64,000 nt of DNA from a virus. The stretch spans positions 1-64,000 of the IMG/VR virus record IMGVR_UViG_3300016482_000025. One strand, written 5' to 3'. A model generated the notes under the pieces. That model had not been told where the DNA came from and did no database searches. It worked only from the letters and a program-made list of their open reading frames with translations. Numbering within the stretch: the stretch's first letter is position 1; each line of letters begins with the position of its first letter. Both the position numbers and the translations under genes were made by a program. Below are positions 1 through 64,000 of the stretch, piece by piece.

Positions 1-202
1 TTCCATCATCTTCATAATACTTTTCACGGGACGTTTCCCATGCAAAATCAACAGCCTGTTCACTTTCCAGAACGACAATACGCGCCGCAATCGTTTCCTT
101 GGTAACAGGACCACCAAAACGCTCAACATCACTGGCAGTAGCCTTGCCACCATTGCACAGATGATGATACATACGACGCAGAGCAGGAAGACTATCGCGC
201 AT
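1..202 (-). CDS. hypothetical protein, N-terminal part (ORF runs off the window)
   Basis: ATG at 202-200 with GGAG upstream; frame open to nt 1; sigma70-like promoter 229-257 directly upstream. Confidence 0.4.
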   Translation of the reverse strand, partial: MRDSLPALRRMYHHLCNGGKATASDVERFGGPVTKETIAARIVVLESEQAVDFAWETSREKYYEDDG

Positions 203-228
203 TGTCATTCTCCATCGTTGATAAAGCA

Positions 229-257
229 TTTATACACTTATCGGGCAGGATTGTCAA
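229..257 (-). promoter_or_regulatory. sigma70-type early promoter
   Basis: Minus strand TTGACA, 17 nt, TATAAA. Confidence 0.6.
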
Positions 258-591
258 CAGTCTTCTTGCGCTTTTGTCCAACAATACGCGCTGCATCAGA
301 AGGATGCACGGGCATAAAAGTAAAATACATGGAATTCTTACCAAGCCAACCGGTTCCAATTAAAACAGAGCCATCATCACACATACCAACTTCATCAGCC
401 AAAGCTTGTGCAGCTTCACGATGGTTGTTAAATAGACTCTTCTTGGGATTATAAACAATCTTCTTGATCGCTCCATTCGTATTTGCTACAATACAAGCGG
501 GATTTTTGAATGTCGCGCGCGACAATTTCGTTCTAATTAATGAAGGGAAATGCTTCTGGTTGAACATTGTAGCCATTGCTTTAATCCTCAA
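238..591 (-). CDS. hypothetical protein
   Basis: 117-aa ORF in a packed co-oriented minus-strand array; no motif recognised. Confidence 0.45.
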   Translation of the reverse strand: MRIKAMATMFNQKHFPSLIRTKLSRATFKNPACIVANTNGAIKKIVYNPKKSLFNNHREAAQALADEVGMCDDGSVLIGTGWLGKNSMYFTFMPVHPSDAARIVGQKRKKTVDNPAR

Positions 592-841
592 TCACATCTT
601 CTTGCATATTACCAAGACCATATTTTTCTGTCAACATCTTATGGCCTTCGATAGCCTCAGACAAAGAAAAATAAGTCCCTACAACTTCATTATCGGTAGG
701 AGTGAAGATGCACGATTCATAAAGCCAGGGAGTAAGACGAATGCCACGAATGGAAGGCATTTCCGTTGTGCAAAGCTTGATAGTCTCACGAAAGAACAGA
801 CCACCATTATCAGAAGTCATCTGGAAACGCAGCATGTTCAA
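581..841 (-). CDS. hypothetical protein
   Basis: 86-aa ORF, packed co-oriented array. Confidence 0.45.
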   Translation of the reverse strand: MNMLRFQMTSDNGGLFFRETIKLCTTEMPSIRGIRLTPWLYESCIFTPTDNEVVGTYFSLSEAIEGHKMLTEKYGLGNMQEDVIED

Positions 842-865
842 TCTCCCTCTTACACAACCTTTATA

Positions 866-1114
866 TCACCAGAAGCAAACCGAGTCAAGGTATTTTTCTA
901 GCTCAGATTTTGCTTGATAGTAATATTCCCATTTGATATACTTGGTGCGATCAATCATAATTTCAATTAGAGATTCTTTAAATGCTTCATGATCTTGCGT
1001 TCTACAATATGTTCCCCAATCGTAAGAAGATTGCTTGTCTTCACCTTGTTTAATACCATCCTTAAACAATTCAAATAATTGTTCTAAGGTTAAATTACAT
1101 TCCATACTTTTCAT
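866..1114 (-). CDS. hypothetical protein
   Basis: 82-aa ORF, packed co-oriented array. Confidence 0.45.
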   Translation of the reverse strand: MKSMECNLTLEQLFELFKDGIKQGEDKQSSYDWGTYCRTQDHEAFKESLIEIMIDRTKYIKWEYYYQAKSELEKYLDSVCFW

Positions 1115-1391
1115 CCATCATACGTAGAAACTCTTTCATTTTATTATGCAATTCATCACTCGGCATCTGATAAGTCAAACGCAGAATCGCACGATGAATA
1201 ACATCAATTGGATCAATACCGTTATCAATACCTGTCCAAATAGAATCCATAATTGAATTGATAATAACAGAGCTACCGTCACCACCCTTTTCAATTACAA
1301 CGGAATACAAATCATTATCAGTAGCACGATAATTCGCGTTGTCCACAATTTCATTTGCAATTTCCTTTGCCTTCTTCAAATTATCAGACAT
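1095..1391 (-). CDS. hypothetical protein
   Basis: Start moved to ATG 1391 (MSDNLKK), which overlaps the stop of the upstream HD gene (ATGTCTGA). Confidence 0.5.
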   Translation of the reverse strand: MSDNLKKAKEIANEIVDNANYRATDNDLYSVVIEKGGDGSSVIINSIMDSIWTGIDNGIDPIDVIHRAILRLTYQMPSDELHNKMKEFLRMMDEKYGM

Positions 1392-1833
1392 TTTTAAGCC
1401 TCGCTTCAATTTCCAAATAAAATTGATGATACTTCACCATGCGGGCAATATCCTTGTCAGACACACCCTTAAGGCGCCTTACATCGGTATTGTGGCGTAG
1501 ATCAGCCATCTTGACCAGCATAGCATCCCGGTTAGCGAAAACGCCTTCCTTGTATTCCTCTAGCGTTTGGCCGGGAAGCTTGGTGAGCGCACGAATACCA
1601 GCAATCACCCTCTCAGAAATACCAGCCTCGCGAAGATCAACATAGGTAGTCTTGGTATCTTCAATTACATCATGACCAACGGCAATGCATTGAATTTCTT
1701 CATCATCACTCTTAGTATAATGCATCACCTTAAGAGCATGGAGAATATAAGGCATTCCACCCTTATCAAATTGCCCGGCATGGGCATTGGTGGCGATAAG
1801 GATCATCTTGGAGAGCATTTCACCCTTTTTCAT
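1384..1833 (-). CDS. HD-domain phosphohydrolase, SpoT/Mesh1-type (p)ppGpp hydrolase-like
   Basis: HAGQFDKGG..PYILH..VGHDVIEDT..ADLRHN motif series typical of the RelA/SpoT HD hydrolase domain; 149 aa, no synthetase domain. Confidence 0.65.
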   Translation of the reverse strand: MKKGEMLSKMILIATNAHAGQFDKGGMPYILHALKVMHYTKSDDEEIQCIAVGHDVIEDTKTTYVDLREAGISERVIAGIRALTKLPGQTLEEYKEGVFANRDAMLVKMADLRHNTDVRRLKGVSDKDIARMVKYHQFYLEIEARLKNV

Positions 1834-1897
1834 AACAAATTCCTTTCGCTCTAGAAGAATACCTTACCACCACCAAATTATTATGTCAATAGAAAAA

Positions 1898-2128
1898 TTA
1901 GTCTCTTGTGACAGACCACTCAGGAATTACATAATCAATTCCATTCCTTTCCGCAAAAAGAGTAATGTCACGATAAAGAGGATACGTGTTTCCCAATCCA
2001 CAATCCTTCTCAAAGTCTTCCGTGATAAGACCAATAGCAGCAATGATTGCTTGAAAATCAGCCACGGAAACTTCAAGAGTAACAGTCTGACCAATCTCGC
2101 TTTCACGATTAATCGTTACGTTGCTCAT
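1898..2128 (-). CDS. hypothetical protein
   Basis: 76-aa ORF, packed array. Confidence 0.45.
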   Translation of the reverse strand: MSNVTINRESEIGQTVTLEVSVADFQAIIAAIGLITEDFEKDCGLGNTYPLYRDITLFAERNGIDYVIPEWSVTRD

Positions 2129-2129
2129 T

Positions 2130-2387
2130 TTACATTCCTCTCAGGGTTTCAATTGCGTCAGAAGTCTTGTCAATTTCTACATCATTTTCGCGTGCTTCAA
2201 CAGCAACCCTTTCGGCTTCCATGTTATATGCATCACGAACAGAACTATACTCAGCCTTCCTAGCCTTGTCAAGCAAAACATCATATTGACGCCAAAGAAT
2301 TTCTTCCCTAGACTTATGATGTGCAAGCTTCTCATTTAAAAGCTTGATAGCCATATAAAACGCTTCAACCTTATCCATTACGATCAC
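2130..2387 (-). CDS. hypothetical protein
   Basis: 85-aa ORF, coiled-coil-like, packed array. Confidence 0.45.
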   Translation of the reverse strand: MIVMDKVEAFYMAIKLLNEKLAHHKSREEILWRQYDVLLDKARKAEYSSVRDAYNMEAERVAVEARENDVEIDKTSDAIETLRGM

Positions 2388-2553
2388 TCATATCATTCAG
2401 AGAAAGATGCTCAACAACAGCATCCCTCATATTGTGAAAGGAAAGACGATCACGAATAGAATAAAAAGCCTGTTCAAAATTCTTCGCTTCAACGTCCATA
2501 TACATTCGAATATCATTGAAGATAATAATGGCAGAATACTTACGATTCATCAT
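2371..2553 (-). CDS. hypothetical protein
   Basis: 60-aa ORF, packed array. Confidence 0.4.
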   Translation of the reverse strand: MMNRKYSAIIIFNDIRMYMDVEAKNFEQAFYSIRDRLSFHNMRDAVVEHLSLNDMSDRNG

Positions 2554-2821
2554 CCATATCCTTCATCTGTTCCTTGGTAACACGCTTATTATAGCGCCGA
2601 ATATCCTTATTGGCAAGCCTTTTTCCGTAAGACGCCGGAAAATCATCCCACTTATTAAACTTACCCTCAATTGCACTTCCACTCACGCTATTCTCAAAGA
2701 CGCCATCGGCACCCTTGCGAATACGTTCAGCCCGGCGCGGGCGGCTCTTGGAATTACGTTCTTCAATCCAATCAGCCCAATCATCCGCGCCGGGCGGCTT
2801 ATTCCTATACGTTTTCCCCAT
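2540..2821 (-). CDS. hypothetical basic protein (MGKTYR family)
   Basis: Starts MGKTYRNK; shares the MGKTYR N-terminus and basic character with the ORF at 10787-10951. Confidence 0.5.
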   Translation of the reverse strand: MGKTYRNKPPGADDWADWIEERNSKSRPRRAERIRKGADGVFENSVSGSAIEGKFNKWDDFPASYGKRLANKDIRRYNKRVTKEQMKDMDDES

Positions 2822-2970
2822 TACTTCCTCTTATAAACGGACATATCCTTGTAATCAACAGAAAAACCTTTATCCTGCCACTCTTCCAGAAAGATAAAAG
2901 CGGCATTTTGATCGTTGAAAGTTTCACGACGAATAAGCTTGCGACCATTGAACACGGAAACTTGGTGCAT
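2821..2970 (-). CDS. hypothetical protein
   Basis: Start moved to ATG 2970 (MHQVSVF) with GGAGA upstream, because promoter 2996-3024 lies inside the longer ORF. Confidence 0.4.
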   Translation of the reverse strand: MHQVSVFNGRKLIRRETFNDQNAAFIFLEEWQDKGFSVDYKDMSVYKRK

Positions 2971-2995
2971 TGTCTTTCTCCGCTCTATGAGAATG

Positions 2996-3024
2996 TTTAT
3001 ACCAGACCAAACAAGTCTTGTCAA
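2996..3024 (-). promoter_or_regulatory. sigma70-type early promoter
   Basis: Minus strand TTGACA, 17 nt, TATAAA. Confidence 0.6.
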
Positions 3025-3026
3025 CA

Positions 3027-3287
3027 CTAATAGTAATACTTATCCTTGAAAACCGCATTCGGGAAAATAGATTGAAGCGCAGTCTTGATATGGGCATCGG
3101 TAATATTCCGGTCCATATCATAAGCCTCTTTCGCAATTCCCGTTTGATGTGCTACAAGCCAAGCATCACTACCAGTCTTCACATCACCCAAAGAAAGCTT
3201 CTGAATAGGCCGCGCAGCAAGCCACGCAGCACACTTGATACGCCAACGGCTAACGGTATCCTTATCAATCTTCGCCATTGTCTTCAT
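3027..3287 (-). CDS. hypothetical protein
   Basis: 86-aa ORF downstream of promoter 3304-3331. Confidence 0.5.
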   Translation of the reverse strand: MKTMAKIDKDTVSRWRIKCAAWLAARPIQKLSLGDVKTGSDAWLVAHQTGIAKEAYDMDRNITDAHIKTALQSIFPNAVFKDKYYY

Positions 3288-3303
3288 CCCTCTTGATATG
3301 GCT

Positions 3304-3331
3304 ATTATACAGCATTAACCTAGAGTGTCAA
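3304..3331 (-). promoter_or_regulatory. sigma70-type early promoter
   Basis: Minus strand TTGACA, 16 nt, TATAAT. Confidence 0.6.
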
Positions 3332-3334
3332 CAA

Positions 3335-3583
3335 TTATTCCTTTGGCTTAGTAAGATTTTCAACACGTTCATGAAGGAAAGCGTTTTCAGACAGAAGACG
3401 CGCATTATTATCTTCAAGCTCGCCAATGCGCTTATAAAGATAATCAATTCGCTCTTGACAGGCAGTAAACATACCGGCAACAGCATGATGCGCCGGGTCA
3501 GGGGAATTAAAATAAGAACCCTTGACAGCCTCAATTAGAGAATCAAGATGCTGGCGCGGAGTGAAAACAGGCTTTTCAGACAT
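3335..3583 (-). CDS. hypothetical protein
   Basis: 82-aa ORF, packed array. Confidence 0.5.
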   Translation of the reverse strand: MSEKPVFTPRQHLDSLIEAVKGSYFNSPDPAHHAVAGMFTACQERIDYLYKRIGELEDNNARLLSENAFLHERVENLTKPKE

Positions 3584-3724
3584 TATTTTATTCCTCTAAG
3601 AACGAATTTTATGCAAAGTTTTTAATTCAAGAACCCTGCTAGAAAACTCTAGACGCACCCTTTTACTGGTTAGGCAATGATATCCCGTAAGCACCACTTA
3701 CGGGCCGGGGTTACACGTCAAAAC

Positions 3725-4000
3725 TCAATAATAAGAAACGCGAGACTTATCAGTATTAGCAAAGCGTTCCTCATAGGAAAGAAACTCGCCATCCTCACCA
3801 TAACGCACGCCAGGAAGATGCCCGGCAGGCACTTCATCAATCCCAAGATACCGAAAACCATTATAATTCCCGGTATCATGAAGAACATCGGAAAGAACCA
3901 TAGCCATCACTTCACGTTCCGCAGCGGAACAAGTAGAACGGGCAATCATGCCATTGATCTTGTTCTTAAGCGCATTCACTTCAAATGTCTTGCGAGCCAT
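3725..4000 (-). CDS. hypothetical protein
   Basis: 91-aa ORF downstream of promoter 4025-4053. Confidence 0.5.
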   Translation of the reverse strand: MARKTFEVNALKNKINGMIARSTCSAAEREVMAMVLSDVLHDTGNYNGFRYLGIDEVPAGHLPGVRYGEDGEFLSYEERFANTDKSRVSYY

Positions 4001-4024
4001 GGCTTTTCTCCTTGCTACAAGACC

Positions 4025-4053
4025 TTTATACGCTCAGTGACAGGATATGTCAA
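4025..4053 (-). promoter_or_regulatory. sigma70-type early promoter
   Basis: Minus strand TTGACA, 17 nt, TATAAA. Confidence 0.6.
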
Positions 4054-4062
4054 CAGATTTTT

Positions 4063-4323
4063 TTAGTCCTGTTCCAGAATGATTTGATATCCAGCATCTT
4101 CCTTAATCAAAGGATAAACGTCAGGATGATCATTATCAATAACAAGATTATCCTCTAGATTATAAAGGACATACCCAACAGCATTTGGAGTATTCATTTG
4201 ACAAACAATATAGTGTTGGCGATCAGCACCAATAGTGATATCACCAAGACGTGTCTTGTCAACCAATTCCTTCATATTTGAAATAACAATTCGCTTGTCT
4301 GCACCAGTAACCTTAATCTTCAT
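4063..4323 (-). CDS. hypothetical protein
   Basis: Start moved to ATG 4323 (MKIKVTG) with GAGGA upstream. Confidence 0.5.
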   Translation of the reverse strand: MKIKVTGADKRIVISNMKELVDKTRLGDITIGADRQHYIVCQMNTPNAVGYVLYNLEDNLVIDNDHPDVYPLIKEDAGYQIILEQD

Positions 4324-4334
4324 TTTATTATTCC

Positions 4335-4634
4335 TCAACAAACGTCAAAACGCTTCTTCAATTCTTCATACAATTGGCGATCACGTTGCAAACGCAAATC
4401 AGCATAATACTTTTCTTCATTCAACCTCTTAGTCATTTCTTCATCAGTTTCTTCACGATTAACAAAAAGCTTAAGAGTCTGTCCTTCATCGTAACGGTTG
4501 CTTACGAATTCAAAGAAAGCTTCCTCACCATATCGTGAAAGCCAATCGTTAATTTGAGACTTGACAGCAGCAAGATTCATGTATTCAAAATCAACGTAAT
4601 CAACTTCAACCTTGATCTTTTTACGTTCACTCAT
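4335..4634 (-). CDS. hypothetical protein
   Basis: 99-aa ORF; its ATG overlaps the stop of the upstream small ORF (TCATGA). Confidence 0.5.
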   Translation of the reverse strand: MSERKKIKVEVDYVDFEYMNLAAVKSQINDWLSRYGEEAFFEFVSNRYDEGQTLKLFVNREETDEEMTKRLNEEKYYADLRLQRDRQLYEELKKRFDVC

Positions 4635-4801
4635 GATACAGCCCTTCCGACAAACAACGCAATAAAATAAAACACAAGAATAAAAAGCATCACGATTGAA
4701 AGAGAATTAATCCCTTCATCACGCGAGCCATGGCTTATAATTAGAAGAGTAATCCAAATGAAAAACCAGAATACACCCCAACCAACCAGAAAACCGAACA
4801 T
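4631..4801 (-). CDS. small membrane protein (56 aa, two hydrophobic segments)
   Basis: MFGFLVGWGVFWFFIWITLLII...VMLFILVFYFIALFVG; below the ORF-track cutoff; ATGA overlap with the next gene. Confidence 0.4.
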   Translation of the reverse strand: MFGFLVGWGVFWFFIWITLLIISHGSRDEGINSLSIVMLFILVFYFIALFVGRAVS

Positions 4802-4813
4802 TGTTTTTTCCTT

Positions 4814-5308
4814 TCACATTCCAAGAGCAGCACGGGCAAGCGCATCCTGCCGTCCAAAAGCTTCCTGTTCCCAAGGAAGCGCGCGATAATCCTGATACGT
4901 CCTAGCAGGACCATAGATGCCGGGACGGGCATAATCCGTGCCATTCCAAAGACGCTGGCCCGTGGACATTCCAGGCTTCCATGTCATGCGACCTTGCTTA
5001 AACTGTTCCGCATGAACAAGCTCATGGGCAAGATACGTCACAACATTCAGCGTAGTGCTGCGCGGATCAACGAAAATCCTATTGGAATTGAGAAAGAAAA
5101 GACCATCGGTTTTACCACGAATAGGCTTGAAGATCATGATTTGATCTTGCGACACATCAAGCATAGACAGAAGACGATCAAACGCCTTCACGATAACAGG
5201 AAAATGCTTGAAAGTATGTTCCTTATAAAGCTTGTTATACACGGCGGCAGTAGTGCCGTGAATGTTACCAACAATCTGCACAGTCTGTTGATTGGACTTC
5301 TTATGCAT
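4814..5308 (-). CDS. putative zinc metallopeptidase (HExxH)
   Basis: YLAHELVHAEQF contains an HExxH motif; promoter 5334-5362 upstream. Confidence 0.45.
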   Translation of the reverse strand: MHKKSNQQTVQIVGNIHGTTAAVYNKLYKEHTFKHFPVIVKAFDRLLSMLDVSQDQIMIFKPIRGKTDGLFFLNSNRIFVDPRSTTLNVVTYLAHELVHAEQFKQGRMTWKPGMSTGQRLWNGTDYARPGIYGPARTYQDYRALPWEQEAFGRQDALARAALGM

Positions 5309-5333
5309 CTGTCAATCTCCGTTCTATGGGTAA

Positions 5334-5362
5334 ACTATACAGATTAACGGCTATTACGTCAA
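5334..5362 (-). promoter_or_regulatory. sigma70-type early promoter
   Basis: Minus strand TTGACG, 17 nt, TATAGT. Confidence 0.55.
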
Positions 5363-5367
5363 GTGTT

Positions 5368-5610
5368 TTAGCGCACGATTTCCAGGGAAATTACCGAATT
5401 CCGCAGGAAAGAACGCCATTCAGCCTTTTCCAAATCAAAAACCCGGACCTGTTCATTCGTATATGGCGTGCCGGTTCCAATCGGGAGATTGGAATTAGCC
5501 AGATATGCCATATCCTGCGTGCAACGCATCACACGTTCCGTGCCGTCCTTCTTAGTGAAGGTGACGATACAAACGCCATTCTTAAGCGCATCAAAATTAA
5601 AATCGGTCAT
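5368..5610 (-). CDS. hypothetical protein
   Basis: Start moved to ATG 5610 (MTDFNFD) with GGAGG upstream. Confidence 0.5.
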   Translation of the reverse strand: MTDFNFDALKNGVCIVTFTKKDGTERVMRCTQDMAYLANSNLPIGTGTPYTNEQVRVFDLEKAEWRSFLRNSVISLEIVR

Positions 5611-5611
5611 T

Positions 5612-5863
5612 TCACTTTCCTCCAAGGATTTCCATAATACGGCGGCGTTCACGAATCAAAAAGGTAACAAGTGACTTTTTATCGTAAGAATCAAAAGCCG
5701 ATACAACACTATCGCAGTCAACAAGATAAGTCAAGGCGTTTTCTACCTTGATCTTATTTTCATGGGCGATAGCCTGTTCCTCGGTTTGAAACAAAGAGCC
5801 ATCAACGGTTTGATACATTTCAACCTTAAGCATATGTTCTCTCCAAGGAACAGGATTGTTCAA
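5612..5863 (-). CDS. hypothetical protein
   Basis: 83-aa ORF, packed array. Confidence 0.45.
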   Translation of the reverse strand: MNNPVPWREHMLKVEMYQTVDGSLFQTEEQAIAHENKIKVENALTYLVDCDSVVSAFDSYDKKSLVTFLIRERRRIMEILGGK

Positions 5864-6097
5864 TTAAACATTGACAGTGAAAGACTCACCCGGCTTAAGA
5901 ACGCGAACGTTAAGCGGGCAATCCTTACCAAAACCGTCAATCTTACCCTCTGCCGTGATACAAACAATATCACCCTCATAAGAGCGAAAAACGATAGAAC
6001 CCTCATAACAATCCATCACTTCCGCAAACACACCCGGAGGCATGTCACGCATCTTCACAAATTCAACCGGAGCGCGGTTCACGGTAATAGTAGCCAT
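5864..6097 (-). CDS. hypothetical protein
   Basis: 77-aa ORF, packed array. Confidence 0.5.
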   Translation of the reverse strand: MATITVNRAPVEFVKMRDMPPGVFAEVMDCYEGSIVFRSYEGDIVCITAEGKIDGFGKDCPLNVRVLKPGESFTVNV

Positions 6098-6240
6098 GTC
6101 TTTTATCCTTTCTAGGTTATTAATAAAAAATATAAGCCGATCAAATCTCTATATGTTGCAAGGTCTAGTCGAGATTTACCTAGGGTCTAACCTTGCGCTG
6201 ACTATTAATAGCAACAGGCTTAACCACCGGCTTATTCGTA

Positions 6241-6462
6241 TTACTCATTAGTCTTATACAGCAGATTGATAGCCTCCGCAAGCAAAATCGCTTCCTCTTG
6301 CGTCATTACAATTCGATTAATACACTTGTTATCTTCATCGAATTGCTTGATTTCAACAAGACCAAGACCATCGGAATCAGGCCCAACATCAATATGTGTG
6401 CCATGATCATCATCCCAAATCTTGATCACCTTTTCAAGTGAAAAATTACGCTTCATCTTCAT
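6241..6462 (-). CDS. hypothetical protein
   Basis: Start moved to ATG 6462 (MKMKRNF), overlapping the end of the upstream ORF. Confidence 0.45.
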   Translation of the reverse strand: MKMKRNFSLEKVIKIWDDDHGTHIDVGPDSDGLGLVEIKQFDEDNKCINRIVMTQEEAILLAEAINLLYKTNE

Positions 6463-6799
6463 CACCCCATCCGTCTTCGGGAAGCCAGTCTTCATCACGA
6501 AGACCATCAGCATAAACTTCATTCTCATATTCGTCAAGCATTTTTTCTGCATCCTCTAGAGTTTCAATTGAAACATTCCAGAAACCATCATCAGACCAAG
6601 ACGCAACAAGCGCAAAGTCATCTTCATTTACAGAAACCATACCGGCGCTTTCATGGGGATGATAAACAGAACGATCAGCCCAATCGGCAATGATTGAACC
6701 AATATCACGTTCATGATAGGTTTCAATTAGATATTCCCAATCCGCGCGAGTCTTTGCTTCGGAACAAAGCTTTTCCATAGTCTCATATGAAACGTCCAT
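6446..6799 (-). CDS. hypothetical acidic protein
   Basis: 117-aa ORF with a D/E-rich C-terminus. Confidence 0.5.
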   Translation of the reverse strand: MDVSYETMEKLCSEAKTRADWEYLIETYHERDIGSIIADWADRSVYHPHESAGMVSVNEDDFALVASWSDDGFWNVSIETLEDAEKMLDEYENEVYADGLRDEDWLPEDGWGDEDEA

Positions 6800-6957
6800 T
6801 ATTCATCCTCACCAGCAAGTTTACGAAGAATTTTGTTTGAAAATGTGGCAGGATCGTTATCCCATCCACAATTCATATCGTTAAGAATATAGAAAAGCCA
6901 TGTAGCTTCCTCTACAGAAAGCTCTAGATTGATTACAGGCGGCTTAAGCTTCATCAT
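6799..6957 (-). CDS. hypothetical protein
   Basis: Start moved to ATG 6957 (MMKLKPP), overlapping the upstream stop. Confidence 0.35.
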   Translation of the reverse strand: MMKLKPPVINLELSVEEATWLFYILNDMNCGWDNDPATFSNKILRKLAGEDE

Positions 6958-7369
6958 CAAATCCTTCATCAAATTCATCTTCATCATAACCATCATCGTT
7001 GAGAGTGTCAATGACAATTACACCAAAATTCATCACACCATTGACATTGGTGCAAAGAGTTTCACTTGAAAATTCAACGATGCGGGAATCATCATAGACG
7101 CCAAACTTGGCAATCTCTACAGGAACCAGCCCAATAAGACCGGCATCAACGCCATAAGAGAAGCCGTTGTTATCCCTATACTCACCATCACCATAAGCCG
7201 TGTCAAACGCCATTACAGGCTTGCCACAAGCCATCCCAACAGGCTGAGAGAAGTAGTTACAGGAATGGAGAAGATCACTCCATTCATCGTCAGGAACAGC
7301 ATAGCAAGGATCACCAAGAACATACATTCCAGGCGGAACCAGCACGGTATTTTCATCAATGATCTTCAT
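6944..7369 (-). CDS. hypothetical protein
   Basis: 141-aa ORF with an acidic tail. Confidence 0.5.
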   Translation of the reverse strand: MKIIDENTVLVPPGMYVLGDPCYAVPDDEWSDLLHSCNYFSQPVGMACGKPVMAFDTAYGDGEYRDNNGFSYGVDAGLIGLVPVEIAKFGVYDDSRIVEFSSETLCTNVNGVMNFGVIVIDTLNDDGYDEDEFDEGFDDEA

Positions 7370-7381
7370 TTGCCTATTCCT

Positions 7382-7645
7382 TCAATTCGCACGAACGACA
7401 ATAAACGGATCAATACCAAACTTCAAGTAGATTTTTCCAAAATCATCGGGCTTGGAAAAGAAAATCAAAAAACCCATGGTCCCAACATAGGTAGGAGCAG
7501 AATGAGCATGATCTTCCGCAACCGAAAGGATAAACTTCTTCAATTCTTCCACGGTATATTTCAGATTATCTCGCGCAAAGGAATTGAACATATAGACAGC
7601 GCGAGCAGTATCATCTAGATTTTCATCTTCATATTCAAAGCGCAT
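7382..7645 (-). CDS. hypothetical protein
   Basis: 87-aa ORF downstream of promoter 7669-7697. Confidence 0.5.
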   Translation of the reverse strand: MRFEYEDENLDDTARAVYMFNSFARDNLKYTVEELKKFILSVAEDHAHSAPTYVGTMGFLIFFSKPDDFGKIYLKFGIDPFIVVRAN

Positions 7646-7668
7646 TGTCTTTCCCTTTCGATAGGCTC

Positions 7669-7697
7669 TTTATACAGCCTCACCATCCCATTGTCAA
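7669..7697 (-). promoter_or_regulatory. sigma70-type early promoter
   Basis: Minus strand TTGACA, 17 nt, TATAAA. Confidence 0.6.
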
Positions 7698-7775
7698 CCA
7701 GAAAATTAGGTCAATAATTTGAGACAGCGCGAAAATACCGAAAATAAGCCATAAAATTTTTGTATCCTCATTCAT
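7680..7775 (-). CDS. possible small membrane protein (31 aa)
   Basis: MNEDTKILWLIFGIFALSQIIDLIFWLTMGW; AGAGA upstream of the ATG; overlaps promoter 7669-7697. Confidence 0.3.
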   Translation of the reverse strand: MNEDTKILWLIFGIFALSQIIDLIFWLTMGW

Positions 7776-7782
7776 TTTTCTC

Positions 7783-7811
7783 TTGACACCTGTTTTTGGG
7801 GTTGTTATAAT
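7783..7811 (+). promoter_or_regulatory. consensus sigma70 promoter reading antisense into gene 7865-8095
   Basis: TTGACA, 17 nt, TATAAT; 35 of 40 nt identical to the uvsY-upstream promoter (61931-61970, minus strand). Confidence 0.55.
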
Positions 7812-7825
7812 AAGCTGTGCTTAAA

Positions 7826-7866
7826 AGAGAGATATTAGATTAATTCAAATTCTATGATATCTCTCT
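7826..7866 (-). terminator. 10-bp hairpin after gene 7865-8095
   Basis: AGAGAGATAT-21 nt-ATATCTCTCT; weak T tract on the minus strand. Confidence 0.35.
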
Positions 7867-8095
7867 AAAGCATTTGAACACTATCAATAGTAGCATTACC
7901 GTAATATGTTCCAATCCAAGCCACCACCTTTTTACTATCAAAATTGGTAATAGCATATGCAAGAGAGGAATCCGGCGCCGTGCGACATGTCCAGCCATCA
8001 ACCTTTACCAGATACCTAGGATTACCGTTCTTGGAAGACGGAAGGCGCTTAATGACTTCAAGCTTTCCTCTATGAATGGTGACGTTCTTCATCAT
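7865..8095 (-). CDS. hypothetical protein
   Basis: Start moved to ATG 8095 (MMKNVTIH), because promoter 8117-8145 lies inside the longer ORF. Confidence 0.5.
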   Translation of the reverse strand: MMKNVTIHRGKLEVIKRLPSSKNGNPRYLVKVDGWTCRTAPDSSLAYAITNFDSKKVVAWIGTYYGNATIDSVQML

Positions 8096-8116
8096 AATCC
8101 CCTTGGTTACAGCAAC

Positions 8117-8145
8117 AACATACACCAAACCTTTTTGAATGTCAA
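8117..8145 (-). promoter_or_regulatory. sigma70-type early promoter
   Basis: Minus strand TTGACA, 17 nt, TATGTT. Confidence 0.55.
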
Positions 8146-8158
8146 CGAAAAATAGTGC

Positions 8159-8186
8159 TTGACGGGAAGTTTTTTTCTGGTATAAA
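8159..8186 (+). promoter_or_regulatory. sigma70-type early promoter
   Basis: TTGACG, 16 nt, TATAAA; divergent from 8117-8145. Confidence 0.55.
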
Positions 8187-8208
8187 TGCGCTTCAACGAT
8201 GTGGAGAT

Positions 8209-8484
8209 ATGAAAATGTCTGATCTTCGGAAGTATATCAACATTCGCAAGTATCATTTTGGCAACATGATGCATGGCTATGGTGAGAAGAATGTTCCTTT
8301 GAAGATTGCCCGCATCTATTACAGCATTGCAACCAAGCGTGCCGATGATACGGTCAAGGTTTCGGCTATGGATAAGGAATGGGCTTGCATGGTTGCTGGT
8401 CGGGAATGTTCTATTCGCGAAATCCTTGAAATTAAGGATGATCTGAATAATTGGATTGACGGTAAGGAAAAGGAAGCGGCATAA
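8209..8484 (+). CDS. hypothetical protein
   Basis: ATG 8209 after GGAGA, downstream of promoter 8159-8186. Confidence 0.5.
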   Translation: MKMSDLRKYINIRKYHFGNMMHGYGEKNVPLKIARIYYSIATKRADDTVKVSAMDKEWACMVAGRECSIREILEIKDDLNNWIDGKEKEAA

Positions 8485-8849
8485 TGTCTGGTGATGATGA
8501 TATTCCAAATGTGTATATTCAGCACGGTTCTCATTCCGTAGATAATACTACGGTGCATATTGTTGTTGAATATCCAGAGCCGTCTTTTCTAATTGGAAGC
8601 ACCAAGGCTCTTCGTAATTTTGATACTCTTAACAATATCTTTTATGAAGAGAATGATTATCGTCTTGGTAGTGCAATTATTCGTCTAACTGAAAAGAATG
8701 ATCGTCTTTATATTGCAACAAGCACTAATGACTATGGTTATGATGTTTATGTGAATGGTGTTGAAAACGCCAAGATTGTTGCTGAGACTATTCGCAACAT
8801 TCGTGTTGCGATGAATAACAATAAGCGTATGTCTGCTAAGATCGTGTAA
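8484..8849 (+). CDS. hypothetical protein with N-terminal PNVYIQHGSH motif
   Basis: MSGDDDIPNVYIQHGSHSVD; the same decapeptide as in the ADP-ribosyltransferase island at 48.4-53.4 kb. Confidence 0.6.
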   Translation: MSGDDDIPNVYIQHGSHSVDNTTVHIVVEYPEPSFLIGSTKALRNFDTLNNIFYEENDYRLGSAIIRLTEKNDRLYIATSTNDYGYDVYVNGVENAKIVAETIRNIRVAMNNNKRMSAKIV

Positions 8850-8851
8850 CT

Positions 8852-9361
8852 TTGGACCCTAGGTTCTTAACTGAGCCTAGGGTATCCTCATTTAAAAGGA
8901 TTGTAACTTTGATCACACTTCAAAGGAATTATGAAGGACTTTACGTTTCAGAATTGATTGAAGATAGATACCAAATACTTCAATCTTCTGTAAACAAGGA
9001 ATTCTTCATTTATGACCATTCGAAAGAATCCAATATTGTTTCTAATACTGATTCTATTCTTTATTTTGATTCTATAGAAGCAGCAGAACGTTTTATTAAA
9101 AAGACACCGCCACCAAAAAAGGTGAAAACTTATATTAATAAAACTGTAACTAAGAAGCAATCGGTTCGTAAGGAAACCGCTCTATCTTTGATGCGTGATC
9201 TAATTTTGAATTCAGAATTGGATGATGAACAGATTGCACAGAAAATCCTTGAAACCTATCCGGCTTCCACGTATAATAAGAGCATGGTAAAATTTCAGCG
9301 CAAGAAACTTGTGCAGGAGAATGGTGATGGTGAGTGGTTTGAAGATAACGGAACAGTTTGA
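8852..9361 (+). CDS. hypothetical protein (start unresolved)
   Basis: 169-codon frame with no in-frame ATG in the first ~100 codons; canonical AAAGGAATTATG at 8931 is in another frame. Confidence 0.35.
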   Translation: MDPRFLTEPRVSSFKRIVTLITLQRNYEGLYVSELIEDRYQILQSSVNKEFFIYDHSKESNIVSNTDSILYFDSIEAAERFIKKTPPPKKVKTYINKTVTKKQSVRKETALSLMRDLILNSELDDEQIAQKILETYPASTYNKSMVKFQRKKLVQENGDGEWFEDNGTV

Positions 9362-9536
9362 ATTGAACGGAAACACTTGGATTTATCGCCTTTATCATGA
9401 TGGTGATATGATCGCATATGGTGATCGCAATCATACACAAAGGGATTGCCTACGTAATGCCATGCGTGCTAAGATCAATTATATTGCAATGATAGAGGAA
9501 CAGAAGAGTTATGTCGGATCGGGAACAGTTAATTGA
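9321..9536 (+). CDS. hypothetical protein
   Basis: ATG 9321 or 9327 after AGGAG. Confidence 0.4.
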   Translation: MVMVSGLKITEQFELNGNTWIYRLYHDGDMIAYGDRNHTQRDCLRNAMRAKINYIAMIEEQKSYVGSGTVN

Positions 9537-9717
9537 AATTCTTAAACGAAATGCGCCTGTTTTGTATGATGATTTGATCCGGGGTAATTCTTATGATCGA
9601 ATCTATGCAAAGCACATTAATGAAATGGTCGCTGAGATTGAGGATACTTATCGTCTTGACAGTTGTTATAGTTATGAAATGGTTATTCTGATCAACCATA
9701 TTTTGAAAGGAAAGTAA
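9511..9717 (+). CDS. hypothetical protein
   Basis: 68-aa ORF, packed array. Confidence 0.45.
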   Translation: MSDREQLIEILKRNAPVLYDDLIRGNSYDRIYAKHINEMVAEIEDTYRLDSCYSYEMVILINHILKGK

Positions 9718-9718
9718 A

Positions 9719-9931
9719 ATGCCACAGATTGATATTCCATTTGAAGCTCTTGACGCAATTGTGATTGGTGCACTCAAGGATCATATTGAGTGTCTTGAAA
9801 TTAATCAAAAGACCCTTCAAGATATTATTGATGCTGGTGGTGATCTTGAAGATTATCAGAAGGTTGATTATTATGACAACGCTGATATGATGCGAGCCAT
9901 GAACAAGATTATTGATTATTTTGGTGGTTAG
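9719..9931 (+). CDS. hypothetical protein
   Basis: 70-aa ORF, packed array. Confidence 0.45.
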   Translation: MPQIDIPFEALDAIVIGALKDHIECLEINQKTLQDIIDAGGDLEDYQKVDYYDNADMMRAMNKIIDYFGG

Positions 9932-9932
9932 T

Positions 9933-10292
9933 ATGAAACATAAAGATGAATTCTATTATGTAATGACTGGAATGCATAATGGAATGGTAGCAAAATTTGA
10001 ACCACAAAAAGATGGCTCATATCGCCCACAACATTATATCAAAATCCGTTCTGGTATTTTTTTGAATTGCGAGGGTGGATATGGTATTGATGAAGGTTTT
10101 GTTAAATGGGCGCGTGACAATTTTTATTTGAAGATTGTTCGTGTTCATTATGGATGGAGCAAGGCACGTGTTACCAAGGCCGAATTAACTGATCATGGAC
10201 GTGATTTTATTTTAAAAGAAATGAAGCGACGCAAAGAGACAGAAGGTGAATTGCGCTATTATCCTGCTGGATATCCCCTAGAAAGGCGTTGA
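9933..10292 (+). CDS. hypothetical protein
   Basis: Start moved to ATG 9933 (MKHKDEF). Confidence 0.5.
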   Translation: MKHKDEFYYVMTGMHNGMVAKFEPQKDGSYRPQHYIKIRSGIFLNCEGGYGIDEGFVKWARDNFYLKIVRVHYGWSKARVTKAELTDHGRDFILKEMKRRKETEGELRYYPAGYPLERR

Positions 10293-10317
10293 CAAGCTTT
10301 CGAAATAGCTATATATT
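10289..10317 (+). promoter_or_regulatory. sigma70-type early promoter
   Basis: TTGACA, 17 nt, TATATT. Confidence 0.6.
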
Positions 10318-10340
10318 GGCTTCAAGAAAGGGATAGAGCA

Positions 10341-10490
10341 ATGGAAAAGGTTAGTTTCACTGTTCAGCTTAAGAAGCCTCGCAATCCTCTCTACAAAGAG
10401 CTTGCAATGCTTGGTAAGCGTGTGGTAAAGTCTAAGAAGGGTCGCGGTTCTTATTCCCGTAAGGGCCGTGATCGCAACAATTCTTTTTAA
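10341..10490 (+). CDS. small basic protein (49 aa)
   Basis: MEKVSFTVQLKKPRNPLYKEL...; first ORF after promoter 10289-10317; below the ORF-track cutoff. Confidence 0.4.
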   Translation: MEKVSFTVQLKKPRNPLYKELAMLGKRVVKSKKGRGSYSRKGRDRNNSF

Positions 10491-10505
10491 AATAGAGGAA
10501 AGATC

Positions 10506-10781
10506 ATGCCTGTTAGTAATGATATCCGTCGCGATAATTCTTATTGGGTGAAGCGGCGTAATGAGTGGCGTAGCCGTTATAAGGCTCTTGCAAATGAGAT
10601 TGCGTATTACAAGCATGAGATTAGGCTTGCTGATATGCGTCAGCACTATGATCTTGTGCGTCAGATGCGCGTTGCTCTTTCTGCATTGCAGGATCGTGCG
10701 CGTTCTATGATGTTTGATCGTGAGTATATCATTTCTGGTATGCTTCGCGCTACTGCCTACCGTTATGAGGATATGGAGTAA
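10506..10781 (+). CDS. hypothetical protein (IRRxNS family, paralog A)
   Basis: Alignable along its whole length with the ORF at 11809-12066 (IRRDNSYWVKRRNEWRSRYKALANEI vs IRRENSKAIQRRDIWRLKYKKIANLI). Confidence 0.55.
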   Translation: MPVSNDIRRDNSYWVKRRNEWRSRYKALANEIAYYKHEIRLADMRQHYDLVRQMRVALSALQDRARSMMFDREYIISGMLRATAYRYEDME

Positions 10782-10786
10782 TCCAA

Positions 10787-10951
10787 ATGGGTAAGACTTA
10801 TCGTGCTGACAAGCGCAATTATTGGGATCGTGATGAATATTATGATCGCGATAAGAAGCGTGACAAGAAGATTACTAAACACGAAAAGCGTGTTTTTCTT
10901 TCGAAGAACATGAAGCGTCGAATTGAAGATGATCGTAGTGAGGATGATTGA
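10787..10951 (+). CDS. small basic protein (MGKTYR family, 54 aa)
   Basis: MGKTYRADKRNYWDRDEYYDRDKKRDKK; shares its N-terminus with the ORF at 2540-2821. Confidence 0.4.
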   Translation: MGKTYRADKRNYWDRDEYYDRDKKRDKKITKHEKRVFLSKNMKRRIEDDRSEDD

Positions 10952-10952
10952 A

Positions 10953-11297
10953 ATGGATGCAGAAGAAATGGGTAAGGTTTTTGCCCGCGTAATGATGTTT
11001 CTAATTTTGTTTCCTCTTGGTATCTACGTTCATGCTCTAACTATTTCCAAGCTTTGGGAGTGGTATGTTGTTTTCCAGTTTGGAGTTGCAACGCTTCCTC
11101 TTGTTGTGGCTTGGGGTCTTAGTATCTTTGTAAAGTTTATCTCCATGAATATCTCTGATTTTGAGATTCTTTACACTGATAATAAGAAGAGTGAAACCGG
11201 CATTGTTAAGTATGATTATCTTAACAAGATGGGTTTGGGTTTGTTCTTTTCCCTATTCACTCTTTTTCTTGGATGGGTTGGCACTTTCTTTCTGTAA
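10953..11297 (+). CDS. membrane protein
   Basis: Start moved to ATG 10953; three or four hydrophobic segments. Confidence 0.5.
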   Translation: MDAEEMGKVFARVMMFLILFPLGIYVHALTISKLWEWYVVFQFGVATLPLVVAWGLSIFVKFISMNISDFEILYTDNKKSETGIVKYDYLNKMGLGLFFSLFTLFLGWVGTFFL

Positions 11298-11312
11298 ATT
11301 TGGAGACAAACC

Positions 11313-11567
11313 ATGATGGTTCGTTATACACTTCGGGAAGGTGAGGATGGGAAATTCCTCACCAATCTTGTAACTAGACATTTTTCATATGATAAGCCAT
11401 ATGTAACTTTGCCTTCATTTGATGAAGCATATAATATGCGTCGTGAGATTGTCACTTATCGTAAGCAACAACAGGCTAATTATAGTGGTAATCTTCATTT
11501 TTATAATACAGATATTCGTATTGTCCGTGTTGAAACTACATGGGAAAATATGAGTATTGATGGTTGA
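11313..11567 (+). CDS. hypothetical protein
   Basis: 84-aa ORF with GGAGA upstream. Confidence 0.5.
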   Translation: MMVRYTLREGEDGKFLTNLVTRHFSYDKPYVTLPSFDEAYNMRREIVTYRKQQQANYSGNLHFYNTDIRIVRVETTWENMSIDG

Positions 11568-11592
11568 CAGCATCACATAACTTTGGTATCAT
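11564..11592 (+). promoter_or_regulatory. sigma70-type early promoter
   Basis: TTGACA, 17 nt, TATCAT. Confidence 0.55.
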
Positions 11593-11616
11593 ACACCCCT
11601 AACTTGGAGAATGAAC

Positions 11617-11784
11617 ATGTTTATCGTTATGATGACTGATAAGAACGGTTCCGTTGTTACCGAGAAGTTTAATAATCTTGATTGTGCACTGGCGTTTGCC
11701 GAGTCCCGTAAGAATGATTTTTCTTTTAGGATTCAGCCGCTTTCTGCCCATGCTTCGTGGTCGTTTAAGTCGGCGGCAAACTAA
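11617..11784 (+). CDS. small hypothetical protein (55 aa)
   Basis: First ORF after promoter 11564-11592; GGAGA upstream. Confidence 0.4.
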   Translation: MFIVMMTDKNGSVVTEKFNNLDCALAFAESRKNDFSFRIQPLSAHASWSFKSAAN

Positions 11785-11808
11785 ATAAAACCAATAGGAG
11801 ATTATAAA

Positions 11809-12066
11809 ATGCGTGCAAGTGAAGAGATTCGGCGGGAAAATTCTAAGGCCATTCAGCGGCGTGACATTTGGCGCCTCAAGTATAAGAAGATTGCTAATCT
11901 TATTAAGCTTTATAAGCAAGAGGTAAAGTATATTGAAAGCCGTGGTTGGTCGGCTGTTTCTCAGCGTGCTATTCTTCGCTCTCTCCAAGGTGATGCTTTT
12001 AGCCTTATGATTGAGCGTGAGTGGATTGCCGAGGATTTGAAGGCTACTGCATATCAATACGAATAA
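11809..12066 (+). CDS. hypothetical protein (IRRxNS family, paralog B)
   Basis: Paralog of the ORF at 10506-10781. Confidence 0.55.
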   Translation: MRASEEIRRENSKAIQRRDIWRLKYKKIANLIKLYKQEVKYIESRGWSAVSQRAILRSLQGDAFSLMIEREWIAEDLKATAYQYE

Positions 12067-12082
12067 TAAGAAAGAATAATAA

Positions 12083-13147
12083 ATGAGTAGATTAACTAAA
12101 GAAGATTGCATTGATGAATTACAGCGTGTCATGCTGGAATATCCAGATAAAACCATGACACGCAATCTTTTCAGAGAACATGCTGAAATTAGAGAATCAG
12201 ATTGGCTTAAGTTATTCGGGACATTTGAAGAATTTAAACGTCAGGCTGGTATTAATCCTTCGCGTCTAACAAAACAAATTGATAATCATGTAGCAAAACA
12301 TTCGTCAATTGATAATCTACGTTTGTTCAATAAACAAAAAATTGGTTATGAAGATAAGTATTTAAAACCAAGTGGTAGTAGATATCAAACAATCATTCAT
12401 GCAACAGATATTCATGATAGAAATTGTGATCCGTTTTGGGTTGAAGTGTTTCTTGATACATTGAATAGAGTTAAACCGGAGAAAATTATTCTTGGTGGTG
12501 ATCTATTTGACCTTCCAGAGTTTGGTAAATATTCAATTGATCCTAGAGAATGGGACGTTGTAGGAAGAATTAAATGGGTTCATGATTTTCTTCAAGATAT
12601 CAGAGCAGAAAGCCCAAATTCTGAATTAATCCTTGTTGAAGGTAATCACGAATATCGTCTTCTACGTCATTTATCAGAATCCTCTCAATCAATGAGAGTT
12701 ATTCTTTCAGATTTACATGGCTTTGATGTAGCAAAACTACTCGGCTTGGATGACTATGAAGTGAATTATATTTCAAGAACCAATCTGGCAACATTCACGC
12801 AACGTGATATTAAAGAAGAATTAAATAGAAATTATTACATTGCATATGATTGTTACCTAGCACATCACTTCCCTGCCGGTGAGAAGATGGGCCTTCCAGG
12901 CGCCCATGGACACCATCACAGGCACAAGGTATCACAGCACTACAGCCCGGTATTTGGCGCCTATGAGTGGCACCAGCTAGGAGCAGGACATAGGCGTATG
13001 GCGTCCTATTGTGCCGGTGAGCAATGGGGTATGGGCTTTTTGATAGCACATATTGATACAGTTAAGAAACATGTTGCCCATGAGTATGTTCAAATTAGAG
13101 ACGATTTTGCAATCGTAGGAGGAAAATTCTATGAGCGTAAAAGCTAG
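12083..13147 (+). CDS. calcineurin-like metallophosphoesterase
   Basis: ATDIHD, GGDLFD, EGNHEY and His-rich GHHHRH motifs in the order expected for the metallophosphatase fold. Confidence 0.6.
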   Translation: MSRLTKEDCIDELQRVMLEYPDKTMTRNLFREHAEIRESDWLKLFGTFEEFKRQAGINPSRLTKQIDNHVAKHSSIDNLRLFNKQKIGYEDKYLKPSGSRYQTIIHATDIHDRNCDPFWVEVFLDTLNRVKPEKIILGGDLFDLPEFGKYSIDPREWDVVGRIKWVHDFLQDIRAESPNSELILVEGNHEYRLLRHLSESSQSMRVILSDLHGFDVAKLLGLDDYEVNYISRTNLATFTQRDIKEELNRNYYIAYDCYLAHHFPAGEKMGLPGAHGHHHRHKVSQHYSPVFGAYEWHQLGAGHRRMASYCAGEQWGMGFLIAHIDTVKKHVAHEYVQIRDDFAIVGGKFYERKS

Positions 13148-13478
13148 AAACCCAAAACAAAAACCATGTCCAGAAGATTTTGATACATTTGATCATTTTA
13201 TTTTGTGTGCATATGATGCTCAAGAATGGTATGATGGATTGAGAAAATATACCAAGGCTGTTTTTAATCAAGACCGTCCACCAGAACAACATGAATTGAA
13301 CATCATTGCAGAGCAGCAAGCGCATTGGGATTTTTATAAGAAAATGCGTGAGGATTATTGGGAAAAAAGAAGAAAATATGAAGCAAGCATTCCTGTTTCT
13401 ATTGATACAACCAAATCATTTAGAGAAGTAGAATTGGGGTGTCGTTGTCAATGTCGTTGTCCTTGTCAGTGTGATTAA
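13131..13478 (+). CDS. hypothetical protein with Cys-rich tail
   Basis: 115 aa ending GCRCQCRCPCQCD. Confidence 0.45.
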   Translation: MSVKARNPKQKPCPEDFDTFDHFILCAYDAQEWYDGLRKYTKAVFNQDRPPEQHELNIIAEQQAHWDFYKKMREDYWEKRRKYEASIPVSIDTTKSFREVELGCRCQCRCPCQCD

Positions 13479-13577
13479 ATGAAATCATTTTTAAGATTGT
13501 GGGGGTTTCCTATTTTATATTGTATAGGACTTATTTACTATAGATGTAAAAAATTTATATCGGGTAAATAAATCTTA

Positions 13578-13605
13578 TTGACAAACAGTTTTGAATGTGT
13601 ATAAT
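13578..13605 (+). promoter_or_regulatory. sigma70-type early promoter followed by a 5' stem-loop
   Basis: TTGACA, 16 nt, TATAAT, then GGCCGC-ATATC-GCGGCC. Confidence 0.6.
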
Positions 13606-13643
13606 AGGCCGCATATCGCGGCCTTTATGTTATGAGGTTTATA

Positions 13644-14045
13644 ATGAACAGTCTTTCTTGGAGCATCTATGTTATTCAAATTTTGGGCAGCCTGGATATC
13701 TTTCTTTCTTGGCTTGCTGGATTTTTGTTTTTTACTGGTGGTGTAGCATTTGTAATTCGAATTGTTACAGCCGACGCAAAAGACGCCGATGCACAACAAA
13801 TTCATGCTAAGATGATGCGCTATGTTAAATGGGCAATTTCTTGTGGTTTTGTTGTAGCATTTATAAACGTTGTTGTTCCTGATAGGAATACCATGTTACT
13901 AATTGCCGCTTCCCAAATCGGTGAGCGCGTGGTATCATCAGAAGCAGTCCAGAATGTTGTTGATCCTTCTGTTGATCTTCTAAAGACTTGGATTGAAGAA
14001 CAGACTCGTTCTCTGCGTCGTGGTAGTGAAGGGAATATGCGATGA
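13644..14045 (+). CDS. membrane protein
   Basis: ATG 13644 after GAGG; hydrophobic segments; downstream of promoter 13578-13605. Confidence 0.5.
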   Translation: MNSLSWSIYVIQILGSLDIFLSWLAGFLFFTGGVAFVIRIVTADAKDADAQQIHAKMMRYVKWAISCGFVVAFINVVVPDRNTMLLIAASQIGERVVSSEAVQNVVDPSVDLLKTWIEEQTRSLRRGSEGNMR

Positions 14046-14923
14046 TTATTCATGATCTAGTAAAAGAAAAACTAATCTCCACCCCAAAGTGGTTGCCTGA
14101 TAATACCCATTACCTTACAGTGATGGGTTCCGAGGCTTATGGTGTGTCCAATCGTGGTAGTGATATTGACGTTTATGGTTTCTGTATTCCTCCCAAGAAT
14201 GTTGTGTTTCCTCATACCGCTGGTGTAATTAAGGGTTTTGGTGATCAGGGAGAAATCTTTGATCAATGGCAGCAACATCATATCAAGCGCAATGACAAGG
14301 AATTTGACTTTCAAATTTTCTCAATTGTAAAGTATTTTCAGCTTTGCATGGATAATAATCCTAATGCACTGGATTCTATTTTTACTTATAGAACGTGTGT
14401 AATTCATTCTACTCCAATTGCAGAGCATATGAGGGAAAACCGCCGTCTGTTTCTACATAAGGGAGCTTACCACAAGTTTAGGGGATATGCTTATTCTCAA
14501 TTGAGCAAGATCAAGAATAAGACGAATAGCTCTAATCCTAAGCGTGCTGCTGATATTGTTGAAAATGGGTATGATACCAAATTCGCTTATCATGTCGTGC
14601 GTTTGGCTTTACAGGCACAGCAAATCCTGCTAGCATGTGACATGGATATTATGGCTAACAGGGAAGTCTTGAAGTCTATTCGTGCTGGTGAGTGGACTCT
14701 TGAACGTCTTACATCTTGGTTTGATGAACAGGAAAAGGTTCTAGAAAGTCTATATGCATCTTCTACGTTGCGTCATGTTCCTGATGAAGCCGCTATCAAG
14801 CGTGTTCTGATGGAATGCCTTGAAATGCACTATGGTTCTCTTGATAGTATTATTTCCAAGAATTCAGAAGAAAATAATCTTCTTATGGATTTGCAACATC
14901 TTGTTATGAAATATAGGAGTTAA
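14042..14923 (+). CDS. Pol-beta-superfamily nucleotidyltransferase (RNA-repair-associated RlaP-like type)
   Basis: GSEAYGVSNRGSDIDVYGF matches the GS-x-YG...SD-x-D nucleotidyltransferase signature. Confidence 0.5.
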   Translation: MIIHDLVKEKLISTPKWLPDNTHYLTVMGSEAYGVSNRGSDIDVYGFCIPPKNVVFPHTAGVIKGFGDQGEIFDQWQQHHIKRNDKEFDFQIFSIVKYFQLCMDNNPNALDSIFTYRTCVIHSTPIAEHMRENRRLFLHKGAYHKFRGYAYSQLSKIKNKTNSSNPKRAADIVENGYDTKFAYHVVRLALQAQQILLACDMDIMANREVLKSIRAGEWTLERLTSWFDEQEKVLESLYASSTLRHVPDEAAIKRVLMECLEMHYGSLDSIISKNSEENNLLMDLQHLVMKYRS

Positions 14924-14925
14924 AA

Positions 14926-15021
14926 ATGGAATGTAATAGTGTTAATTGGCCCGGAGCCGTAGGATTGATTGCTTGTCTTTTATTCATTTTTTTCTTTGTA
15001 AAGATGCTTTTGAAGGATTGA
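14926..15021 (+). CDS. small membrane protein (31 aa)
   Basis: AGGAG, 5-nt spacer, then ATG; MECNSVNWPGAVGLIACLLFIFFFVKMLLKD. Confidence 0.35.
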   Translation: MECNSVNWPGAVGLIACLLFIFFFVKMLLKD

Positions 15022-15025
15022 GATA

Positions 15026-15400
15026 ATGGGCACTAAAATCATTGTTCCGTTCAATTATGTTTGTGTTGATGGTTATCAACATATTATTAATTTGACACAT
15101 ATTGCTAGCGTTTCTCTTAGAAATGAGAAGTATTGGGATAATAAGAATAAGTGTTATCTTACTGAATTCCGAGAAGAAAATAATTCATGGTGGCGTAAGC
15201 TTATTTCTGGTATGGATACTAGGACAATTTCAATTTCACATGAATATGTTGCTGTTCCTCCCGCTGTTATCATCGGTTTAAAAGATGGTAAGGAATTGAA
15301 GTTTACTTACGATTGTCGTCAAGATGCTATTGACGCAATGGCTTCTATTATGCTACAAATTCATGACCCTAAAGTTGGAGAGACAATTTTCTATGACTAA
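15026..15400 (+). CDS. hypothetical protein
   Basis: 124-aa ORF. Confidence 0.5.
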   Translation: MGTKIIVPFNYVCVDGYQHIINLTHIASVSLRNEKYWDNKNKCYLTEFREENNSWWRKLISGMDTRTISISHEYVAVPPAVIIGLKDGKELKFTYDCRQDAIDAMASIMLQIHDPKVGETIFYD

Positions 15401-15926
15401 TACTTGGTTTACATCGGATACCCATTTTGGGCACGCGAATATCATTCGTCTTTGTAAGCGTCCTCACAAGGACGTTACGGAAATGGATGAAGATTTGATT
15501 GAGAAGTGGAATTCTGTTGTCAAGAGTGGTGACACTGTTTATCATCTTGGTGATTTTGCTTTCCGTGGTAATGATGATAAGACTACTGAAATTTTCAATC
15601 GTCTTAACGGCAATAAGATTCTTATCAAGGGAAACCATGATGATAATCATACTACTCGTAATCTAAAGTGGCAGGCTGTTCATCAATATCTTGAAATCAA
15701 GGGATTTTCTGGTCTTGACAGGCTGGTGCTTTTTCATTATCCTATGCGTGAATGGAACGGGTGGTATCGTGGCGCCGTGCATCTTTATGGTCACTGTCAT
15801 GACACCCTTCCTCTCAAGAATAATTCTTGTGACGTTGGCGTTGACGCATGGGGGTTTCGTCCTGTAAACTACGATGAAATCGTTGCTGTTCTTGAACAAA
15901 ATCCTACAACCGAAAGGCCATTTTAA
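15393..15926 (+). CDS. metallophosphoesterase
   Basis: Start moved to MTNTWFTSDTHFGH; DxH, GDF, GNHD and GHCH motifs present. Confidence 0.65.
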   Translation: MTNTWFTSDTHFGHANIIRLCKRPHKDVTEMDEDLIEKWNSVVKSGDTVYHLGDFAFRGNDDKTTEIFNRLNGNKILIKGNHDDNHTTRNLKWQAVHQYLEIKGFSGLDRLVLFHYPMREWNGWYRGAVHLYGHCHDTLPLKNNSCDVGVDAWGFRPVNYDEIVAVLEQNPTTERPF

Positions 15927-15927
15927 A

Positions 15928-16200
15928 ATGAAGATCGTTATGAATAAGCCTGTTGAAGTTAATGTGTCTGTAATTTCAATTCATGCCAAGTGTTCTGATC
16001 GTTGTTTCACTTCTATTAAGAATGAAGATGGAGTGGTGATTCATGAGCAGGATGGGTATGTTCCGGGTTTCATGCCCGGAAACCATTACGGTGATTATAT
16101 CATTCTTGATATTGATGCTGAAACTGGTAGGATTCTGAATTGGAAGCGTCCTGATGAAGTGGTTGAAGGTATTCAAAATATGATTGAGCATGGTGATTAA
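15928..16200 (+). CDS. hypothetical protein
   Basis: Start moved to ATG 15928. Confidence 0.45.
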   Translation: MKIVMNKPVEVNVSVISIHAKCSDRCFTSIKNEDGVVIHEQDGYVPGFMPGNHYGDYIILDIDAETGRILNWKRPDEVVEGIQNMIEHGD

Positions 16201-16201
16201 T

Positions 16202-16423
16202 ATGAAGTGTTTTCTTAAGTGTGCTGGTGTTTGGTTAGCTGTTGTATTTGGATTTATGGTTTTTGCCATAATTCTTATTGCAATTCCTTATGCAATTGAA
16301 TCGTTTTGGGAAATGTTTTTTGATAAACAGTCATTTGCCTTTGCTCTTGCTGAGAATTCATCTGAAATTAATATTAGTGCCGATGATTTTTCTATTATTA
16401 AGAGGCATTATCCCGGTGTCTGA
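16202..16423 (+). CDS. membrane protein
   Basis: Start moved to ATG 16202; hydrophobic N-terminal half. Confidence 0.45.
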   Translation: MKCFLKCAGVWLAVVFGFMVFAIILIAIPYAIESFWEMFFDKQSFAFALAENSSEINISADDFSIIKRHYPGV

Positions 16424-16640
16424 GTTTCAACACTTCTTAAACAAAGACAAGTATGTTTCTTCTGTAGATTCAAATTGGAAGCGTTTTAGAATGTGTTCAA
16501 GAAAGAAAGTTTATACATTAAAAGCTGATGCGATTAATACATTACATAAACTTTATGGTATGCATCCAAAGCATATGCATGTTTATGAATGTTCTTTCTG
16601 TCACTTTTATCATCTAGGTCATAAGAAAAATGCAAGATAG
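16416..16640 (+). CDS. hypothetical protein, possible zinc ribbon (start uncertain)
   Basis: Candidate GTG 16416 overlaps the upstream stop; ECSFCHFYHLGH near the C-terminus. Confidence 0.3.
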   Translation: MSEFQHFLNKDKYVSSVDSNWKRFRMCSRKKVYTLKADAINTLHKLYGMHPKHMHVYECSFCHFYHLGHKKNAR

Positions 16641-16887
16641 TATAGCACAATTATATCTTCATACTAAAAATTCTCTAAGAATTCAAATAGAAACCTATCG
16701 TCGCTATGCAGATGAATGGCGTAAAGTTGAAGTATCTGAGAAAGCGCCGCATAATACACAAGAATATCGTGATAAGCACATTCAGTATTGGCTTTACAAG
16801 GCGGCAGAATTGGAGTATCTTATTGCCAAGGCTCCGGTAAAGATTATTGCTGTATATGAAGATGGAAAGGAACAGGTTTATGAATAA
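16630..16887 (+). CDS. hypothetical protein
   Basis: 85-aa ORF. Confidence 0.45.
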   Translation: MQDSIAQLYLHTKNSLRIQIETYRRYADEWRKVEVSEKAPHNTQEYRDKHIQYWLYKAAELEYLIAKAPVKIIAVYEDGKEQVYE

Positions 16888-17236
16888 GGGACATGTTATT
16901 AACGCAAAGATCGGTTACACTACTCTTGGTGTGGAAGATCATGGTATCATGACTTTCATGATTGGTATGGAATGGGATGGTTCTGGTCAAGGTATGGGTG
17001 GTTATGCTCTTGATTCTTGGAGTAAGGAACAAGACAAACGTGTTGGACATGCTGACTCTATCATGATGATTCGTGATATCATTGAGACTGTCGGTGTTGA
17101 TTCTTGGGAAAAGCTTAAGGGACAATATGTAAGGATTGTTCGTGAGTCTGATTCTTGGAGTGCACGAATCATTGGCATTGGACACATTGTTGAAGATAAG
17201 TGGTGCTTCCTTTCTGATTATTTTAAGAAGGATTAA
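16880..17236 (+). CDS. hypothetical protein
   Basis: Start moved to ATG 16880 (MNKGHVI). Confidence 0.45.
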   Translation: MNKGHVINAKIGYTTLGVEDHGIMTFMIGMEWDGSGQGMGGYALDSWSKEQDKRVGHADSIMMIRDIIETVGVDSWEKLKGQYVRIVRESDSWSARIIGIGHIVEDKWCFLSDYFKKD

Positions 17237-17240
17237 TAAA

Positions 17241-17480
17241 ATGAAGGTTTCTGAGCTTATTGAAATTCTTAAGTCTTGCAATCCTGATGATGTTGTGGTA
17301 ATGTCTAAGGATGGTGAGGGAAACCATTATTCTCGTCTTCACAGCGCAGAAATGTATTATCGTTTCAATGACGGTGAAATTGGTTTACGTGAGCTATCTG
17401 AGCTAGATCGTAGTCATGGTTATTCTGATGAAGATATTATGGAAGATGGAGTTGATTGCGTGGTTCTTTGGCCTCGCTAA
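17241..17480 (+). CDS. hypothetical protein
   Basis: Start moved to ATG 17241 (MKVSELI). Confidence 0.45.
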   Translation: MKVSELIEILKSCNPDDVVVMSKDGEGNHYSRLHSAEMYYRFNDGEIGLRELSELDRSHGYSDEDIMEDGVDCVVLWPR

Positions 17481-17495
17481 TTAAAGGAAAATAAA

Positions 17496-17891
17496 ATGTT
17501 CTATTGTTACGATTATGTGAATATTTCAGAATTGGTTGGTAAGACACTTACCGCCATTGAAACCGATGATTATGAATTCATTCTGTTCAAGTGTGAAGAT
17601 GGTTCAGAATATAAGATGTTTCATTCTCAAGATTGTTGTGAGTCAGTAACAATTGAAGATATTATTGGTGAATTTGATGATCTAATTGGCAATCCAATTC
17701 TGATTGCCGAGGAACGTTATGGTGAGCCACCAGAGCGGGTTCCAGATGAAAATGGATATGTTTACACTCCCGAAAGTGAAACATGGACGTTTTATGAGTT
17801 GGCAACCGTGAAAGGTTCTGTTACTATTCGCTGGTATGGCACTTCTAATGGATATTATTCCGAAGAAGTTAATTTCGCAAAGGTGGCATAA
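17496..17891 (+). CDS. hypothetical protein
   Basis: 131-aa ORF. Confidence 0.5.
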   Translation: MFYCYDYVNISELVGKTLTAIETDDYEFILFKCEDGSEYKMFHSQDCCESVTIEDIIGEFDDLIGNPILIAEERYGEPPERVPDENGYVYTPESETWTFYELATVKGSVTIRWYGTSNGYYSEEVNFAKVA

Positions 17892-18086
17892 GTGGATGAA
17901 ATTAATTTATCCTTACGATTGAAGGGTGATAGCTTAATTTTAAAACTTGGTGAAACAAGTAAAGAATTAATTGTTAAAAATGATTTTACAGATGAAGTAA
18001 CACAATTGGCAAAACTTCTTCTAGAACGCCGCAATGAAATTCTTGACAGGCGCCGTAGGGAAATGCTAAAAGAGTTTAAGAAGTGA
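17892..18086 (+). CDS. hypothetical protein
   Basis: 64-aa ORF with a GTG start. Confidence 0.35.
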   Translation: MDEINLSLRLKGDSLILKLGETSKELIVKNDFTDEVTQLAKLLLERRNEILDRRRREMLKEFKK

Positions 18087-18090
18087 GGAT

Positions 18091-18492
18091 ATGAATATGG
18101 ACCGAAAGCTTGCATCTATTCGTGTGATTGACGCCATTGATCCTATTCCGGGTGCCGATGCAATTGATGTTGCTACTATCGGTGGTTGGAAGGTTGTGGT
18201 CAAGAAGGGTGAATTCAATCCAGGCGACATGTGTGTATATTTTGAGATTGATTCTTGGATTCCCAAGGACGTTGCACCTTTTCTTTTCAAGGGTCGTGCT
18301 TATAATGGTGTCGAAGGTGAGCGTCTTCGCACGGTGAAGCTTAAGGGTGTTACATCACAAGGATTACTTTTACCATTATCAGTTTTAGGTGAAATTGTTG
18401 AAATCAAAGGAAAGAAATATATAAATATTCCTGATAGTAAATCTACGGGAATAGAAGATGATAATTTACAAAATACAGAACAAAATAACTAA
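18091..18492 (+). CDS. RNA ligase (DRB0094-like family), N-terminal fragment of a split gene
   Basis: KLASIRVIDAIDPIPGADAIDVATIGGWKVVVKKGEFNPGDMCVYFEIDSWIP...LKGVTSQGLLLPLS is the N-terminal module of this ligase family; the frame then runs into low-GC homing-endonuclease DNA and stops. Confidence 0.65.
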   Translation: MNMDRKLASIRVIDAIDPIPGADAIDVATIGGWKVVVKKGEFNPGDMCVYFEIDSWIPKDVAPFLFKGRAYNGVEGERLRTVKLKGVTSQGLLLPLSVLGEIVEIKGKKYINIPDSKSTGIEDDNLQNTEQNN

Positions 18493-19165
18493 TAAAATTT
18501 ATATAGGAAAGACTTCTAAATCATTAGAAATTAGATGGAAAAATCATTTAAAATGCGTAAATAAAAAAATCAATAGATGTTTATATGATTCAATAAACAA
18601 ATATGGTATTAATAATTTTATTATAGAAGAATTGTGTAAAGCAACAAAAGAAAATATTAATGATTTAGAAAAATTTTATATTAATGAATATAATAGTTTA
18701 TATCCTAATGGTTATAATATGACAAATGGTGGTGATGGTGGATATACACTAGAAAAATGGTCTAAAGAAGATAGAGAAAAATTATATAAAAAACAAGGCG
18801 AAAAAAGAAAAGGTAAAAGATCATCAGAATGGAGACAAGCAATTTCTTTAGGTTCTATAGAAAGAGAAAAAAATAAAACTATAGAACAAAAGAAAATAAT
18901 TGCTAATAAAATAAGTAAAACTTTAAAAGAAAAAAATATTAAACCACCGTTAAAAATTATGCTTGGTGAAGATAACCCAAATTATAATGATATACCTTTA
19001 GATTCTATTTTAAATATGATAAAAAATAATAAAAATTTAAAAGAAATAGCAAATTATTATTCAGTATCTAGAATAACTATTTCTAATAAACTCAAACCTA
19101 GTGAAAAAACATTTACACAATGGAGAAAATACTATGGCCTTATTGGAAATTATAGAAGGTCTTGA
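18458..19165 (+). CDS. GIY-YIG homing endonuclease inserted in the RNA ligase gene
   Basis: IYKIQNKITNKIYIGKT...YNMTNGGDGG (GIY-YIG core); Lys-rich NUMOD-like C-terminus; markedly lower GC than flanks; TATAAATA at 18420-18427. Confidence 0.8.
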   Translation: MIIYKIQNKITNKIYIGKTSKSLEIRWKNHLKCVNKKINRCLYDSINKYGINNFIIEELCKATKENINDLEKFYINEYNSLYPNGYNMTNGGDGGYTLEKWSKEDREKLYKKQGEKRKGKRSSEWRQAISLGSIEREKNKTIEQKKIIANKISKTLKEKNIKPPLKIMLGEDNPNYNDIPLDSILNMIKNNKNLKEIANYYSVSRITISNKLKPSEKTFTQWRKYYGLIGNYRRS

Positions 19166-19886
19166 TCTTACTGAAATGCTTGGTATTCAGAAGTATGAGA
19201 AGCCTCTACCGGGTTCTCTTGCTGGTAAGGTTCGCGGTAATTTTCCGTCTTTCATTCGCAAGACGGATCAGGAGCGCATTCAGAATCTAAAGAAGGAGCT
19301 TGGTTTTTGGGTATTTGGTGGCATTCGTTGGGAAGTCACTGAGAAGCTTGACGGGTCTTCCATGACTGTGTATCATCGTTCTTATACACAAGAAAGCGGT
19401 GTTGTTATTGATGTTGGGGTTTGTTCTCGCAATTTCGATCTTGCTCCACCGGAGTCAGAATTCTATCGTGAGAATGCTTTCTGGCAAGTAGAACGTAAGC
19501 TTGATATTGTCACTAATCTAATCAAGTATGGCATGAACATTGCTCTACAGGGTGAGCTTGTTGGTCCTGGCGTGCAGGGTAACAAGTATGGTCTAACCGA
19601 ACTTGATTTTTATGTCTTTGACATTTGGGATATTGACAAACAGTGTTATGTGTCACGTTCTGACCGTTACCATATCGTTGATCTTTTGGGCTTGAAGATG
19701 GTTCCAGTTATCAACACTGGTCTTGTTATTGATGAAGATTTTGCACACGGAATTATTAATTATGCAGATGGACAATCTATGATTGGCAATAAGTCTGCGC
19801 GTGAGGGATTGGTGTTCAAGTCTTCTTGTGGTCAATATTCTTTCAAGGCTATTTCCAACAAGTGGCTTCTTAAGAATGAGGATTAA
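19134..19886 (+). CDS. RNA ligase (DRB0094-like family), C-terminal catalytic fragment
   Basis: Own GGAG plus ATG 19134 lie inside the 3' end of the endonuclease ORF; LGIQKYEKPLP...FPSFIRKTDQERIQN...TEKLDGSS (KxDG nucleotidyl-transfer motif). Confidence 0.7.
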   Translation: MALLEIIEGLDLTEMLGIQKYEKPLPGSLAGKVRGNFPSFIRKTDQERIQNLKKELGFWVFGGIRWEVTEKLDGSSMTVYHRSYTQESGVVIDVGVCSRNFDLAPPESEFYRENAFWQVERKLDIVTNLIKYGMNIALQGELVGPGVQGNKYGLTELDFYVFDIWDIDKQCYVSRSDRYHIVDLLGLKMVPVINTGLVIDEDFAHGIINYADGQSMIGNKSAREGLVFKSSCGQYSFKAISNKWLLKNED

Positions 19887-19890
19887 TTAA

Positions 19891-20064
19891 ATGATTTGTG
19901 TTTTTTGTCACAAAGGTTTAAAGGACGGTTACACCCTTCATCGTATTAATGAGAAGGGTGTGCCTGGAATTTGGGCTTGTTGGGAACATAGATCACTTTC
20001 TGATAAACATTTTGATCCTGATTTAGATATGATTGTAAAGGTAATCGAAAATGCAACCAATTAG
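19891..20064 (+). CDS. small Cys-containing protein (57 aa)
   Basis: MICVFCHKGL...WACWEH; below the ORF-track cutoff. Confidence 0.35.
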   Translation: MICVFCHKGLKDGYTLHRINEKGVPGIWACWEHRSLSDKHFDPDLDMIVKVIENATN

Positions 20065-20065
20065 A

Positions 20066-20389
20066 ATGGATTCAATTGATAATGCAGTTAGGTTTCTTCG
20101 CGAAGCCTCAAAATATTTTAATGGTCGTCCTACCAATGGTGAGGATAGAGCATATTGGGCAAACGTTTATAATGCTGAAAACTGTGAAGAGATTGCCAAG
20201 CTTCTAGAGAAAGATGTAAATGAATTGATTGAATGTCTCAAGTGGTATATTCAGGAAGATGAAACTAATGAGGGGGATACTCCGCTTCCTGATCATGGTG
20301 GTTACACTTGGAATGAAATTAACGATTACTGGATTGATGGTAAGAAGCGTGCTATTGCTGCACTTGCAAAGTTTGGGGAGGAAGTGTAA
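20066..20389 (+). CDS. hypothetical protein
   Basis: Start moved to ATG 20066 (MDSIDNAV). Confidence 0.45.
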   Translation: MDSIDNAVRFLREASKYFNGRPTNGEDRAYWANVYNAENCEEIAKLLEKDVNELIECLKWYIQEDETNEGDTPLPDHGGYTWNEINDYWIDGKKRAIAALAKFGEEV

Positions 20390-20562
20390 TGGGTGTTTTT
20401 ATTGGAATGATCACTTTTATTCTAGGTGTTCTTGTTATTATTTCTCCCGCTTTTCCACCAGAATCAATTTGTGATATCATGACTACAAATGAAGCTATTG
20501 GTGTTGGTATTGTTGGTGCTATCATGTGTATTTCGGGAATCTTCAACATTGTCAGAACGTAG
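20389..20562 (+). CDS. small membrane protein (57 aa)
   Basis: TAATG overlap with the upstream gene; two hydrophobic segments. Confidence 0.4.
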   Translation: MGVFIGMITFILGVLVIISPAFPPESICDIMTTNEAIGVGIVGAIMCISGIFNIVRT

Positions 20563-20565
20563 ATA

Positions 20566-21222
20566 TCATAAAGATGGAACATTACCGGTTACATTTTTAC
20601 ATTTATCAAAATGATAACGTCGCATGTTTGTTCCACTACCAATTTTATTACAATGAGGACATTGTAAATTTTTAAATTTGTTTTTTAAACCTAAACTAAT
20701 ATTTTTACAATGTTCATCTGTTTTTTTATGAATTTTTATTGATTGACTTATTTTCATTTTTGTTTGCTCGGTGTGTTTTTTTCCAAACATAAAATGTTTC
20801 TCACCATAGTATTTTTTTATACTCTCAGAAATCTTTTGCTTTACTTCCTCTCTTTTTGATGGGTTTAATTCACCATATAAATCTTTTCTTTTTTTAGCTG
20901 ATTCGCTCATTTTTATTTTTGTTTCTTCTGTAATGTTATAAACTCTACCACCCAAACCACCACCGGTTTCAGGAATTAAATTCAAATATTCTTCTGATTC
21001 TACAATATTATTGATTTTAGAAAAATTTCTAGCAAAAATACATAAATCTTTTTTATTTTCTGATTCAAAAATTATATGAGTTGTAATATCATTACCATAT
21101 TTTTGTAAATGTTCTTTCCATATTTTTCCAGAACCTTTGTAATTAAATGGATTATTTTTAGTTATTCCAACATATTTTTTGTTTGTTAAGTTGTGAATTT
21201 TTAAATATAAGTAATAAACCAT
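20566..21222 (-). CDS. GIY-YIG homing endonuclease (Seg-like)
   Basis: VYYLYLKIHNLTNKKYVGIT...YKGSG, NUMOD3-like GKKHTEQTKMKIS, C-terminal CPHCNKIGSGTNMRRYHFDKC zinc finger; low GC; opposite strand to its neighbours. Confidence 0.8.
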   Translation of the reverse strand: MVYYLYLKIHNLTNKKYVGITKNNPFNYKGSGKIWKEHLQKYGNDITTHIIFESENKKDLCIFARNFSKINNIVESEEYLNLIPETGGGLGGRVYNITEETKIKMSESAKKRKDLYGELNPSKREEVKQKISESIKKYYGEKHFMFGKKHTEQTKMKISQSIKIHKKTDEHCKNISLGLKNKFKNLQCPHCNKIGSGTNMRRYHFDKCKNVTGNVPSL

Positions 21223-21275
21223 TTTTACCTCTAATTTAGCTGGATATATAATTTATATATAAAAAGGATTTTTTT

Positions 21276-21683
21276 ATGATAGAAAGACGTTACCATGTGG
21301 ACGGTAGCATTCCAAACAACGCTGTATGGGTCTTCGGGTCTAACCTTGCTGGTCGTCATGGAGCGGGAGCCGCCAAGGTCGCTGCAAACCGCTTTGGCGC
21401 CCGCTATGGTAAGGGTTATGGGTTCGCTGGTCAAAGCTTCGCTATTCCTACCAAGGATGAAAACTTGAAGGTTCTTCCTCTATATGCTATCATTGATCAT
21501 ATTGAAGGATTTGTAAGAGCCACACATCATCCTTTCAATTCAGAAGTAAACTGGTTTGTTACTCGCGTTGGGTGTGGTCTTGCTGGTTATAAAGATGAAC
21601 AAATAGCACCATATTTTAGAGACGCTATTAATTGTTCATTTGCAGAAGAATGGCGTCCTTATTTGGAGAATGAAAATGAATAA
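21276..21683 (+). CDS. conserved phage protein, possibly macro-like (unverified)
   Basis: VWVFGSNLAGRHGAGAAKVAANRFGARYGKGYGFAGQSFAIPTKD; I associate this pattern with a macro-like family, from memory only. Confidence 0.3.
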   Translation: MIERRYHVDGSIPNNAVWVFGSNLAGRHGAGAAKVAANRFGARYGKGYGFAGQSFAIPTKDENLKVLPLYAIIDHIEGFVRATHHPFNSEVNWFVTRVGCGLAGYKDEQIAPYFRDAINCSFAEEWRPYLENENE

Positions 21684-21870
21684 AGAATTAATTATTGCCA
21701 TACAAGAAGCACTTGACAATTCTATCAAGAACGGTTATGGTGATGAAGATGTAGCCATGACCGATGAAGAATTGGCTTATGATCTATTAAATAAAGATTC
21801 GTATGTAGAGCTTGTTCTAATGCGTATTTTAATTGAACATGTAAAGCATGTAAGAGAAATAAGGAATTAA
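21676..21870 (+). CDS. hypothetical protein
   Basis: Start moved to ATG 21676. Confidence 0.4.
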   Translation: MNKELIIAIQEALDNSIKNGYGDEDVAMTDEELAYDLLNKDSYVELVLMRILIEHVKHVREIRN

Positions 21871-21874
21871 AACC

Positions 21875-22237
21875 ATGCGTAATCGTCTCTGGAATGTAGG
21901 AAATCCGTATCAGGGTAATTTTAAGAGGGTGCTTTGCGTTTGCTCTGCTGGCCTTCTGCGTTCCCCTACTATCGCTTGGGTTCTGTCACAGGAGCCGTAT
22001 AATCGTAACACTCGCTCTGTTGGGGTTCATGATTATGCTTTGATTCCTCTTGACGTGGTTCATGTTGCTTGGTCACAGGAAATTGTGTGCGCCGAAAAGA
22101 GTCATGAAGATATTGTGCTTGCCTTTCTGGAAAAGGAAGGTTATGATCGTCCTGTTATCAACCTCGGCATTCCCGATGAATATGAATATCGTAATCCTAC
22201 TCTTGTTAATTTGATTAAGGAACGCTATACAGCATGA
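21875..22237 (+). CDS. low-molecular-weight phosphotyrosine phosphatase / ArsC-like phosphatase
   Basis: VLCVCSAGLLRSPT matches the C-x5-R-(S/T) P-loop signature. Confidence 0.6.
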   Translation: MRNRLWNVGNPYQGNFKRVLCVCSAGLLRSPTIAWVLSQEPYNRNTRSVGVHDYALIPLDVVHVAWSQEIVCAEKSHEDIVLAFLEKEGYDRPVINLGIPDEYEYRNPTLVNLIKERYTA

Positions 22238-22470
22238 TTAAATTGAAGTGGCACAACACTCTACCAGAAGTAATGTCTGCACTTGATCTTGCGGTTAAGG
22301 CAGATATTCAATGGAATCTTAGTGAAGTTAAGCATCCTTCCATGGTTATTTTTCATCATGTTTTTCTGAACAAGAATTACAACGGTCCTTGTGTTTTTGT
22401 TTGGGGTGATGAAAAGGATGATTATTTTCATTGTGAGTATGTAGAAACCCCGGAGTGGAAACATGCTTAA
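22234..22470 (+). CDS. hypothetical protein
   Basis: 78-aa ORF. Confidence 0.45.
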   Translation: MIKLKWHNTLPEVMSALDLAVKADIQWNLSEVKHPSMVIFHHVFLNKNYNGPCVFVWGDEKDDYFHCEYVETPEWKHA

Positions 22471-22612
22471 TGATCTTGTTGATGCTCTTTGTAATTACAT
22501 TTACAATACAGAACGGCGTGTTGGATGGATGCCAACACAAGAACAACGCCAAGAAATGCTAATTCAATTGGAAGAATGGAAAAGAAATGTCAGACACAAC
22601 GACAACGACTAA
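22463..22612 (+). CDS. small hypothetical protein (49 aa)
   Basis: Its ATG overlaps the upstream stop. Confidence 0.35.
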   Translation: MLNDLVDALCNYIYNTERRVGWMPTQEQRQEMLIQLEEWKRNVRHNDND

Positions 22613-22832
22613 ATTTTGTAAAGATTGTGTTTTTGCCAAGAGACATATTTCAGATTTTATCTTGTTTTGGGGTTCCTATCAATTTGCAAAATGCACACAC
22701 CCTAGCTCTCTAAAAGAAACTAGTGATTTTCATATTACAGGTAAAACTAGCCTAAGTGATTATTATTTTTGCTCTACTCAAAGAGCATATGAGTGTGGTA
22801 AACAAGCAAGACATTTTCAGTCAAAGGAATAA
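22587..22832 (+). CDS. hypothetical Cys-rich protein
   Basis: 81-aa ORF. Confidence 0.45.
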   Translation: MSDTTTTTKFCKDCVFAKRHISDFILFWGSYQFAKCTHPSSLKETSDFHITGKTSLSDYYFCSTQRAYECGKQARHFQSKE

Positions 22833-22837
22833 TTGAA

Positions 22838-23101
22838 ATGACTTATTATGATCAAGATGGTAATGAAATTTCTATTGACGAAATTCTTAATGAATGTCAT
22901 GATTGGGATATTGAAAAGGAATATGAGTCTCGCGGCTTAGGCAGTCCTGATAATAGTGTAGAGCTTGATCAAATTCTTTTTGATGTGCACGAATCCTATA
23001 TCGAATTGATGAAGGAGCTACATAATTCTGACAAGACGCATTTCAACGTCTTGGTTGGAAGAATGGAGAAACTTTTTGATGAGTATAGGTCAATTTATTA
23101 A
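22838..23101 (+). CDS. hypothetical protein
   Basis: 87-aa ORF. Confidence 0.45.
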   Translation: MTYYDQDGNEISIDEILNECHDWDIEKEYESRGLGSPDNSVELDQILFDVHESYIELMKELHNSDKTHFNVLVGRMEKLFDEYRSIY

Positions 23102-23399
23102 AAGTCCGTCATTAGGACATATCGGTTTATCATTGGTAATCATGTTACTAATTGGTATTCCAACCGCATTAATTACAGGTAGTGGTGTTTGGGCATCATT
23201 TGCTGGTGCCCAAGCCGCTTCTTGGTTTTATATCGCAAGAGAATTGGAACAGGCTCACCCTCATTGGGGTCTTAAAACATTTAAACCAGATTTTACAAAG
23301 AAAGAATTTGGCAGAGCAATAAGACAAGCCGGATATCCAATTATTGTTACACATTTAATTGTGTTGTCTTTTTGGTTTACATACGTCTATAATTACTAA
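23079..23399 (+). CDS. membrane protein
   Basis: Start moved to ATG 23079; hydrophobic segments. Confidence 0.45.
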   Translation: MSIGQFIKSPSLGHIGLSLVIMLLIGIPTALITGSGVWASFAGAQAASWFYIARELEQAHPHWGLKTFKPDFTKKEFGRAIRQAGYPIIVTHLIVLSFWFTYVYNY

Positions 23400-23424
23400 A
23401 CCAAAATATATTATGGAGTGAGTG

Positions 23425-23856
23425 ATGAAAATTACAATGTGTGATCCCCCGTCAGGGTGGAAATACGGATTTCCTAGAGCCATGCCGCATAATTCAAAGG
23501 ATGAAGACTTTGATGTTGTTGCATGGCTTATTTCTTGTGGATATCCAAAATCTCTTATTGACTCTTTCGGTAAAAGCTTCTATGTTAGGTATTGGGATGA
23601 AACCATTAAACTCACTGATCATATAGATTGTGGGGATGGTGCTGTTATGTCCATTCCATATTACAATCAAGAATCTGACAATGAAACTATTGGTTGGGTA
23701 TCCCGTTATGGTGATATTGAAGCAGCACGCTACGATGTTGCGATGATCCTTGATTCATATCGTTATTTAATTTCAGATGAAATTACAATGAAGGAAGCTA
23801 CTCGTAGATTGAGGCTTCTTCGCAAACGTTACAAGGACAATAAAAATGGTAAATAA
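23425..23856 (+). CDS. hypothetical protein
   Basis: ATG 23425 after GGAG. Confidence 0.5.
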   Translation: MKITMCDPPSGWKYGFPRAMPHNSKDEDFDVVAWLISCGYPKSLIDSFGKSFYVRYWDETIKLTDHIDCGDGAVMSIPYYNQESDNETIGWVSRYGDIEAARYDVAMILDSYRYLISDEITMKEATRRLRLLRKRYKDNKNGK

Positions 23857-24595
23857 TGATTGGCGCCGTGCATGGGATAATCCATATGAAAACACTTATG
23901 TTTATAAAGCACCAGAAATTTACACTGATACTGTAGGAAAATTCTATTTTAAAGAAGTATCAGGTAAGTGGCATGTATTAAATGAAAATACATGGGAAGA
24001 TACTCTTCCTCCAATGGCAGCATATGAGCCTCTTGCTTCAAGACCAAAACCAGAAAAAATTGAAAAACCATTGGTAGTTAATTTTTATGGTGGTCCCGGT
24101 TCTGGTAAATCAACAACCGCTGCTGGATTGTTTCATTATTTGAAAATGGCAGAAGTAAATGTAGAATTGGTTACTGAGTTTGCCAAGGATGAAACATGGA
24201 ATGGCTCGCTTCAAACCTTGTCCTACCAGCCTTACGTGTTCGGCCAGCAAGCATGGCGTATTGAACGCCTGAGAGGCAAGGTGGACGTTGTAGTGACGGA
24301 CTCCCCTATCATCCTGTCTAGCATATACGCCTCCAAAGACCTCCCTACAAGCTTTCATGACTATGTTCTTTGGGAACATCAACGCACGAATTCTCTTGAC
24401 TTTTTTCTGCGTCGTGTTAAAAAGTATAATTCTATTGGACGAAACCAAACGGAAGAAGAAGCAAAAGAAATTGATGAAAAGATTGTCAGAACATTAAATG
24501 GAATGGGTGTTGAATTTCATGAGTTTCTTACAGGCGACGGAACAGCTTCAATTAAAGCGTTTGGTCTTGTAATGAAATCCTTGGGGAAAGAATAA
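23846..24595 (+). CDS. P-loop NTPase (kinase-like)
   Basis: Walker A FYGGPGSGKST; Walker-B-like VVVTDSP. Confidence 0.55.
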   Translation: MVNNDWRRAWDNPYENTYVYKAPEIYTDTVGKFYFKEVSGKWHVLNENTWEDTLPPMAAYEPLASRPKPEKIEKPLVVNFYGGPGSGKSTTAAGLFHYLKMAEVNVELVTEFAKDETWNGSLQTLSYQPYVFGQQAWRIERLRGKVDVVVTDSPIILSSIYASKDLPTSFHDYVLWEHQRTNSLDFFLRRVKKYNSIGRNQTEEEAKEIDEKIVRTLNGMGVEFHEFLTGDGTASIKAFGLVMKSLGKE

Positions 24596-24596
24596 A

Positions 24597-24848
24597 ATGA
24601 ACGATGATGATAAAACTATTGTAATTGAATTACCAGATATTGTTTTAAATATTGAAGATTTTGAAAAGATTGATGAACGTGCATATAAAAAGTTTGTTAA
24701 AGCAAATTCTGGTGTTCGCGGTCAAACCATCACACATTTAAATGATCTTTCGTGGTATATTATGCAAGAGACAGTAGCATATATTAATGCCGCTGAATAT
24801 CTTGATAATGGTGAAAACGAAAAAGAATTGAAATTTACAATTCCATAA
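24597..24848 (+). CDS. hypothetical protein
   Basis: 83-aa ORF. Confidence 0.45.
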   Translation: MNDDDKTIVIELPDIVLNIEDFEKIDERAYKKFVKANSGVRGQTITHLNDLSWYIMQETVAYINAAEYLDNGENEKELKFTIP

Positions 24849-24857
24849 GGATTAATT

Positions 24858-25037
24858 ATGCCAAACTATTCTTTTTATAAGAAAAGAGAACATCTTTCTC
24901 TAAAACAGAGATTATCTTTTAGAAACTGTCTTAAAGGACAATTGGCAATGAGACATTGGGAAAGAATTAATTGGAACACTTGGGGTGGAGCGAATTCCTG
25001 GCATAGAAGGCCCCATCAATTTCATAATTTTTTTTGA
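24858..25037 (+). CDS. small basic protein (59 aa)
   Basis: AGGATTAATTATG translation-initiation region. Confidence 0.35.
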   Translation: MPNYSFYKKREHLSLKQRLSFRNCLKGQLAMRHWERINWNTWGGANSWHRRPHQFHNFF

Positions 25038-25058
25038 ACGCTCTTACGCTTTTAGCTG

Positions 25059-25086
25059 TTGACTTGTTAGCTAAAACCGCTATAAT
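25059..25086 (+). promoter_or_regulatory. sigma70-type early promoter
   Basis: TTGACT, 16 nt, TATAAT. Confidence 0.6.
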
Positions 25087-25118
25087 GCACCTATCAACAA
25101 CGAAGGAGTGACTACATC

Positions 25119-25964
25119 ATGCCGAAGGGTATTCCGAAGGCCGGTTTTCGTATGACTAAGAACCGCAAGCCGGTTCCGTTTGGTTCTCTTGCAGATGTTA
25201 TTGAGAATTTTGAGACTGATGAAGAGATTGATGCGCGTCTTCGCGAGCGTTTCGATATTCTGCGCGATCTTACTGTTGCCACTGTGCATGGTGAAAGTCG
25301 TTCTCTGATTGTGTCTGGTCCTCCGGGTCTTGGTAAGTCTTATACGGTGGAACAGGTGCTTTCTGAGCTTCCTGATGGACAGTATTCGATTGAACGTGGT
25401 TTTGTTCGCGCCACGGGTCTTTATCGTCTTCTGTATCAGCATCGTCTTCCGGGTCAAGTTGTTGTTATGGATGACGCTGATAGCGTGTTCTTTGATGATG
25501 CGGCGCTTTCTCTTATGAAGGCGGCGTGTGATACTACGGAAAACCGCACCATTTCTTGGCGTGCGGAGACTAAGATGCAGGATGAAGATGGTATTAACCT
25601 TCCTACTACCTTTGAGTTTGAAGGTTCTATGATCTTCATTACTAACTATGACATGGATCGCATGATTGATAGTCAGGCAAAGAACCATGAGCATATGGCC
25701 GCGATGATTTCGCGTTCGCACTATGTTGATCTAACTTTGAAGTCCAAGCGTGATTACTTCATTCGTATCAATCAGGTTATCTATGATGGTATGCTGAGTG
25801 ATGTTCTTACGCAGGACCAGATTATTCAGGTTCTTGACTTTATTGAGGATAATATTGATACTCTGCGCGAGCTTTCGCTTCGCATGGCTATCAAGGTTGC
25901 CAATGTGATGCGCGCCCATCCTGATAAGTGGGAACGTATTTGCCGGGTTACGTGCTGCCGCTAA
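25119..25964 (+). CDS. AAA+ ATPase
   Basis: Walker A SGPPGLGKS; Walker B VVVMDDAD; promoter 25059-25086 upstream. Confidence 0.65.
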   Translation: MPKGIPKAGFRMTKNRKPVPFGSLADVIENFETDEEIDARLRERFDILRDLTVATVHGESRSLIVSGPPGLGKSYTVEQVLSELPDGQYSIERGFVRATGLYRLLYQHRLPGQVVVMDDADSVFFDDAALSLMKAACDTTENRTISWRAETKMQDEDGINLPTTFEFEGSMIFITNYDMDRMIDSQAKNHEHMAAMISRSHYVDLTLKSKRDYFIRINQVIYDGMLSDVLTQDQIIQVLDFIEDNIDTLRELSLRMAIKVANVMRAHPDKWERICRVTCCR

Positions 25965-25998
25965 TGGCAGCACTTTCCTCTAACTTTGGATTGGAAAA

Positions 25999-26529
25999 AT
26001 GGACGAAAAGCTTCTAAAGGTTCTTAACTTGGCGTTTGATAAGAGCGCCAATGAAAATGAGGCTGTTGTTGCTTTTAAGGCTGCTAAGAGACTAATGGGT
26101 GACAAGCCCATTAGTTCTTTTTTCGGTAATGAGCGCATTGTTTATCGTGATCGTGGAAATAGAGATAGCAGTCAATCTTGGCAATTGAAGTTTCCCAAGC
26201 GGTTTCATCTATCTTTGATGAAGCATATTATGAACGATGTTTCCAAACTTGATCTTCAAATGAATGTAACTAATTTTGATTCAAATGATAATGGCACTTA
26301 CTTTTTTGATTTTGAAATCAAGGGGTCGCATTCAAGTGTAAAGACTTTTTCTGACTATCTTGATCATTATTATGATCAGATGAAGGATAGGGTTGACACC
26401 AAGCCAAAACAGACATATACTAAGCCTAAGAAGTCAGAACCACCACCGGCACCTAAGCCGGAAGACCGCCCAAAGACTACGGAAACAAAGAGTGGTTGGA
26501 AAGGATTTTTTAAGGGAATGTTCTCATGA
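25999..26529 (+). CDS. hypothetical protein
   Basis: 176-aa ORF with a Pro/Lys-rich C-terminus. Confidence 0.5.
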   Translation: MDEKLLKVLNLAFDKSANENEAVVAFKAAKRLMGDKPISSFFGNERIVYRDRGNRDSSQSWQLKFPKRFHLSLMKHIMNDVSKLDLQMNVTNFDSNDNGTYFFDFEIKGSHSSVKTFSDYLDHYYDQMKDRVDTKPKQTYTKPKKSEPPPAPKPEDRPKTTETKSGWKGFFKGMFS

Positions 26530-26723
26530 CAGAAGAATTTGAAAACTATCTTTCTCTCGCCAGTGAATATCAGGTTGTGGATTCTCGCGCTCTAACAGAG
26601 CTTTCCAGGGAAGAGCTTCTTGTTGAATTGGTCAAGGCAATGATTGCTATTGAAAAGCTTGATGATATTCAAACTTCTATTTCGGAAGTTATTAAGAATT
26701 GGCGGGATGATAAGCCGGTATGA
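26526..26723 (+). CDS. hypothetical protein
   Basis: 65-aa ORF, ATGA overlap. Confidence 0.45.
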   Translation: MTEEFENYLSLASEYQVVDSRALTELSREELLVELVKAMIAIEKLDDIQTSISEVIKNWRDDKPV

Positions 26724-26905
26724 AAGTTTATGTAGTGTATAAACATTATTATAATGGTCTTGAAGAGTGGTCGCATGTGGTTTCAATTCATATGTCAGAA
26801 GAAGGTGCTTATTTAAAAACTGAGTATCTTGAAGAGAAAGAGGGTTCTTCTGATCAATACCATGATTTAACTTTTTACTATGAAATGTGGGAAACAGAGG
26901 AATGA
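26720..26905 (+). CDS. hypothetical protein
   Basis: 61-aa ORF. Confidence 0.4.
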   Translation: MKVYVVYKHYYNGLEEWSHVVSIHMSEEGAYLKTEYLEEKEGSSDQYHDLTFYYEMWETEE

Positions 26906-27180
26906 ATAAAGAAATTGCAGAATGTCTTTTAAATTGGGATGAACACGAAGAAGAACAATTCTTTGAAGAAATTACCAATCCTGAGATTATTGGAAAAAGC
27001 CGTTGGTATCTTCAATACTCTCAAATTTTCCGTGATACACGCGATAGCTCTTATTGGGAAATTGTGTGGAGTCGTGGAGCAACAGAAAATCAGGATGAAG
27101 GACCGGAATCAATTAATGTGTTTCGTGTAGAACCTCAACAGGTTACAATAACCTCATTTGTTCGCGTAAAGGATAATTGA
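26902..27180 (+). CDS. hypothetical protein
   Basis: Start moved to ATG 26902 (ATGA overlap). Confidence 0.45.
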   Translation: MNKEIAECLLNWDEHEEEQFFEEITNPEIIGKSRWYLQYSQIFRDTRDSSYWEIVWSRGATENQDEGPESINVFRVEPQQVTITSFVRVKDN

Positions 27181-27181
27181 T

Positions 27182-27463
27182 ATGGAAACCGAACATTATA
27201 TTCCTTACACACGCTATGTCCTTCCTAATGGTCGTAAGGTCCATGAGACACTTCTTGTGTCTGCTGATACTTTTGATAAGGCCGCAGAGATTCTTAATAG
27301 TGGTCTTGTTTTTGAGGCTGAGATTCTTACTACTGGTGAGGTTTCTTTTACAATTGTTGATCCGGTTGAAGAGATTGATTTGGATATTCTTGTTGCAGCA
27401 AATGATGAAAATCTTCTTCCAAAGGTAGAAGAAATGATTCGTAATTTTAAGGTAGAACAATAA
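27182..27463 (+). CDS. hypothetical protein
   Basis: 93-aa ORF. Confidence 0.45.
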   Translation: METEHYIPYTRYVLPNGRKVHETLLVSADTFDKAAEILNSGLVFEAEILTTGEVSFTIVDPVEEIDLDILVAANDENLLPKVEEMIRNFKVEQ

Positions 27464-27912
27464 TGAAAAAGGTTATTTCTGCTGGTTATCAGCTTACAGT
27501 CACGTCATGGGAAAATGACGCCGATTGTTATATGACTAAGAGTATTGATGGTCTTAACCAAGACATGGTTCAATTTTATGTTGACATGTGTAAGCTTCTG
27601 GAAAGCCGTAATTCAGCTAATCGTGGTTTCGGAAACATGTATGATCCTTCCGAGACAGAGATTGACAAGTATTATGAAGCGTTGTATAATGTGTATATGA
27701 AGCATAAGAGCAATGTTATTTGGCCCGCATCTTGGGAAATTGAAAGCGTGGATGAAACCAATGTAAATGAAATTGGTGATATGTGCCACGAAATGCTTCT
27801 AGAATTGTTTGGATATGGAGCAGAAGGTTTTTATACTCGCGTTCTTGAAAAGTATGAAGTCCTTTATTTTCCAATTGACATTTATGCAGATGATGTAACG
27901 GAGAAGTTTTAA
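27463..27912 (+). CDS. hypothetical protein
   Basis: 149-aa ORF. Confidence 0.5.
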   Translation: MKKVISAGYQLTVTSWENDADCYMTKSIDGLNQDMVQFYVDMCKLLESRNSANRGFGNMYDPSETEIDKYYEALYNVYMKHKSNVIWPASWEIESVDETNVNEIGDMCHEMLLELFGYGAEGFYTRVLEKYEVLYFPIDIYADDVTEKF

Positions 27913-28073
27913 TGAAAAAGATTGATTGGGAAAGTCGAGCCAACCACCTTGCATATGCAATTTATCAATTAATTGAGGGTGATGATCCTGAATATGCTGC
28001 AAAGCTTCTTGAGGATTATGGCTATACAGACAAGGAAACCGGTGAGTGGATTTACGCCGAGGATGATGAATGA
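27912..28073 (+). CDS. small hypothetical protein (53 aa)
   Basis: TAATG overlap with the upstream gene. Confidence 0.35.
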   Translation: MKKIDWESRANHLAYAIYQLIEGDDPEYAAKLLEDYGYTDKETGEWIYAEDDE

Positions 28074-28261
28074 AGATTTATATTTTATATAAGTCTTATG
28101 CTTGCGCCGATGAAAATGAAAGATATCAATACATCTATTCTATTTTTGATTCGCTTGAAAAAGCTCAAGAAGTTTTAAATGAATTGAATAGAGAAAATAA
28201 ATCAAGTGTTGTTATCTATTACATAAAAGAAGAATTTGTGGTTATCACAAAAAACGCTTGA
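28070..28261 (+). CDS. hypothetical protein
   Basis: 63-aa ORF, ATGA overlap. Confidence 0.4.
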   Translation: MKIYILYKSYACADENERYQYIYSIFDSLEKAQEVLNELNRENKSSVVIYYIKEEFVVITKNA

Positions 28262-28286
28262 CAGATAGCACGAATACCAGTATATT
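28258..28286 (+). promoter_or_regulatory. sigma70-type early promoter
   Basis: TTGACA, 17 nt, TATATT. Confidence 0.6.
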
Positions 28287-28313
28287 GCCTTCATAGAGCA
28301 AAGGAAAGGTAAC

Positions 28314-28484
28314 ATGATTAGGATTCAGATCGAAGATGGTAGCCACAATTGGGTTACGGTTTCTCAGTGTAACGATGGTGATACCGATCTTGTTCCGTTT
28401 TATATGAAGGACGTTAAGGATCGGTATCCTGACAAGCGTGTTCGTGCTATTAACAACAAGGGTTCTCTTGTTGACATGATGTGA
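28314..28484 (+). CDS. small hypothetical protein (56 aa)
   Basis: First ORF after promoter 28258-28286. Confidence 0.4.
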   Translation: MIRIQIEDGSHNWVTVSQCNDGDTDLVPFYMKDVKDRYPDKRVRAINNKGSLVDMM

Positions 28485-28499
28485 GTATTGAGATATATA
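28471..28499 (+). promoter_or_regulatory. sigma70-type promoter for tRNA-Leu(CAA)
   Basis: TTGACA, 17 nt, TATATA; the tRNA starts 10 nt downstream. Confidence 0.6.
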
Positions 28500-28509
28500 C
28501 TCACTACAA

Positions 28510-28596
28510 GCCCGAATGGCGGAATGGCAGACGCGGCGCGCTCAAAACGCGCTCCCTTCGTGGGTGGGGGTGGGGGTTCAAGTCCCTCTTCGGGCA
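28510..28596 (+). tRNA. tRNA-Leu (anticodon CAA), class II
   Basis: Acceptor GCCCGAA/TTCGGGC; anticodon arm GCGCG-CTCAAAA-CGCGC; long variable arm; T loop TTCAAGT; CCA encoded at 28597-28599; own promoter 28471-28499. Confidence 0.85.
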
Positions 28597-29093
28597 CCAT
28601 TTCTTGAACAATAAGTATCTGTTTGTGAGTGACAATTAGGACACAAATAACGGAGATTTGTTATTCTATTATCCGTATTGATACCATTGATATGATCAAT
28701 ATGTAAAGTTAATTTTTTATTATTCCAATATTCTGTAAGCCCACATTCTTTACATTGTTTTTTTAAACCATATTCATCTAATAATCTATTTAAAGCAGTA
28801 GATGTTAAATGAACATCTTCTTTTAAAGATGAATGAATTGTATGTTTTGTGTTTTTTATTGATTGATTTTTTATAATTTTTGATGTTTGTTTGGTCAACC
28901 CTTTAGACCAACCTTGACCTGAAAAATGTGAAACATCTAATTCATATTCAATTATTTTATTTTTAATTGTTTTAAAATTACCACCTTTTAAAACTAAGTT
29001 TAAATGTCGTAAAACATCTGATATACTTTTTGATTGTTGTATTAAAGGCTGTAATAATTCTTTTGTATAATTATTTTTCTTTGGCATACACAT
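28578..29093 (-). CDS. HNH homing endonuclease
   Basis: HIDHINGINTDNRITNLRYLCPNCHSQTD; low GC; start taken at ATG 29093 (MCMPKK) after AAGGA; the 3' end overlaps tRNA-Leu(CAA) on the other strand. Confidence 0.8.
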   Translation of the reverse strand: MCMPKKNNYTKELLQPLIQQSKSISDVLRHLNLVLKGGNFKTIKNKIIEYELDVSHFSGQGWSKGLTKQTSKIIKNQSIKNTKHTIHSSLKEDVHLTSTALNRLLDEYGLKKQCKECGLTEYWNNKKLTLHIDHINGINTDNRITNLRYLCPNCHSQTDTYCSRNGARRGT

Positions 29094-29098
29094 ATTCC

Positions 29099-29127
29099 TT
29101 GACAATAAATGTGTTTACCTATATAGT
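29099..29127 (+). promoter_or_regulatory. sigma70-type promoter for the tRNA operon
   Basis: TTGACA, 17 nt, TATAGT; the tRNA starts 8 nt downstream. Confidence 0.6.
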
Positions 29128-29135
29128 TATAGTAT

Positions 29136-29210
29136 GGCCGTTTAGTCCAATCGGTAGGAGACAAGGCACTTAAAATGCTAACAGTATCAGTTCGAATCTG
29201 ATAACGGCTA
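29136..29210 (+). tRNA. tRNA with anticodon UAA (Leu codon family) but class I architecture
   Basis: Acceptor GGCCGTT/AACGGCT (G1-U72); anticodon loop CTTAAAA; 5-nt variable loop; T arm ATCAG-TTCGAAT-CTGAT; CCA encoded; promoter 29099-29127. Confidence 0.65.
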
Positions 29211-29221
29211 CCATTTTTTTT

Positions 29222-29304
29222 GTGGGTATGGCGTAATTGGCAGCCGCGCTAGACTTAGAATCTAGTGGTTAACAGCCGTGGGGGTTCAAGTCCCTCTACC
29301 CACA
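29222..29304 (+). tRNA. tRNA-Leu (anticodon UAG), class II
   Basis: Acceptor GTGGGTA/TACCCAC; anticodon arm CTAGA-CTTAGAA-TCTAG; long variable arm; T loop TTCAAGT; CCA encoded. Confidence 0.85.
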
Positions 29305-29370
29305 CCATTAAAAATCTACTACCATCGCATGGTTCTTACAGCGTCTTAAGAGAGACGAATAAAGTAGAGA

Positions 29371-29404
29371 GAAGCACTTAAAGGGGTGACGTGCTTCATT
29401 TTAT
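29371..29404 (+). terminator. hairpin followed by a T-rich tract
   Basis: GAAGCAC-13 nt-GTGCTTC followed by ATTTTAT. Confidence 0.35.
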
Positions 29405-29454
29405 AAAGGGATAGAAATGTCTTTTAATATTAATCTGGATAAATTTAAGTAAGT

Positions 29455-29832
29455 ATGAGCAAAGCTGATGTGAATTGGAATGTAGATATGCGTATTAAGG
29501 CAGAACGCGAGGAAGCGGAACGCAAGCGTAAGCTTGCAGAACAAAATGCAGAAGCCGACCGTCGCCGTCAGCAAGACAATACTGATAATATGATGGGTCT
29601 AGCGGTAGGTATTGCAACTGGTATTCCAATTAACATTACTCCGGGTGCAATTGTTGGTGCTGCTATTCATCATAGCAATCACACACCTTCCCCGACGCCT
29701 GCAACAGAGACTTATGAAAGCCCAAAGCCTTCATATGATTCAGGTTCTTCTTCATATGATTCAGGTTCTTCTTCATATGATTCAGGAAGTAGCAGCGGTG
29801 GTGGAAGTTTTGACACTGGTGGTAGCTTCTAA
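29455..29832 (+). CDS. membrane protein with glycine-zipper segment and SYDSGSS repeats
   Basis: GLAVGIATGIPINITPGAIVGAAI; C-terminal SYDSGSS x3 then SGGGSFDTGGSF. Confidence 0.5.
   Translation: MSKADVNWNVDMRIKAEREEAERKRKLAEQNAEADRRRQQDNTDNMMGLAVGIATGIPINITPGAIVGAAIHHSNHTPSPTPATETYESPKPSYDSGSSSYDSGSSSYDSGSSSGGGSFDTGGSF
29731..29793 (+). repeat. 3 x 21-bp in-frame tandem repeat
   Basis: TCATATGATTCAGGTTCTTCT appears twice exactly, and the third copy diverges at its end. Confidence 0.9.
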
Positions 29833-30010
29833 GAGACGTGCCGTTATCCAACGGCTAGTGTTCCTCGCATGACGAGAAGCGGCTTGGATAGCCGTAGAGG
29901 GGTTTCCGGTTAGGTGAACCGGCGCTGGCAGCGCGAGAGTCTTGTAGCGGGCAGCGGAGAGGGTTTCCCCGAGAGGGGTAGCCTTAAAAGCGGGTTATGG
30001 GAAGCACTTA
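29833..30010 (+). ncRNA. GC-rich multi-hairpin spacer, candidate structured RNA
   Basis: No ORF; consecutive hairpins GCCGTT-ATCC-AACGGC, CGGCT-TGGAT-AGCCG, CCGGTT-AGGTG-AACCGG, CCCC-GAGA-GGGG; abuts tRNA-Gln. Confidence 0.3.
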
Positions 30011-30083
30011 TGGAGGGTCGTCTAACTGGCAGGACACGAGACTTTGAATCTCGGTAATATAGGTTCGAATCCTATCCCTCCAA
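30011..30083 (+). tRNA. tRNA-Gln (anticodon UUG)
   Basis: Acceptor TGGAGGG/CCCTCCA; anticodon arm CGAGA-CTTTGAA-TCTCG; T arm ATAGG-TTCGAAT-CCTAT; CCA encoded. Confidence 0.85.
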
Positions 30084-30097
30084 CCAGTTTTAATTGT

Positions 30098-30190
30098 GTC
30101 GGGTGAGTCTAGGGGTCTAGAGAGAATCCATAGGAATTGCGATGGGGGATTCCATAAGCAATCATTGCCGTTCAAATCGGCAACCCGGCT
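30098..30190 (+). ncRNA. 93-nt tRNA-like RNA with no identifiable anticodon arm
   Basis: Acceptor GTCGGGT/ACCCGGC; T arm TGCCG-TTCAAAT-CGGCA; CCA encoded; the interior folds as TCTA-GGGGTC-TAGA and GAATCC-17 nt-GGATTC instead of D and anticodon arms. Confidence 0.45.
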
Positions 30191-30208
30191 CCATTTTAGG
30201 ATTATATT

Positions 30209-30484
30209 ATGAGATATAATAATGGGCATGTTGATACAGGTAAAAGAATACAAACTAATTTAAAATGTTGGAATTGTGGTTCTTCTGAATATTATCAAAC
30301 TGTTTCAATTGAACATTGTCCATCATGTGGTATTCGTTGTGACTATTGTGGTTCTGGTGTTAATGAAAAATATGAATCTGCTTCAAATGCAAAACATCAG
30401 AGAGAAGAATACGAAAGAGAAGAGCGTTTAAGAAAAGAGCTTGAACAAGAAAGAGAATGGTTTTATTATGATGAATGTGATTGA
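30209..30484 (+). CDS. zinc-ribbon protein
   Basis: CWNCGS...CPSCG...CDYCGS. Confidence 0.5.
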   Translation: MRYNNGHVDTGKRIQTNLKCWNCGSSEYYQTVSIEHCPSCGIRCDYCGSGVNEKYESASNAKHQREEYEREERLRKELEQEREWFYYDECD

Positions 30485-30683
30485 GATTATCAATAATTCA
30501 GAGAAAGAAAAGCTTGACTTCCTCTTTGATCTTTGGTATAAGATAGAAGACAAACAAGAGAAAGATAAGCTTCAAGCTGTAATAGTTATAGTGAAAGAGT
30601 TTTATCAAAATAAACGTTTGATATTCCAAGCCATGGAATGTAATAAAAAGTTACAGCATAAACCAAATTATGATGAAATGTGA
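30468..30683 (+). CDS. hypothetical protein
   Basis: Start moved to ATG 30468. Confidence 0.4.
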   Translation: MMNVIEIINNSEKEKLDFLFDLWYKIEDKQEKDKLQAVIVIVKEFYQNKRLIFQAMECNKKLQHKPNYDEM

Positions 30684-30696
30684 AAGGATTTATATT

Positions 30697-31119
30697 ATGA
30701 AGATGTCAGTTCTTACTCGCCGTTGGATTGATGCGCTGCGTTCTGGAAATTATAAGCAAACTTCCGGTTGTCTTAAGAATGATGACGGTTTTTGTTGCCT
30801 TGGTGTTGCAGCCGATGTAATGGCACCTTCTGAGTGGCGTAAGACTGTTGATTCTGATGGATATTATTCTTTCCGTAAGATGGGCGATGTTGGTTTGCTT
30901 AAACACGATGATTTTCTTCGCCTTGTTCCTAATTACGTTCAAGATCGTCTTGATTTTTCTATTTCTGCTGATGATCTTGCTGAATTGAATGATAGTTACG
31001 ATTTTACTTTCCCTATGATTGCAGATGTGGTAGAGTCTTGGTGGAGTAAGAATCCTCTTGATCCTAATGACGCTCATGACCGCAAGACTATTCAGCGCAA
31101 GCATGGTGTAATTAAGTAA
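30697..31119 (+). CDS. hypothetical protein
   Basis: AAAGGATTTATATTATG initiation region; WIDALRSGNYKQ...CCLGV. Confidence 0.5.
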   Translation: MKMSVLTRRWIDALRSGNYKQTSGCLKNDDGFCCLGVAADVMAPSEWRKTVDSDGYYSFRKMGDVGLLKHDDFLRLVPNYVQDRLDFSISADDLAELNDSYDFTFPMIADVVESWWSKNPLDPNDAHDRKTIQRKHGVIK

Positions 31120-31132
31120 TATATACAGTCAA

Positions 31133-31222
31133 GGAAGGTTGGCAGAGTCCGGCTTATTGCGCTCGCCTTGAAAGCGAGAGAAGGTTAATAGCCTTCCGTG
31201 GGTTCAAATCCTACACCTTCCG
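31133..31222 (+). tRNA. tRNA-Ser (anticodon UGA), class II
   Basis: Acceptor GGAAGGT/ACCTTCC; anticodon arm CTCGC-CTTGAAA-GCGAG; long variable arm; T loop TTCAAAT; CCA encoded. Confidence 0.85.
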
Positions 31223-31228
31223 CCAGTT

Positions 31229-31341
31229 TGTGGTAAGGAAAGTCTTATAATTCTAGACGTATAAGAGCAGACTGATCATCTGTAAACGGAGAATGGGCAA
31301 CCGATGCGCTTGAACGCTAGGTGGATACCTCACCGGCCACA
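31229..31341 (+). ncRNA. 113-nt RNA candidate with acceptor-like terminal helix and adjacent 3' hairpin
   Basis: TGTGGT (31229-31234) pairs with GCCACA (31336-31341); GGTG-GATACCT-CACC hairpin just before the 3' strand; TTTT follows. Confidence 0.3.
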
Positions 31342-31533
31342 TTTTGATCTTTAAATTTAAGAGTTTAGTGTTCCCGAAAGGGGTTTAGTAAATAACAATA
31401 GTGGTAGATATCGGTCGTAAGGCTATCTGAGTTATTGAAAGGCGTGTGAAGCGACAGGGGGTGGCTCGGGTAGCAAGCCTGGAAGGTGGTTCGATTCCAA
31501 CACATAACACTAAAATTTTGAAAGGATTATGTT

Positions 31534-31734
31534 ATGGAACAAGTGACATATATTACATATAATGTGATAGTTAGAAAGAATGATTCTTTTCTTGGTGAAA
31601 ATAAATTCACTGATTTAGAAGATGTAAAAATATTTGTAAATTATCTAAAGTGTAATAAACAAATTGTATGTAAAGTTTTTCGTGTAACAAATTGGCGTCC
31701 TGTTCATGAAGAAATTAATTTGGATGATTTTTAA
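31534..31734 (+). CDS. hypothetical protein
   Basis: GAAAGGATTATGTTATG initiation region. Confidence 0.45.
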   Translation: MEQVTYITYNVIVRKNDSFLGENKFTDLEDVKIFVNYLKCNKQIVCKVFRVTNWRPVHEEINLDDF

Positions 31735-31740
31735 GATTGA

Positions 31741-31833
31741 TGGCGTGTAGCTCAATTGGCAGAGCGGTGGCCTTATACTCCACGTATGCACTAGATTGGT
31801 GCGCGGTTGCAGGTTCAAGTCCTGCCACGCCAA
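31741..31833 (+). tRNA. tRNA with anticodon UAU (Ile AUA) and a 25-nt variable region
   Basis: Acceptor TGGCGTG/CACGCCA; D arm GCTC-AATTGGCA-GAGC; anticodon loop CTTATAC on a 4-bp stem plus a C-U mismatch; T arm GCAGG-TTCAAGT-CCTGC; CCA encoded; 93 nt. Confidence 0.6.
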
Positions 31834-31838
31834 CCATT

Positions 31839-32027
31839 ATGGAAAAGAAAATGACTATCATTTATTTCATATTAGCATTCACAATTATAAATGTTACTGA
31901 TAGTCGTAATTGGGAAGAAGGAACAGTTATTGCTCGCTCTTGTGCAGAAGCAATTTCTTATGTTCAAAATGGTTTAAGAGAAAACCAGAGATTAATTGTT
32001 GATGGGTGTATAGAATTGGCTCGATAA
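31839..32027 (+). CDS. small secreted or membrane protein (62 aa)
   Basis: Start moved to ATG 31839 because the longer ORF overlaps the tRNA; hydrophobic N-terminus. Confidence 0.4.
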   Translation: MEKKMTIIYFILAFTIINVTDSRNWEEGTVIARSCAEAISYVQNGLRENQRLIVDGCIELAR

Positions 32028-32032
32028 ATAGC

Positions 32033-32061
32033 TTGACAGAATACCCTCTTTAGTGTAGGGT
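32033..32061 (+). promoter_or_regulatory. sigma70-type promoter for sRNA candidate 32066-32188
   Basis: TTGACA, 17 nt, TAGGGT. Confidence 0.45.
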
Positions 32062-32065
32062 AACA

Positions 32066-32188
32066 TAGTAGGGACTAAGAAAGAGTAACCGAGACAACTT
32101 TCTGAATGGATAGACAAGTGTTGATGCTGGCAGCCGTTAAATGACCTTCTCAGGTCTTGCATCATCGTCCAAGTCCCTGCCTTTTTTT
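32066..32188 (+). ncRNA. about 120-nt small RNA candidate with its own promoter and a T7 run
   Basis: Promoter 32033-32061; TAGGGAC (32069-32075) pairs with GTCCCTG (32173-32179), followed by CC and TTTTTTT; no ORF. Confidence 0.4.
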
Positions 32189-32199
32189 AGGATTTAATA

Positions 32200-32325
32200 A
32201 TGTTTGATATGTTAATGGAGCAAATTCTAATTGATATTGGTGGTATTATTCTTGTTCTTATTTTAATTGGTGTTGGTATTGGTTATTTTGTAAGATCAAG
32301 GGTGAATATCAAAAAGGATTCCTGA
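32200..32325 (+). CDS. small membrane protein (41 aa)
   Basis: AGGATTTAATAATG; IGGIILVLILIGVGIGYFV. Confidence 0.4.
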   Translation: MFDMLMEQILIDIGGIILVLILIGVGIGYFVRSRVNIKKDS

Positions 32326-32460
32326 AACAGATTGAGTAGCTAACAATCATGTCAGGCAGGGGATAATTTATAAACTATAACAGGTTGCCACCCATGGAAG
32401 AGTGGTTGTAAAACGAATAATTCCTGATGTTTTTAAAAATCCCCGTAAGAATACCGCGCT

Positions 32461-32548
32461 TGGCCCGTCGCGGGATATAAGTCTTCGGGGTGAGGGTTGA
32501 CACCACAGGTCCAATCTGTTATATGTCAGCAGTAAGCTAACGGGCCAG
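32461..32548 (+). ncRNA. 88-nt tRNA-like candidate inside a 229-nt GC-rich spacer
   Basis: TGGCCCG pairs with CGGGCCA, followed by G, CCA and GTTTT exactly as after bona fide tRNAs here; an ACAG-GTCCAAT-CTGT hairpin looks like an anticodon arm but D and T arms are aberrant. Confidence 0.3.
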
Positions 32549-32566
32549 CCAGTTTTGGAGTTTGTC

Positions 32567-32935
32567 ATGGAAAATATTAGTGAATTGAATACTTCTGAGC
32601 TTAAACGTAAGTATCGTGAAGCACAAGAGCTTTCCAAGAAAATTGAACAAGAAGTAAACAAGCGTCATGAAGAAGAGCTTGTTGAAAGTAACCGTGTAAT
32701 TACAGAACAACCTATTGCTCAATTTGCAATTAAGCTTCATAATAAGTTTTGTAAGTGGAATCATACTGATGGTTGCTCTTGGCATTATGAAATGGTAAAT
32801 CGTGAGCATGATTGGTCGCGTGATGAACATCGTAGATGGATGAATAAAGCTATTAATTTGGATATGCGTCTAAAAAATGGTGTAACGATTAATAGCGAAA
32901 ACTACTTCGATATTGTTGACAAGCTGATGCCATAG
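32567..32935 (+). CDS. hypothetical protein
   Basis: Start moved to ATG 32567 after GGAG. Confidence 0.5.
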   Translation: MENISELNTSELKRKYREAQELSKKIEQEVNKRHEEELVESNRVITEQPIAQFAIKLHNKFCKWNHTDGCSWHYEMVNREHDWSRDEHRRWMNKAINLDMRLKNGVTINSENYFDIVDKLMP

Positions 32936-32944
32936 TGCTATAAG
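32916..32944 (+). promoter_or_regulatory. sigma70-type promoter for the 118-nt tRNA-like RNAs
   Basis: TTGACA, 17 nt, TATAAG; the RNA 5' end (32954) lies 9 nt downstream. Confidence 0.55.
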
Positions 32945-32953
32945 GATATACAT

Positions 32954-33071
32954 GGGGAGGGCGAGGTTAGCGGCGACGGCTGCTTTCGAGGAAGACGTTT
33001 CTCTTGCTGGTTTGGTGAAGCCTCTGGCCCTGTATGGAGCCAGGACGGGGGTTCAAGTCCCACCCTCCCCA
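32954..33071 (+). ncRNA. 118-nt tRNA-like RNA (acceptor stem plus T arm only), copy 1
   Basis: GGGGAGG/CCTCCCC 7-bp terminal helix; GGACGGGGGTTCAAGTCCCAC T arm; starts about 10 nt after the -10 box of promoter 32916-32944; no cloverleaf interior; no encoded CCA. Confidence 0.5.
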
Positions 33072-33080
33072 ACAATTTTT

Positions 33081-33198
33081 GGGTATGATGCTAGAGTGTT
33101 CGATTCACTCAAAATTCCCTTGTGGAATTTCCTGGGCGGTATAAAAGCTACGGTAACAAGGCTCGCGACCTTACTTGGTTCAATTCCAAGCATACCCA
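33081..33198 (+). ncRNA. 118-nt tRNA-like RNA (acceptor stem plus T arm only), copy 2
   Basis: GGGTATG/CATACCC 7-bp helix; T arm CTTGG-TTCAATT-CCAAG; CCA encoded; interior has a second T-arm-like hairpin GAGTG-TTCGATT-CACTC and a 7-bp hairpin AAATTCC-CTTGT-GGAATTT. Confidence 0.5.
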
Positions 33199-33220
33199 CC
33201 ATTTTTGAAGGAATTATATT

Positions 33221-33688
33221 ATGGAAAACGCGACCAAAATTTATATTGATTATTCTTCTTATACTACCGTAACAAATTCTGCCGATCCTGATGACGAATG
33301 GGATCGTGATGATACTTCAACGGATTATTACGTTAATGGTTTAACTTTAGAACCTAACGGTTCTTTTGAGTATTGTTATTATCCAGGCGAAGTGAAGGAA
33401 GGTGATAAGATTTATCTAGTTTATGCAGTCTATTCTACTGGTGATAGTTTTCATCGTGACGAAAGAGGTTGTATTGACTTTGTTGGAGTTTACAAGGATA
33501 AGGCTACTGCCGATTTAGTGGCTCATGTTCTTGAAAAGCATTCTACAGAAGATAACATGTATGGTGAAGCCAAGTGGACAGCTAAGATTGTTCTTGACAA
33601 TGGCACCGAATATGACTATCATGTTGGATGGGTTGGTTATTTTGAACACCTTGATTACATTAGTGTTGAGGAATTTATTGTTCGATGA
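33221..33688 (+). CDS. hypothetical protein
   Basis: GAAGGAATTATATTATG initiation region; 155 aa. Confidence 0.5.
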   Translation: MENATKIYIDYSSYTTVTNSADPDDEWDRDDTSTDYYVNGLTLEPNGSFEYCYYPGEVKEGDKIYLVYAVYSTGDSFHRDERGCIDFVGVYKDKATADLVAHVLEKHSTEDNMYGEAKWTAKIVLDNGTEYDYHVGWVGYFEHLDYISVEEFIVR

Positions 33689-33876
33689 ATATCATTTGGA
33701 CCGAAGAACAAGTAAAGATGTTAAATGAACGTCAGGCACGTAATGATTTACACCCATATACGTGTCCTGGTGATCATAAAGAGTGTGAAAATAATAGAGA
33801 ATTAATTGCCACAATTTATGGATGGCGTTGTGTTTGTGGTAAATACACACAAAATTGGTCACATGAAACCAGATAA
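33685..33876 (+). CDS. small Cys-containing protein
   Basis: 63-aa ORF, ATGA overlap. Confidence 0.45.
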   Translation: MNIIWTEEQVKMLNERQARNDLHPYTCPGDHKECENNRELIATIYGWRCVCGKYTQNWSHETR

Positions 33877-34109
33877 TGATGAATATATACCATTTTGCTA
33901 TTGACATTGGACAATGGGATTGTGATAATTGGGTTGCTGTTGCTGATGATATAGAAATTGCAAAAGAAAAGGTCATTCATACTTGGAAACAAAGATATGG
34001 TGGACCAATTCAAGAAAATGTTGATAGGTTTGTCAATCAGTTAAATAATGCGTCAGTAGAGATTATTGATATTGACGGTGCCGCAAATGTGTGGCAATCT
34101 TTTGATTAA
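33876..34109 (+). CDS. hypothetical protein
   Basis: 77-aa ORF. Confidence 0.45.
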   Translation: MMNIYHFAIDIGQWDCDNWVAVADDIEIAKEKVIHTWKQRYGGPIQENVDRFVNQLNNASVEIIDIDGAANVWQSFD

Positions 34110-34110
34110 C

Positions 34111-34156
34111 GGGGAAGCCGCTAAGATGGTGGATTAGCACCGGATTTCAAAACCGC
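34111..34156 (+). pseudogene. tRNA 5' half remnant with a UCA anticodon loop
   Basis: GGGGAAG-CC-GCTA-AGATGGTGGAT-TAGC-A-CCGGA-TTTCAAA-ACCGC; no T arm or 3' acceptor strand follows; the HNH gene starts 33 nt downstream. Confidence 0.4.
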
Positions 34157-34162
34157 TTTTGT

Positions 34163-34188
34163 CTAAATACTTTAAAAAAGGTGTTTAG
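34163..34188 (+). promoter_or_regulatory. hairpin abutting the HNH start codon, with late-promoter-like CTAAATAC in its 5' arm
   Basis: CTAAATAC (34163-34170) pairs with GTGTTTAG (34181-34188); ATG at 34189. Confidence 0.4.
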
Positions 34189-34614
34189 ATGAAACAAAGA
34201 CATAACAATTTTACAGATGAAGAATTAATAGAAGCATATAATGAATTAAAACATTTGGGGAAAATAGCACATAAATTTAAGGTTCCTCATATACAAATTT
34301 GGCGTAAATGTCAAAAATTAAATTTACATTTTAAAAATGGTGGTAATAACGAAAAAATTAATCTAAATGAAATTTTAGAAGGTTTTCATGGTTATTATCC
34401 AACAAATAAATTAAGAAAACGAATAATAAAAGAAAAAATATTACCTTACGAATGTGCGAAATGTGGTATTCACAAATGGAATGGTTGTGATATAGTGCTT
34501 CAATTAGATCATATAAATGGTGAATCAACAGACCATAGGTTAGAAAATTTGAGATTGTTGTGTCCTAATTGTCATTCTCAAACTGATACATGGTGTGGAA
34601 AAAATAAGGGCTAG
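34189..34614 (+). CDS. HNH homing endonuclease
   Basis: QLDHINGESTDHRLENLRLLCPNCHSQTD; low GC; paralog of the gene at 28578-29093; last 7 nt overlap tRNA-Tyr. Confidence 0.8.
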   Translation: MKQRHNNFTDEELIEAYNELKHLGKIAHKFKVPHIQIWRKCQKLNLHFKNGGNNEKINLNEILEGFHGYYPTNKLRKRIIKEKILPYECAKCGIHKWNGCDIVLQLDHINGESTDHRLENLRLLCPNCHSQTDTWCGKNKG

Positions 34615-34690
34615 TAGTCCGTTAAAGACGCGGGAGTGACTGTAAATCACTTGCTTAATTGCTGGCGTGGCGCGATACCACGATAGCCCA
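34608..34690 (+). tRNA. tRNA-Tyr (anticodon GUA), class II, non-canonical T loop
   Basis: Acceptor GGGCTAG/ATAGCCC (6 bp plus a mismatch); anticodon arm AGTGA-CTGTAAA-TCACT; T arm CGTGG-CGCGATA-CCACG lacks TTC; CCA encoded. Confidence 0.55.
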
Positions 34691-34702
34691 CCAGTTTTTA
34701 TT

Positions 34703-34948
34703 ATGGAGATAAGAATGTCTAAGACAGAAAAGCCTGTTGTCGAGAAGCAAGCCGTAGAAGTTGATTTGAAGGTTGTGGTTGTTGAAATTTTTGATAGTAG
34801 TGGAGATAATGTAATTACATTGCGTTATCCTGTTGGAAAGAATCAAGCACCAATGGTTCCGGCGTGTGTTTCTTCTATGTTACTCTCAGATAATCCGCCT
34901 GTCATCAATATTTCTGTTGACTATGTTAAGGGAATTGAGTATATATAA
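34703..34948 (+). CDS. hypothetical protein
   Basis: ATG 34703 or 34715 directly after the tRNA-Tyr trailer. Confidence 0.45.
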   Translation: MEIRMSKTEKPVVEKQAVEVDLKVVVVEIFDSSGDNVITLRYPVGKNQAPMVPACVSSMLLSDNPPVINISVDYVKGIEYI

Positions 34949-34955
34949 GGAATGC

Positions 34956-35039
34956 GCGGGTGTAGCTCAGTGGTTTAGAGCGTCGGTCTTCCAAACCGAA
35001 GGCGAATAGGTTCCGTGGGTTCGAATCCCACCATCCGCT
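34956..35039 (+). tRNA. tRNA-Gly (anticodon UCC) with a 15-nt variable region
   Basis: Acceptor GCGGGTG/CATCCGC; D arm GCTC-AGTGGTTTA-GAGC; anticodon arm TCGGT-CTTCCAA-ACCGA; T arm GTGGG-TTCGAAT-CCCAC; CCA encoded; 84 nt. Confidence 0.7.
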
Positions 35040-35048
35040 CCATTGTTT

Positions 35049-35122
35049 GTCTCTGTAGCTCAATTGTAAAGAGCGTTGGCCTACGAAGCCGAAGGTTACA
35101 GGTTAGAGTCCTGTCAGGGACT
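35049..35122 (+). tRNA. tRNA-Arg (anticodon ACG)
   Basis: Acceptor GTCTCTG/CAGGGAC; anticodon loop CTACGAA; T arm ACAGG-TTAGAGT-CCTGT; CCA encoded. Confidence 0.8.
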
Positions 35123-35134
35123 CCATTTTATTAT

Positions 35135-35207
35135 GGCGCGTTAGATTACTGGCTAGATCGTCGGGCTTTCATCCCGAAGGAAGGGGTTCGATCTCCCCTA
35201 CGCGCTA
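35135..35207 (+). tRNA. tRNA-Glu (anticodon UUC)
   Basis: Acceptor GGCGCGT/ACGCGCT (G1-U72); anticodon arm TCGGG-CTTTCAT-CCCGA; GGTTCGATC T region; CCA encoded. Confidence 0.8.
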
Positions 35208-35226
35208 CCAGTTTTGAGGATTTATA

Positions 35227-35445
35227 ATGAGAGACATTAATCAAATGAATCATCTTGAAACGCTTTTTCATATTAATGGATTTAAAATTCATGATCGTAT
35301 GAAAAGCCCGGTCGAAGAATATGATGGTGTTATTGTTACTGCTAGATATCATAAAGCTTCACGTTCAGATTATTCGTTGATTATGCAATATTTTGGTAAA
35401 GAAAATTTTGCATTCTATGAAGGTAAAAGATTTGCTGTATGGTGA
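35227..35445 (+). CDS. hypothetical protein
   Basis: GAGGATTTATAATG initiation region; the stop overlaps the tRNA-His 5' end. Confidence 0.45.
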   Translation: MRDINQMNHLETLFHINGFKIHDRMKSPVEEYDGVIVTARYHKASRSDYSLIMQYFGKENFAFYEGKRFAVW

Positions 35446-35515
35446 GTGTAGTTTAGTTGGTTAAAACGTCGGCCTGTGACTCCGAAGACCACGGGTTCAA
35501 ATCCCGTCACCCACC
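35441..35515 (+). tRNA. tRNA-His (anticodon GUG) with encoded G-1
   Basis: G-1 opposite C73; acceptor GTGAGTG/CACCCAC (one A-C mismatch); anticodon loop CTGTGAC; T arm ACGGG-TTCAAAT-CCCGT; CCA encoded. Confidence 0.8.
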
Positions 35516-35535
35516 CCATTTGAAGGAATTATATT

Positions 35536-35838
35536 ATGTTTAAGACAATTACATCAGAACAATTAGATTTGTTTTTTGAGCAACATTGTCATAATTTTCA
35601 TGGGTATGATGGGCGCGTAATTAAGAATGCCATTACTCGTGAATTTCTTATTCCTATGACAGCCAATACCGCTGTTTATACACATAATATCCTCCATGAT
35701 TATATGTCACTTTCTCTTGTTCCTGATACTTTCTTGGAACAGATGGTTGAATACCATTGTAAGATTAAACATCTTGGTTATGATATGAAAGATAATATTT
35801 CAAATAAAAATGAAACATTGAAAGCAATTTTCACATGA
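35536..35838 (+). CDS. hypothetical protein
   Basis: GAAGGAATTATATTATG initiation region. Confidence 0.5.
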   Translation: MFKTITSEQLDLFFEQHCHNFHGYDGRVIKNAITREFLIPMTANTAVYTHNILHDYMSLSLVPDTFLEQMVEYHCKIKHLGYDMKDNISNKNETLKAIFT

Positions 35839-36086
35839 CAGAAGATTCTAGACTTGCAGAGTTATACAATAACACTATAGATGAATCGCGTATTACAGAG
35901 CTATACAAAAAGTTAAAAAGTAAAAACACAACACATTTTAGCGTGACATGGGGACCGGAAGGTGTTAAGCTTACTGAGGAAGAAAAGGCTGATTATCTTC
36001 TTAAATTGATGAATGGGATTGAGGATGGAACAATTGAACATACTATCCACGCAGACTTTCCAGAGTTACCTAGAAAGCAATCTTGA
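35835..36086 (+). CDS. hypothetical protein
   Basis: 83-aa ORF, ATGA overlap. Confidence 0.45.
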   Translation: MTEDSRLAELYNNTIDESRITELYKKLKSKNTTHFSVTWGPEGVKLTEEEKADYLLKLMNGIEDGTIEHTIHADFPELPRKQS

Positions 36087-36252
36087 TAAAGAGCTTTTTG
36101 AATTACAAGAAAATATTAAGTATGTAAGAGATTTTGGTAGTGGTCCAAAAGATAGATTTTCACCAGAATATTATGATTTTGAATTACACTACCAAGATAC
36201 AATTGTTGATATTATAACCAAATATGAAAAAATGTTTATGAGGTCGTTATGA
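36013..36252 (+). CDS. hypothetical protein (start uncertain)
   Basis: Overlaps the previous ORF by 74 nt; alternative ATG at 36025. Confidence 0.3.
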   Translation: MGLRMEQLNILSTQTFQSYLESNLDKELFELQENIKYVRDFGSGPKDRFSPEYYDFELHYQDTIVDIITKYEKMFMRSL

Positions 36253-36677
36253 TTGATAAGTTTTCTGGTGAATATCGTTGGCTATCCAATTTTGTGCCTT
36301 GTCCTGTTCTCCTAGATGGTGTAGAGTATCCTTCTGTTGAACATGCTTATCAGGCAGCCAAGACAGTTATCAAGGAAGAACGTGAAATCATTCTTCAAGC
36401 AAAGACTGCCGGTATTGCCAAGAAGCTAGGTAAGCTTGTTACAATGCGCCACAATTGGGATATGTGGAAGTGGAATATTATGTTTAATCTCTGTATGCAG
36501 AAGTTTCTAAAGGAACCATTTCGTTCTCAGCTTCTAGCTACAGGTGATCAAGAAATTATTGAAGGAAATACTTGGGGTGATACTTATTGGGGTATTTGCA
36601 ATAATATTGGGCAAAATAATCTAGGTAAGATCATCATGCATATTCGTCAAACTATTCGTGATGGTGAATATCACTGA
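36249..36677 (+). CDS. NADAR (YbiA/DUF1768) domain protein
   Basis: FSGEYRWLSNFVPCPVLLDGVEYPSVEHAYQAAKT...GNTWGDTYWG is the NADAR signature. Confidence 0.75.
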   Translation: MIDKFSGEYRWLSNFVPCPVLLDGVEYPSVEHAYQAAKTVIKEEREIILQAKTAGIAKKLGKLVTMRHNWDMWKWNIMFNLCMQKFLKEPFRSQLLATGDQEIIEGNTWGDTYWGICNNIGQNNLGKIIMHIRQTIRDGEYH

Positions 36678-36690
36678 TATATAATAAAAT

Positions 36691-36764
36691 GGGCCGGTAG
36701 CTCAGTTGGCTAGAGCGGGAGACTCTTAATCTCTAGGTCGTGGGTTCGAATCCCACCCGGCCCT
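36691..36764 (+). tRNA. tRNA-Lys (anticodon CUU)
   Basis: Acceptor GGGCCGG/CCGGCCC; anticodon loop CTCTTAA; T arm GTGGG-TTCGAAT-CCCAC; no encoded CCA. Confidence 0.85.
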
Positions 36765-36771
36765 CATAGAG

Positions 36772-36822
36772 CCTAGAAGTTATAAATAGCAATGGCAATA
36801 AGACTAATTTATAACTTCTAGG
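36772..36822 (+). promoter_or_regulatory. 16-bp perfect hairpin sequestering the endonuclease RBS, with TATAAATA in its 5' arm
   Basis: CCTAGAAGTTATAAAT (36772-36787) pairs with ATTTATAACTTCTAGG (36807-36822); TATAAATA at 36781-36788; AGGA at 36820-36823; TTG start at 36830. Confidence 0.6.
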
Positions 36823-36829
36823 ATTAATT

Positions 36830-37444
36830 TTGTATTACACAATCTATAAAATAACAAATAAAATTAACAATAAATTCTATATTGGAATGCATAAAACCAA
36901 AAATTTAAATGATGGTTATATGGGTTCTGGTAAACTCTTGAAACGTGCTATTAAAAAACACGGAATTGAAAACTTTATTAAAGAAATTCTATTCATTTTT
37001 GATAATGAACAGGATATGATTAATAAAGAAAAAGAATTAGTAGAAGTATCAGAGCAATCTTATAACCTTTGTGAAGGTGGTAAAGGTGGTTTTGGTTTTA
37101 TAAATGCTAATGGTCTTGGTGGAACACTTGGTTATAAATGGAGTGATTATTATAAAAATCATTTTAGAAAAAAAGCACAAGAACAATATGAAAAATGGAC
37201 TGATGAAGATTGGAATAATCATTCTTCACAAATAAAAAATGGAATAATAAACCGTAAACCATCATTTCTTGGTAAAAAACACACAGAAGAAACCAAACAA
37301 AAAATGAGAAAATCTAAAAATATTGGTATAAAAAATCCAAGTTTTGGTTCTATGTGGATTACTAATGGAATAGATAACAGGAAGATAAAAAAACTTGAAA
37401 CCATTCCTGATGGGTGGTATAAAGGAAGAAATAAGGGGTCTTAG
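36830..37444 (+). CDS. GIY-YIG homing endonuclease
   Basis: YYTIYKITNKINNKFYIGMHKT...GYMGSG; NUMOD3-like GKKHTEETKQKM; low GC; the last 10 nt overlap tRNA-Ala. Confidence 0.8.
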   Translation: MYYTIYKITNKINNKFYIGMHKTKNLNDGYMGSGKLLKRAIKKHGIENFIKEILFIFDNEQDMINKEKELVEVSEQSYNLCEGGKGGFGFINANGLGGTLGYKWSDYYKNHFRKKAQEQYEKWTDEDWNNHSSQIKNGIINRKPSFLGKKHTEETKQKMRKSKNIGIKNPSFGSMWITNGIDNRKIKKLETIPDGWYKGRNKGS

Positions 37445-37507
37445 CTCAGATGGGAGAGCGGTAGCTTTGCAAGCTATAGGTCATCGGTTCGATCCCGATA
37501 GGCTCCA
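37435..37507 (+). tRNA. tRNA-Ala (anticodon UGC)
   Basis: Acceptor GGGGTCT/AGGCTCC with G3-U70; anticodon loop TTTGCAA; T arm ATCGG-TTCGATC-CCGAT; CCA encoded. Confidence 0.85.
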
Positions 37508-37525
37508 CCAGTTTAGGATTATATT

Positions 37526-37753
37526 ATGAAATTTTTAATGAATGCTTATGGTAAAAAAGATTTACATGTTTTTGTTTTTCTAGAAGGTAAAAGGTATAAA
37601 AAAACTATAGGTAAATCTACTGTATATGATTATCGTGGTTTAGAAAGAATTCGCTTTACAAGAAATAGTGATAAGTCATGGAGATTGGATTTTTTTGGGC
37701 ATTGTTTAATTTGGAGTGATAAATTAAAGTATTTCAATTTAAACAAAATATAA
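37526..37753 (+). CDS. hypothetical protein
   Basis: TAGGATTATATTATG initiation region. Confidence 0.45.
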   Translation: MKFLMNAYGKKDLHVFVFLEGKRYKKTIGKSTVYDYRGLERIRFTRNSDKSWRLDFFGHCLIWSDKLKYFNLNKI

Positions 37754-37764
37754 AGGAAAAACAT

Positions 37765-37935
37765 ATGTGGTTAATCATTGTTTATATTTTAGTTAACGGT
37801 CAACCACAAATGTTTAATTATATTGAAGCGTTAGATGAAGATGAATGTCGTGAAGTAGCAGCACTTTCAAATAAAATGTTCCCTTCACGGGTTACAGTTT
37901 GTCAATTTGTTGAAGATGAAGGAACACCAATTTGA
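37765..37935 (+). CDS. small hypothetical protein (56 aa)
   Basis: AAGGAAAAACATATG. Confidence 0.35.
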   Translation: MWLIIVYILVNGQPQMFNYIEALDEDECREVAALSNKMFPSRVTVCQFVEDEGTPI

Positions 37936-38126
37936 AAAGTAAGGAAGAAATTTTAGACTTGCTTTTATCTATATGTTCTGATAATATACCTGTGAATTGG
38001 AATGATAAGACTTCAATAAAAAGTTTTAAAGAGAAATCTGATTCATACGCCAAATTCTTTAATAAACTAAATTATGAAGAGCAAGGTTGGATAACAGAAC
38101 AATTCAACAAGTTTTTAAAAGGGTAA
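37932..38126 (+). CDS. hypothetical protein
   Basis: 64-aa ORF with a TTG start overlapping the upstream stop. Confidence 0.35.
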   Translation: MKSKEEILDLLLSICSDNIPVNWNDKTSIKSFKEKSDSYAKFFNKLNYEEQGWITEQFNKFLKG

Positions 38127-38130
38127 TAAA

Positions 38131-38454
38131 ATGAATAATCCTTACGTTAAGCTTGATGATATGGAAGTGCGTGATGAAAATTGTAAGATTGCAATTACAG
38201 AGATTTACAAGGAAATTTTAAAGCTTGAATCTTCAATTGCTGCTGATGAAGAACAGCTAGAGCAATTGATTAGTGAAGTGGGTAAGGAAAAGGTTGTTTT
38301 CCTATATGGAAATTACATGGCTCAGAATTACTCTTATCTTTCTGCCATGAAGCATACATTTTACTTTTTGACTGGAATTCCTTCTTCGCGCATTCTTATT
38401 GACTTGACAGAAGAGGATAAGAAGAGTATATTCAGCTACGAGAAAGAGGAATAA
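38131..38454 (+). CDS. hypothetical protein
   Basis: 107-aa ORF. Confidence 0.45.
   Translation: MNNPYVKLDDMEVRDENCKIAITEIYKEILKLESSIAADEEQLEQLISEVGKEKVVFLYGNYMAQNYSYLSAMKHTFYFLTGIPSSRILIDLTEEDKKSIFSYEKEE
38404..38432 (+). promoter_or_regulatory. sigma70-type early promoter
   Basis: TTGACA, 17 nt, TATATT. Confidence 0.5.
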
Positions 38455-38484
38455 ATATTGACAACCAACTAAATAGGTGTCAAT

Positions 38485-38670
38485 ATGCAACCCAAGAAAC
38501 ATTTCTTTATTTCTCATTTTGGAGATAAGAGCGTCGTTCATCATACTGATGATGGTGGGCAATCGTTTAAACAACAACATTTCTATTCTAATAGAGTTTT
38601 GGATTTGAATAATTTTGCCAAGAGTCTTGAAAAGAATGGATATGAAGAAGTAAATCCTTGGTCTAGATAA
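38485..38670 (+). CDS. hypothetical protein
   Basis: 61-aa ORF downstream of promoter 38404-38432. Confidence 0.4.
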   Translation: MQPKKHFFISHFGDKSVVHHTDDGGQSFKQQHFYSNRVLDLNNFAKSLEKNGYEEVNPWSR

Positions 38671-38678
38671 AATATTAT

Positions 38679-38751
38679 CTGTGTGTAGCTCAGTTAGGAG
38701 AGTGCTGGTTTTGGAAACCAGAGGTCGTTGGGGCAGGACCAACCACGCAGA
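38679..38751 (+). tRNA. tRNA-Pro (anticodon UGG), non-canonical T loop
   Basis: Acceptor CTGTGTG/CACGCAG; anticodon arm CTGGT-TTTGGAA-ACCAG; T arm GTTGG-GGCAGGA-CCAAC lacks TTC; CCA encoded. Confidence 0.65.
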
Positions 38752-38759
38752 CCAGTTTA

Positions 38760-38870
38760 TTATACAGAGAGCAAATAGCCTGTTATACTCAAGACACTTC
38801 CGTAGGGTATAACTCACGTAAATAGAATGGGATTTGTCCGTTCGGGTTAGGGAAGTGCTGGCTGTATGAT
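38760..38870 (+). ncRNA. candidate structured RNA downstream of tRNA-Pro
   Basis: Nested long-range helices ATACAG (38762-38767)/CTGTAT (38862-38867) and CACTTCC (38795-38801)/GGAAGTG (38851-38857); no ORF. Confidence 0.3.
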
Positions 38871-38965
38871 ACCTATAATGTAAAACGTCCAATAAGTAAA
38901 TTCGTGAAAAACCTTTTTGATGGCGGCGCCGCTGGCTCTAAGGTCACATTATAGGATTCTTTCTT

Positions 38966-38989
38966 GGGGGCTTTTTAGCCCCCTTTTTT
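38966..38989 (+). terminator. rho-independent terminator closing the tRNA island
   Basis: GGGGGCT-TTTT-AGCCCCC followed by TTTTTT. Confidence 0.8.
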
Positions 38990-39023
38990 AATATATAGTG
39001 TTATATTCCGAAGGAGTAATAAC

Positions 39024-39449
39024 ATGGATAATAAATTAACAGACCGTGACGTGCAAAGATTAGCAAATGTGCATCCAGACCTTGTTTCTGTAGTAGTGCG
39101 CGCCAGAGAGCTATATGACTTCGCTGTGGTAGAGGGTCGTAGGACGGTTGAAAGACAGGCTCAGTTGGTCGCTAAAGGCGCCTCCAAGACCATGAATAGC
39201 CGACACATCACCGGCCATGCCGTTGACCTAGCACCGCTTGTGGAAGGTTCTATTCGTTGGGATTGGCCTTTGTTCTTCCCTCTTGCAGAAGCCGTAAAAC
39301 AGGCTGCATATGAAATGAATGTTCCTATCGTATGGGGTGGAACATGGAAAGATTTGTCTGAAACACCATTGCCAATTACAAGTAAAAATCTCAGTAAGAC
39401 TTTCCCCGATGGTCCTCATTTTGAATTAGACCGCAAAAAATACCCATAA
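39024..39449 (+). CDS. peptidase M15 (VanY / L-alanyl-D-glutamate endopeptidase-type) endolysin
   Basis: SRHITGHAVDLAP and FPDGPHFE match the H-x6-D...H zinc-site pattern. Confidence 0.7.
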   Translation: MDNKLTDRDVQRLANVHPDLVSVVVRARELYDFAVVEGRRTVERQAQLVAKGASKTMNSRHITGHAVDLAPLVEGSIRWDWPLFFPLAEAVKQAAYEMNVPIVWGGTWKDLSETPLPITSKNLSKTFPDGPHFELDRKKYP

Positions 39450-39455
39450 TAGTTG

Positions 39456-39483
39456 TTGACATATCCTCTTTTCGCTGTATAAT
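39456..39483 (+). promoter_or_regulatory. sigma70-type early promoter
   Basis: TTGACA, 16 nt, TATAAT. Confidence 0.6.
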
Positions 39484-39508
39484 ACGCACATCAAAGAGAG
39501 TTAAGACG

Positions 39509-39730
39509 ATGTATGATAGAAACGTGAATGAGGATATAAAGATGTTTAGCAAGGAAGAGATTGAAGCTTTAATCAGGGATTATATCGCTGAAAATCTATC
39601 CATTTCTGTTGAAGTATCAAGGGGTGGTTATTGGGATGATAGTCCTTCAATTAAGGTTAGTGTTTTTCTTGATGGTGAATTGGTAAGTGATTCTTCTGAT
39701 TCGCTTCCTAATCCAAAGATTTCTTATTGA
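39509..39730 (+). CDS. hypothetical protein
   Basis: Downstream of promoter 39456-39483. Confidence 0.4.
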   Translation: MYDRNVNEDIKMFSKEEIEALIRDYIAENLSISVEVSRGGYWDDSPSIKVSVFLDGELVSDSSDSLPNPKISY

Positions 39731-39747
39731 AAGGTGAATTTTATATT

Positions 39748-40818
39748 ATGACTTATTATGTGAAACACGGTAATATCTTTTCCGTAACAGATTCTCGCGC
39801 CGTTGATATTCGCGATTCTCTCCCTGCTGGTAATTACACTGTAAAGCAAAATCCAATGACCAAGGAATTCTTTCTTGAGCAGATTATGGATTTTGCTTAC
39901 AAGGGTAAGGTTTATGGTGATCTGGAAAAGAATGCCATTCGTATGTTGAATACGTATGAGGATCGTCCTAATTCTACCGGCATTCTTCTTGCTGGTGAAA
40001 AGGGTTCTGGTAAGACTATGCTTGCCCGTCTCATTGCCACCAAGGCAAATGATCGTGGTTATCCTTGCATTGTAATCAATACTGCCTTCACTGGTGATGA
40101 CTTCAACAAGTTTATTCAGACAATTGAGCAACCTACTGTAATTTTGTTTGATGAATTTGAAAAGGTCTATAAGGATGAAGATCAGGAAAAGATGCTAACT
40201 TTGCTTGATGGCGTCTATCCTGGCAAGAAGCTTTTCGTTCTAACTTGTAATGACAAGTGGCGAATTGATAAGCACATGCGTAATCGTCCTGGCCGTATTT
40301 ACTACATGCTTAACTTCAAGGGTCTAGAGGAAGATTTCATTCGCGAGTATTGCAATGATGTTCTTGTAAATAAGAATTACATTAACCAGATTTGCAATGT
40401 TTCTGCGCTGTTCTCTGAGTTTAACTTTGACATGCTTAAGGCTCTTTGTGAGGAAATGAACCGTTATGGTGAAAGTCCTGAGCAGGCTCTTAAGATGTTG
40501 AATGCAAAGCCTGAGAATGGTGAGAAGTCTCGCTATGCCATTACTCTGATTATTGAAGATCAGATGATGGAGCTTCCACACTCTGATACTTGGGAAGGCA
40601 ATCCGCTTTCTACTGGTAGCATCCGCGTAAACTATCGTAAGAAGTTTAAGGATGAAAATGGTGAGGATGATTGGGAATGGGGTGATTACAACGCTGTAAT
40701 TGGTGATCTAATCAGCATCAATCCTGAAAATCAGTCCTTTACATATGTGAATAAGGATGGTAAGCTTATCCTTACTCGCGTGAAGGAAAAGACGTGGGAT
40801 TATTCGAAGGTTCTATAA
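39748..40818 (+). CDS. AAA ATPase
   Basis: Start moved to ATG 39748 (AAAGGTGAATTTTATATTATG); Walker A AGEKGSGKT; Walker B ILFDEFE. Confidence 0.6.
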   Translation: MTYYVKHGNIFSVTDSRAVDIRDSLPAGNYTVKQNPMTKEFFLEQIMDFAYKGKVYGDLEKNAIRMLNTYEDRPNSTGILLAGEKGSGKTMLARLIATKANDRGYPCIVINTAFTGDDFNKFIQTIEQPTVILFDEFEKVYKDEDQEKMLTLLDGVYPGKKLFVLTCNDKWRIDKHMRNRPGRIYYMLNFKGLEEDFIREYCNDVLVNKNYINQICNVSALFSEFNFDMLKALCEEMNRYGESPEQALKMLNAKPENGEKSRYAITLIIEDQMMELPHSDTWEGNPLSTGSIRVNYRKKFKDENGEDDWEWGDYNAVIGDLISINPENQSFTYVNKDGKLILTRVKEKTWDYSKVL

Positions 40819-40833
40819 TATGGACATTCGAAA

Positions 40834-41571
40834 TTAGTTAGAAAGTAAAGGGATGGAAATTGCATCTTCATGTTTCCATCCCTTTCGTATTCTTGATTGA
40901 TACGTATCTTTTTTTAACCATTCGGGTAATATAATTATTTCACCATTTTTTCTTTTATAAATGTTTGGTGGTTGTTTTATATTACCAGAATTGATACGTC
41001 CTTTTTTCCAAATATTAAAATCATAATTTTGGATGTGTGATTTTAATATTTGTTTATCTATTTGACCATCGTTTATCCACATTTTAGGTAATTTATTGCG
41101 TTCTGATAAATCATTACGTTTCAACCCTAAAGTTGTTGAAACGTAACCATTTTTGAATTTATTTTTTCTGGTAATGGAAAGATTCTTTTTTTGTTCATCT
41201 GTCCACTTATTACCATAATTTGGATTTTTTTCACCAGATATATGACACGAATATGTTTTTCTAAAATAATCATATAACTTAGAATTATATCTCTGATGGT
41301 GTTTGTTCTTCATTTTAAACGAATGTAATGCAAAACACATATTTTTTATATTTTTTGAATCACTACACATTTTTGGTAGTAGAAGATGACAAATATAATG
41401 TTCTCTTGCTGTTAATAATACAAGATTTTGTTTTGAATTATTCCCACCAAGAGATTTAGGGATTATGTGGTGAGATTCATAATATTGACCATCTTTCTTA
41501 GAACGCACTTGACTCTTAGCTTTAGATATGATAGAGTAATACCACGATGAATATTTGTTTTGAAGAAACAT
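40834..41571 (-). CDS. HNH homing endonuclease (Mob-like)
   Basis: ESHHIIPKSLGGNNSKQNLVLLTAREHYICH; NUMOD-like GEKNPNYGNKWTDEQKKNLS; low GC; opposite strand to its neighbours. Confidence 0.75.
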   Translation of the reverse strand: MFLQNKYSSWYYSIISKAKSQVRSKKDGQYYESHHIIPKSLGGNNSKQNLVLLTAREHYICHLLLPKMCSDSKNIKNMCFALHSFKMKNKHHQRYNSKLYDYFRKTYSCHISGEKNPNYGNKWTDEQKKNLSITRKNKFKNGYVSTTLGLKRNDLSERNKLPKMWINDGQIDKQILKSHIQNYDFNIWKKGRINSGNIKQPPNIYKRKNGEIIILPEWLKKDTYQSRIRKGWKHEDAISIPLLSN

Positions 41572-41584
41572 AAAAGGGATTCCT

Positions 41585-42058
41585 ATGACTAGTAAAAGTA
41601 TTTATGAAAATGCTGTTTTATGTGACATTGATGGAACGGTGGCTGATTGCAGCCACCGACTCCATTGGATTAAAAACAAGCCGAAGAATTGGATGGCATT
41701 CTATGCAGGAATACCAAACGATCAACCTATTCAGCCTACAATTGATGTTGTGTGGTTGATTATGAAGAAGAATTTCTATCAACCTAGAGTGGTGTTCTGT
41801 TCTGGTCGTCCTGCTGAATATCATGATGTTACTCGTCAATGGTTTGAAAAGTATATGCCTTGGGCTAACAAGTGTCCTTTGTATATGCGTCCTACTAAGG
41901 ATAGCCGTCAGGATTACATTGTGAAGGAAGAATTGCTTGCCAAGATCAGAGAAGATGGTTATAATCCTGTTCTAGCTTTCGATGATAGGCAGCAAGTGGT
42001 TGATATGTGGCGCCGTAATGGTCTTACGTGCTTCCAAGTAGCGGAGGGCAACTTTTAG
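41585..42058 (+). CDS. polynucleotide 3'-phosphatase (stand-alone homolog of the T4 Pnk C-terminal HAD domain)
   Basis: DIDGTVAD (DxDxT) and AFDDRQQVVDMWRRNGLTCFQVAEGNF, compared with T4 Pnk [27 protein letters not shown] as I recall it. Confidence 0.8.
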   Translation: MTSKSIYENAVLCDIDGTVADCSHRLHWIKNKPKNWMAFYAGIPNDQPIQPTIDVVWLIMKKNFYQPRVVFCSGRPAEYHDVTRQWFEKYMPWANKCPLYMRPTKDSRQDYIVKEELLAKIREDGYNPVLAFDDRQQVVDMWRRNGLTCFQVAEGNF

Positions 42059-42061
42059 TTA

Positions 42062-42111
42062 AAAATCTCCTAAAGCTAAATACTATGTAAAATAATGCTT
42101 TAGGAGATTTT
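42062..42111 (+). promoter_or_regulatory. 15-bp hairpin sequestering the endonuclease RBS, with CTAAATAC at the arm/loop junction
   Basis: AAAATCTCCTAAAGC (42062-42076) pairs with GCTTTAGGAGATTTT (42097-42111); AGGAG at 42102-42106; ATG at 42114; CTAAATAC at 42076-42083. Confidence 0.55.
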
Positions 42112-42113
42112 TA

Positions 42114-42764
42114 ATGTTTTACATAGTATATAAAACTACAAATTTAATAAACCATAAAATTTATATTGGAACACATAAAACTAAAGATTTAAATGATGAT
42201 TATCTAGGATCGGGTGTTTTTTTAAAAAAAGCTATTAAAAAATATGGTAAAAACAACTTTAAAAAAGAAATAATAGCAGTATTTGACAACGCAGAAGACA
42301 TGATGAAAGAAGAAAGAAAAATAGTTAATAAAAATTTTATTCTTCGTAAAGACACATACAATTATGAATTAGGTGGTAAAGGTGGTAAGATATGGACTGA
42401 TGATTTGAGACAAAAAATGTCTGAATCAAAGAAAGGACATATACCGTGGAATAAAGGTTTAAAAACTGGAAATTTTATGACAGAAGAAGAAAAACAAAAA
42501 AGAAGTCAAAAAATGTCTGGTAAAAATAATCATATGTTTGGTATAAACGTTTCTTCTATTATCGATGAAGAAAAAGATAAAGAGCGAAGACGCAAAATTA
42601 GCGAATCGAATAAAAAACCCAAAACAAAAACAGACGGTTATAAAAAATATGCATCTAATCGTTTTTGGATAGTTGACATAGAAGGAAATTTATGTCATGC
42701 TTGTTCAGAAAATGATGAACGTCTTGTTTCAGGAAAATTTAAAAGAGGAAGAAAATGGAAGTAA
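42114..42764 (+). CDS. GIY-YIG homing endonuclease
   Basis: FYIVYKTTNLINHKIYIGTHKT...DYLGSG; NUMOD3-like repeats; low GC. Confidence 0.8.
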   Translation: MFYIVYKTTNLINHKIYIGTHKTKDLNDDYLGSGVFLKKAIKKYGKNNFKKEIIAVFDNAEDMMKEERKIVNKNFILRKDTYNYELGGKGGKIWTDDLRQKMSESKKGHIPWNKGLKTGNFMTEEEKQKRSQKMSGKNNHMFGINVSSIIDEEKDKERRRKISESNKKPKTKTDGYKKYASNRFWIVDIEGNLCHACSENDERLVSGKFKRGRKWK

Positions 42765-42789
42765 TATTAGTAGCGGAAGGGAATTTCTA

Positions 42790-43182
42790 ATGCAGAATGT
42801 TTCTATTCCCGTTCCTTATTACGTTGGATATAAGTTTTACGCTCCAAGAGTGTATGCTTCACATTCAAAGGAATATATTACAAACAACGGTTATGTTTAT
42901 TCCCGTGAGGTTGTAGAGTATATTCCTTTGATTAAATCTAAGATTATCACTGGAATTGAGATTTCTGTTAGTATGTTTGAGGAAGTATCTTATACCTTTC
43001 TTGTAAAGGATTATGATACTCTAAAGACAAGGTTGCAATTGCCTACTCATTATAAGAGTGGTTGTGTTAATTGTTTTCATGATTTTCAGTTTACAGAAAA
43101 AGAAATGGCGGAAGAATTCATCACCGAATGGATGAAGAACAACCCAAACAAGGAATATTTTGGAGGAAAACACGATGGATAA
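42790..43182 (+). CDS. hypothetical protein
   Basis: Start moved to ATG 42790 (MQNVSIPV). Confidence 0.45.
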   Translation: MQNVSIPVPYYVGYKFYAPRVYASHSKEYITNNGYVYSREVVEYIPLIKSKIITGIEISVSMFEEVSYTFLVKDYDTLKTRLQLPTHYKSGCVNCFHDFQFTEKEMAEEFITEWMKNNPNKEYFGGKHDG

Positions 43183-43597
43183 GAAGTCTGCTAAAAAGGT
43201 AAACCCCTCTGTTGAAAAGACAGTTTGGGTTATTATGCAACGTTCATATGAATATAATGATGAAACTTATGATATGCAGGAAGGTGGTAACGTTGTTGTC
43301 GCCTTTGATGATTACAATAAGGCTGTGGACGCACTAGAAGAAAAGATGATCAAGTCTGTGCGTAATGGTGAGTGCTATATGTATTATGGTTGGGAACCAT
43401 CTGCATATTTTAGTGATTCCGATGCATTCTCTGAAATGCTTGAAGGATATGGTTTTTCATTCAGTGAATTGGGGAATTATTCTTCATTCAATGAATTTGT
43501 TGAAAAGATGGAAAACGCAACAGATGATGAAATTAAGTTGTTCATTGAACATTTAAATGAACCTCTATATTATATCGAAAGCGTGAAGCTTGCATAA
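43175..43597 (+). CDS. hypothetical protein
   Basis: Start moved to ATG 43175 after GGAGG. Confidence 0.45.
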   Translation: MDKKSAKKVNPSVEKTVWVIMQRSYEYNDETYDMQEGGNVVVAFDDYNKAVDALEEKMIKSVRNGECYMYYGWEPSAYFSDSDAFSEMLEGYGFSFSELGNYSSFNEFVEKMENATDDEIKLFIEHLNEPLYYIESVKLA

Positions 43598-43607
43598 AAA
43601 AGGATAA

Positions 43608-44183
43608 CTATTTTTTATTATGAGGCTTCCATGCTTTTCTTCCTCTGATCCATCCTTCTAAAATTTTATTATGAAATTCTTCTGTTTCTGAATTATATTG
43701 TTTAGATATAGAAAAATCAGGGGAAGTAAGCCATACTAAATTTTTCTTTTTATCTCTAAGTTTTTGTCTATATTCTTCCGTTACATTAATAATACGTTTT
43801 TTATATCTTTCTTTATAAATTTCTGTATTATTAATGTAATGTTCTTTAATTGATTTTGATATTTTTTGTTTTGTTTCAGAAGATAACACAATTCCTTTTC
43901 TTAAGGAACCACCTTTACCACCTTGACATATGTTATATGTTGTTGATAAATTACAGAAGTCTTCATTGACTAATTCTTTTTCTTTATTAATCATATCTTG
44001 TTCATTATCAAATATAAACAATATTTCTTTAGTGAAATTATGAATACCATATTTTTTTATAGCACGCTTTAACATATTACCAGAACCAAGATATTCATCT
44101 TGGAGATTATTAGTCTTATGCATACCCACATAAATTTTTGAGTTGACTAAACATGTGGTTTGGTATATGGTATAATAAGTCAT
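43608..44183 (-). CDS. GIY-YIG homing endonuclease
   Basis: YYTIYQTTCLVNSKIYVGMHKT...EYLGSG; shares a near-identical block KEILFIFDNEQDMINKEKELV with the gene at 36830-37444; low GC; CTAAATAC at 44212-44219 on the minus strand. Confidence 0.8.
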   Translation of the reverse strand: MTYYTIYQTTCLVNSKIYVGMHKTNNLQDEYLGSGNMLKRAIKKYGIHNFTKEILFIFDNEQDMINKEKELVNEDFCNLSTTYNICQGGKGGSLRKGIVLSSETKQKISKSIKEHYINNTEIYKERYKKRIINVTEEYRQKLRDKKKNLVWLTSPDFSISKQYNSETEEFHNKILEGWIRGRKAWKPHNKK

Positions 44184-44239
44184 TGTTTAAACTCTGAAAA
44201 TGATTTCAGATGTATTTAGGAGTAAGTGTCATTAAGCCT

Positions 44240-44737
44240 ATGGTCCATGCGCGTATTAGCGCGAAGAAGTTTGGTGGTAAGGCAGAAGATTATCTTGCAA
44301 TCCATGATTTTATGGATTGCACAAAGATGGCTCTTCCTGATGTTCGCCATCGTATGGTTCTTCACAATTCTGTTGGTTGTTTTATTGCAGAACGTGTGTT
44401 TGGTCATACTATTGTCAATTCAGAAAACAAGACTGTTCATGTTCGTGATGTTGCCGAGGCTCATGTAATTGAAGACCTTGGTTTCATTCCTACACTTGAA
44501 AAGTGTTTTGCTGGAATGCCTATCGAAACTTGGATGGGTGGTAAGGTTTCCGCCTATAAGGAAGAGTCCAAGCCACAACCTGTTCTTCTACAGGAAGACA
44601 CTACAGCCGCTCCTACGCCTGTTCTACCACCAGTGACTACAGGAACACCGCTTGGTCCTCTTCCTACCACAATCTCTGGTGCAGATATTTTTATTGATGG
44701 TATGGCTAGCCGACTACGTAACGAAACAATTGGATAA
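44240..44737 (+). CDS. hypothetical protein
   Basis: MVHARISAKKFGGKAEDYLAIHDFMD...; Pro/Thr-rich C-terminal part; start uncertain (44210 or 44240). Confidence 0.45.
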   Translation: MVHARISAKKFGGKAEDYLAIHDFMDCTKMALPDVRHRMVLHNSVGCFIAERVFGHTIVNSENKTVHVRDVAEAHVIEDLGFIPTLEKCFAGMPIETWMGGKVSAYKEESKPQPVLLQEDTTAAPTPVLPPVTTGTPLGPLPTTISGADIFIDGMASRLRNETIG

Positions 44738-44748
44738 GGAAATATAAA

Positions 44749-45234
44749 ATGAATGAATTTACCAAGGCTTCTGAGTCTGTTGATGCTGTTATCAACGAAT
44801 ATGAAGAACTGATGAATAAGACACGTGAAATCCTCAAGGAAAAGATGAATGTTCTTTTCAAGGCTTTCTTTGATACGTATCCACAAGTGAAGACCATTTA
44901 TTGGTCACAATACACACCTTATTTTAATGATGGTGATGAATGCGTTTTCTCGGTAAATGATATTTACTTCACTACTTTTGATTGGGAAGACGTTGATTCG
45001 CCTTGGGGTGAAGATGATGGTGTAATTTCCCCGCATGGTGAGTGGAATTCAAAAAAGCGTTGTTTTGAACCTAACACCAAGGTTTCTCAATCTCTTATTA
45101 ATGACATGAAGAAGTTTTCTTCTATTCTCATGTCAGAAGCAAATGAGGCTGTGATGCTTGCCATGTTTGATAATCATGTGTGGGTTCGCGCGCATCGTGG
45201 TGGGTTTGAGGTTGATGAATATTCCCACGACTAA
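44749..45234 (+). CDS. hypothetical protein
   Basis: 161-aa ORF. Confidence 0.5.
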   Translation: MNEFTKASESVDAVINEYEELMNKTREILKEKMNVLFKAFFDTYPQVKTIYWSQYTPYFNDGDECVFSVNDIYFTTFDWEDVDSPWGEDDGVISPHGEWNSKKRCFEPNTKVSQSLINDMKKFSSILMSEANEAVMLAMFDNHVWVRAHRGGFEVDEYSHD

Positions 45235-45313
45235 TAAAACAATTTTGGTTTTCGGTAATGAGGATGCGTTTTCTACGCTCCTTGTTACCGATTTTCGAAT
45301 TAATAAAAAAAGT

Positions 45314-45655
45314 ATGCAAGGTTGGGTAATAAATGGTGCATACTGGTTCAAATGGTTTGATAATAATACAGCTATTTGTTGTGATGTAACACAAACAGAA
45401 ATTAAAGATAAAAATTCTTGGTCTGGATATAAAACAGTATTTAAACCAGATTGGAAAAATCCTGTTGGTGGTATTATTGAAAATGTTCCAAAACCAACAA
45501 TAGTTAAGATTTATTATCCCGGTTCTAGTGATTTTCATTATCAAGAAATAATAAATGAAGCTAGAAAAAAATTTCTTGACCCCATGAATTATATTCCTAT
45601 TATGAACAAGAAAGACTTGACGCCAACAGAGAGGGATGATAATATCCCTTTCTAA
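45314..45655 (+). CDS. hypothetical protein (start unresolved)
   Basis: The frame is open from 45158 but the first in-frame ATG after the upstream stop is 45314; low-GC segment. Confidence 0.3.
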   Translation: MQGWVINGAYWFKWFDNNTAICCDVTQTEIKDKNSWSGYKTVFKPDWKNPVGGIIENVPKPTIVKIYYPGSSDFHYQEIINEARKKFLDPMNYIPIMNKKDLTPTERDDNIPF

Positions 45656-45669
45656 GACGGAGTATTATC

Positions 45670-46854
45670 ATGAACTACGAATTTCCTCACATCACGCATA
45701 TTGATCAGGTTCGTGCGGCCATTGCTGGCCGTAAGGAATTCATTGAGGCAGAGCGCGATGACTACATTGTTTTCAATTACATTGTGAACATGGGTGATAC
45801 CTTTCCAGAAATTGAGACTGTTGACCATGCTATTCTACGTGAGTGTCGCGGTCTTATTTTCGATAAGGATGGTAATGTTCTGTCGCGTCGTCTTCACAAG
45901 TTTTTCAATGTAAACGAAACTTCCGAAACTCGCCTGGAAAATGTTGATCTTTCCAAGCCTCATGTTATTCTTGAAAAGCTTGACGGTTCCATGATTACTC
46001 CAATTAAGATTGGGGATCATTACCGTTGGGGAACCAAGATGGGTATTACGGAAGTTGCAATGAATGCGGAAGCGTTTGTTGCAAAGCATCCTCAATATGA
46101 GAAGTTTGCTCGCGCCTGTTACTACTGTGGTCTTACTCCTATCTTTGAGTGGTGTTCTCGTAAGAACCAAATCGTAATTGATTATCCAGAGGATCGCCTT
46201 GTTCTAATTGCAATGCGAGTGATGGAATCTGGTGAATATGTCAATTATGAGCGTCTTTGTGAAAATGGAAAGTATTATGGAATTGAGGTTGTAAAGCAAT
46301 ATCCTGGCACTGTTTCTTCAATGGAACATCTTGTGCAGGAAACTCGTGACCTTAAGGATGCAGAGGGGTGGATCATTCGTTTTGATGACGGGCATATGCT
46401 TAAGATCAAGGCTGATGATTATGTCATGATGCATCGTGCCAAGGATATGATTCGTATTGAAAAGAACGTTCTTCTGGTTGTAGCAGAGGATAAAGCGGAT
46501 GATCTTCTGCCTATTCTGAATGAGGTTGACCGGAATGACTTAATTCAATACCGCAAGGCTGTTGATCAAAGCATTGCTGAAAAGGCTGATGTTGTTGCTC
46601 ATGGTCTTATACAGGGACGGGATATGGACCGTAAGACTTTTGCGGTAACTCTTGTTCCTAACTTTGATCAGTCTATTCATTCTATTATGTTCGCTCTTTA
46701 CGATCAGCGTCACTCTAACTTTGATGATCTTGTTCTAAAGGCACGTGAATTGATTGTAGAGAAGATTCGCAAGTCTTGTGGCACTATAGTTGGTGTTAAC
46801 AAGGTTCGTTGGATCATTGGTAATGTTCGTTGGAAGGATCAGAACGATGAATGA
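45670..46854 (+). CDS. rnlA: RNA ligase 1 (T4 RnlA-like tRNA ligase)
   Basis: ECRGLIFDKDGNVLSRRLHKFFNVNE, EKLDGSM (KxDGS) and EGWIIRFDDGHMLKIKADDY parallel the T4 RnlA blocks ECRGIMF, KEDGSL and EGYV..DGSHFKIKSDWY. Confidence 0.85.
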   Translation: MNYEFPHITHIDQVRAAIAGRKEFIEAERDDYIVFNYIVNMGDTFPEIETVDHAILRECRGLIFDKDGNVLSRRLHKFFNVNETSETRLENVDLSKPHVILEKLDGSMITPIKIGDHYRWGTKMGITEVAMNAEAFVAKHPQYEKFARACYYCGLTPIFEWCSRKNQIVIDYPEDRLVLIAMRVMESGEYVNYERLCENGKYYGIEVVKQYPGTVSSMEHLVQETRDLKDAEGWIIRFDDGHMLKIKADDYVMMHRAKDMIRIEKNVLLVVAEDKADDLLPILNEVDRNDLIQYRKAVDQSIAEKADVVAHGLIQGRDMDRKTFAVTLVPNFDQSIHSIMFALYDQRHSNFDDLVLKARELIVEKIRKSCGTIVGVNKVRWIIGNVRWKDQNDE

Positions 46855-47176
46855 AGAAGATAGAAAGTGGCCTTTTGAGAGATTGGATAAAATGACAATC
46901 TCTCAAATTTACGATTTGGTTGCCACACTTGATACTGTTATTGCTGAAACCGCAAATGAATTGGGGTGTGAGGCTGATAACGAAGCAATTCTTGAAGCAA
47001 TCTATAAGCTAAAAAATAAAAAAGTAAAAGCGGAAGCTGTTGTTAAGGCTTTTGATAATGGTTATAATGCTGGATATGCAGCAGGAAAGAATGCTGGTGA
47101 GCTTTCAACCTTGACAGACATTCGTGATAAGGTTAATATGGCTATAGAAAACGCAATTCTTGATAGGGGTGGTTAA
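46847..47176 (+). CDS. hypothetical protein
   Basis: Start moved to ATG 46847 (MNEEDRK). Confidence 0.45.
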   Translation: MNEEDRKWPFERLDKMTISQIYDLVATLDTVIAETANELGCEADNEAILEAIYKLKNKKVKAEAVVKAFDNGYNAGYAAGKNAGELSTLTDIRDKVNMAIENAILDRGG

Positions 47177-47670
47177 TGAGTAATCCTGTTGTTTTTATGC
47201 TTATTGGGGTTCCTGGCTCTGGTAAGTCCACGTATGCAAAGCAATTTCTTGAATTGTATCCTAACTTTGTTTACATTTCCACGGATCATTATGTTCAGAA
47301 GTATGCATACGAGAATGCTACTACGTATGATGCTGTCTGGTCTAACATGATCGGTGAAGCTGAAACTTTCATGAATACTCTTCTGGAAGAGTCCATTCGT
47401 GATGGTAAGAATATCATTTGGGATCAAACTAATCTTTCCGTGAAGAACCGTGCCAAGAAGCTTTCCAAGTTTCCTGACAATTACAGGAAGGTTGCTGTTT
47501 TCTTTGAGGTTCCTTCTAAGGAAAACCACAAGTTTTTTCTTTATTCTTCGGAACGTGCTGGTAAGAATATTCCTGAGAATGTGGTTGAAAATATGATCAA
47601 TTCCATTCAGCGTCCTACACGCGAAGAAGGTTTTGATGATATCTTCACCTATTCAATTGAAAATAAATAA
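47176..47670 (+). CDS. polynucleotide 5'-kinase (stand-alone homolog of the T4 Pnk N-terminal domain)
   Basis: P-loop LIGVPGSGKSTYAKQF; later IWDQTNLSVKNR, compared with T4 IISDTNLNPERR as I recall it; 164 aa with no phosphatase domain. Confidence 0.65.
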   Translation: MSNPVVFMLIGVPGSGKSTYAKQFLELYPNFVYISTDHYVQKYAYENATTYDAVWSNMIGEAETFMNTLLEESIRDGKNIIWDQTNLSVKNRAKKLSKFPDNYRKVAVFFEVPSKENHKFFLYSSERAGKNIPENVVENMINSIQRPTREEGFDDIFTYSIENK

Positions 47671-47678
47671 GTCGGTGT

Positions 47679-47719
47679 TGCCCGAACGCCATTAGTTAGC
47701 CTTGTGCATCGGGCATTTT
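47679..47719 (+). terminator. hairpin plus T-run
   Basis: TGCCCGA-23 nt-TCGGGCA followed by TTTT. Confidence 0.4.
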
Positions 47720-47733
47720 GAAAGGATTATATC

Positions 47734-48012
47734 ATGTCTTTCGTTCTGTTTATTCTTTTTGTTATTGGTGGTTTTATCATGGGTGGTATTGCCATCGGTA
47801 GATGTATTTCTGAGACACAACCATTTTCAAATAACAGAACGACAATGCTTCTAAAAGACGTGCAGTTTGATATTTACATTGCTGCATTCTTTTGTATTGT
47901 ATTTTATGGTTCTCATGAATATTTAATTGCTTATCTCACTTCCAAGTTTGTAACAATTCTTTGGAATTATGATGAAGACATTGAAGATTATGAATTGTTT
48001 GATAGAAACTAA
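47734..48012 (+). CDS. membrane protein
   Basis: GAAAGGATTATATCATG initiation region; hydrophobic segments. Confidence 0.5.
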   Translation: MSFVLFILFVIGGFIMGGIAIGRCISETQPFSNNRTTMLLKDVQFDIYIAAFFCIVFYGSHEYLIAYLTSKFVTILWNYDEDIEDYELFDRN

Positions 48013-48335
48013 GTCTTAACTTTGAGTCCTCGTAACTTTGGTGAGACATACAACCAAGTTGTTTCTCTTCTCTCTTTTTCAACCGGACAGTTTTCGTTAT
48101 GGTATTTGTCTATCTTTAGTTTTTGAGACGTAAATCCACAATAGATACAGGTTGCTTTTACACCAAAATTATTGAGTCCTTCGGCTACGCGGCGTTGTTG
48201 CGTGGCCTTTCTTTTTTCATTCTCTTCTGGTTTACGCACGTATAATCCACGCCAATTAGGACGATTCTTTATTTCCTCTTGACGTTTCCTGTCTTCGGCT
48301 ACCGCTTGTTTAAGTTGTTCTATTGATTTGACCAT
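48009..48335 (-). pseudogene. probable remnant of a Seg-like homing endonuclease (C-terminal zinc-finger part only)
   Basis: TCIYCGFTSQKLKIDKYHNENCP resembles CPHCNKIGSGTNMRRYHFDKC of the gene at 20566-21222; no GIY-YIG core; only minus-strand ORF in this stretch. Confidence 0.35.
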
Positions 48336-48433
48336 ATAAATATATAGATAACCATTCGGGATAGGGAACGGTGGCTGAATTGGATTTTTGGCTGCATCCA
48401 ATCTATAAATAATACAATTATAGAGGTTTATAG

Positions 48434-49273
48434 ATGAAGACTTTTGCTGATTTTGCCATGCGGAAATTAAACGCAGTCAAATATAAAATACCGGCTGTTG
48501 TTATTACTCATGGCGCACATGCCAATAGACAAGAAATACCTAATTTATACATTCAACATGGCTCCCATTCAGAAGGAAGTCTTAGAGAAGAATATGAAAC
48601 ATTTAGAAGTTTTGAAAGAGGTAAGCACCCTAACCAACATTTAGGTGCAGCTATTTCAGAAGCCGGTATGCATTTGGAAGACCTTCATGCTGACGTGAAA
48701 ATGTCAAACAATGAAATTAGAGCCATTCGTCAATACACAAATACTTCATATGGTTTGAATAGCTCTTTACATCAACACAATGGCGATCTTTCAAGAATTG
48801 CTATTGAACACCAAGACCAAGTAAAATATCTGGATAGTGCAATTAAGAAACATACACTCCCAAAGATGATTTTATTGTCTGGTATTAAAAAAGACCCTAG
48901 AGAACTTACAGAAAATACAAACGGTGTTTTAAAGTCACCAGCTTATGTTTCTACAACAATTCATCCTAGCATCGCTTATTTCTTTGCAAATGATGTGCAC
49001 AGCAAGTATAATGCCGATCCTAAACAACCAGAACAACATATTCTTAAAATCCATGTAAATGAAGGTGAACATGGATTGTATGTTGGGAACAGAAACGTAG
49101 GTTTTAGAAAACTAACCAATTCAACAGAACATGAGGTTCTTCTTCCAAGGGATCATCATTTTAAAATCACAGGAAAAACTACCTATGATGACGCTGGATC
49201 ATTGGTGCATGTCTGGAATACTCATATAATTCCAAGAAAAGAAAATCCTTATACATGGAAGCCAGGAAGATAA
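48434..49273 (+). CDS. Alt-like ADP-ribosyltransferase paralog 1
   Basis: IRQYTNTSYGLNSSL, PAYVSTTI and EHEVLLPR parallel T4 Alt IASYTGSGYRDINDYL, FVSTSL and EAEVILPR; N-terminus MKTFADFAM; IPNLYIQHGSH at aa 35-45. Confidence 0.75.
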   Translation: MKTFADFAMRKLNAVKYKIPAVVITHGAHANRQEIPNLYIQHGSHSEGSLREEYETFRSFERGKHPNQHLGAAISEAGMHLEDLHADVKMSNNEIRAIRQYTNTSYGLNSSLHQHNGDLSRIAIEHQDQVKYLDSAIKKHTLPKMILLSGIKKDPRELTENTNGVLKSPAYVSTTIHPSIAYFFANDVHSKYNADPKQPEQHILKIHVNEGEHGLYVGNRNVGFRKLTNSTEHEVLLPRDHHFKITGKTTYDDAGSLVHVWNTHIIPRKENPYTWKPGR

Positions 49274-49274
49274 A

Positions 49275-50006
49275 ATGTCATTCCTTGATAGATTTAAATC
49301 AACACCAACACCCATTCAATATACAGCAAAGAAACATTATACCAATTTTCTTTATCATAATGCCAATGATCATATTGGTAAAGAAATTTGGGACGTAGAT
49401 AAGAAGCTAAGGGAACATCATCCTTTCGGTCAACTACACGCCAATGAACGTGGTGCGCTTCAATCATACTCAATTGGTTCTTCTGCCTTATCCGATGAAT
49501 TGTTACAAAGCCATAAAGCAAATAGAGAACCAAAACAGAAAGTTGGATATGTGCATCTACCATCCTTGGATAATGCTACAACAAAATTTACTGTTCCTAA
49601 GATGACTGTTTTTTCTGGTGTAAAATTTGATCCGGGTGCCACAACAAAACACTCAAACGGAATCATGTATTCACCATCGTTTATTTCTTCTTCAATTGAT
49701 CCTTCTGTAGCAGATGAATTTGCTGCAACCACAGGTAATGCACACATCATGAGAATACATCTTCATGAAGGACACCCAGGATTATATCTTGGAAATGATC
49801 TAAATAGATCAGCAATGCCTTCCGAGCATGAATTGTTGCTGCCTAGAGGAATTCATTTTAAGATTAATCCAACACCTACTGTGTTTTCACATAATAGTCC
49901 TACAGCTACTAAGCATGTTTGGGATGCTCATGTTATACCAAAGGGTGTAGATATTCACACTTGGCAACCACCAAAAACACCATCCAGAGATTTTACTAAG
50001 GGATAA
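49275..50006 (+). CDS. Alt-like ADP-ribosyltransferase paralog 2
   Basis: LQSYSIGSSALSDEL, PSFISSSI and EHELLLPR; N-terminus MSFLDRFKS; HGSH motif degenerate. Confidence 0.7.
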   Translation: MSFLDRFKSTPTPIQYTAKKHYTNFLYHNANDHIGKEIWDVDKKLREHHPFGQLHANERGALQSYSIGSSALSDELLQSHKANREPKQKVGYVHLPSLDNATTKFTVPKMTVFSGVKFDPGATTKHSNGIMYSPSFISSSIDPSVADEFAATTGNAHIMRIHLHEGHPGLYLGNDLNRSAMPSEHELLLPRGIHFKINPTPTVFSHNSPTATKHVWDAHVIPKGVDIHTWQPPKTPSRDFTKG

Positions 50007-50009
50007 AAA

Positions 50010-52529
50010 ATGAAAAAGTTTAGAGATTTTGTTAGTAAGGTTATTCCAAATCTTTACATTCAACATGGAAGTCATGCATTCCCTAAGAATGACAAAGACC
50101 TTCCAAACGTCTATATTCCCCATGGAAGTCATTCTATACCTCCAAATGACAAAGACCTTCCAAACGTCTATATTCAACATGGAAGTCATGCATTCCCTAA
50201 GAATGACAAAGACCTTCCAAACGTCTATATTCCCCATGGAAGTCATTCTATACCTCCAAAAAAGGTTTCAGAATCAACAGCGGTTGGTGGTATTCACGTA
50301 ACTTTGAAAGAAGAAAAGTTATTTGAATCAATTGCAAACTCTGATGAAATTCATAAAATTCTGGATGGTCATGATAGTTACCAAAAAGAAATTGCATTTT
50401 CAAGCCCACATGTAACACCAGAACATATTCATAAAGCTTTGGATGATGAAAATGAATATGTGCGTGCGTCAGCTATTTCTCACCCAAAAGCAAGTCATGA
50501 AAATATTTCTAAAGCTTTGGATGATGAATCATTCTATATTCGTCGCAGAGCTATTCGTCACGAAAATGTAACACCAGAGCATCTTGATAAAGCAATTCAA
50601 AGGGATAATCCAGAAGACCTTAGAGAAGTAGCTATGAGTCCAAAGGTGCAATCTCACCATCTTGATAAATTATTAGATCATCCAGAAACTTATGTGTCTT
50701 CAAGAGCAGCATCAAGCCCAAACATTCAACCACATCACATTGACAAAATTCTAGATGGAAACAACCATTCCGCTAAAAATTCTGTTCTTCTAAGTGATAA
50801 GCTAACAACAAATCATATTCATAAAATTCTTGATGGTGATGATACAGACGCCAAATCTAGAGTATTGATGAATCCAAATGTCAAAACAGAACATATTGAC
50901 AAAGCCATTAATGATCCTTCTTCTCATGTAAGAAAAAGAGCTATTGTTTCTCCTGCCGCACAATCACACCACATTGACAAAGCATTAAAAGATGAAGATT
51001 GGGGTGTAAGAACAGCAGCATTACAAAGTGATCATCTTCAATCACATCACATTGATGAAATTTTAAGTAATAAATTAAATAGTGTATCTAACTCATCAAA
51101 TGCAATGAGCGTTCTACACCATCCGAATGTTCAACCACATCATTTGGATATGGCATTAAACCATGATGATTGGAGAGTAAGAAGAGAAGTATTTTCTTAT
51201 TACAAAACACCAGTTACACCAGACCATATTACAAAGGGATTGGATGATACACGTCCAGAAGTTAGAGCAGCGGCAGCAGGACACTCAGCGGCAACAGACG
51301 CCCATCTTGACAAAGCTCTAGATGATGGTAATGAACATGTTGTTCATGCAGCAACATCAAATCCAAATCTAAAACCACATCATCTTGATAAAGCAGTTAT
51401 GTCAAGTTATGGTTCTGGTTTAGATCATCTTTCAAATAATAATAATCTTCAACCACATCATATTGATCATATTCTACAACATGGTTCATATGATGCAAAG
51501 TATAATGCTCTACAACATAAAAACTTTACATCAGAACATATCACAAAAGCTTTCAATAATCCAGAAACAGGTAGTGGAACACTTGGAGATATTTTGTCTT
51601 GGCATAAAGACAAAATTACACCAGAACACGTTACAACATTATTGAATCATCCTAATGCTGATAGTTGGGCAAAAGAAAAGGCTCTTTCTTCAAGAGGCGC
51701 AACAAGTGATCATATTCATCAAATATTAGATGATCCAAACGCACACGATTTACACGCCCACGTTGTAAATTACAGTGATAAGTTTGGGAAAGAACATCTT
51801 GACAAAGTTATGAATGGTAACTATAAAGATTGGGTTAAAGAATCTGCAAATAAGAAAGTATTCTTTATGCATGATAACACCCATTTAGGTGATTCTGTTG
51901 GTGATGTTGGAAAACATCTTCAAGAAAGACAAGAAACACATGGGAAAATTCCAATCAGTAAAATTCCAGATGAACACAAATATGCAATTAAAAATTACAC
52001 AGATGGTTCATATGGAATCAATAGTCATTTGATTCATGACGGTCATGATGAAGAAGCTGTAAAGAATGGTCCATATGCAAACCAAGTTAAAAACATGGAT
52101 GCTGCCATTGATTCACACCCTCTACCAAAAATGACTGTGTATTCAGGTATTAAGTTTCATCCACATCAAAAAACAACACCAGATGGTTTATTAAAAACAA
52201 CAGCATATATTTCAACATCAATCAATCCTCAAACATCACATGGATTTACAAGTGATGTATCTCATGGTGGTGAACGTGCAAAACACATTCTTAGAATTCA
52301 CGTTCCAGAAGGACACCCAGGATTCTTTACCGGTAATGACAATGAATTTACAAACCATAATGAACATGAAGTAATTCTTCCAAGAAACACTCGATATAAA
52401 ATTTCTGATGCACCATCAAAATCTTATGCAGATGGATATGGAGATAAAATTCATATGTGGGATACACACATTGTTCCACAACATGTAGAAAATTCTCATG
52501 AATGGGAACCACCAAAGGTTGAGAAATAA
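50010..52529 (+). CDS. Alt-like ADP-ribosyltransferase paralog 3 with four HGSH motifs and a helical-repeat central domain
   Basis: 839 aa; MKKFRDFVSKV then 4 x PN(L/V)YI(Q/P)HGSH; about 19 repeats of about 26 aa; C-terminal IKNYTDGSYGINSHL, AYISTSI and EHEVILPR (52362-52385). Confidence 0.75.
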   Translation: MKKFRDFVSKVIPNLYIQHGSHAFPKNDKDLPNVYIPHGSHSIPPNDKDLPNVYIQHGSHAFPKNDKDLPNVYIPHGSHSIPPKKVSESTAVGGIHVTLKEEKLFESIANSDEIHKILDGHDSYQKEIAFSSPHVTPEHIHKALDDENEYVRASAISHPKASHENISKALDDESFYIRRRAIRHENVTPEHLDKAIQRDNPEDLREVAMSPKVQSHHLDKLLDHPETYVSSRAASSPNIQPHHIDKILDGNNHSAKNSVLLSDKLTTNHIHKILDGDDTDAKSRVLMNPNVKTEHIDKAINDPSSHVRKRAIVSPAAQSHHIDKALKDEDWGVRTAALQSDHLQSHHIDEILSNKLNSVSNSSNAMSVLHHPNVQPHHLDMALNHDDWRVRREVFSYYKTPVTPDHITKGLDDTRPEVRAAAAGHSAATDAHLDKALDDGNEHVVHAATSNPNLKPHHLDKAVMSSYGSGLDHLSNNNNLQPHHIDHILQHGSYDAKYNALQHKNFTSEHITKAFNNPETGSGTLGDILSWHKDKITPEHVTTLLNHPNADSWAKEKALSSRGATSDHIHQILDDPNAHDLHAHVVNYSDKFGKEHLDKVMNGNYKDWVKESANKKVFFMHDNTHLGDSVGDVGKHLQERQETHGKIPISKIPDEHKYAIKNYTDGSYGINSHLIHDGHDEEAVKNGPYANQVKNMDAAIDSHPLPKMTVYSGIKFHPHQKTTPDGLLKTTAYISTSINPQTSHGFTSDVSHGGERAKHILRIHVPEGHPGFFTGNDNEFTNHNEHEVILPRNTRYKISDAPSKSYADGYGDKIHMWDTHIVPQHVENSHEWEPPKVEK
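50061..50262 (+). repeat. 114-bp in-frame tandem direct repeat (about 1.8 copies, exact)
   Basis: Sequence from 50061 recurs identically from 50175; each unit encodes two 19-aa sub-repeats. Confidence 0.9.
50341..51830 (+). repeat. about 19 degenerate coding repeats (about 26-33 aa) of LRV/HEAT-like helical type
   Basis: Recurring xPxVxxEH(I/L)(D/H)KALDDxxxxVRxxAxxxP; counted from 19 H(I/L)xK(A/I)L cores. Confidence 0.7.
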
Positions 52530-53386
52530 TGAAAAGTTTTAAATCATATCTTAAAGCCATGCCTTGGGTTATACCAAATTTGTATATCCAGCATGGCTCA
52601 CACGCCTTCACAGAGGAAGATAAGCAAGAGACGCAAGCGGTTCAAGGGGTATCACAAGTTACCACAGAAGCCTTAAAACCAAAAGTATATAACTTAAATC
52701 ATGATTATTACATGATTAATCATAATTCACATCTTGGTCCTACCATTGATGATGTTGGTAATCATCTTCATGCTTTGCAAGATCAAAAAGAATCAATTCA
52801 TGATATGCCAGAACATGAAAAAAAGGCTGTATTGTCATACGCAGAAAGCTCAAAGGATATTAACAAAGCTTTAATTCATCATGAAGATTTTAATAAAGCA
52901 CATGAAGAAGTAAAACAACATATAAACCTTGAACATTTTGATAGTGCTGTAAATAAACATACTCTACCAAAGATGGTTCTTCATTCTGGTGTTGGTTGGA
53001 ATCCAAGAAAAGAATCAGCAATGTCCAATGGTGTTTTTAGAACATCAGCATATACTTCATCTTCAATTGATTCAGGAACAGCAGACTTTTTTGCTAAAGC
53101 CCATTGGGATCATAAGCTTGGTGATTTTGAAAGACATGTTCTGAGAATTCATGTGCCGGAAGGTCATAAAGGATTGTTTGTTGGAAATGAATATAACGGC
53201 AGCCCATTAACTCATATGGCAGAACATGAGGTTATTCTTCCTCGTAATACAACCTATAAACTAGCTCGTAGCACACCTTCTGCGACTTACTATAAGAGTG
53301 GTGATAGCGTTGCTACACATGTTTGGGATGCTCATATTGTTCCACATGAGGAAGACCCCCATACATGGACACCCCCTAAAAAGTAA
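52529..53386 (+). CDS. Alt-like ADP-ribosyltransferase paralog 4
   Basis: VLSYAESSKDINKAL, SAYTSSSI and EHEVILPR; N-terminus MKSFKSYLKAM; IPNLYIQHGSH at aa 15-25. Confidence 0.75.
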   Translation: MKSFKSYLKAMPWVIPNLYIQHGSHAFTEEDKQETQAVQGVSQVTTEALKPKVYNLNHDYYMINHNSHLGPTIDDVGNHLHALQDQKESIHDMPEHEKKAVLSYAESSKDINKALIHHEDFNKAHEEVKQHINLEHFDSAVNKHTLPKMVLHSGVGWNPRKESAMSNGVFRTSAYTSSSIDSGTADFFAKAHWDHKLGDFERHVLRIHVPEGHKGLFVGNEYNGSPLTHMAEHEVILPRNTTYKLARSTPSATYYKSGDSVATHVWDAHIVPHEEDPHTWTPPKK

Positions 53387-53405
53387 AAGGCCCATTCGGG
53401 CCTTT
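53386..53405. terminator. bidirectional terminator hairpin between convergent genes
   Basis: AAAGGCCC-ATTC-GGGCCTTT. Confidence 0.6.
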
Positions 53406-53721
53406 ACCTTGGTTGATAATTCTGATAATAGAAATGTAAAGCCCAGAATCTACAATATAATTCATGTAAATCCTTATCTTTTACAGTTTCCTTGAAATTT
53501 GAATAATCAATATTATCAATTGATTCAGACATTATATTCTTAAATTCTTCCTTGGAGCAGTATGTTCTATACATGTAATCCGCATTCCAAAGCTCTGTAA
53601 TTTCTCGGTCTGGAAACAACCGTTGAAGAATTTCTTTGCGACGTGCCCGAACAACAAGCTCATTAAAATTCAACTTATCCTTAACTACAGAAATAAAACC
53701 ATCACTCAAACACACCCACAT
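53404..53721 (-). CDS. hypothetical protein
   Basis: 105-aa ORF. Confidence 0.5.
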   Translation of the reverse strand: MWVCLSDGFISVVKDKLNFNELVVRARRKEILQRLFPDREITELWNADYMYRTYCSKEEFKNIMSESIDNIDYSNFKETVKDKDLHELYCRFWALHFYYQNYQPR

Positions 53722-53722
53722 A

Positions 53723-54424
53723 TTATTCTCCTAATAATTTATTCCTTCTCTCTGAGAAATTCTTAAATAATTCTTCATGATTAGAAAGGCCACTGTTTTT
53801 AAATAATCCTTGAACATGATTCATATCCATGTTCCTTACTGCTTCAAGACCATGTTTTTCAGCACCGGGATTTTGTTGAAACACAGTTTTAAATACATGA
53901 GTAGAAGCATTTTCTGGTCTAGAAATTAACGAATGTTTTTCATCAATATCAGGACCATAATCCTTATGTCCACCTTGGGCACGAAAATGGAAAGCACCAC
54001 CAGAGTCAACAGAGTGTAATTCACCTGTCTCTTTATGGCGCTCAATGTTATCATGTTCCAAACCAACAATATCCCAATTCTTGGTTAGAATAGCTGCATG
54101 ATACATTTTACCAATCGTATGTTGTTGATCAGTATTCAAATGAGCAAAATCAGAAGGATGCATTCTTTCTAATTTGTCATTCCAAGGTGTAACAACAGAA
54201 TGCTTACCATTTACCACAGAATAAGACGGTTGTAAAGTCTTAATTCCCATGTGTTCGTGAATTTTTCCTGTTAAATCTTCAACCTTGGCTTGATCAGCAT
54301 TTTGGTAATGTTTAACATAAAACTTTTTACCTGATTCACTGTCAACATGAACGCCGCCCGGATTAGAACCTAGACGGTCGCCCATTTTTTGTAATTCTTC
54401 TTGTAATTGTTTAAATGATTTCAT
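53723..54424 (-). CDS. atypical kinase-like protein with capsid-targeting-like N-terminus
   Basis: MKSFKQLQEEL; LGSNPGGVHVDSESGKKFYVKHY (Gly-rich loop plus Lys); TKNWDIVGLEHDNI (catalytic-loop-like D..N); SVDSGGAF (DFG-like). Confidence 0.45.
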   Translation of the reverse strand: MKSFKQLQEELQKMGDRLGSNPGGVHVDSESGKKFYVKHYQNADQAKVEDLTGKIHEHMGIKTLQPSYSVVNGKHSVVTPWNDKLERMHPSDFAHLNTDQQHTIGKMYHAAILTKNWDIVGLEHDNIERHKETGELHSVDSGGAFHFRAQGGHKDYGPDIDEKHSLISRPENASTHVFKTVFQQNPGAEKHGLEAVRNMDMNHVQGLFKNSGLSNHEELFKNFSERRNKLLGE

Positions 54425-54445
54425 GAGACACCTTTTTTATTGTAT

Positions 54446-55018
54446 TTATGGCGCCTCTGCTACTTCAACCATATCGCTTGGGTTTCTATAGAAACGATGA
54501 TTTCCAATTACAACCGTTCTTGTAAAATTCCTAAAATCCCTAGGAACGGTTCTACCTGAATGGAAGTAGCGACTTCTATCAGTCACGTCCAACAGGATTT
54601 CACGGTCATACAAGGCGATCCAAGCAAGGACTAGGCTTCTATCCCAAACCTCACCAGAAGGCATCCTATGGCGCCTGGAAGTCCACGAAAACTGTCCTGG
54701 CCTGAATACCTCACGGCAGATGTTTTGCCTGTCTTGTGCGCGATTCATTGTTACATTAACAACGGCGATTTGTCCTAACATACGTTCGCCTCGCGCTTCA
54801 TGGTAGATGTTTTGTGCCAAACACACAAGGTTCCTTTCGTTAAAGGCGTTTCTAGGTAGAATGGCAATATGAGCATTAACTAGATGCTCCATAAATCTTT
54901 CGTAGTTAGATTCTGTCTCCCATGGATGAAAAGTATTCGCTACCGCTTGAGACGTAGGCACTACCAATGTTAGAAACGCCATCGTCAGTAGCAGAGCTAC
55001 CTTCTTTAGCTTCTTCAT
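54446..55018 (-). CDS. SleB-like cell wall hydrolase with signal peptide
   Basis: MKKLKKVALLLTMAFLTLVVPTSQA; LAQNIYHEARGE...GQIAVVNVTMNR...PGQFSW. Confidence 0.7.
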   Translation of the reverse strand: MKKLKKVALLLTMAFLTLVVPTSQAVANTFHPWETESNYERFMEHLVNAHIAILPRNAFNERNLVCLAQNIYHEARGERMLGQIAVVNVTMNRAQDRQNICREVFRPGQFSWTSRRHRMPSGEVWDRSLVLAWIALYDREILLDVTDRSRYFHSGRTVPRDFRNFTRTVVIGNHRFYRNPSDMVEVAEAP

Positions 55019-55241
55019 TTTTGTTTTCCAATACGTTGTTTAAATATCGTTGAAGATACCAAATAGCCTTCTCGATATCTTCCTTGGGTGTATCATGCTT
55101 CTTATCAGCACGCAAGATATATTTCAGAACATTTCCTAGATGGAACCCAAGTTGATAATGTTCAATGATATTTATAACCTCATAAACACCTGGGTTATAG
55201 TGTTCCGGGTGGTTTACTTTTTCTTCTTTTCCTGTAGCCAT
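54906..55241 (-). CDS. DUF3310-family protein
   Basis: VNHPEHYNPG..YEVINIIEHY...GNVLKYILRA...AIWYLQRYL. Confidence 0.65.
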   Translation of the reverse strand: MATGKEEKVNHPEHYNPGVYEVINIIEHYQLGFHLGNVLKYILRADKKHDTPKEDIEKAIWYLQRYLNNVLENKNEEAKEGSSATDDGVSNIGSAYVSSGSEYFSSMGDRI

Positions 55242-55594
55242 TGTTCTAATCCTGTAAAGTCAATATTTTTAATCACATCTGCAATATGGTTGTCAATTAA
55301 TTGTCTTGTTAGTGCAATCTTTTCTGGCACTTCCATATGGTCATAATTATGAAACTTTATAAATGTTCGTGGGTCTTTCATTTCCACTACGATAGCAGAT
55401 TCAAATGTTGAAGGACTATCATAGAAAGAAACTCTTCTTTTTCCTTCAAACACTGGTCCGAAGATTTTCCAAGTCTTGGCTTTTTCTTCCTCATACTTTG
55501 TTTTTAATTCATCACACTTAAAACGCAATGCGCGAATTTCATCTTGCATTGCTTCATAGGAATCTAATGATAAAGATACTGTTCCGTCAGCCAT
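55214..55594 (-). CDS. hypothetical protein
   Basis: 126-aa ORF. Confidence 0.5.
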   Translation of the reverse strand: MADGTVSLSLDSYEAMQDEIRALRFKCDELKTKYEEEKAKTWKIFGPVFEGKRRVSFYDSPSTFESAIVVEMKDPRTFIKFHNYDHMEVPEKIALTRQLIDNHIADVIKNIDFTGLEQWLQEKKKK

Positions 55595-56093
55595 TTGTAA
55601 CTCTCTTCAATTTGCGTTCAATATTCTTCCAATCTTTAAGAGCCTTGTTTCTATTAAAGAAATTAGCATCGTCCCAAAAATAGGTTCCGTTGATGTGTGT
55701 CATTTCGTGTTGAAATAAGCGAGCGGTTCCACCTTCAAGATTTGCAGTTTGGACAGCGCCGGTTATATCATTATATCGCACACGAATCTTGAATGGGCGC
55801 GTAATCTTAACAGAAAGACCGGGAAATGAGATATCTGTTTCTGTGCCCAAAGCCATTTCTGATGACTCATAAACAATCTTCGGATTGAGATATACTGAAT
55901 AAGATTCCCAATTTCGAATAATAAACATAGCAGCATCATAACCAAGCTGGTTAGATGAGAGGCTAACCGCATCATAACGCTTTGCTACTTCAACCATTTC
56001 TGTAGCAACAGCGGCAGCAAGAGCCAAGTCTGTTACCTTTTCTAAGGGTGTTTCTAGATAAGGGGATTTACCCACAATAACTTTTGGTTCCAT
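55587..56093 (-). CDS. peptide deformylase-like protein (divergent)
   Basis: QHEMTHINGTYF retains HExxH; VSLSSNQ aligns to the GIGLAAxQ motif; ETDIS aligns to EGCLS with Cys replaced by Asp. Confidence 0.55.
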   Translation of the reverse strand: MEPKVIVGKSPYLETPLEKVTDLALAAAVATEMVEVAKRYDAVSLSSNQLGYDAAMFIIRNWESYSVYLNPKIVYESSEMALGTETDISFPGLSVKITRPFKIRVRYNDITGAVQTANLEGGTARLFQHEMTHINGTYFWDDANFFNRNKALKDWKNIERKLKRVTNG

Positions 56094-56094
56094 A

Positions 56095-57804
56095 TTATGT
56101 TTCTCTCACACTGAAATTTTTCTCTTTTTTGAAACGGATTACGTTGCTGAATTTATCAATGGTATCCGTATTGTGACTGATAATAAACGTATTTGTTCCC
56201 TTTGTCAAGTCATTAATGATCTTTAGAAAATCATTTATTCCTTGTTCATCCAATGAACCATCTAAAGTTTCATCAAAGAAAAGAAGATTTGTTACATTAC
56301 CACTTCTCATTTTCGCTACGCTACGCCATGTGAATAAGAGAGCAAGATCAATACGTTGTTTCTCACCTTCACTGAATGAGGAATAGCTAAATGCATCCCT
56401 ATGTCTAGACTTGATTGTTTCTTCAAAATTTTCATTAATCTCAAAGTTTACAAACAAATCCATGATACCAAGATATTTGTTAATCTCAGAATTGATCTTT
56501 GGAATATATTTCTTGATCATTCTTGATTTGATACCAGTATCCTTCAACAGAATGGCAACAATATCAAACACATTCTTTTCATCAATCAATTCTTGCTTCT
56601 GTGTTTCTAACTTTGAAAGGTCTTCTTGTAATTTTAAAACAACATTGTCATCTGTTTCCTGTTCTTTCTCAGCAAGTTGTTTTTCAATCTCTTGGTTATA
56701 ACGAGTTATCATTTTATTTTGTAATGTAATATCGTTATTGACGCTGGAAAGCTTTCTCTCCAATTGATTAATTTCAGCAAGCAATGCCGTTACTTCTGTG
56801 TATTTTTTATTGAATTTTTCTCTTTTCTTTTTCAATTCATCAATTGTGCCTGTAACTTCAACCAATGTCTTGTTTTTTTCTTCAACAGTTTCACATTTGA
56901 AATGAGTATCAATTGGCTGTTTGCATGTAGGACAATTATCGTTTTCCTCAAAGAAAGAGATATCTTTTTCTAACTTTGAAACGCGATCACGTAACTTTGA
57001 TTCGATATTAGTTACCTCATTAATCAATTCTTTTAGTTTCTTTTCGTCAGGAAGGTCTTTTCTCTTCTCTGCTATTTTTGTTTCAATTTCCTGTAGATCA
57101 CATTGTAAATCAGCCAACACACCTTGACATACTTCAATATTTTCTTTCAAATCCTTGATGATATCACCACGGTTCTTTTTTAACTTCTCAATGTGTTCTT
57201 GTTCAAGACGAATTTTTTCCTTGAGGATAGTAATATCTCTTTCAACATTAGACATTGTATTCTTGTTAGCTGAAATATCAGTCTTCAAAATATTATTCAT
57301 TACAGAAAACACTTCAATGTCAAGAAGGTTTTCGATAAACTCTCTACGTTTCGGTGCAGTAAGTTTCATAAATGGTGTGTAGTCTGTCTTACCAATAACA
57401 ACAATCTGCCTAAAGGTTTTTTTGTTCATCTTTAGGATTTGTGTTTCCAAAGCATTTTGATGATCCAATGCTTTACCATCTTGATCTAGTAATGAATCAT
57501 TCTTATAAATTTCAAAGATATCTGGTTTTATACCGCGACGAATTTTATATTCGTCAGAGCCAACAAAAAATTCCAATTCAACAACCATCTGTTTCTTATT
57601 AATCGAATTGATGATTTGTGCCTTATTGATATCTCTATAACATTCACCATATAATGAATAAAAGATAGCATCAATTACTGTTGACTTACCAGCACCATTT
57701 GTGCCTATGATAAGTGTTTGTGGATTGGTATCCAATTCTATTTCAGTAAATGTGTTACCACTTGATAGGAAATTCTTGTATCTGATTGTTTTAAAGACTA
57801 TCAT
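56095..57804 (-). CDS. gp46: recombination endonuclease subunit gp46 (Rad50/SbcC-like)
   Basis: Walker A GTNGAGKST; long coiled coil with CPTC zinc hook; C-terminal SFSEGEKQR signature and LLFFDE Walker B. Confidence 0.9.
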   Translation of the reverse strand: MIVFKTIRYKNFLSSGNTFTEIELDTNPQTLIIGTNGAGKSTVIDAIFYSLYGECYRDINKAQIINSINKKQMVVELEFFVGSDEYKIRRGIKPDIFEIYKNDSLLDQDGKALDHQNALETQILKMNKKTFRQIVVIGKTDYTPFMKLTAPKRREFIENLLDIEVFSVMNNILKTDISANKNTMSNVERDITILKEKIRLEQEHIEKLKKNRGDIIKDLKENIEVCQGVLADLQCDLQEIETKIAEKRKDLPDEKKLKELINEVTNIESKLRDRVSKLEKDISFFEENDNCPTCKQPIDTHFKCETVEEKNKTLVEVTGTIDELKKKREKFNKKYTEVTALLAEINQLERKLSSVNNDITLQNKMITRYNQEIEKQLAEKEQETDDNVVLKLQEDLSKLETQKQELIDEKNVFDIVAILLKDTGIKSRMIKKYIPKINSEINKYLGIMDLFVNFEINENFEETIKSRHRDAFSYSSFSEGEKQRIDLALLFTWRSVAKMRSGNVTNLLFFDETLDGSLDEQGINDFLKIINDLTKGTNTFIISHNTDTIDKFSNVIRFKKEKNFSVRET

Positions 57805-58871
57805 ATTTCTACTTTACTCGCAATATTATACAATTCAATGAGTTTGTTTTTGATTTTTTCTTTGTCAATTTTAGTGTCAATAGAATCAACGCAAGCTGAA
57901 ATCACAGTCTTTGTATCATCCTGTTCTTCTTCTGTCAATTCAACATTTTTATCAACAACAAAATCAATGGATTCATCAATGATTTGTAGATCAATAGGAT
58001 TTACTTCCTGAATTTTTTGAATTAAAGAGTCAAGAATGATTGCATTCTCGGTATTATTCACGATCAACCTAACGTATTTTTCTTGAAGATAGGAGTAATC
58101 AGTATCAAGAAGAAGGCTAGCATCTGCATTGGTGCCATCAAAATAAAGCTTATGAAAAATGCTGTTCTTGTTCTGTATGAATTCTAACTTACCACTATCC
58201 AAATCCAGAATATGAAAACCGCGTGGATCATTATAATCCGACCAAATCATTTCATATGGTGCACCAAGATATTCAATATTACCTACAGATGATTTGTGGT
58301 GAAAATGTCCTGTGAATACAGTATCAAATTTCTTGAATAAATTACTTTCCATACCATGAGTGCAGACGTTACCTTTGTGCATCTGAAACCCAACCAATTC
58401 AAGGTGTCCGAAAACATATCTTGCTGGTGATTGGTTTAGAATAGTTAGCGTGTCTGTAATGTTTTCTTTATTGATCCAAGGTAGAAATACACACGGATTA
58501 CCACCAACAACCATTTCTACTGGATTTTTATAAATTTTAATATACTGGTAATTACCATACAATTCTTCAATGGCATTTACATCATTCGTATTCTTAAATG
58601 GAATATCATGATTGCCAACAAGAATATCCAAATGAATACCACGATTCATACATGGATTGATAAAATTTTTTCTTAGCTCATTTGCAGTCTTGAATGAAAT
58701 TTGTTTGCGTTTATCAACCAAATCTCCAAGATGAATGACATGACGGATTTTATGCTTATCAAGAATAGGAAAAAAATCATTCTTCATAAAGTCATTAAAA
58801 TGATTGTAGAGCGCGGGATTGTCGCCTCGCGCTCCATAGTGTGTATCAGTAATTAAAGCAACCTTAGTCAT
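57801..58871 (-). CDS. gp47: recombination endonuclease subunit gp47 (Mre11/SbcD-like)
   Basis: Start moved to MTKVALITDTHYG; GDLVD, GNHD and GHFH phosphoesterase motifs; ATGA overlap with gp46. Confidence 0.9.
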   Translation of the reverse strand: MTKVALITDTHYGARGDNPALYNHFNDFMKNDFFPILDKHKIRHVIHLGDLVDKRKQISFKTANELRKNFINPCMNRGIHLDILVGNHDIPFKNTNDVNAIEELYGNYQYIKIYKNPVEMVVGGNPCVFLPWINKENITDTLTILNQSPARYVFGHLELVGFQMHKGNVCTHGMESNLFKKFDTVFTGHFHHKSSVGNIEYLGAPYEMIWSDYNDPRGFHILDLDSGKLEFIQNKNSIFHKLYFDGTNADASLLLDTDYSYLQEKYVRLIVNNTENAIILDSLIQKIQEVNPIDLQIIDESIDFVVDKNVELTEEEQDDTKTVISACVDSIDTKIDKEKIKNKLIELYNIASKVEI

Positions 58872-59127
58872 CGTATGAATATGCTGCTCTAATCTTTGAC
58901 TTACGGTTTGTGTCTCGCATAGCCGTTTCCACAGAATTACGATCAAACTTACGAATAGCTTCATTACATACAGAAATGATAGCTTCTAGATTGTCACGAT
59001 AATTCTTGCGAATATTCACATTCACGGTATCATCAAACATACCACGGATTTGATTTTCAATCACTGGCGGAATATTTGCCTTCACAAAAGATGTAGCCTT
59101 TGTAATCTTATCCTCATTCGTCAACAT
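58864..59127 (-). CDS. hypothetical protein
   Basis: 87-aa ORF between gp55 and gp47. Confidence 0.45.
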   Translation of the reverse strand: MLTNEDKITKATSFVKANIPPVIENQIRGMFDDTVNVNIRKNYRDNLEAIISVCNEAIRKFDRNSVETAMRDTNRKSKIRAAYSYDD

Positions 59128-59689
59128 AATCTAACTCCTGTTTCTTACGTCTCTTTATCTTACTATTCTCTTTCTTGACTGTCAACTTGGATTCGAAGTC
59201 ATCAACAAAGTTTGTTATAAAATCATTATCAATTTTCATGTTGCTGATAACAGATTCATCTTCATCCTTGAAGTCAGCAACACCCATATGAAGAATCTCA
59301 CGTTCTAGGACTTTATGCTTAATATAAAGTTGCTTTTTCTCTTTCTGAATACGACGCAGAAAGGCATACCAAATAATTTGTGTAAAGTAAGCAAACGGAT
59401 TACTATACTTTTCTTTATCAAAATTGTTTAAATACACAAGACAATTTTCAATACCGTCACCAACCATTTCTTCACGGAAAGGATAATTTGCAAAGTTATG
59501 TTTATATGATAATCGTGTGGCGATATTATAAAGACATTCACCTATGTAATCAGGAACACGCGGCTGTTGTTTACCAGCAGATTCATATTCTTTACATTTC
59601 TCTTGATAGTCACTAAGAGCCTTCAAGAAGTCTGCATTGTTTACATAGTGTTGTGTTTTTTTAGTGGATTTGTCCGGTGTATTCTTCAT
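59114..59689 (-). CDS. gp55: late-transcription sigma factor gp55
   Basis: RVPDYIGECLYNIATRLSYKHNFANY...NPFAYFTQIIWYAFLRRI matches my recollection of T4 gp55; size about 190 aa; position next to gp47. Confidence 0.8.
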   Translation of the reverse strand: MKNTPDKSTKKTQHYVNNADFLKALSDYQEKCKEYESAGKQQPRVPDYIGECLYNIATRLSYKHNFANYPFREEMVGDGIENCLVYLNNFDKEKYSNPFAYFTQIIWYAFLRRIQKEKKQLYIKHKVLEREILHMGVADFKDEDESVISNMKIDNDFITNFVDDFESKLTVKKENSKIKRRKKQELDYVDE

Positions 59690-59990
59690 CTTGTAGCAAT
59701 TCTTCCTCACTATCCATTTTAATTATAGACTGATAATAATCAAAAAAATCTTCTGTAGGTGGATTATACGATATAATGTGGTTTTTGTCAATAGGAATTT
59801 CAACCCCTTCTGTATAAGGCATCCACCTATCAAGCTGAAAAGATAGTTTGTTTTCCCTTAAAATCTTCACAACATAATAGGGATTATGAAGTATAACAAC
59901 ACCGTTCTTTTCAGTGATCTTTTCAGCAAGAATTTCTTCCCCCGTGCTAATTTTTATCAGCAATGGCTTCTCTTGAAAGCTGGATATCAT
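59661..59990 (-). CDS. hypothetical protein (UvsW.1 position)
   Basis: Small ORF immediately after uvsW; overlaps both neighbours. Confidence 0.4.
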   Translation of the reverse strand: MISSFQEKPLLIKISTGEEILAEKITEKNGVVILHNPYYVVKILRENKLSFQLDRWMPYTEGVEIPIDKNHIISYNPPTEDFFDYYQSIIKMDSEEELLQDEEYTGQIH

Positions 59991-61428
59991 AGATTTTATA
60001 AACAAACTTTTCGTCATTATAATTTTTCACTCTCTCAAAAAGATGGTTTAACGTATGATTTTTCTTTTTCTTGAAGGTAAGATCATCTGCAATGTCAAAA
60101 ACAGTAACAGAAGTCTTTTCTTCGGAACGTCTCAAACCTCTACCGATTGTTTGTAGAATTCTGATTTTTGATTTTGTTGGGCTAGCACAAATTACATTGT
60201 TTAACTTTACAATGTTAGTGCCGGTTGACATGGTTCCATAAGATGCGATGATAATAGAATTTTCGTTTTGCTCTACGATCTTTCTTATTTCATCCCTTTC
60301 TTCACCATCAACCCCACCGTGAACAAAGAAACAAGGTATTCCCGCATTCTTGATGGAATCATACAACTCTTTACCATGCTTGTCAACATACTGGTATAGA
60401 ACAAGAGTGTTACCTTTTAGTGACAGAATTAAATTCTTAATAAATTTGTTTCTATTTTCATTCCTAACAAGAAAATCCATTTCATCGTGGTAACTTTGAT
60501 TGAACATTTTCTGTCTTGAATCATCATCGTGTTTAAGAACAAGGATTTTGATATTAAGATCAGCCAATTGTTTTCTGTTTATCAATTCAGCGGTTGAAAT
60601 AATCTTTTTTGTCGGTCCTGTCAATCCTTCAATAATAAGCTTATGACACTCTATGTTATCTAGTGTTCCAGTAAAACCAAATCTGTATTTACAATCCACT
60701 AACTTTGTCATGATTTTCTTAAATGAATTGGCTTTGGCTTGGTGAGCTTCATCCACAACAACAGCCTTGAATTGCTTGAACCAAGGACGCTCTAGATTGA
60801 CAATGGACTGCCATGTAGTAATAACGATTTGCTTATCTGTAACCTTTGTCTCACCCGCAGTAATACGATGAATGGTATCTGGATCAGCACCATAATCAAT
60901 AAAGTCTTTTGCCATCTGATGGACAAGAGAAACAGTAGGAACAATAACCAAGAATTTTCTATTTGATTGACTGTTGATTGTATAAAGACGTGAAAGAAGA
61001 TAGATCGTAAATGACTTACCAGAACCGGTAGGCATCAACGTTAATGCTCTATGGTTTCTTACGCAGTTAACAAACGCTTCAATTTGATAATCACGTGGTA
61101 TTTTATTTGGCTTGATATAGTTAATAAATTTCTCTGCATCAACCACCGAAAATTCAATGGATGAAAAATCAGAAAGATATTCTATCTTAATATCACGTTC
61201 TTTACAAAACAACTTAACATAGTTTAAAAGACCAGCATATAGAAGCTTTGTATTCATGGAATAAAGAAAGATGTTTCCATTCCATCTTCTTCCACCCGGA
61301 CCTTTAGGCATAAATTTAGCCGTTGCAACTTCAAATTTAAAGAAGTCTGATAGCTCTTGCTCTACATGTGGTTCACTTGTAATACGAACATACACATCGT
61401 TTATTTTTTTAATTCTTAGAATATCCAT
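59947..61428 (-). CDS. uvsW: UvsW RNA-DNA/DNA-DNA helicase (SF2)
   Basis: PTGSGKS, VVDEAH, TGT and QTIGRGLR helicase motifs; position after uvsY. Confidence 0.85.
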   Translation of the reverse strand: MDILRIKKINDVYVRITSEPHVEQELSDFFKFEVATAKFMPKGPGGRRWNGNIFLYSMNTKLLYAGLLNYVKLFCKERDIKIEYLSDFSSIEFSVVDAEKFINYIKPNKIPRDYQIEAFVNCVRNHRALTLMPTGSGKSFTIYLLSRLYTINSQSNRKFLVIVPTVSLVHQMAKDFIDYGADPDTIHRITAGETKVTDKQIVITTWQSIVNLERPWFKQFKAVVVDEAHQAKANSFKKIMTKLVDCKYRFGFTGTLDNIECHKLIIEGLTGPTKKIISTAELINRKQLADLNIKILVLKHDDDSRQKMFNQSYHDEMDFLVRNENRNKFIKNLILSLKGNTLVLYQYVDKHGKELYDSIKNAGIPCFFVHGGVDGEERDEIRKIVEQNENSIIIASYGTMSTGTNIVKLNNVICASPTKSKIRILQTIGRGLRRSEEKTSVTVFDIADDLTFKKKKNHTLNHLFERVKNYNDEKFVYKIYDIQLSREAIADKN

Positions 61429-61880
61429 TAGATAGCACCCACTTGAAACTTTTCAAAATCAATATAGTTTTTAAGGGTGTAACTACGCATGGAAATACTT
61501 CTTAGAATTGATTCAAGCGCAGTAGTCTTTTCTTTTTGAACAGCAATCTTAGCATCCAATGTTTGTAGATCAACATCGCTATCCATGTAAACATCAATAT
61601 CATTCTTGAGAATCTTAAGGCGCATTGGCTGCCAGCCTTTTTCATCAAGAGTTTCTTTATCCAGATTTCCTAGATAATATTCCCACTTCAATTTGAATAA
61701 TGTGCGTCTATCATTCTCTAACTTTTTCAGTAACAGAGATTCATGAGACATAATTTTTAAGTATTTGTGGTGTAATTCGGGAACCTTCAAGCATTCACTT
61801 GAGATATCTGTTCTATCAATTTTAGAATCTTTTTCCCATATATTCAGTATTTCATCCAATGTCATTATCATATCACCCAT
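61428..61880 (-). CDS. uvsY: UvsY recombination mediator
   Basis: About 140-150 aa; LHHKYLKIMSHESLLLKKLENDRRTLFKLKWEYYLG parallels the T4 UvsY central helix; lies between gp3 and uvsW. Confidence 0.7.
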   Translation of the reverse strand: MGDMIMTLDEILNIWEKDSKIDRTDISSECLKVPELHHKYLKIMSHESLLLKKLENDRRTLFKLKWEYYLGNLDKETLDEKGWQPMRLKILKNDIDVYMDSDVDLQTLDAKIAVQKEKTTALESILRSISMRSYTLKNYIDFEKFQVGAI

Positions 61881-61941
61881 ATATTCTATATCACTATATG
61901 AGTTATTTAGGTATCAAATTTCACCTTTCAAAGCACAGCTT

Positions 61942-61970
61942 ATTATAACAACCCTTTAAACACCTGTCAA
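61942..61970 (-). promoter_or_regulatory. consensus sigma70 promoter upstream of uvsY
   Basis: Minus strand TTGACA, 17 nt, TATAAT, inside the 3' end of gp3. Confidence 0.6.
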
Positions 61971-62486
61971 GCGTTTAATTTGCATTTTCGCGTATTTAAA
62001 TACAACTGTGGCTTCAACGAATTCAATTTTTGAATCACGCGAATCAAACACCAAATCAGAGATAGCGTGTGGAAACATATCTGTGAATACGATTTCCATT
62101 GACGGATTACGTGAGCTACTGTATATGAGTAATGTGCCATCAGAATAAACACCCTCACCAGACATTGCAGGAGCCGCTACAAGGCGTCTGTGTTGCTCAT
62201 ATGAGTCAGGGAAGCCAATGCCATTCATCCAGTTATAAATCTCGATATAGTTTTGAAAATCTTCATCCACCTTGAATGTGATGGTGAAGTCATTATATTC
62301 TAGATGATCACCAGCGATGGGTAGTTTTTTAAATGGATTAGGTAATGGAGCGAACCCTAGTTTTCTTCCAGGCACATTCACCGATTGGACGAAAAAATTT
62401 GTGTTTGGTAACTTTTTAATACCAAATTTAAACCCCACGCGGGAAAGAAAATTCTTATTAATGGGTTGACTTAGCTTACTACTCAT
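61956..62486 (-). CDS. gp3: gp3 tail tube terminator / sheath stabiliser
   Basis: 176 aa, the same length as T4 gp3 as I recall it; tail-tube-family-like NFFVQSVNVPG...DFTITFKVDEDF; sits directly after gp23, the position I recall for gp3 in marine T4-like phages. Confidence 0.6.
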   Translation of the reverse strand: MSSKLSQPINKNFLSRVGFKFGIKKLPNTNFFVQSVNVPGRKLGFAPLPNPFKKLPIAGDHLEYNDFTITFKVDEDFQNYIEIYNWMNGIGFPDSYEQHRRLVAAPAMSGEGVYSDGTLLIYSSSRNPSMEIVFTDMFPHAISDLVFDSRDSKIEFVEATVVFKYAKMQIKRLTGV

Positions 62487-62504
62487 GATACATTCTCCAT
62501 ATCA

Positions 62505-62512
62505 GTATTTAG
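62505..62512 (-). promoter_or_regulatory. late-promoter-like motif upstream of gp3
   Basis: Minus strand CTAAATAC, with 18 nt between the motif and the ATG. Confidence 0.45.
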
Positions 62513-62523
62513 GAGTTACAAAT

Positions 62524-62551
62524 AAAAAAAGGGAGGCACGAATGCCTCCCC
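62524..62551 (-). terminator. rho-independent terminator after gp23
   Basis: Minus strand GGGAGGCA-TTCG-TGCCTCCC followed by TTTTTTT. Confidence 0.8.
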
Positions 62552-62577
62552 TAGTATAGTCGCTTTACGCGATCTTA

Positions 62578-63909
62578 TTACATTAGGTTTGAAACCAATA
62601 CTCTACGATAGAACACGTTTGAGTTTTGTTCTAGTGTAGCGTTTGAGTCAGCTTCGGTTGCACCCTTGGCGAATGGATTTGGTGCCATGCCGTAACGTGT
62701 CTTGAAGCCGATACGTGGTTGGAAGTTATCTTCACCAACCGCACGAACCATTTGTAGTGGAACGTATGGGCAGTAGAATAGACCAGCATCGAATGCGCTT
62801 GCACCCTTATATCCAACAGTCATGTAGTTACCTGATGTTGCATATGGATCAATGTAAACACGCATACGACCGTTTAGAACACCGGCAAAGGTATTGCCTG
62901 TATCGTCAACTTGTAGGTTGTTTGAATTTAGAGCGGGAGCGTAGTCTAGAACACCAGCCATTTGAAGAGCAGAAGCTACGTCAGATGAACAGATTAGAAT
63001 GTTACCCTTACCTCTACGTGTATCACGTGCGATTTGGTTAGATTCACGTTCGATCTGGAACATTAGACCCTTAAACTTTTCAACCATCCAACGTCCGTTT
63101 GAATCAACGTCAAGGTCGAATGTGCCTTGTGTTGTAACGTTTGTGTTAGCACCACGGACAGCAGTTAGGTTAACAGTTCTTACGATTTCACGGTTGATTT
63201 CAGCCATGATTTCAGTTGAAAGAATGTTGGCTAGCTCTGTTTCAGCATCTAGACCATGGATAGCCTTCAAGTCTTGTGCTAGTTCTAGAGTGTATTCAGC
63301 CTTTAGTGCACGTGCCTTAGCAGTTACAGTGACCTTTTCGATTGAGAAAGCCATTTCGTTGAAGGCAGTATTACCAGAGGCACCTAGTTGTTCTGACTTA
63401 GCAGTAGATGTTCCACCACCGAAGTTGAATGTTTCTGAGTTACCTGTTGGTGCACCAGCGTTACCAACGTTACCATTGGCTAGACCAAGGTTTGTGTTAG
63501 CAGCGCCAAAGTAAGCAGAACCAGAGAAACCAGTGTTGGCTTCGTTGTAGAAGGCTTCTGTTCCTGATTGGTTGCCATAACGTGAGCGCATTGCGAAGAT
63601 CAAGCCTGTTGGGCCTGTCATTGGCTGCACACCACAAATGTCATAAGCAATTAGGTTAGGTGCTGTTCTACGGACTAGGCTGATAAGAACGGGATCGTAG
63701 TTATCAATGTTTGAGCCGGTTTGGTTAGCAGGAACACCAGCTTCCAAAAGAGAAGTAGGAGCATAGCCGCGTGTTTCGCGAAGAGCTTTCTCTGTGTTCT
63801 CCAATAGAACGGCGGTTACACCGCGACGATGTGAGTCAGCAATCTTTGGTAGAGCTTCATGCTCTAGGATTGGCTTCCACTTGTTTAATACTTCTTCATT
63901 TAGATACAT
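62578..63909 (-). CDS. gp23: major capsid protein gp23
   Basis: LNKWKPILE, VRRTAPNLIAYDICGVQPM, LAQDLKAIHGLDAE, FQPRIGFKTRYG and FYRRVLV blocks are collinear with T4 gp23. Confidence 0.97.
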   Translation of the reverse strand: MYLNEEVLNKWKPILEHEALPKIADSHRRGVTAVLLENTEKALRETRGYAPTSLLEAGVPANQTGSNIDNYDPVLISLVRRTAPNLIAYDICGVQPMTGPTGLIFAMRSRYGNQSGTEAFYNEANTGFSGSAYFGAANTNLGLANGNVGNAGAPTGNSETFNFGGGTSTAKSEQLGASGNTAFNEMAFSIEKVTVTAKARALKAEYTLELAQDLKAIHGLDAETELANILSTEIMAEINREIVRTVNLTAVRGANTNVTTQGTFDLDVDSNGRWMVEKFKGLMFQIERESNQIARDTRRGKGNILICSSDVASALQMAGVLDYAPALNSNNLQVDDTGNTFAGVLNGRMRVYIDPYATSGNYMTVGYKGASAFDAGLFYCPYVPLQMVRAVGEDNFQPRIGFKTRYGMAPNPFAKGATEADSNATLEQNSNVFYRRVLVSNLM

Positions 63910-63937
63910 TTAACTAAATCTCCTTTAGATTTAAACT

Positions 63938-63945
63938 TATTTATA
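63938..63945 (-). promoter_or_regulatory. T4-type late promoter upstream of gp23
   Basis: Minus strand TATAAATA, with 28 nt between the motif and the ATG; AAGGAG RBS between them. Confidence 0.65.
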
Positions 63946-64000
63946 ACTTATAGTTTTTTGACTGTTCTGCTAATAGCAGTAGCGTAAACTGCCATAGGAC

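Follow-up and report, generated by a model that had tools for sequence, protein, structure and literature searches.

The window (the whole 64,000-nt stretch of DNA that was analysed) carries within a tRNA cluster two adjacent structured elements, which are probably two different genes for tRNA-derived, RNase P-processed, stable and non-decoding RNAs rather than pseudogenes. Both elements occupy the 285-nt gap separating ORF 32555-32935 from ORF 33221-33688, and the sequence agrees with the positions given in an earlier note on this DNA, i.e., copy 1 at 32954-33071 and copy 2 at 33081-33198, each 118 nt long and 9 nt apart. Each is built as an acceptor stem stacked on a T arm. The stem GGGGAGG...CCTCCCC of copy 1 followed by a discriminator A, the stem GGGTATG...CATACCC plus A of copy 2 with its encoded CCA, and the second T-arm-like hairpin of copy 2 (GAGTG-TTCGATT-CACTC, 33094-33110) are all present as described. 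The earlier note had further described them as two copies of an RNA keeping only the top half of a tRNA; this stood for the acceptor/T end, while "only" proved too simple, especially for copy 2 with its extra hairpins, and "two copies" had to be abandoned, as beyond the minihelix the elements share neither sequence nor architecture and their homologues are separate. The names copy 1 and copy 2 are kept below as labels for the following features.

32916-32944, plus strand: promoter-like site TTGACA-17(TGn)-TATAAG, recognized from the sequence, ending 9 nt before copy 1
32954-32961 / 33063-33070, plus strand: acceptor stem of copy 1, 8 bp (fold, homologues)
32962-32988, plus strand: hairpin A of copy 1 (fold, homologues)
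32992-33005, plus strand: hairpin B of copy 1 (fold, homologues)
33013-33023, plus strand: hairpin C of copy 1 with the motif GGUGAAGCC (fold, homologues)
33025-33042, plus strand: hairpin D of copy 1 (fold, homologues)
33048-33062, plus strand: T arm of copy 1, 3 bp plus a G.A pair, loop UUCAAGU (fold, homologues)
33071, plus strand: discriminator A of copy 1
33072-33080, plus strand: spacer/trailer ACAATTTTT / ACAAUUUUU, 9 nt, no encoded CCA
33081-33201, plus strand: copy 2, 118 nt plus CCA (fold, L059 homologue, covariation)
33081-33087 / 33191-33197, plus strand: acceptor stem of copy 2, 7 bp
33094-33110, plus strand: H1 of copy 2, a T-loop-like hairpin
33112-33130, plus strand: H2 of copy 2, a 7-bp capped, acceptor-like hairpin
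33131-33153, plus strand: conserved D-loop-like segment of copy 2, CCUGGnnGGUAUnnnnnnUACGG
33158-33172, plus strand: H3 of copy 2, 4 bp with the 7-nt loop CUCGCGA
33174-33190, plus strand: T arm of copy 2, with the discriminator A at 33198 and the CCA at 33199-33201
33221-33688, plus strand: downstream ORF of 155 aa, preceded by the recurrent junction TTTTTGAAGGAATTATATTATG and with its start 19 nt past the CCA

The window comes from the genome of a T4-type myovirus and encodes a gp23-like capsid protein, gp46/47-like nuclease subunits, a UvsW-like helicase, RNA ligase A and an Alt-like ADP-ribosyltransferase. By its capsid protein (72.6% identical) the nearest cultured relative is Stenotrophomonas phage DLP6, for which no tRNA is annotated in the first 50 kb, a region that spans the capsid-to-replication genes, i.e., those bordering the tRNA cluster in the window. 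No DNA-level match to the window was found in the INPHARED phage collection. The cluster itself (28.5-38.8 kb, plus strand, with small ORFs in between) holds 13 tRNAs called by ARAGORN plus one at 38679 found with Rfam; other tRNAs with odd extra arms are present in the same phage.

Neither element was called as a tRNA by ARAGORN, nothing was returned for them when introns were allowed at the default threshold, and Rfam RF00005 gave zero matches at E ≤ 10 (451 nt searched) or at E ≤ 1 (whole cluster), so both are non-canonical by these model checks, of which the Rfam scan had been proposed in the earlier note. At lowered thresholds the ARAGORN calls disagree among homologues, with the three copy 1 sequences being read as Gln(ttg), Leu(gag) and Pyl(cta) (aragorn -io -ps80). 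Treating the elements as intron-containing tRNAs, in which removal of an insert should leave a cloverleaf with the same anticodon in all homologues, failed, and the idea of tRNAs carrying insertions of about 45 nt was dropped as no consistent cloverleaf or anticodon emerges. Judged against a canonical acceptor/T end (7-bp acceptor stem, 5-bp T stem, UUCRAnn loop, discriminator and CCA), copy 2 is perfect and copy 1 has one G.A mismatch or, alternatively, an 8/4 arrangement. This end is well above the chance level: a strict scan of the window, which required mismatch-free acceptor and T stems in direct contact and a UUCRAnn loop, found 11 sites, compared to a mean of 0.385 in 200 shuffles. Called tRNAs account for nine of these sites, the remaining two being copy 2 and an element at 30098-30189; copy 1 was missed for no other reason than a single G.A pair of its T stem. 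Fold z-scores against shuffled sequences were -2.4 for copy 1 and -2.3 for copy 2, and with a GC content of 63% and 46%, respectively, both are GC-rich islands in a window of 37% GC. When the region and the individual elements were compared by BLASTN with 50,697 phage genomes, no homologues were recovered, just tRNA matches of the size of a T arm.

Homologues of copy 1 were reached via the homology of the downstream ORF and lie on two short metagenomic contigs, L024 (1781-1896) and L025 (368-483), each of which carries just one RNA, alignable with copy 1; the remainder of L024 is collinear with the window (76-88% DNA identity). Pattern scans with copy 1 motifs in IMG/VR, the JGI metagenome collection and GTDB came up empty or recovered ordinary tRNAs or bacterial tRNAs with inserts. 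Protein searches of IMG/VR with both neighbouring ORFs gave zero matches, and an ATPase search reached relatives at about 50% identity only, all of them without the RNAs. The 141-aa neighbour, also tried as a homology query, is a widespread HNH endonuclease and was useless for synteny.

The same eight helical elements are found in all three copy 1 sequences, and the helices common to them comprise an 8-bp acceptor stem (GGGGAsGG / CyyUCCCC), a 2-bp clamp, hairpins A to D and the T stem. Hairpin A is long, capped by a tetraloop and entered via the 2-bp clamp, hairpin C is short and bears the conserved GrAGCCU, and the T arm has a 4-bp stem and a UUCRArU loop, with the discriminator A after it and a conserved AACA(A/U)UUU trailer on the 3' side. 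The claim of a 7-bp acceptor in copy 1 thus survived in part: the acceptor/T end is real, but a 7/5 reading leaves the T stem GGGGG/CCCAC with a G.A pair, while the homologues fit an 8/4 branch that is perfect in L024 and L025 and consists in the window of 8 bp followed by 3 bp and the G.A pair. Window copy 1, with this G.A at the outer T-stem pair, could be drifting.

Covariation in relatives, another check that had been suggested, revealed compensatory changes in both families (three and two sequences), using manual alignments, nhmmer and our own pair counts, since the alignments produced by MAFFT did not keep the structural register. The hairpin alignments were structure-guided, and the counts for both families are therefore partly so by construction. 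In the copy 1 family, standard pairs occupy 101 of 106 pair cells, a proportion that drops to about 50% on sliding the 3' partner, and 14 pairs are changed on both sides. L024 and L025 align well with each other, and both bases of a pair are swapped between them in hairpin B (CG/UA, AU/GC) as well as in the T stem (GC/UA, UA/GC). The window sequence differs strongly from both in hairpins A and B, and for its hairpins A, B and D the alignment with the relatives follows position instead of sequence. As a side observation, hairpins A and B repeat one motif within each RNA, namely the self-complementary UCUAGA in L024 and L025 and GACG in the window, where loop B (CGUU) can pair with loop A (GACG). 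Such a repeat is easier to reconcile with a loop-loop contact or a dimeric binder than with decoding, which is no more than a lead drawn from three sequences.

The only sequence returned by the copy 2 motif scan was L059 (1631-1755, minus strand), a locus on a 109-kb IMG/VR contig from an unrelated phage, an earlier scan having given mostly adjacent tRNA pairs. There, the RNA is flanked by tRNA-Leu and tRNA-Arg within a dense tRNA array, at a distance of 5 nt from tRNA-Arg. Copy 2 and its homologue share an AUG after the acceptor, the H1 loop UUCGAUU, an H2 of 6-7 bp, the motif CCUGGnnGGUAUnnnnnnUACGGUrA, a 4-bp H3 with a CUnnnRA loop followed by 1 nt before the T arm, the 7/5 branch and the encoded CCA. 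Every one of the 54 pair cells is paired, and both sides have changed in 18 of the 26 pairs, including six of seven in the acceptor and all four in H3. Identity amounts to 31% in paired columns compared to 68% in unpaired ones, and the loops as well as the CCUGGnnGGUAU...UACGGU motif are conserved, a pattern that, as far as two sequences can tell, marks a functional structured RNA. Contrary to the claim that copy 2 cannot be folded into D and anticodon arms, D-like and anticodon-like hairpins do exist, off the spacing of a tRNA.

The interior of copy 2 may be understood in terms of a second tRNA end. H1 (5 bp and a T loop) and H2 (7 bp) lie 1 nt apart and could stack into a second, closed minihelix of 12 bp, while H2 runs without a gap into a D-arm-like helix whose loop contains GGUA. 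Read from H2, copy 2 would be a permuted cloverleaf, with the outer acceptor/T helix in the place of the variable region. ARAGORN folds the permuted copy 2 and L059 sequences as tRNAs only at a 90% threshold, with anticodon arms that conflict with the covarying H3. Such a permuted inner tRNA was rejected as the anticodon arms differ between the homologues, and it was kept only as an evolutionary hint, pointing to a tandem tRNA pair as the origin of the copy 2 family. Decoding was not deduced from it, given that the H3 triplets differ (CGC vs. UCG) and that this spacing does not allow an L-shape. L024 and L025 have the copy 1 homologue alone, with copy 2 absent; compared to L025, copy 2 looks like an inserted cassette of 127 nt between ...AACAAUUUU and GAA(AA)GGAAUUAnAUUAUG, with AUUUUU on both sides. 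The junction after copy 2, a CCA with a T-run and GAAGGAATTATATTATG (in RNA, a U-run and GAAGGAAUUAUAUUAUG), is likewise found after the tRNA-His of the window.

Against this background, one alternative is that both elements are non-canonical but functional tRNAs that are aminoacylated and decode, copy 1 as an 8/4, allo-tRNA-like species (an amber suppressor in the relatives) and copy 2 as a tRNA with a 43-nt insertion of two hairpins between the acceptor and the D arm. The 8/4 branch and the long tetraloop hairpin after the acceptor match allo-tRNA/tRNA-Sec-like species, which are known from phages too (PMC5389517). In addition, hairpin B of L024 and L025 can form a 7-nt loop UUCUAGA (anticodon CUA) with compensatory changes in its stem, copy 2 and L059 have a GGUA D-like loop and a 4-bp hairpin with a CUnnnRA loop, and the odd extra arms of other tRNAs in this phage would be in keeping with such a design. 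Because of the UUCUAGA and CUnnnRA loops, a role in decoding or aminoacylation thus retains some probability. However, window copy 1 has no 7-nt loop of the anticodon type and presents CGUUUC or GACG instead, and the putative anticodons vary within both families (CGC vs. UCG for copy 2, CUA vs. none for copy 1). The anticodon-like stems are only 3-4 bp long, a single nucleotide separates H3 from the T arm in copy 2, and two hairpins replace one variable arm in RNAs of 112-121 nt. The Rfam tRNA and tRNA-Sec models gave nothing for the window and an off-register match of 17 bits (E = 9.4) for L024, and ARAGORN calls that need lowered thresholds and then disagree between homologues add to the impression that this alternative is unlikely.

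Upstream of copy 1, the promoter claimed in the earlier note was supported. Its -35 box (TTGACA, 32916-32921) and -10 box (TATAAG, 32939-32944) are separated by a 17-nt spacer, with a TG preceding the -10 box, and the site lies in the 3' end of ORF 32555-32935. It was omitted by a scan for consensus promoters because the last base of the -10 box is G, not T. The same geometry is seen at the first tRNAs of the cluster, where a gTTGACA-17-TATAnn signal recurs 8-11 nt upstream in other sub-clusters:

tRNA-Leu 28510: promoter gTTGACA-17-TATATA, 10 nt upstream
tRNA-Leu 29136: promoter TTGACA-17-TATAGT, 8 nt upstream
tRNA-Gly 34956: promoter TTGACT-17-TATATA, 10 nt upstream
tRNA-Ala 37435: promoter TTGAAA-17-TATAAA, 11 nt upstream

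As these first tRNAs share both the signal and the distance, copy 1 is set up for expression like that of a leading tRNA. The promoter site of the window is not conserved in L024 and L025; L024 has a conserved promoter about 48 nt upstream of its RNA, and the resulting leader would need removal by RNase P.

Downstream, ORF 33221-33688 has homologues in L024 and L025 (71% and 60% amino-acid identity), in each case immediately after the copy 1 homologue. Pfam and PHROG searches with this ORF returned no match, and its AlphaFold model is confident (pLDDT 93) and has no fold match in the PDB. This arrangement gives some weight to a second alternative, in which the elements are cis-acting processing or punctuation signals for the mRNA of ORF 33221-33688 and the excised RNA is functionless: the tRNA-like fold would recruit RNase P and the 3' processing machinery, thereby defining or stabilising the 5' end of the mRNA. 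A copy 1 homologue directly upstream of the ORF homologue in three of three related genomes agrees with it, as does the junction of tRNA, T-run and RBS that recurs ahead of several ORFs in the cluster. A minihelix or an ordinary tRNA would, however, be enough for this purpose, leaving about 75-85 nt of covarying interior and the single-stranded motifs unexplained; moreover, the copy 2 homologue in L059 precedes a tRNA, not an ORF, and more distant homologues of ORF 33221-33688 have no RNA upstream. We regard such a purely cis-acting role as quite unlikely.

Decaying tRNA pseudogenes, or functionless debris from recombination among tandem tRNA genes, appear very improbable. The T arm of copy 1 is one base off those of the phage tRNA-Leu genes (GGGGGTTCAAGTCCCTC), H1 of copy 2 resembles the T arms of phage tRNA-Thr, and copy 2 is missing from the nearest relatives, all of which could be expected of debris. 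Yet the stems covary through compensatory double substitutions and the loops are kept, across phages without other detectable DNA similarity, the acceptor and T helices are intact and the CCA of copy 2 is encoded, and a dedicated promoter stands at tRNA-like geometry. Protein coding can practically be dismissed, since the uninterrupted ATG ORF that runs across both elements (32952-33272, 106 aa, its ATG overlapping the 5' end of copy 1) meets a TAG after 8-14 codons in L024 and L025 where the RNA structure persists, overlaps the conserved start of ORF 33221, and begins with an ATG that has no RBS and lies just past the -10 hexamer at the expected transcription start. Taken together, the covarying structure and the stops in the relatives therefore indicate that copy 1 is neither a pseudogene nor a protein gene.

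Under the preferred reading of two stable, non-decoding RNA genes, both RNAs would be transcribed with and like the phage tRNAs, in the window from the TTGACA-17-TATAAG promoter with a start a few nucleotides before copy 1. The 12-bp coaxial helix of acceptor and T arm with its UUCRAnU T loop is kept in each element. This helix is the unit recognised by RNase P, the 3'-trimming enzymes and the CCA-adding enzyme, and host tRNA-maturation enzymes should therefore excise the RNAs and give them stable tRNA-like ends. For copy 2 the CCA is already in place, and copy 1 would require trimming of its AACA trailer. In place of the D and anticodon arms, each family has its own conserved hairpins and single-stranded motifs, i.e., the functional payload: copy 1 is an 8/4-type scaffold with four hairpins, and copy 2 probably a remodelled tRNA-like dimer, with an outer open minihelix, an inner capped pair of acceptor-like and T-loop hairpins, and D-like and anticodon-like hairpins. 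We favour a payload that would bind or titrate a tRNA-recognising protein, either an enzyme of a host defence or toxin system or a phage factor, over regulation by base pairing.

A more specific version, to which we give a low probability, takes copy 2 and L059 as a "two-headed" tRNA mimic resembling a domain-swapped dimer, and both elements together as phage decoys or sponges for enzymes acting on the tRNA end or elbow. One head would be the outer open acceptor/T minihelix with its CCA, the other the inner 12-bp stack of H2 and H1 with a loop-capped end, and the D-like and anticodon-like hairpins would be shared by both. If true, potential targets would include nucleotidyltransferase, pyrophosphokinase and acetyltransferase toxins, anticodon-independent nucleases and RNase P-dependent sensors, and the RNAs would constitute a new class of RNA-based anti-defence.

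Such elements may not be confined to this phage. A survey of 149 loci (1.56 Mb, 1437 ARAGORN tRNAs) for acceptor plus T elements of at least 100 nt that had not been called as tRNAs yielded about 20 distinct elements, many with ACCA or UCCA ends, of which perhaps a handful would be expected by chance. About half of them have a normal D arm plus an insert of 20-64 nt and are tRNAs according to Rfam or aragorn -i, and those without a D arm include L059, L086, L095 and L129. This suggests that acceptor plus T elements of 100-145 nt recur in phage tRNA clusters and are overlooked by tRNA finders, and it serves as a warning that the "intergenic" gaps of phage tRNA arrays hide structured RNA genes.

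Several known RNAs resemble the two elements in part. Copy 1 shares with the end of tmRNA a GGGG... 5' end, a GGACGnGGGUUCRAnUCCC T arm joined to the acceptor and the lack of an anticodon arm, and the Rfam tmRNA model matched it weakly (17.3 bits, E = 0.0011, compared to a gathering score of 47). A tmRNA was rejected: the 3:70 pair is G-C, not G.U, there are no tag ORF and no pseudoknots, ARAGORN -m was negative, L024 and L025 gave no match, and tmRNA measures about 350 nt as opposed to 118 nt. The weak match reflects a generic tRNA-like end. YrlA, mascRNA and tRNA-Other are likewise small and stable and mimic a portion of a tRNA in order to use tRNA enzymes or partners. YrlA itself was rejected, as Rfam RF02553 matched neither element, and its tRNA-like module is internal with a Ro-binding stem at the ends, whereas the ends of copies 1 and 2 form the acceptor stem.

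Among tRNAs proper, 8/4 tRNAs and allo-tRNAs include 8/4 tRNA-Ser and tRNA-His of phages, some of which are suspected of non-translational roles (PMC5389517). Copy 1 resembles them in its 12-bp branch of 8 + 4, in the long tetraloop-capped hairpin after the acceptor and in its location in a phage tRNA cluster. Unlike them, the copy 1 family, with lengths of 112-118 nt, places two hairpins in the V region and lacks a conserved anticodon loop. An allo-tRNA anticodon arm could not be assigned, with a loop of 6 or 4 nt on hairpin B of the window and with hairpins C and D preceding the T arm, and the Rfam tRNA-Sec model did not match the copy 1 family.

The closest known precedent, as the earlier note had proposed, is the pair of T4 RNAs C and D. 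These RNAs are cut from a dimeric precursor by tRNA-processing nucleases and have been known for about fifty years without an assigned function. RNA C (species 1) is 139 nt and RNA D (species 2) 119 nt long, their function being still unknown (PMC9697503). Like copies 1 and 2, rnaC and rnaD are adjacent, about 120-140 nt long, on the tRNA strand and in the tRNA cluster of a T4-type phage, the T4 pair being placed at the end of its cluster. The 3' 91 nt of rnaC consist of a 7-bp acceptor-like stem and a perfect T arm with the non-CCA tail UACA, and ARAGORN with introns reads this 3' part as tRNA-like. Differences are also evident: rnaC has a 48-nt 5' extension outside its tRNA-like part, in rnaD our scan found no T arm or acceptor helix, and neither interior resembles the 8/4 scaffold of copy 1 or the inner capped minihelix of copy 2. 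With nhmmer profiles of both families, the T4 locus (L001) gave weak tRNA matches only and none at 2909-3172, where rnaC and rnaD lie, and the relation is therefore one of analogy, not homology. Seen next to the T4 pair, the two elements would add two more families of small RNAs bearing a tRNA end, from a distant T4-type phage and independent of those of T4 at the sequence level, and the homologues and compensatory changes define a conserved payload for each family and thus concrete, comparable constructs for testing.

The tRNA cluster of the window contains a third tRNA-like element besides copies 1 and 2, and the boundary that follows it recurs downstream.

Window 30098-30193, + strand: third tRNA-like element, 96 nt
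After window 30193, 33201, 35518 and 37510: junctions of the form CCA + T-run + (G)AAGGA(A)TTATATTATG

The third element combines the acceptor stem GTCGGGT/ACCCGGC with the T arm TGCCG-TTCAAAT-CGGCA, U73 and an encoded CCA; it was called neither by ARAGORN with default settings nor by Rfam, and was identified as tRNA-Ser(gga) by ARAGORN once the threshold was lowered. Its start lies 11 nt 3' of tRNA-Gln, and a CUAG motif occurs twice within it. The repeated module boundary, which joins tRNA or tRNA-like genes to the small ORF next downstream, is likely a common translation-initiation region and could possibly serve as a substrate for cassette shuffling. For the family of ORF 33221, 3' of copy 2, structure modelling predicted a confident, new fold with no match in the PDB. 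Its distant homologues (L031-L034, L028, L040) adjoin translation-related genes, their neighbours being PTH2 peptidyl-tRNA hydrolase, an RF-1 domain protein, a CCA-adding enzyme and tRNA arrays.

Several further types of tRNA or tRNA-like genes were found in loci outside the window.

L039 1107-1231 and 1483-1607; L089 9907-10043 (- strand): insert-bearing phage tRNA genes
L047 129-244; L050 4262-4373; L051 3146-3258: insert-bearing tRNAs
L059 1947-2030 (- strand), also L058, L065 and L069: tRNA-like genes of the 8/4 type (8-bp acceptor, 4-bp T stem) in IMG/VR phage tRNA clusters
L095 2344-2476, + strand: 8/4 element, 133 nt

In the L039 and L089 genes the acceptor, D and T arms are canonical. 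These genes match the Rfam tRNA model when their 50-64 nt insert, which may be an intron or a permanent arm, is looped out, and the motifs CCUUUGUC ... GAUGGUUAUC are common to the inserts of both loci. The tRNAs of L047 (one JGI metagenome contig) and of L050 and L051 (bacterial MAGs, Thiodiazotropha and Desulfobacteraceae) scored 47-68 bits with Rfam, carry an insert of ~38-43 nt in the anticodon region, and share an identical AACAUUUU trailer with copy 1. The 8/4-type genes of L059, L058, L065 and L069, exemplified by GGAAGATG...CATTTTCC GCCA, received no ARAGORN call, and these are consistent with the 8/4 tRNA-Ser reported in phages. An internal T-loop-like hairpin (GGGGU-UUCGAUU-ACCUC in L095) is common to the L095 element and copy 2; the order of the helices differs.

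Upstream of copy 1, the window was compared with L024, a collinear metagenomic phage contig.

Window ~32030-32190 and ~32326-32552, + strand: two non-coding stretches

Both are 93-94% identical to L024, more than the adjoining ORFs (76-88%), and neither matched Rfam. The first is a candidate sRNA of ~140 nt because it has a TTGACA promoter and a terminator-like end (GGCAG...CUGCC-U7). The second is structured and GC-rich, with a TTGACA-17-TATATG promoter at its end.

Three further features lie in the window.

31741-31836, + strand: tRNA-Ile(UAU), 96 nt, long variable arm
34956-35042, + strand: tRNA-Gly(UCC), 13-nt extra arm
34189-34614, + strand: HNH endonuclease ORF within the tRNA cluster

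Class-II-like arms are uncommon for these two isoacceptors; among allo-tRNAs, UAU predominates as the anticodon (PMC5389517). The HNH ORF, with 3955 database homologues at E ≤ 0.001, is probably a free-standing homing endonuclease, comparable to segB, which is sited in the tRNA region of T4.

What the first reader, a model, noticed from the sequence alone, without database searches (positions are those of the whole stretch)
36772..36832. Homing endonuclease RBSs sequestered in hairpins that carry late-promoter motifs (I-TevI-style temporal gating)
A perfect 16-bp hairpin lies upstream of the GIY-YIG gene at 36830 (36772-36787 pairing with 36807-36822). It buries the AGGA ribosome-binding site, and its 5' arm contains TATAAATA (36781-36788). 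The same design recurs at 42062-42111, a 15-bp stem burying AGGAG with CTAAATAC at 42076-42083. It recurs again at 34163-34188, where CTAAATAC is itself the 5' arm. CTAAATAC also precedes gp3 (62505-62512), and TATAAATA precedes gp23 (63938-63945), so both are plausible gp55-dependent late promoters. In T4, I-TevI, lysozyme and soc are silenced on early read-through transcripts by such hairpins. They are translated only from late transcripts that start inside the hairpin.
Basis: partly seen in the sequence, partly recalled or inferred. Interest (0 to 1): 0.65.

Follow-up and report, generated by a model that had tools for sequence, protein, structure and literature searches.

The report
Late-promoter hairpin locks on homing endonuclease genes
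In this uncultured T4-like phage, four selfish nuclease genes that lie inside early transcription units each start behind an RNA hairpin that hides the ribosome-binding site and carries a late-promoter motif, which is the timing lock already known from phage T4 and so a well-supported but ordinary new example.

Summary
The hairpins at 36772-36822 (16 bp perfect), 42059-42114 (18 bp perfect, longer than reported) and 34157-34194 (17 bp with G-U pairs) exist. Each pairs the Shine-Dalgarno sequence and/or start codon of a homing endonuclease gene (HEG). Each holds TATAAATA or CTAAATAC placed so that a T4-type late start (6 nt after the motif) falls in the loop. Perfect hairpins this long never appeared in 200 shuffles.

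The motif MTAAATAM is depleted overall, yet 10 of its 11 copies sit 9-64 nt upstream of ORF starts, including gp23, gp3-like and uvsY. gp55 is encoded in the window.

The HEG at 36830 is a full-length SegB homolog (43% identity). T4 segB has the same hairpin with CATAAATAC. Fifteen environmental SegB-like leaders keep TAAATA almost invariant (14 of 15) while the stem covaries: 10 of 17 pairs show compensatory changes, 96.9% of cells are paired, and 0 of 500 shuffles match.

Antisense HEGs and canonical late genes lack significant leader structure.

It is a new member of a known kind (I-TevI, e, soc, segB, mobE). No transcript or translation data exist.

The parts
36772..36787 (+). 5' arm of the leader hairpin of the SegB-like gene; contains most of the late motif
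   Evidence: Perfect 16-bp complement of 36807-36822. Whole leader folds at -19.3 kcal/mol, z -4.5.
36781..36788 (+). TATAAATA, putative gp55 late promoter; inferred +1 near 36794, in the loop
   Evidence: TAAATA is kept by 14 of 15 homologous leaders. T4 spacing -13..-6 from PMC1524935.
36807..36822 (+). 3' arm; ends in CUAGG and so buries AGG of the SD AGGA (36820-36823)
36830..37444 (+). SegB-like GIY-YIG/NUMOD3 homing endonuclease gene with a TTG start; its stop codon lies inside the downstream tRNA-Ala
   Evidence: phrog_314 E 4e-42, NUMOD3. 43% identity to T4 SegB over the full length, E 9e-46. tRNA-Lys 36691-36765 and tRNA-Ala 37435-37510 flank it.
42059..42076 (+). 5' arm of the 18-bp leader hairpin of the second GIY-YIG gene
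   Evidence: Leader folds at -24.1 kcal/mol, z -6.1. Lowest SD accessibility of 134 gene calls.
42076..42083 (+). CTAAATAC late-promoter variant; inferred +1 near 42088, in the loop
   Evidence: CTAAATA is the documented late motif of phage Aeh1 (PMC1524935). The same octamer precedes the gp3-like gene.
42097..42114 (+). 3' arm; buries AGGAG (42102-42106) and the first base of the ATG
42080..42129 (+). Alternative 13-bp hairpin (42080-42092 with 42117-42129) that pairs loop sequence with codons 2-5. It is a second lock, and its 5' arm also lies almost entirely upstream of the inferred +1.
   Evidence: The truncated leader folds at only -4.4 kcal/mol.
42114..42764 (+). GIY-YIG/NUMOD3 homing endonuclease gene
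   Evidence: 55% identity to the SegB N-terminal domain.
34157..34194 (+). 17-bp hairpin (four G-U pairs) with CTAAATAC (34163-34170) in the 5' arm. The 3' arm covers AAGGUG and AUG 34189. Inferred +1 near 34175, in the 4-nt loop.
   Evidence: -15.1 kcal/mol, z -4.6. Relatives L105-L124 mostly keep xTAAATA at -24 to -32 with a small hairpin.
34189..34614 (+). HNH homing endonuclease gene
   Evidence: phrog_10822 E 1e-32.
18420..18453 (+). TATAAATA lies at 18420-18427. The 5' arm 18426-18433 pairs with 18446-18453 (CGGGAAUA, the SD). Inferred +1 near 18433.
   Evidence: -10.5 kcal/mol, z -2.6. SD accessibility rank 3 of 134.
18458..19165 (+). GIY-YIG homing endonuclease gene that splits an RNA ligase gene
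54422..54459 (-). Same gate on a non-HEG gene (orf 53723-54424). The 5' arm is 54450-54459, ATAAATAC (54442-54449) is in the loop, and the 3' arm covers GGUG and the AUG.
   Evidence: -11.8 kcal/mol, z -3.85.
41598..41605 (-). ATAAATAC, read CATAAATAC with the preceding C at 41606, upstream of the antisense HNH HEG 40834-41571. No significant leader structure.
   Evidence: z -0.5.
44212..44219 (-). CTAAATAC upstream of the antisense GIY-YIG HEG 43608-44183. Only a 7-bp hairpin follows it.
   Evidence: z -1.5.
63938..63945 (-). TATAAATA upstream of the major capsid gene gp23 (62578-63909); reference late promoter
62505..62512 (-). CTAAATAC upstream of the gp3-like tail gene (61956-62486); reference late promoter
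59114..59710 (-). gp55-like late sigma factor gene
   Evidence: phrog_234 E 1.3e-59.

Best explanation
These are temporal translational gates of the T4 type. The four plus-strand homing endonuclease genes (18458, 34189, 36830, 42114) are embedded in, and co-oriented with, tRNA and early transcription units.

On read-through transcripts, the sequence upstream of each gene pairs with the Shine-Dalgarno sequence and/or start codon, so ribosomes cannot initiate. A gp55-dependent late promoter (TATAAATA or CTAAATAC) lies in the 5' arm or at the 5' edge of the loop. RNA polymerase that starts there begins about 6 nt downstream of the motif, inside the loop. The late mRNA therefore lacks the 5' arm, the ribosome-binding site is open, and the nuclease is made only late in infection.

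Shown here: the hairpins, their statistical excess, motif placement, loss of structure on truncation, structural covariation in homologs, homology to SegB, and presence of gp55.

Inferred: that the motif is an active late promoter, where +1 lies, that read-through transcripts exist, and that translation is actually blocked and then relieved.
For: 1. Stems of 16 and 18 perfect bp are the two longest hairpins in the window. None of 15 bp or more appeared in 200 shuffles.

2. Full leaders fold at -10.5, -15.1, -19.3 and -24.1 kcal/mol (z -2.6 to -6.1). Leaders starting at motif end + 6 fold at -1.5 to -4.4 kcal/mol (z about 0).

3. MTAAATAM is depleted (11 against 22 +/- 4 expected). Ten of its 11 copies lie 9-64 nt upstream of ORF starts in the right orientation, including gp23, gp3-like, uvsY and alt-like genes. 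gp55 is present.

4. The 36830 protein is 43% identical to T4 SegB over its full length. The T4 segB leader folds at -19.4 kcal/mol with CATAAATAC in its 5' arm.

5. In a covariance-model alignment of 15 distinct SegB-like leaders, 96.9% of cells are paired, 10 of 17 pairs have compensatory changes (47 cells), and 0 of 500 shuffles reach any measure. Slid controls pair in 35-46% of cells. TAAATA is kept by 14 of the 15.

6. In all 19 family leaders, every pair of the enclosing helix has its 5' base upstream of the inferred +1.

7. [CTA]TAAATA occurs at -65..-15 in 35 of 66 distinct GIY-YIG homolog leaders, against 3.4% of background windows.

8. Controls: four antisense HEG leaders (z -1.5 to +0.4) and four canonical late-gene leaders (z -0.7 to +0.85) are unstructured.

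9. Strong sigma-70-like promoters lie only on the plus strand upstream. The 36830 gene lies between two co-oriented tRNAs.

10. The mechanism is experimentally established for I-TevI, e, soc and mobE, and proposed for segB (PMC2988022, PMC3014915, PMC2330249).
Against: - There are no transcript 5' ends, no expression data and no cultured phage. Promoter activity and +1 position are extrapolated from T4 and Aeh1.
- At 36830 only AGG of the SD is paired and the TTG start is free, so the block may be partial.
- A crude measure of TIR pairing to upstream sequence does not single out all four genes (ranks 1, 14, 17 and 53 of 134).
- No close relatives were found for the 42059 hairpin, so it has no covariation test.
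- The covariation alignment was fitted to the structure by the model.
- Some cultured SegB-like homologs (phages Marzo and XG4) lack a significant hairpin.
- The original T4 segB paper saw no mapped promoter near segB.
Confidence: 0.8

Rival explanations
1. Constitutive attenuator. The hairpins hold HEG translation low at all times, and the TATAAATA-like sequence is not an active promoter. The original T4 segB paper argued this, because no promoter had been mapped there.
For: PMC2330249 states that no promoter maps near segB. The weak TTG or GTG starts in 6 of 19 family members also point to generally low expression.
Against: - TAAATA is kept by 14 of 15 leaders, while its pairing partner tolerates bulges and mismatches. 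It is therefore conserved for its sequence, not for pairing.
- The same motif precedes gp23, gp3 and uvsY and is depleted elsewhere.
- Its position always puts +1 past the whole 5' arm.
Confidence: 0.09
2. RNA processing or stability element of the tRNA operon. The long duplex just after a tRNA would be an RNase III or RNase E site, or a 3' protective hairpin, and its overlap with the RBS would be incidental.
For: - In the SegB-like family the hairpin begins 0-8 nt after the 3' end of a tRNA.
- Stems of 16-22 bp are in the size range of double-strand-specific RNase substrates (general knowledge).
- The loop is unusually conserved.
Against: - The same design occurs at 18458 and 42114, which follow protein-coding genes rather than tRNAs.
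- The 3' arm always carries the G-rich SD, with a pair that is invariably C-G.
- The late motif would be left unexplained.
- This reading is compatible with the gate as an added function rather than an alternative to it.
Confidence: 0.06
3. DNA-level palindrome. It would be a protein operator, a cruciform, or the boundary or target of the mobile cassette, and not an RNA structure.
For: - The element sits at the 5' boundary of the HEG cassette and moves with it between different tRNAs.
- I-TevI has an operator that overlaps its late promoter (PMC2988022).
Against: - Sense-strand G-U pairs outnumber A-C pairs 7 to 2, and the 34157 helix needs four G-U pairs. This favours RNA of the sense strand.
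- The stems covary freely in sequence, which is unlike a protein-binding site.
Confidence: 0.03
4. Intrinsic transcription terminators for the upstream genes.
For: The upper 11 bp of the 42059 stem are followed by TTTTTAATGTTTT.
Against: - The terminator scan reports none of these sites.
- The loops are 19-20 nt, the stems are A+T-rich, and there is no U-tract after 36822 or in the family.
- tRNA-Ala downstream of the 36830 gene requires read-through.
Confidence: 0.02

Closest known systems
T4 segB leader (GIY-YIG HEG in the T4 tRNA cluster; Brok-Volchanskaya et al. 2008, PMC2330249; Edgell, Gibb & Belfort 2010, PMC2988022)
   Same: - The protein is homologous (43% identity over the full length).
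- It is free-standing in a tRNA cluster, directly after a tRNA.
- The hairpin is of about -19 kcal/mol, buries the RBS and has xATAAATA in its 5' arm.
- The end of the ORF abuts or overlaps the next tRNA.
   Different: - Stem and loop sequences are unrelated.
- Here the motif is the canonical TATAAATA.
- Only the SD is buried, not the start codon.
- The start codon is TTG.
- The phage belongs to a distant T4-like lineage (gp23 at most 73% identical to any cultured phage).
I-TevI in the T4 td intron (Gott et al. 1988; Gibb & Edgell 2010, as reviewed in PMC2988022 and PMC3014915)
   Same: The RBS is sequestered on early and middle read-through RNA, and a late promoter is placed so that late RNA lacks the 5' arm. 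This is the logic proposed here.
   Different: I-TevI is intron-encoded. Its gate also protects intron splicing, and it has an autorepression operator. No group I intron is detected here.
mobE of Aeromonas phage Aeh1 (Gibb & Edgell 2007, 2009)
   Same: - It is a free-standing HEG that splits a host gene (nrdA there, RNA ligase here at 18458).
- It has an RBS-sequestering hairpin and a late promoter.
- Aeh1 uses CTAAATA as its late motif (PMC1524935).
   Different: mobE is an HNH enzyme, whereas the 18458 gene is GIY-YIG. The hairpin here is modest (-10.5 kcal/mol).
T4 lysozyme gene e and soc (McPheeters et al. 1986; Macdonald et al. 1984, via PMC3014915)
   Same: Late genes lying in early units, silenced by a leader hairpin whose 5' strand is encoded upstream of the late start. 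The non-HEG orf 53723-54424 fits this pattern.
   Different: The gene products differ, and the function of orf 53723-54424 is unknown.

Membership tests
T4-type late-promoter / RBS-sequestering hairpin gate (I-TevI, e, soc, segB, mobE) | Stable leader hairpin that pairs the SD and/or start codon | tested here: met
   Stems of 16, 18 and 17 bp plus a helix of 8+3 bp. Folding energies -19.3, -24.1, -15.1 and -10.5 kcal/mol; z -2.6 to -6.1.
T4-type late-promoter / RBS-sequestering hairpin gate (I-TevI, e, soc, segB, mobE) | gp55-type late motif placed so that +1 lies 3' of the 5' arm | tested here: met
   Motif positions. +1 is inferred from T4 spacing (PMC1524935). All helix pairs lie upstream of +1 in 19 of 19 family leaders. 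Promoter activity itself was not tested.
T4-type late-promoter / RBS-sequestering hairpin gate (I-TevI, e, soc, segB, mobE) | Gene co-oriented within an early or middle transcription unit, so that read-through RNA exists | tested here: inconclusive
   The genes are flanked by co-oriented tRNAs, and 11-12/12 sigma-70-like promoters lie upstream on the plus strand only. No transcript data.
T4-type late-promoter / RBS-sequestering hairpin gate (I-TevI, e, soc, segB, mobE) | Phage encodes the late sigma factor gp55 | tested here: met
   59114-59710(-), phrog_234 E 1.3e-59.
T4-type late-promoter / RBS-sequestering hairpin gate (I-TevI, e, soc, segB, mobE) | Translation occurs only from late transcripts | not testable with these tools
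   Needs 5'-end mapping and reporter or toeprint assays.
SegB-type GIY-YIG homing endonuclease (gene 36830) | GIY-YIG catalytic domain plus NUMOD3 DNA-binding motifs, with full-length similarity to SegB | tested here: met
   NUMOD3 30.7 bits. GIY-YIG scores 21.6 bits, just under the Pfam cut-off of 22.6. phrog_314 E 4e-42. BLASTP to T4 SegB: 43% identity, E 9e-46, residues 1-200.
SegB-type GIY-YIG homing endonuclease (gene 36830) | Free-standing in a tRNA gene cluster, next to a tRNA | tested here: met
   It lies between tRNA-Lys 36691-36765 and tRNA-Ala 37435-37510. Homologs follow tRNAs of at least 10 identities.
SegB-type GIY-YIG homing endonuclease (gene 36830) | Site-specific cleavage at the tRNA T-psi-C sequence, and homing | not testable with these tools
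   This is a biochemical and genetic property (PMC2330249).
Group I intron-encoded endonuclease (I-TevI proper) | ORF lies inside a self-splicing group I intron | tested here: not met
   Rfam at gathering threshold finds only tRNAs in the window. The insert between the RNA-ligase halves is no longer than the HEG ORF.
Intrinsic terminator | G+C-rich stem, short loop, U-tract | tested here: not met
   The terminator scan does not report these sites. Loops are 19-20 nt, and there is no U-tract after 36822.

The most novel reading that the evidence does not exclude
The hairpin plus late-promoter gate is an integral, co-mobilised part of the SegB-like homing cassette. It arrives with the nuclease gene at whichever tRNA gene is invaded. 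The stem evolves freely by compensatory change.

The loop (AGCAATGTCAATAAGACT) is more conserved than the stem. This suggests a second function, for example an autorepressor operator or a leader element of the late mRNA.

If so, these selfish genes carry their own plug-in timing device, usable in any phage with a gp55-type late system.
Probability: 0.35. Interest if true: 0.45.

Novelty: new member of a known kind. Interest (0 to 1): 0.3.

Why it matters
This is the design that restricts homing endonuclease synthesis to late infection in T4. Here it is used four times in 64 kb of a phage only distantly related to T4 (gp23 at most 73% identical to any cultured phage). It is also widespread in environmental SegB-like cassettes, with clear covariation.

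That gives the still only predicted T4 segB gate its first comparative support. It also supports TATAAATA and CTAAATA as late promoters in this lineage. Finally, it offers a simple annotation rule: a late motif inside an RBS-burying hairpin marks late-translated genes that sit in early units.

It does not reveal a new mechanism.

Tried and rejected
- **Near-DNA search.** A megablast search of the region against cultured phages matched only a tRNA, so no syntenic relatives were available.
- **MAFFT alignment.** The direct alignment of the leaders put the 3' arms out of register by 2 columns, and RNAalifold recovered only 9 pairs. I replaced it with a covariance-model alignment.
- **Accessibility measures.** Two generic measures over 134 crude gene calls (mean unpaired probability of -14..-5; pairing of the TIR to upstream sequence) put 42114 first. 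They did not cleanly separate the other HEGs. Many weak structures score on these measures, and the 36830 SD sits at the very base of its stem. Shuffle z-scores of local leaders separated the classes better.
- **Relatives of the 42114 gene.** Searches in viral and metagenome contigs found no leader homologous to the 18-bp hairpin.
- **Terminators.** Checked and rejected.
- **Group I introns.** Checked and rejected.
- **tRNA-like stretch upstream of the 34189 HEG.** The idea that it marks a split tRNA was not supported by Rfam and was dropped.
- **Cultured SegB-like homologs.** Phages Marzo and XG4 have the motif but no significant hairpin.

Full report
**What the window is.** The window comes from a T4-like myovirus with 37% G+C. 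On the minus strand at 53.4-63.9 kb it encodes gp23, a gp3-like tail protein, UvsY, a UvsW-type helicase, the late sigma factor gp55, and gp47 and gp46. The closest cultured capsid protein is that of Stenotrophomonas phage DLP6, at 73% amino-acid identity. There is no near-DNA match among cultured phages. From about 8 to 47 kb the genes, 13 tRNAs and all the best sigma-70-like promoters (11-12 of 12 matches) are on the plus strand. This region therefore looks like an early/tRNA region.

**Checking the observation.**

- *Hairpin at 36830.* The 16-bp perfect hairpin (36772-36787 with 36807-36822), TATAAATA at 36781-36788 and AGGA at 36820-36823 are as described.
- *Second hairpin.* It is 18 perfect bp (42059-42076 with 42097-42114), not 15. 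It buries AGGAG and the first base of the ATG. CTAAATAC starts at the last stem pair.
- *Third hairpin.* It extends to 17 bp with four G-U pairs (34157-34173 with 34178-34194) and covers both the SD and the AUG.
- *Late genes.* The motifs before gp23 and the gp3-like gene are on the minus strand, at the stated coordinates.

In 200 dinucleotide shuffles of the window, no perfect hairpin of 15 bp or more appeared, against 4 observed. The expectation for 12 bp or more is 0.29, against 9 observed. The two leader hairpins are the longest in the window.

**What the genes are.**

- 36830-37444 and 42114-42764 are GIY-YIG/NUMOD3 homing endonuclease genes. 34189-34614 is an HNH endonuclease gene.
- The window holds eight such genes. 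The others are 18458-19165 (+), 20566-21222 (-), 28578-29105 (-), 40834-41571 (-) and 43608-44183 (-).
- The 36830 protein aligns with T4 SegB from residue 1 to 200 at 43% identity (E 9e-46). This also confirms the TTG start. Like segB, the gene sits inside a tRNA cluster directly after a tRNA.

**The motif as a late promoter.**

- TATAAATA occurs 6 times and MTAAATAM 11 times. Neither is above chance, and MTAAATAM is depleted against 22 +/- 4 expected.
- Placement is what stands out. Ten of the 11 MTAAATAM sites lie 9-64 nt upstream of an ORF start in the right orientation, nine of them within 9-40 nt. They precede gp23, the gp3-like gene, uvsY, an alt-like ADP-ribosyltransferase gene, orf 53723-54424, two small ORFs and four HEGs.
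- All four copies of CTAAATAC are so placed.
- In T4 the late promoter TATAAATA occupies -13 to -6. In Aeh1 the late motif is CTAAATA, starting at -12 (PMC1524935). Both variants are therefore documented, and +1 is expected 6 nt after the last A.

**How the gate fits together.** With that spacing, +1 falls at about 36794, 42088 and 34175. Each lies in its loop.

- *A fourth case.* TATAAATA at 18420-18427 overlaps the 5' arm 18426-18433, which pairs with CGGGAAUA (the SD) at 18446-18453 before the GIY-YIG gene at 18458.
- *Folding energies.* Full leaders fold at -10.5, -15.1, -19.3 and -24.1 kcal/mol (z -2.6, -4.6, -4.5, -6.1). The same leaders cut at the inferred +1 fold at -1.5 to -4.4 kcal/mol, with z near 0.
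- *A second lock at 42114.* A 13-bp helix joins 42080-42092 to codons 2-5. Its 5' arm is also removed by a late start.
- *Controls.* The four antisense HEG leaders (z -0.5, -1.5, +0.4, -0.65) and the gp23, gp3-like, uvsY and alt-like leaders (z -0.7 to +0.85) are not structured.
- *A non-HEG case.* Orf 53723-54424 (-) shows the same gate, at -11.8 kcal/mol and z -3.85.
- *Orientation.* Two antisense HEGs carry the motif without a strong hairpin (41598-41605, read CATAAATAC with the preceding C, and 44212-44219). This is expected if a lock is needed only where early read-through RNA exists. The contrast rests on four genes against four, and the 44183 leader does have a 7-bp hairpin.

**Comparative evidence.** I collected relatives of the HEGs from viral and metagenome contigs.

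- *SegB-like leaders.* About 19 distinct SegB-like genes follow a tRNA within a few bases. The tRNAs have at least ten identities: Pro, Lys, Ser, Glu, Met, Gln, Asn, Asp, Gly and Ala. Each has a long hairpin with TATAAATA in the 5' arm (CTAAATA in one, CATAAATA in another), a conserved loop and a G-rich 3' arm.
- *Covariation.* A covariance model realigned 15 distinct leaders. In that alignment 96.9% of cells are paired, and 10 of 17 pairs carry compensatory double changes (47 cells). None of 500 shuffles reached any measure. Sliding the partner by 1-3 columns gave 35-46% pairing.
- *Conservation for sequence.* TAAATA is kept by 14 of the 15 leaders, although its pairing partner shows bulges and mismatches. 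The one exception, L038 1265-1339, is a hairpin that follows another tRNA upstream of that locus's HEG.
- *Strand.* G-U cells outnumber A-C cells 7 to 2, a modest hint of sense-strand RNA.
- *Position of +1.* In all 19 leaders every pair of the enclosing helix has its 5' base upstream of the inferred +1. In 18 of them at least 6 of the 10 SD-zone bases are paired to that upstream segment.
- *Motif enrichment.* Across 66 distinct GIY-YIG homolog leaders the motif occurs at -65..-15 in 35, against 3.4% of background windows.
- *Other designs.* Other sub-lineages reach the same result differently. In some, a short arm just after the motif pairs with the AUG and first codons (L024, L025, L028, L035, L037, L082-L085). 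In others, a long-range helix joins CCTT...ATAAATA to TATTTATAAGG across a two-hairpin insert.
- *HNH relatives.* Relatives of the 34189 HNH gene mostly keep xTAAATA at -24 to -32 with a small hairpin.
- *T4 segB.* Its leader folds at -19.4 kcal/mol (z -7.3) with CATAAATAC in the 5' arm.

**Comparison with what is known.** This is the mechanism shown experimentally for I-TevI, gene e, soc and Aeh1 mobE, and proposed for I-TevII, I-TevIII and segB (PMC2988022, PMC3014915, PMC2330249).

- The 36830 locus is effectively a distant segB locus.
- The 18458 locus resembles mobE, because the HEG splits a host gene. RNA ligase family phrog_968 matches at profile positions 6-130 in 18097-18492 and at 125-394 in 19134-19886.
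- No group I intron is present, so these are free-standing genes.
- The terminator scan does not flag the hairpins.

**Limits.**

- Promoter activity, +1 positions, read-through transcription and the translational block are all inferred.
- At 36830 only three SD bases are paired.
- Generic accessibility measures do not separate all four genes from the background.
- The 42059 hairpin has no homologs to test.
- The covariation alignment was fitted by a model built on the same structure.
- Some cultured SegB-like genes lack a significant hairpin.

**Verdict.** The finding is a new member of a well-known kind. Its main added value is comparative support for the segB-type gate and for the late-promoter variants of this phage lineage.

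Noticed in passing
window 18097-19886: An RNA ligase gene (phrog_968) is split by the GIY-YIG HEG 18458-19165. The N-terminal part 18097-18492 matches profile positions 6-130 and the C-terminal part 19134-19886 matches 125-394. The HEG ORF overlaps both ends. No intron or intein signal was seen. The arrangement resembles nrdA/mobE in Aeh1.
   Followed up: partly
window 54422-54459 (-): A non-HEG gene of unknown function (53723-54424), next to a cell-wall hydrolase gene, has the same gate. ATAAATAC lies in the loop and the SD and AUG lie in the 3' arm (-11.8 kcal/mol, z -3.85).
   Followed up: partly
window 40847-40885, 41009-41052, 41114-41146, 43781-43839: Perfect hairpins of 13, 15 and 12 bp lie inside the coding sequence of the antisense HNH HEG 40834-41571. 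A 15-bp one lies inside the antisense GIY-YIG HEG 43608-44183. Seven of the nine perfect hairpins of 12 bp or more in the window are HEG-associated, against 0.29 expected in total. Some homologs elsewhere also carry internal hairpins. Their function is unexplained.
   Followed up: partly
window 37435-37444 and 34608-34614: The stop codons of the two tRNA-cluster HEGs lie inside the 5' end of the next predicted tRNA (tRNA-Ala, and ARAGORN's tRNA-Tyr). RNase P processing would therefore leave a non-stop mRNA. PMC2330249 proposed a similar second negative control for T4 segB.
   Followed up: no
A2/A3 alignments of L001-L061 and window 36788-36806: The loop of the SegB-like leader hairpin (AGCAATGTCAATAAGACT) is more conserved than the stem. 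It would form the 5' end of the late mRNA. A second function, such as an operator or a leader element, is possible but untested.
   Followed up: no
L154-L166, L181, L088-L094 (about 100 nt upstream of the HEG start): A conserved leader of about 85 nt. The CCTT...ATAAATA segment pairs long-range with TATTTATAAGG (the SD) around two hairpins whose loops are complementary (GUAAC/GUUAC). There is no Rfam match on that strand. The sequences are too similar to each other for a strong covariation test (3 compensatory pairs).
   Followed up: partly
window, e.g. upstream of 30209, 30697, 31534, 33221, 35536, 37526, 47734: A near-identical translation initiation cassette (TTTGAAAGGATTATATTATG and close variants) recurs before many small plus-strand early genes. 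The SD region of the 36830 HEG (AGGATTAATTTTG) resembles it.
   Followed up: no
window 41585-42058 and 47176-47670: The polynucleotide kinase phosphatase domain and a kinase-like domain are encoded as separate genes about 5 kb apart, with several HEGs between them.
   Followed up: no
window 38679-38751 and 34608-34693: The tRNA callers disagree. Rfam finds a tRNA at 38679-38751 that ARAGORN misses; it lies inside a probably spurious minus-strand ORF (38302-38892). ARAGORN's tRNA-Tyr at 34608-34693 is not reported by Rfam even at E <= 1.
   Followed up: partly
L148-L151 and GIY-YIG N-termini generally: The conserved I-Y-K codons ATT-TAT-AAA of the GIY-YIG N-terminus are complementary to TATAAAT. 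In some homologs the late promoter itself pairs with codons 5-7. This makes the gate easy to evolve in this gene family.
   Followed up: no
window 34105-34160; L106, L109, L114-L116: A tRNA-anticodon-arm-like hairpin (CAGATTTSAAATCTG; in the window CCGGATTTCAAAACCG after a D-arm-like stretch) precedes the HNH HEG family of 34189. It may be a tRNA remnant at the insertion site. Rfam reports no tRNA there.
   Followed up: partly
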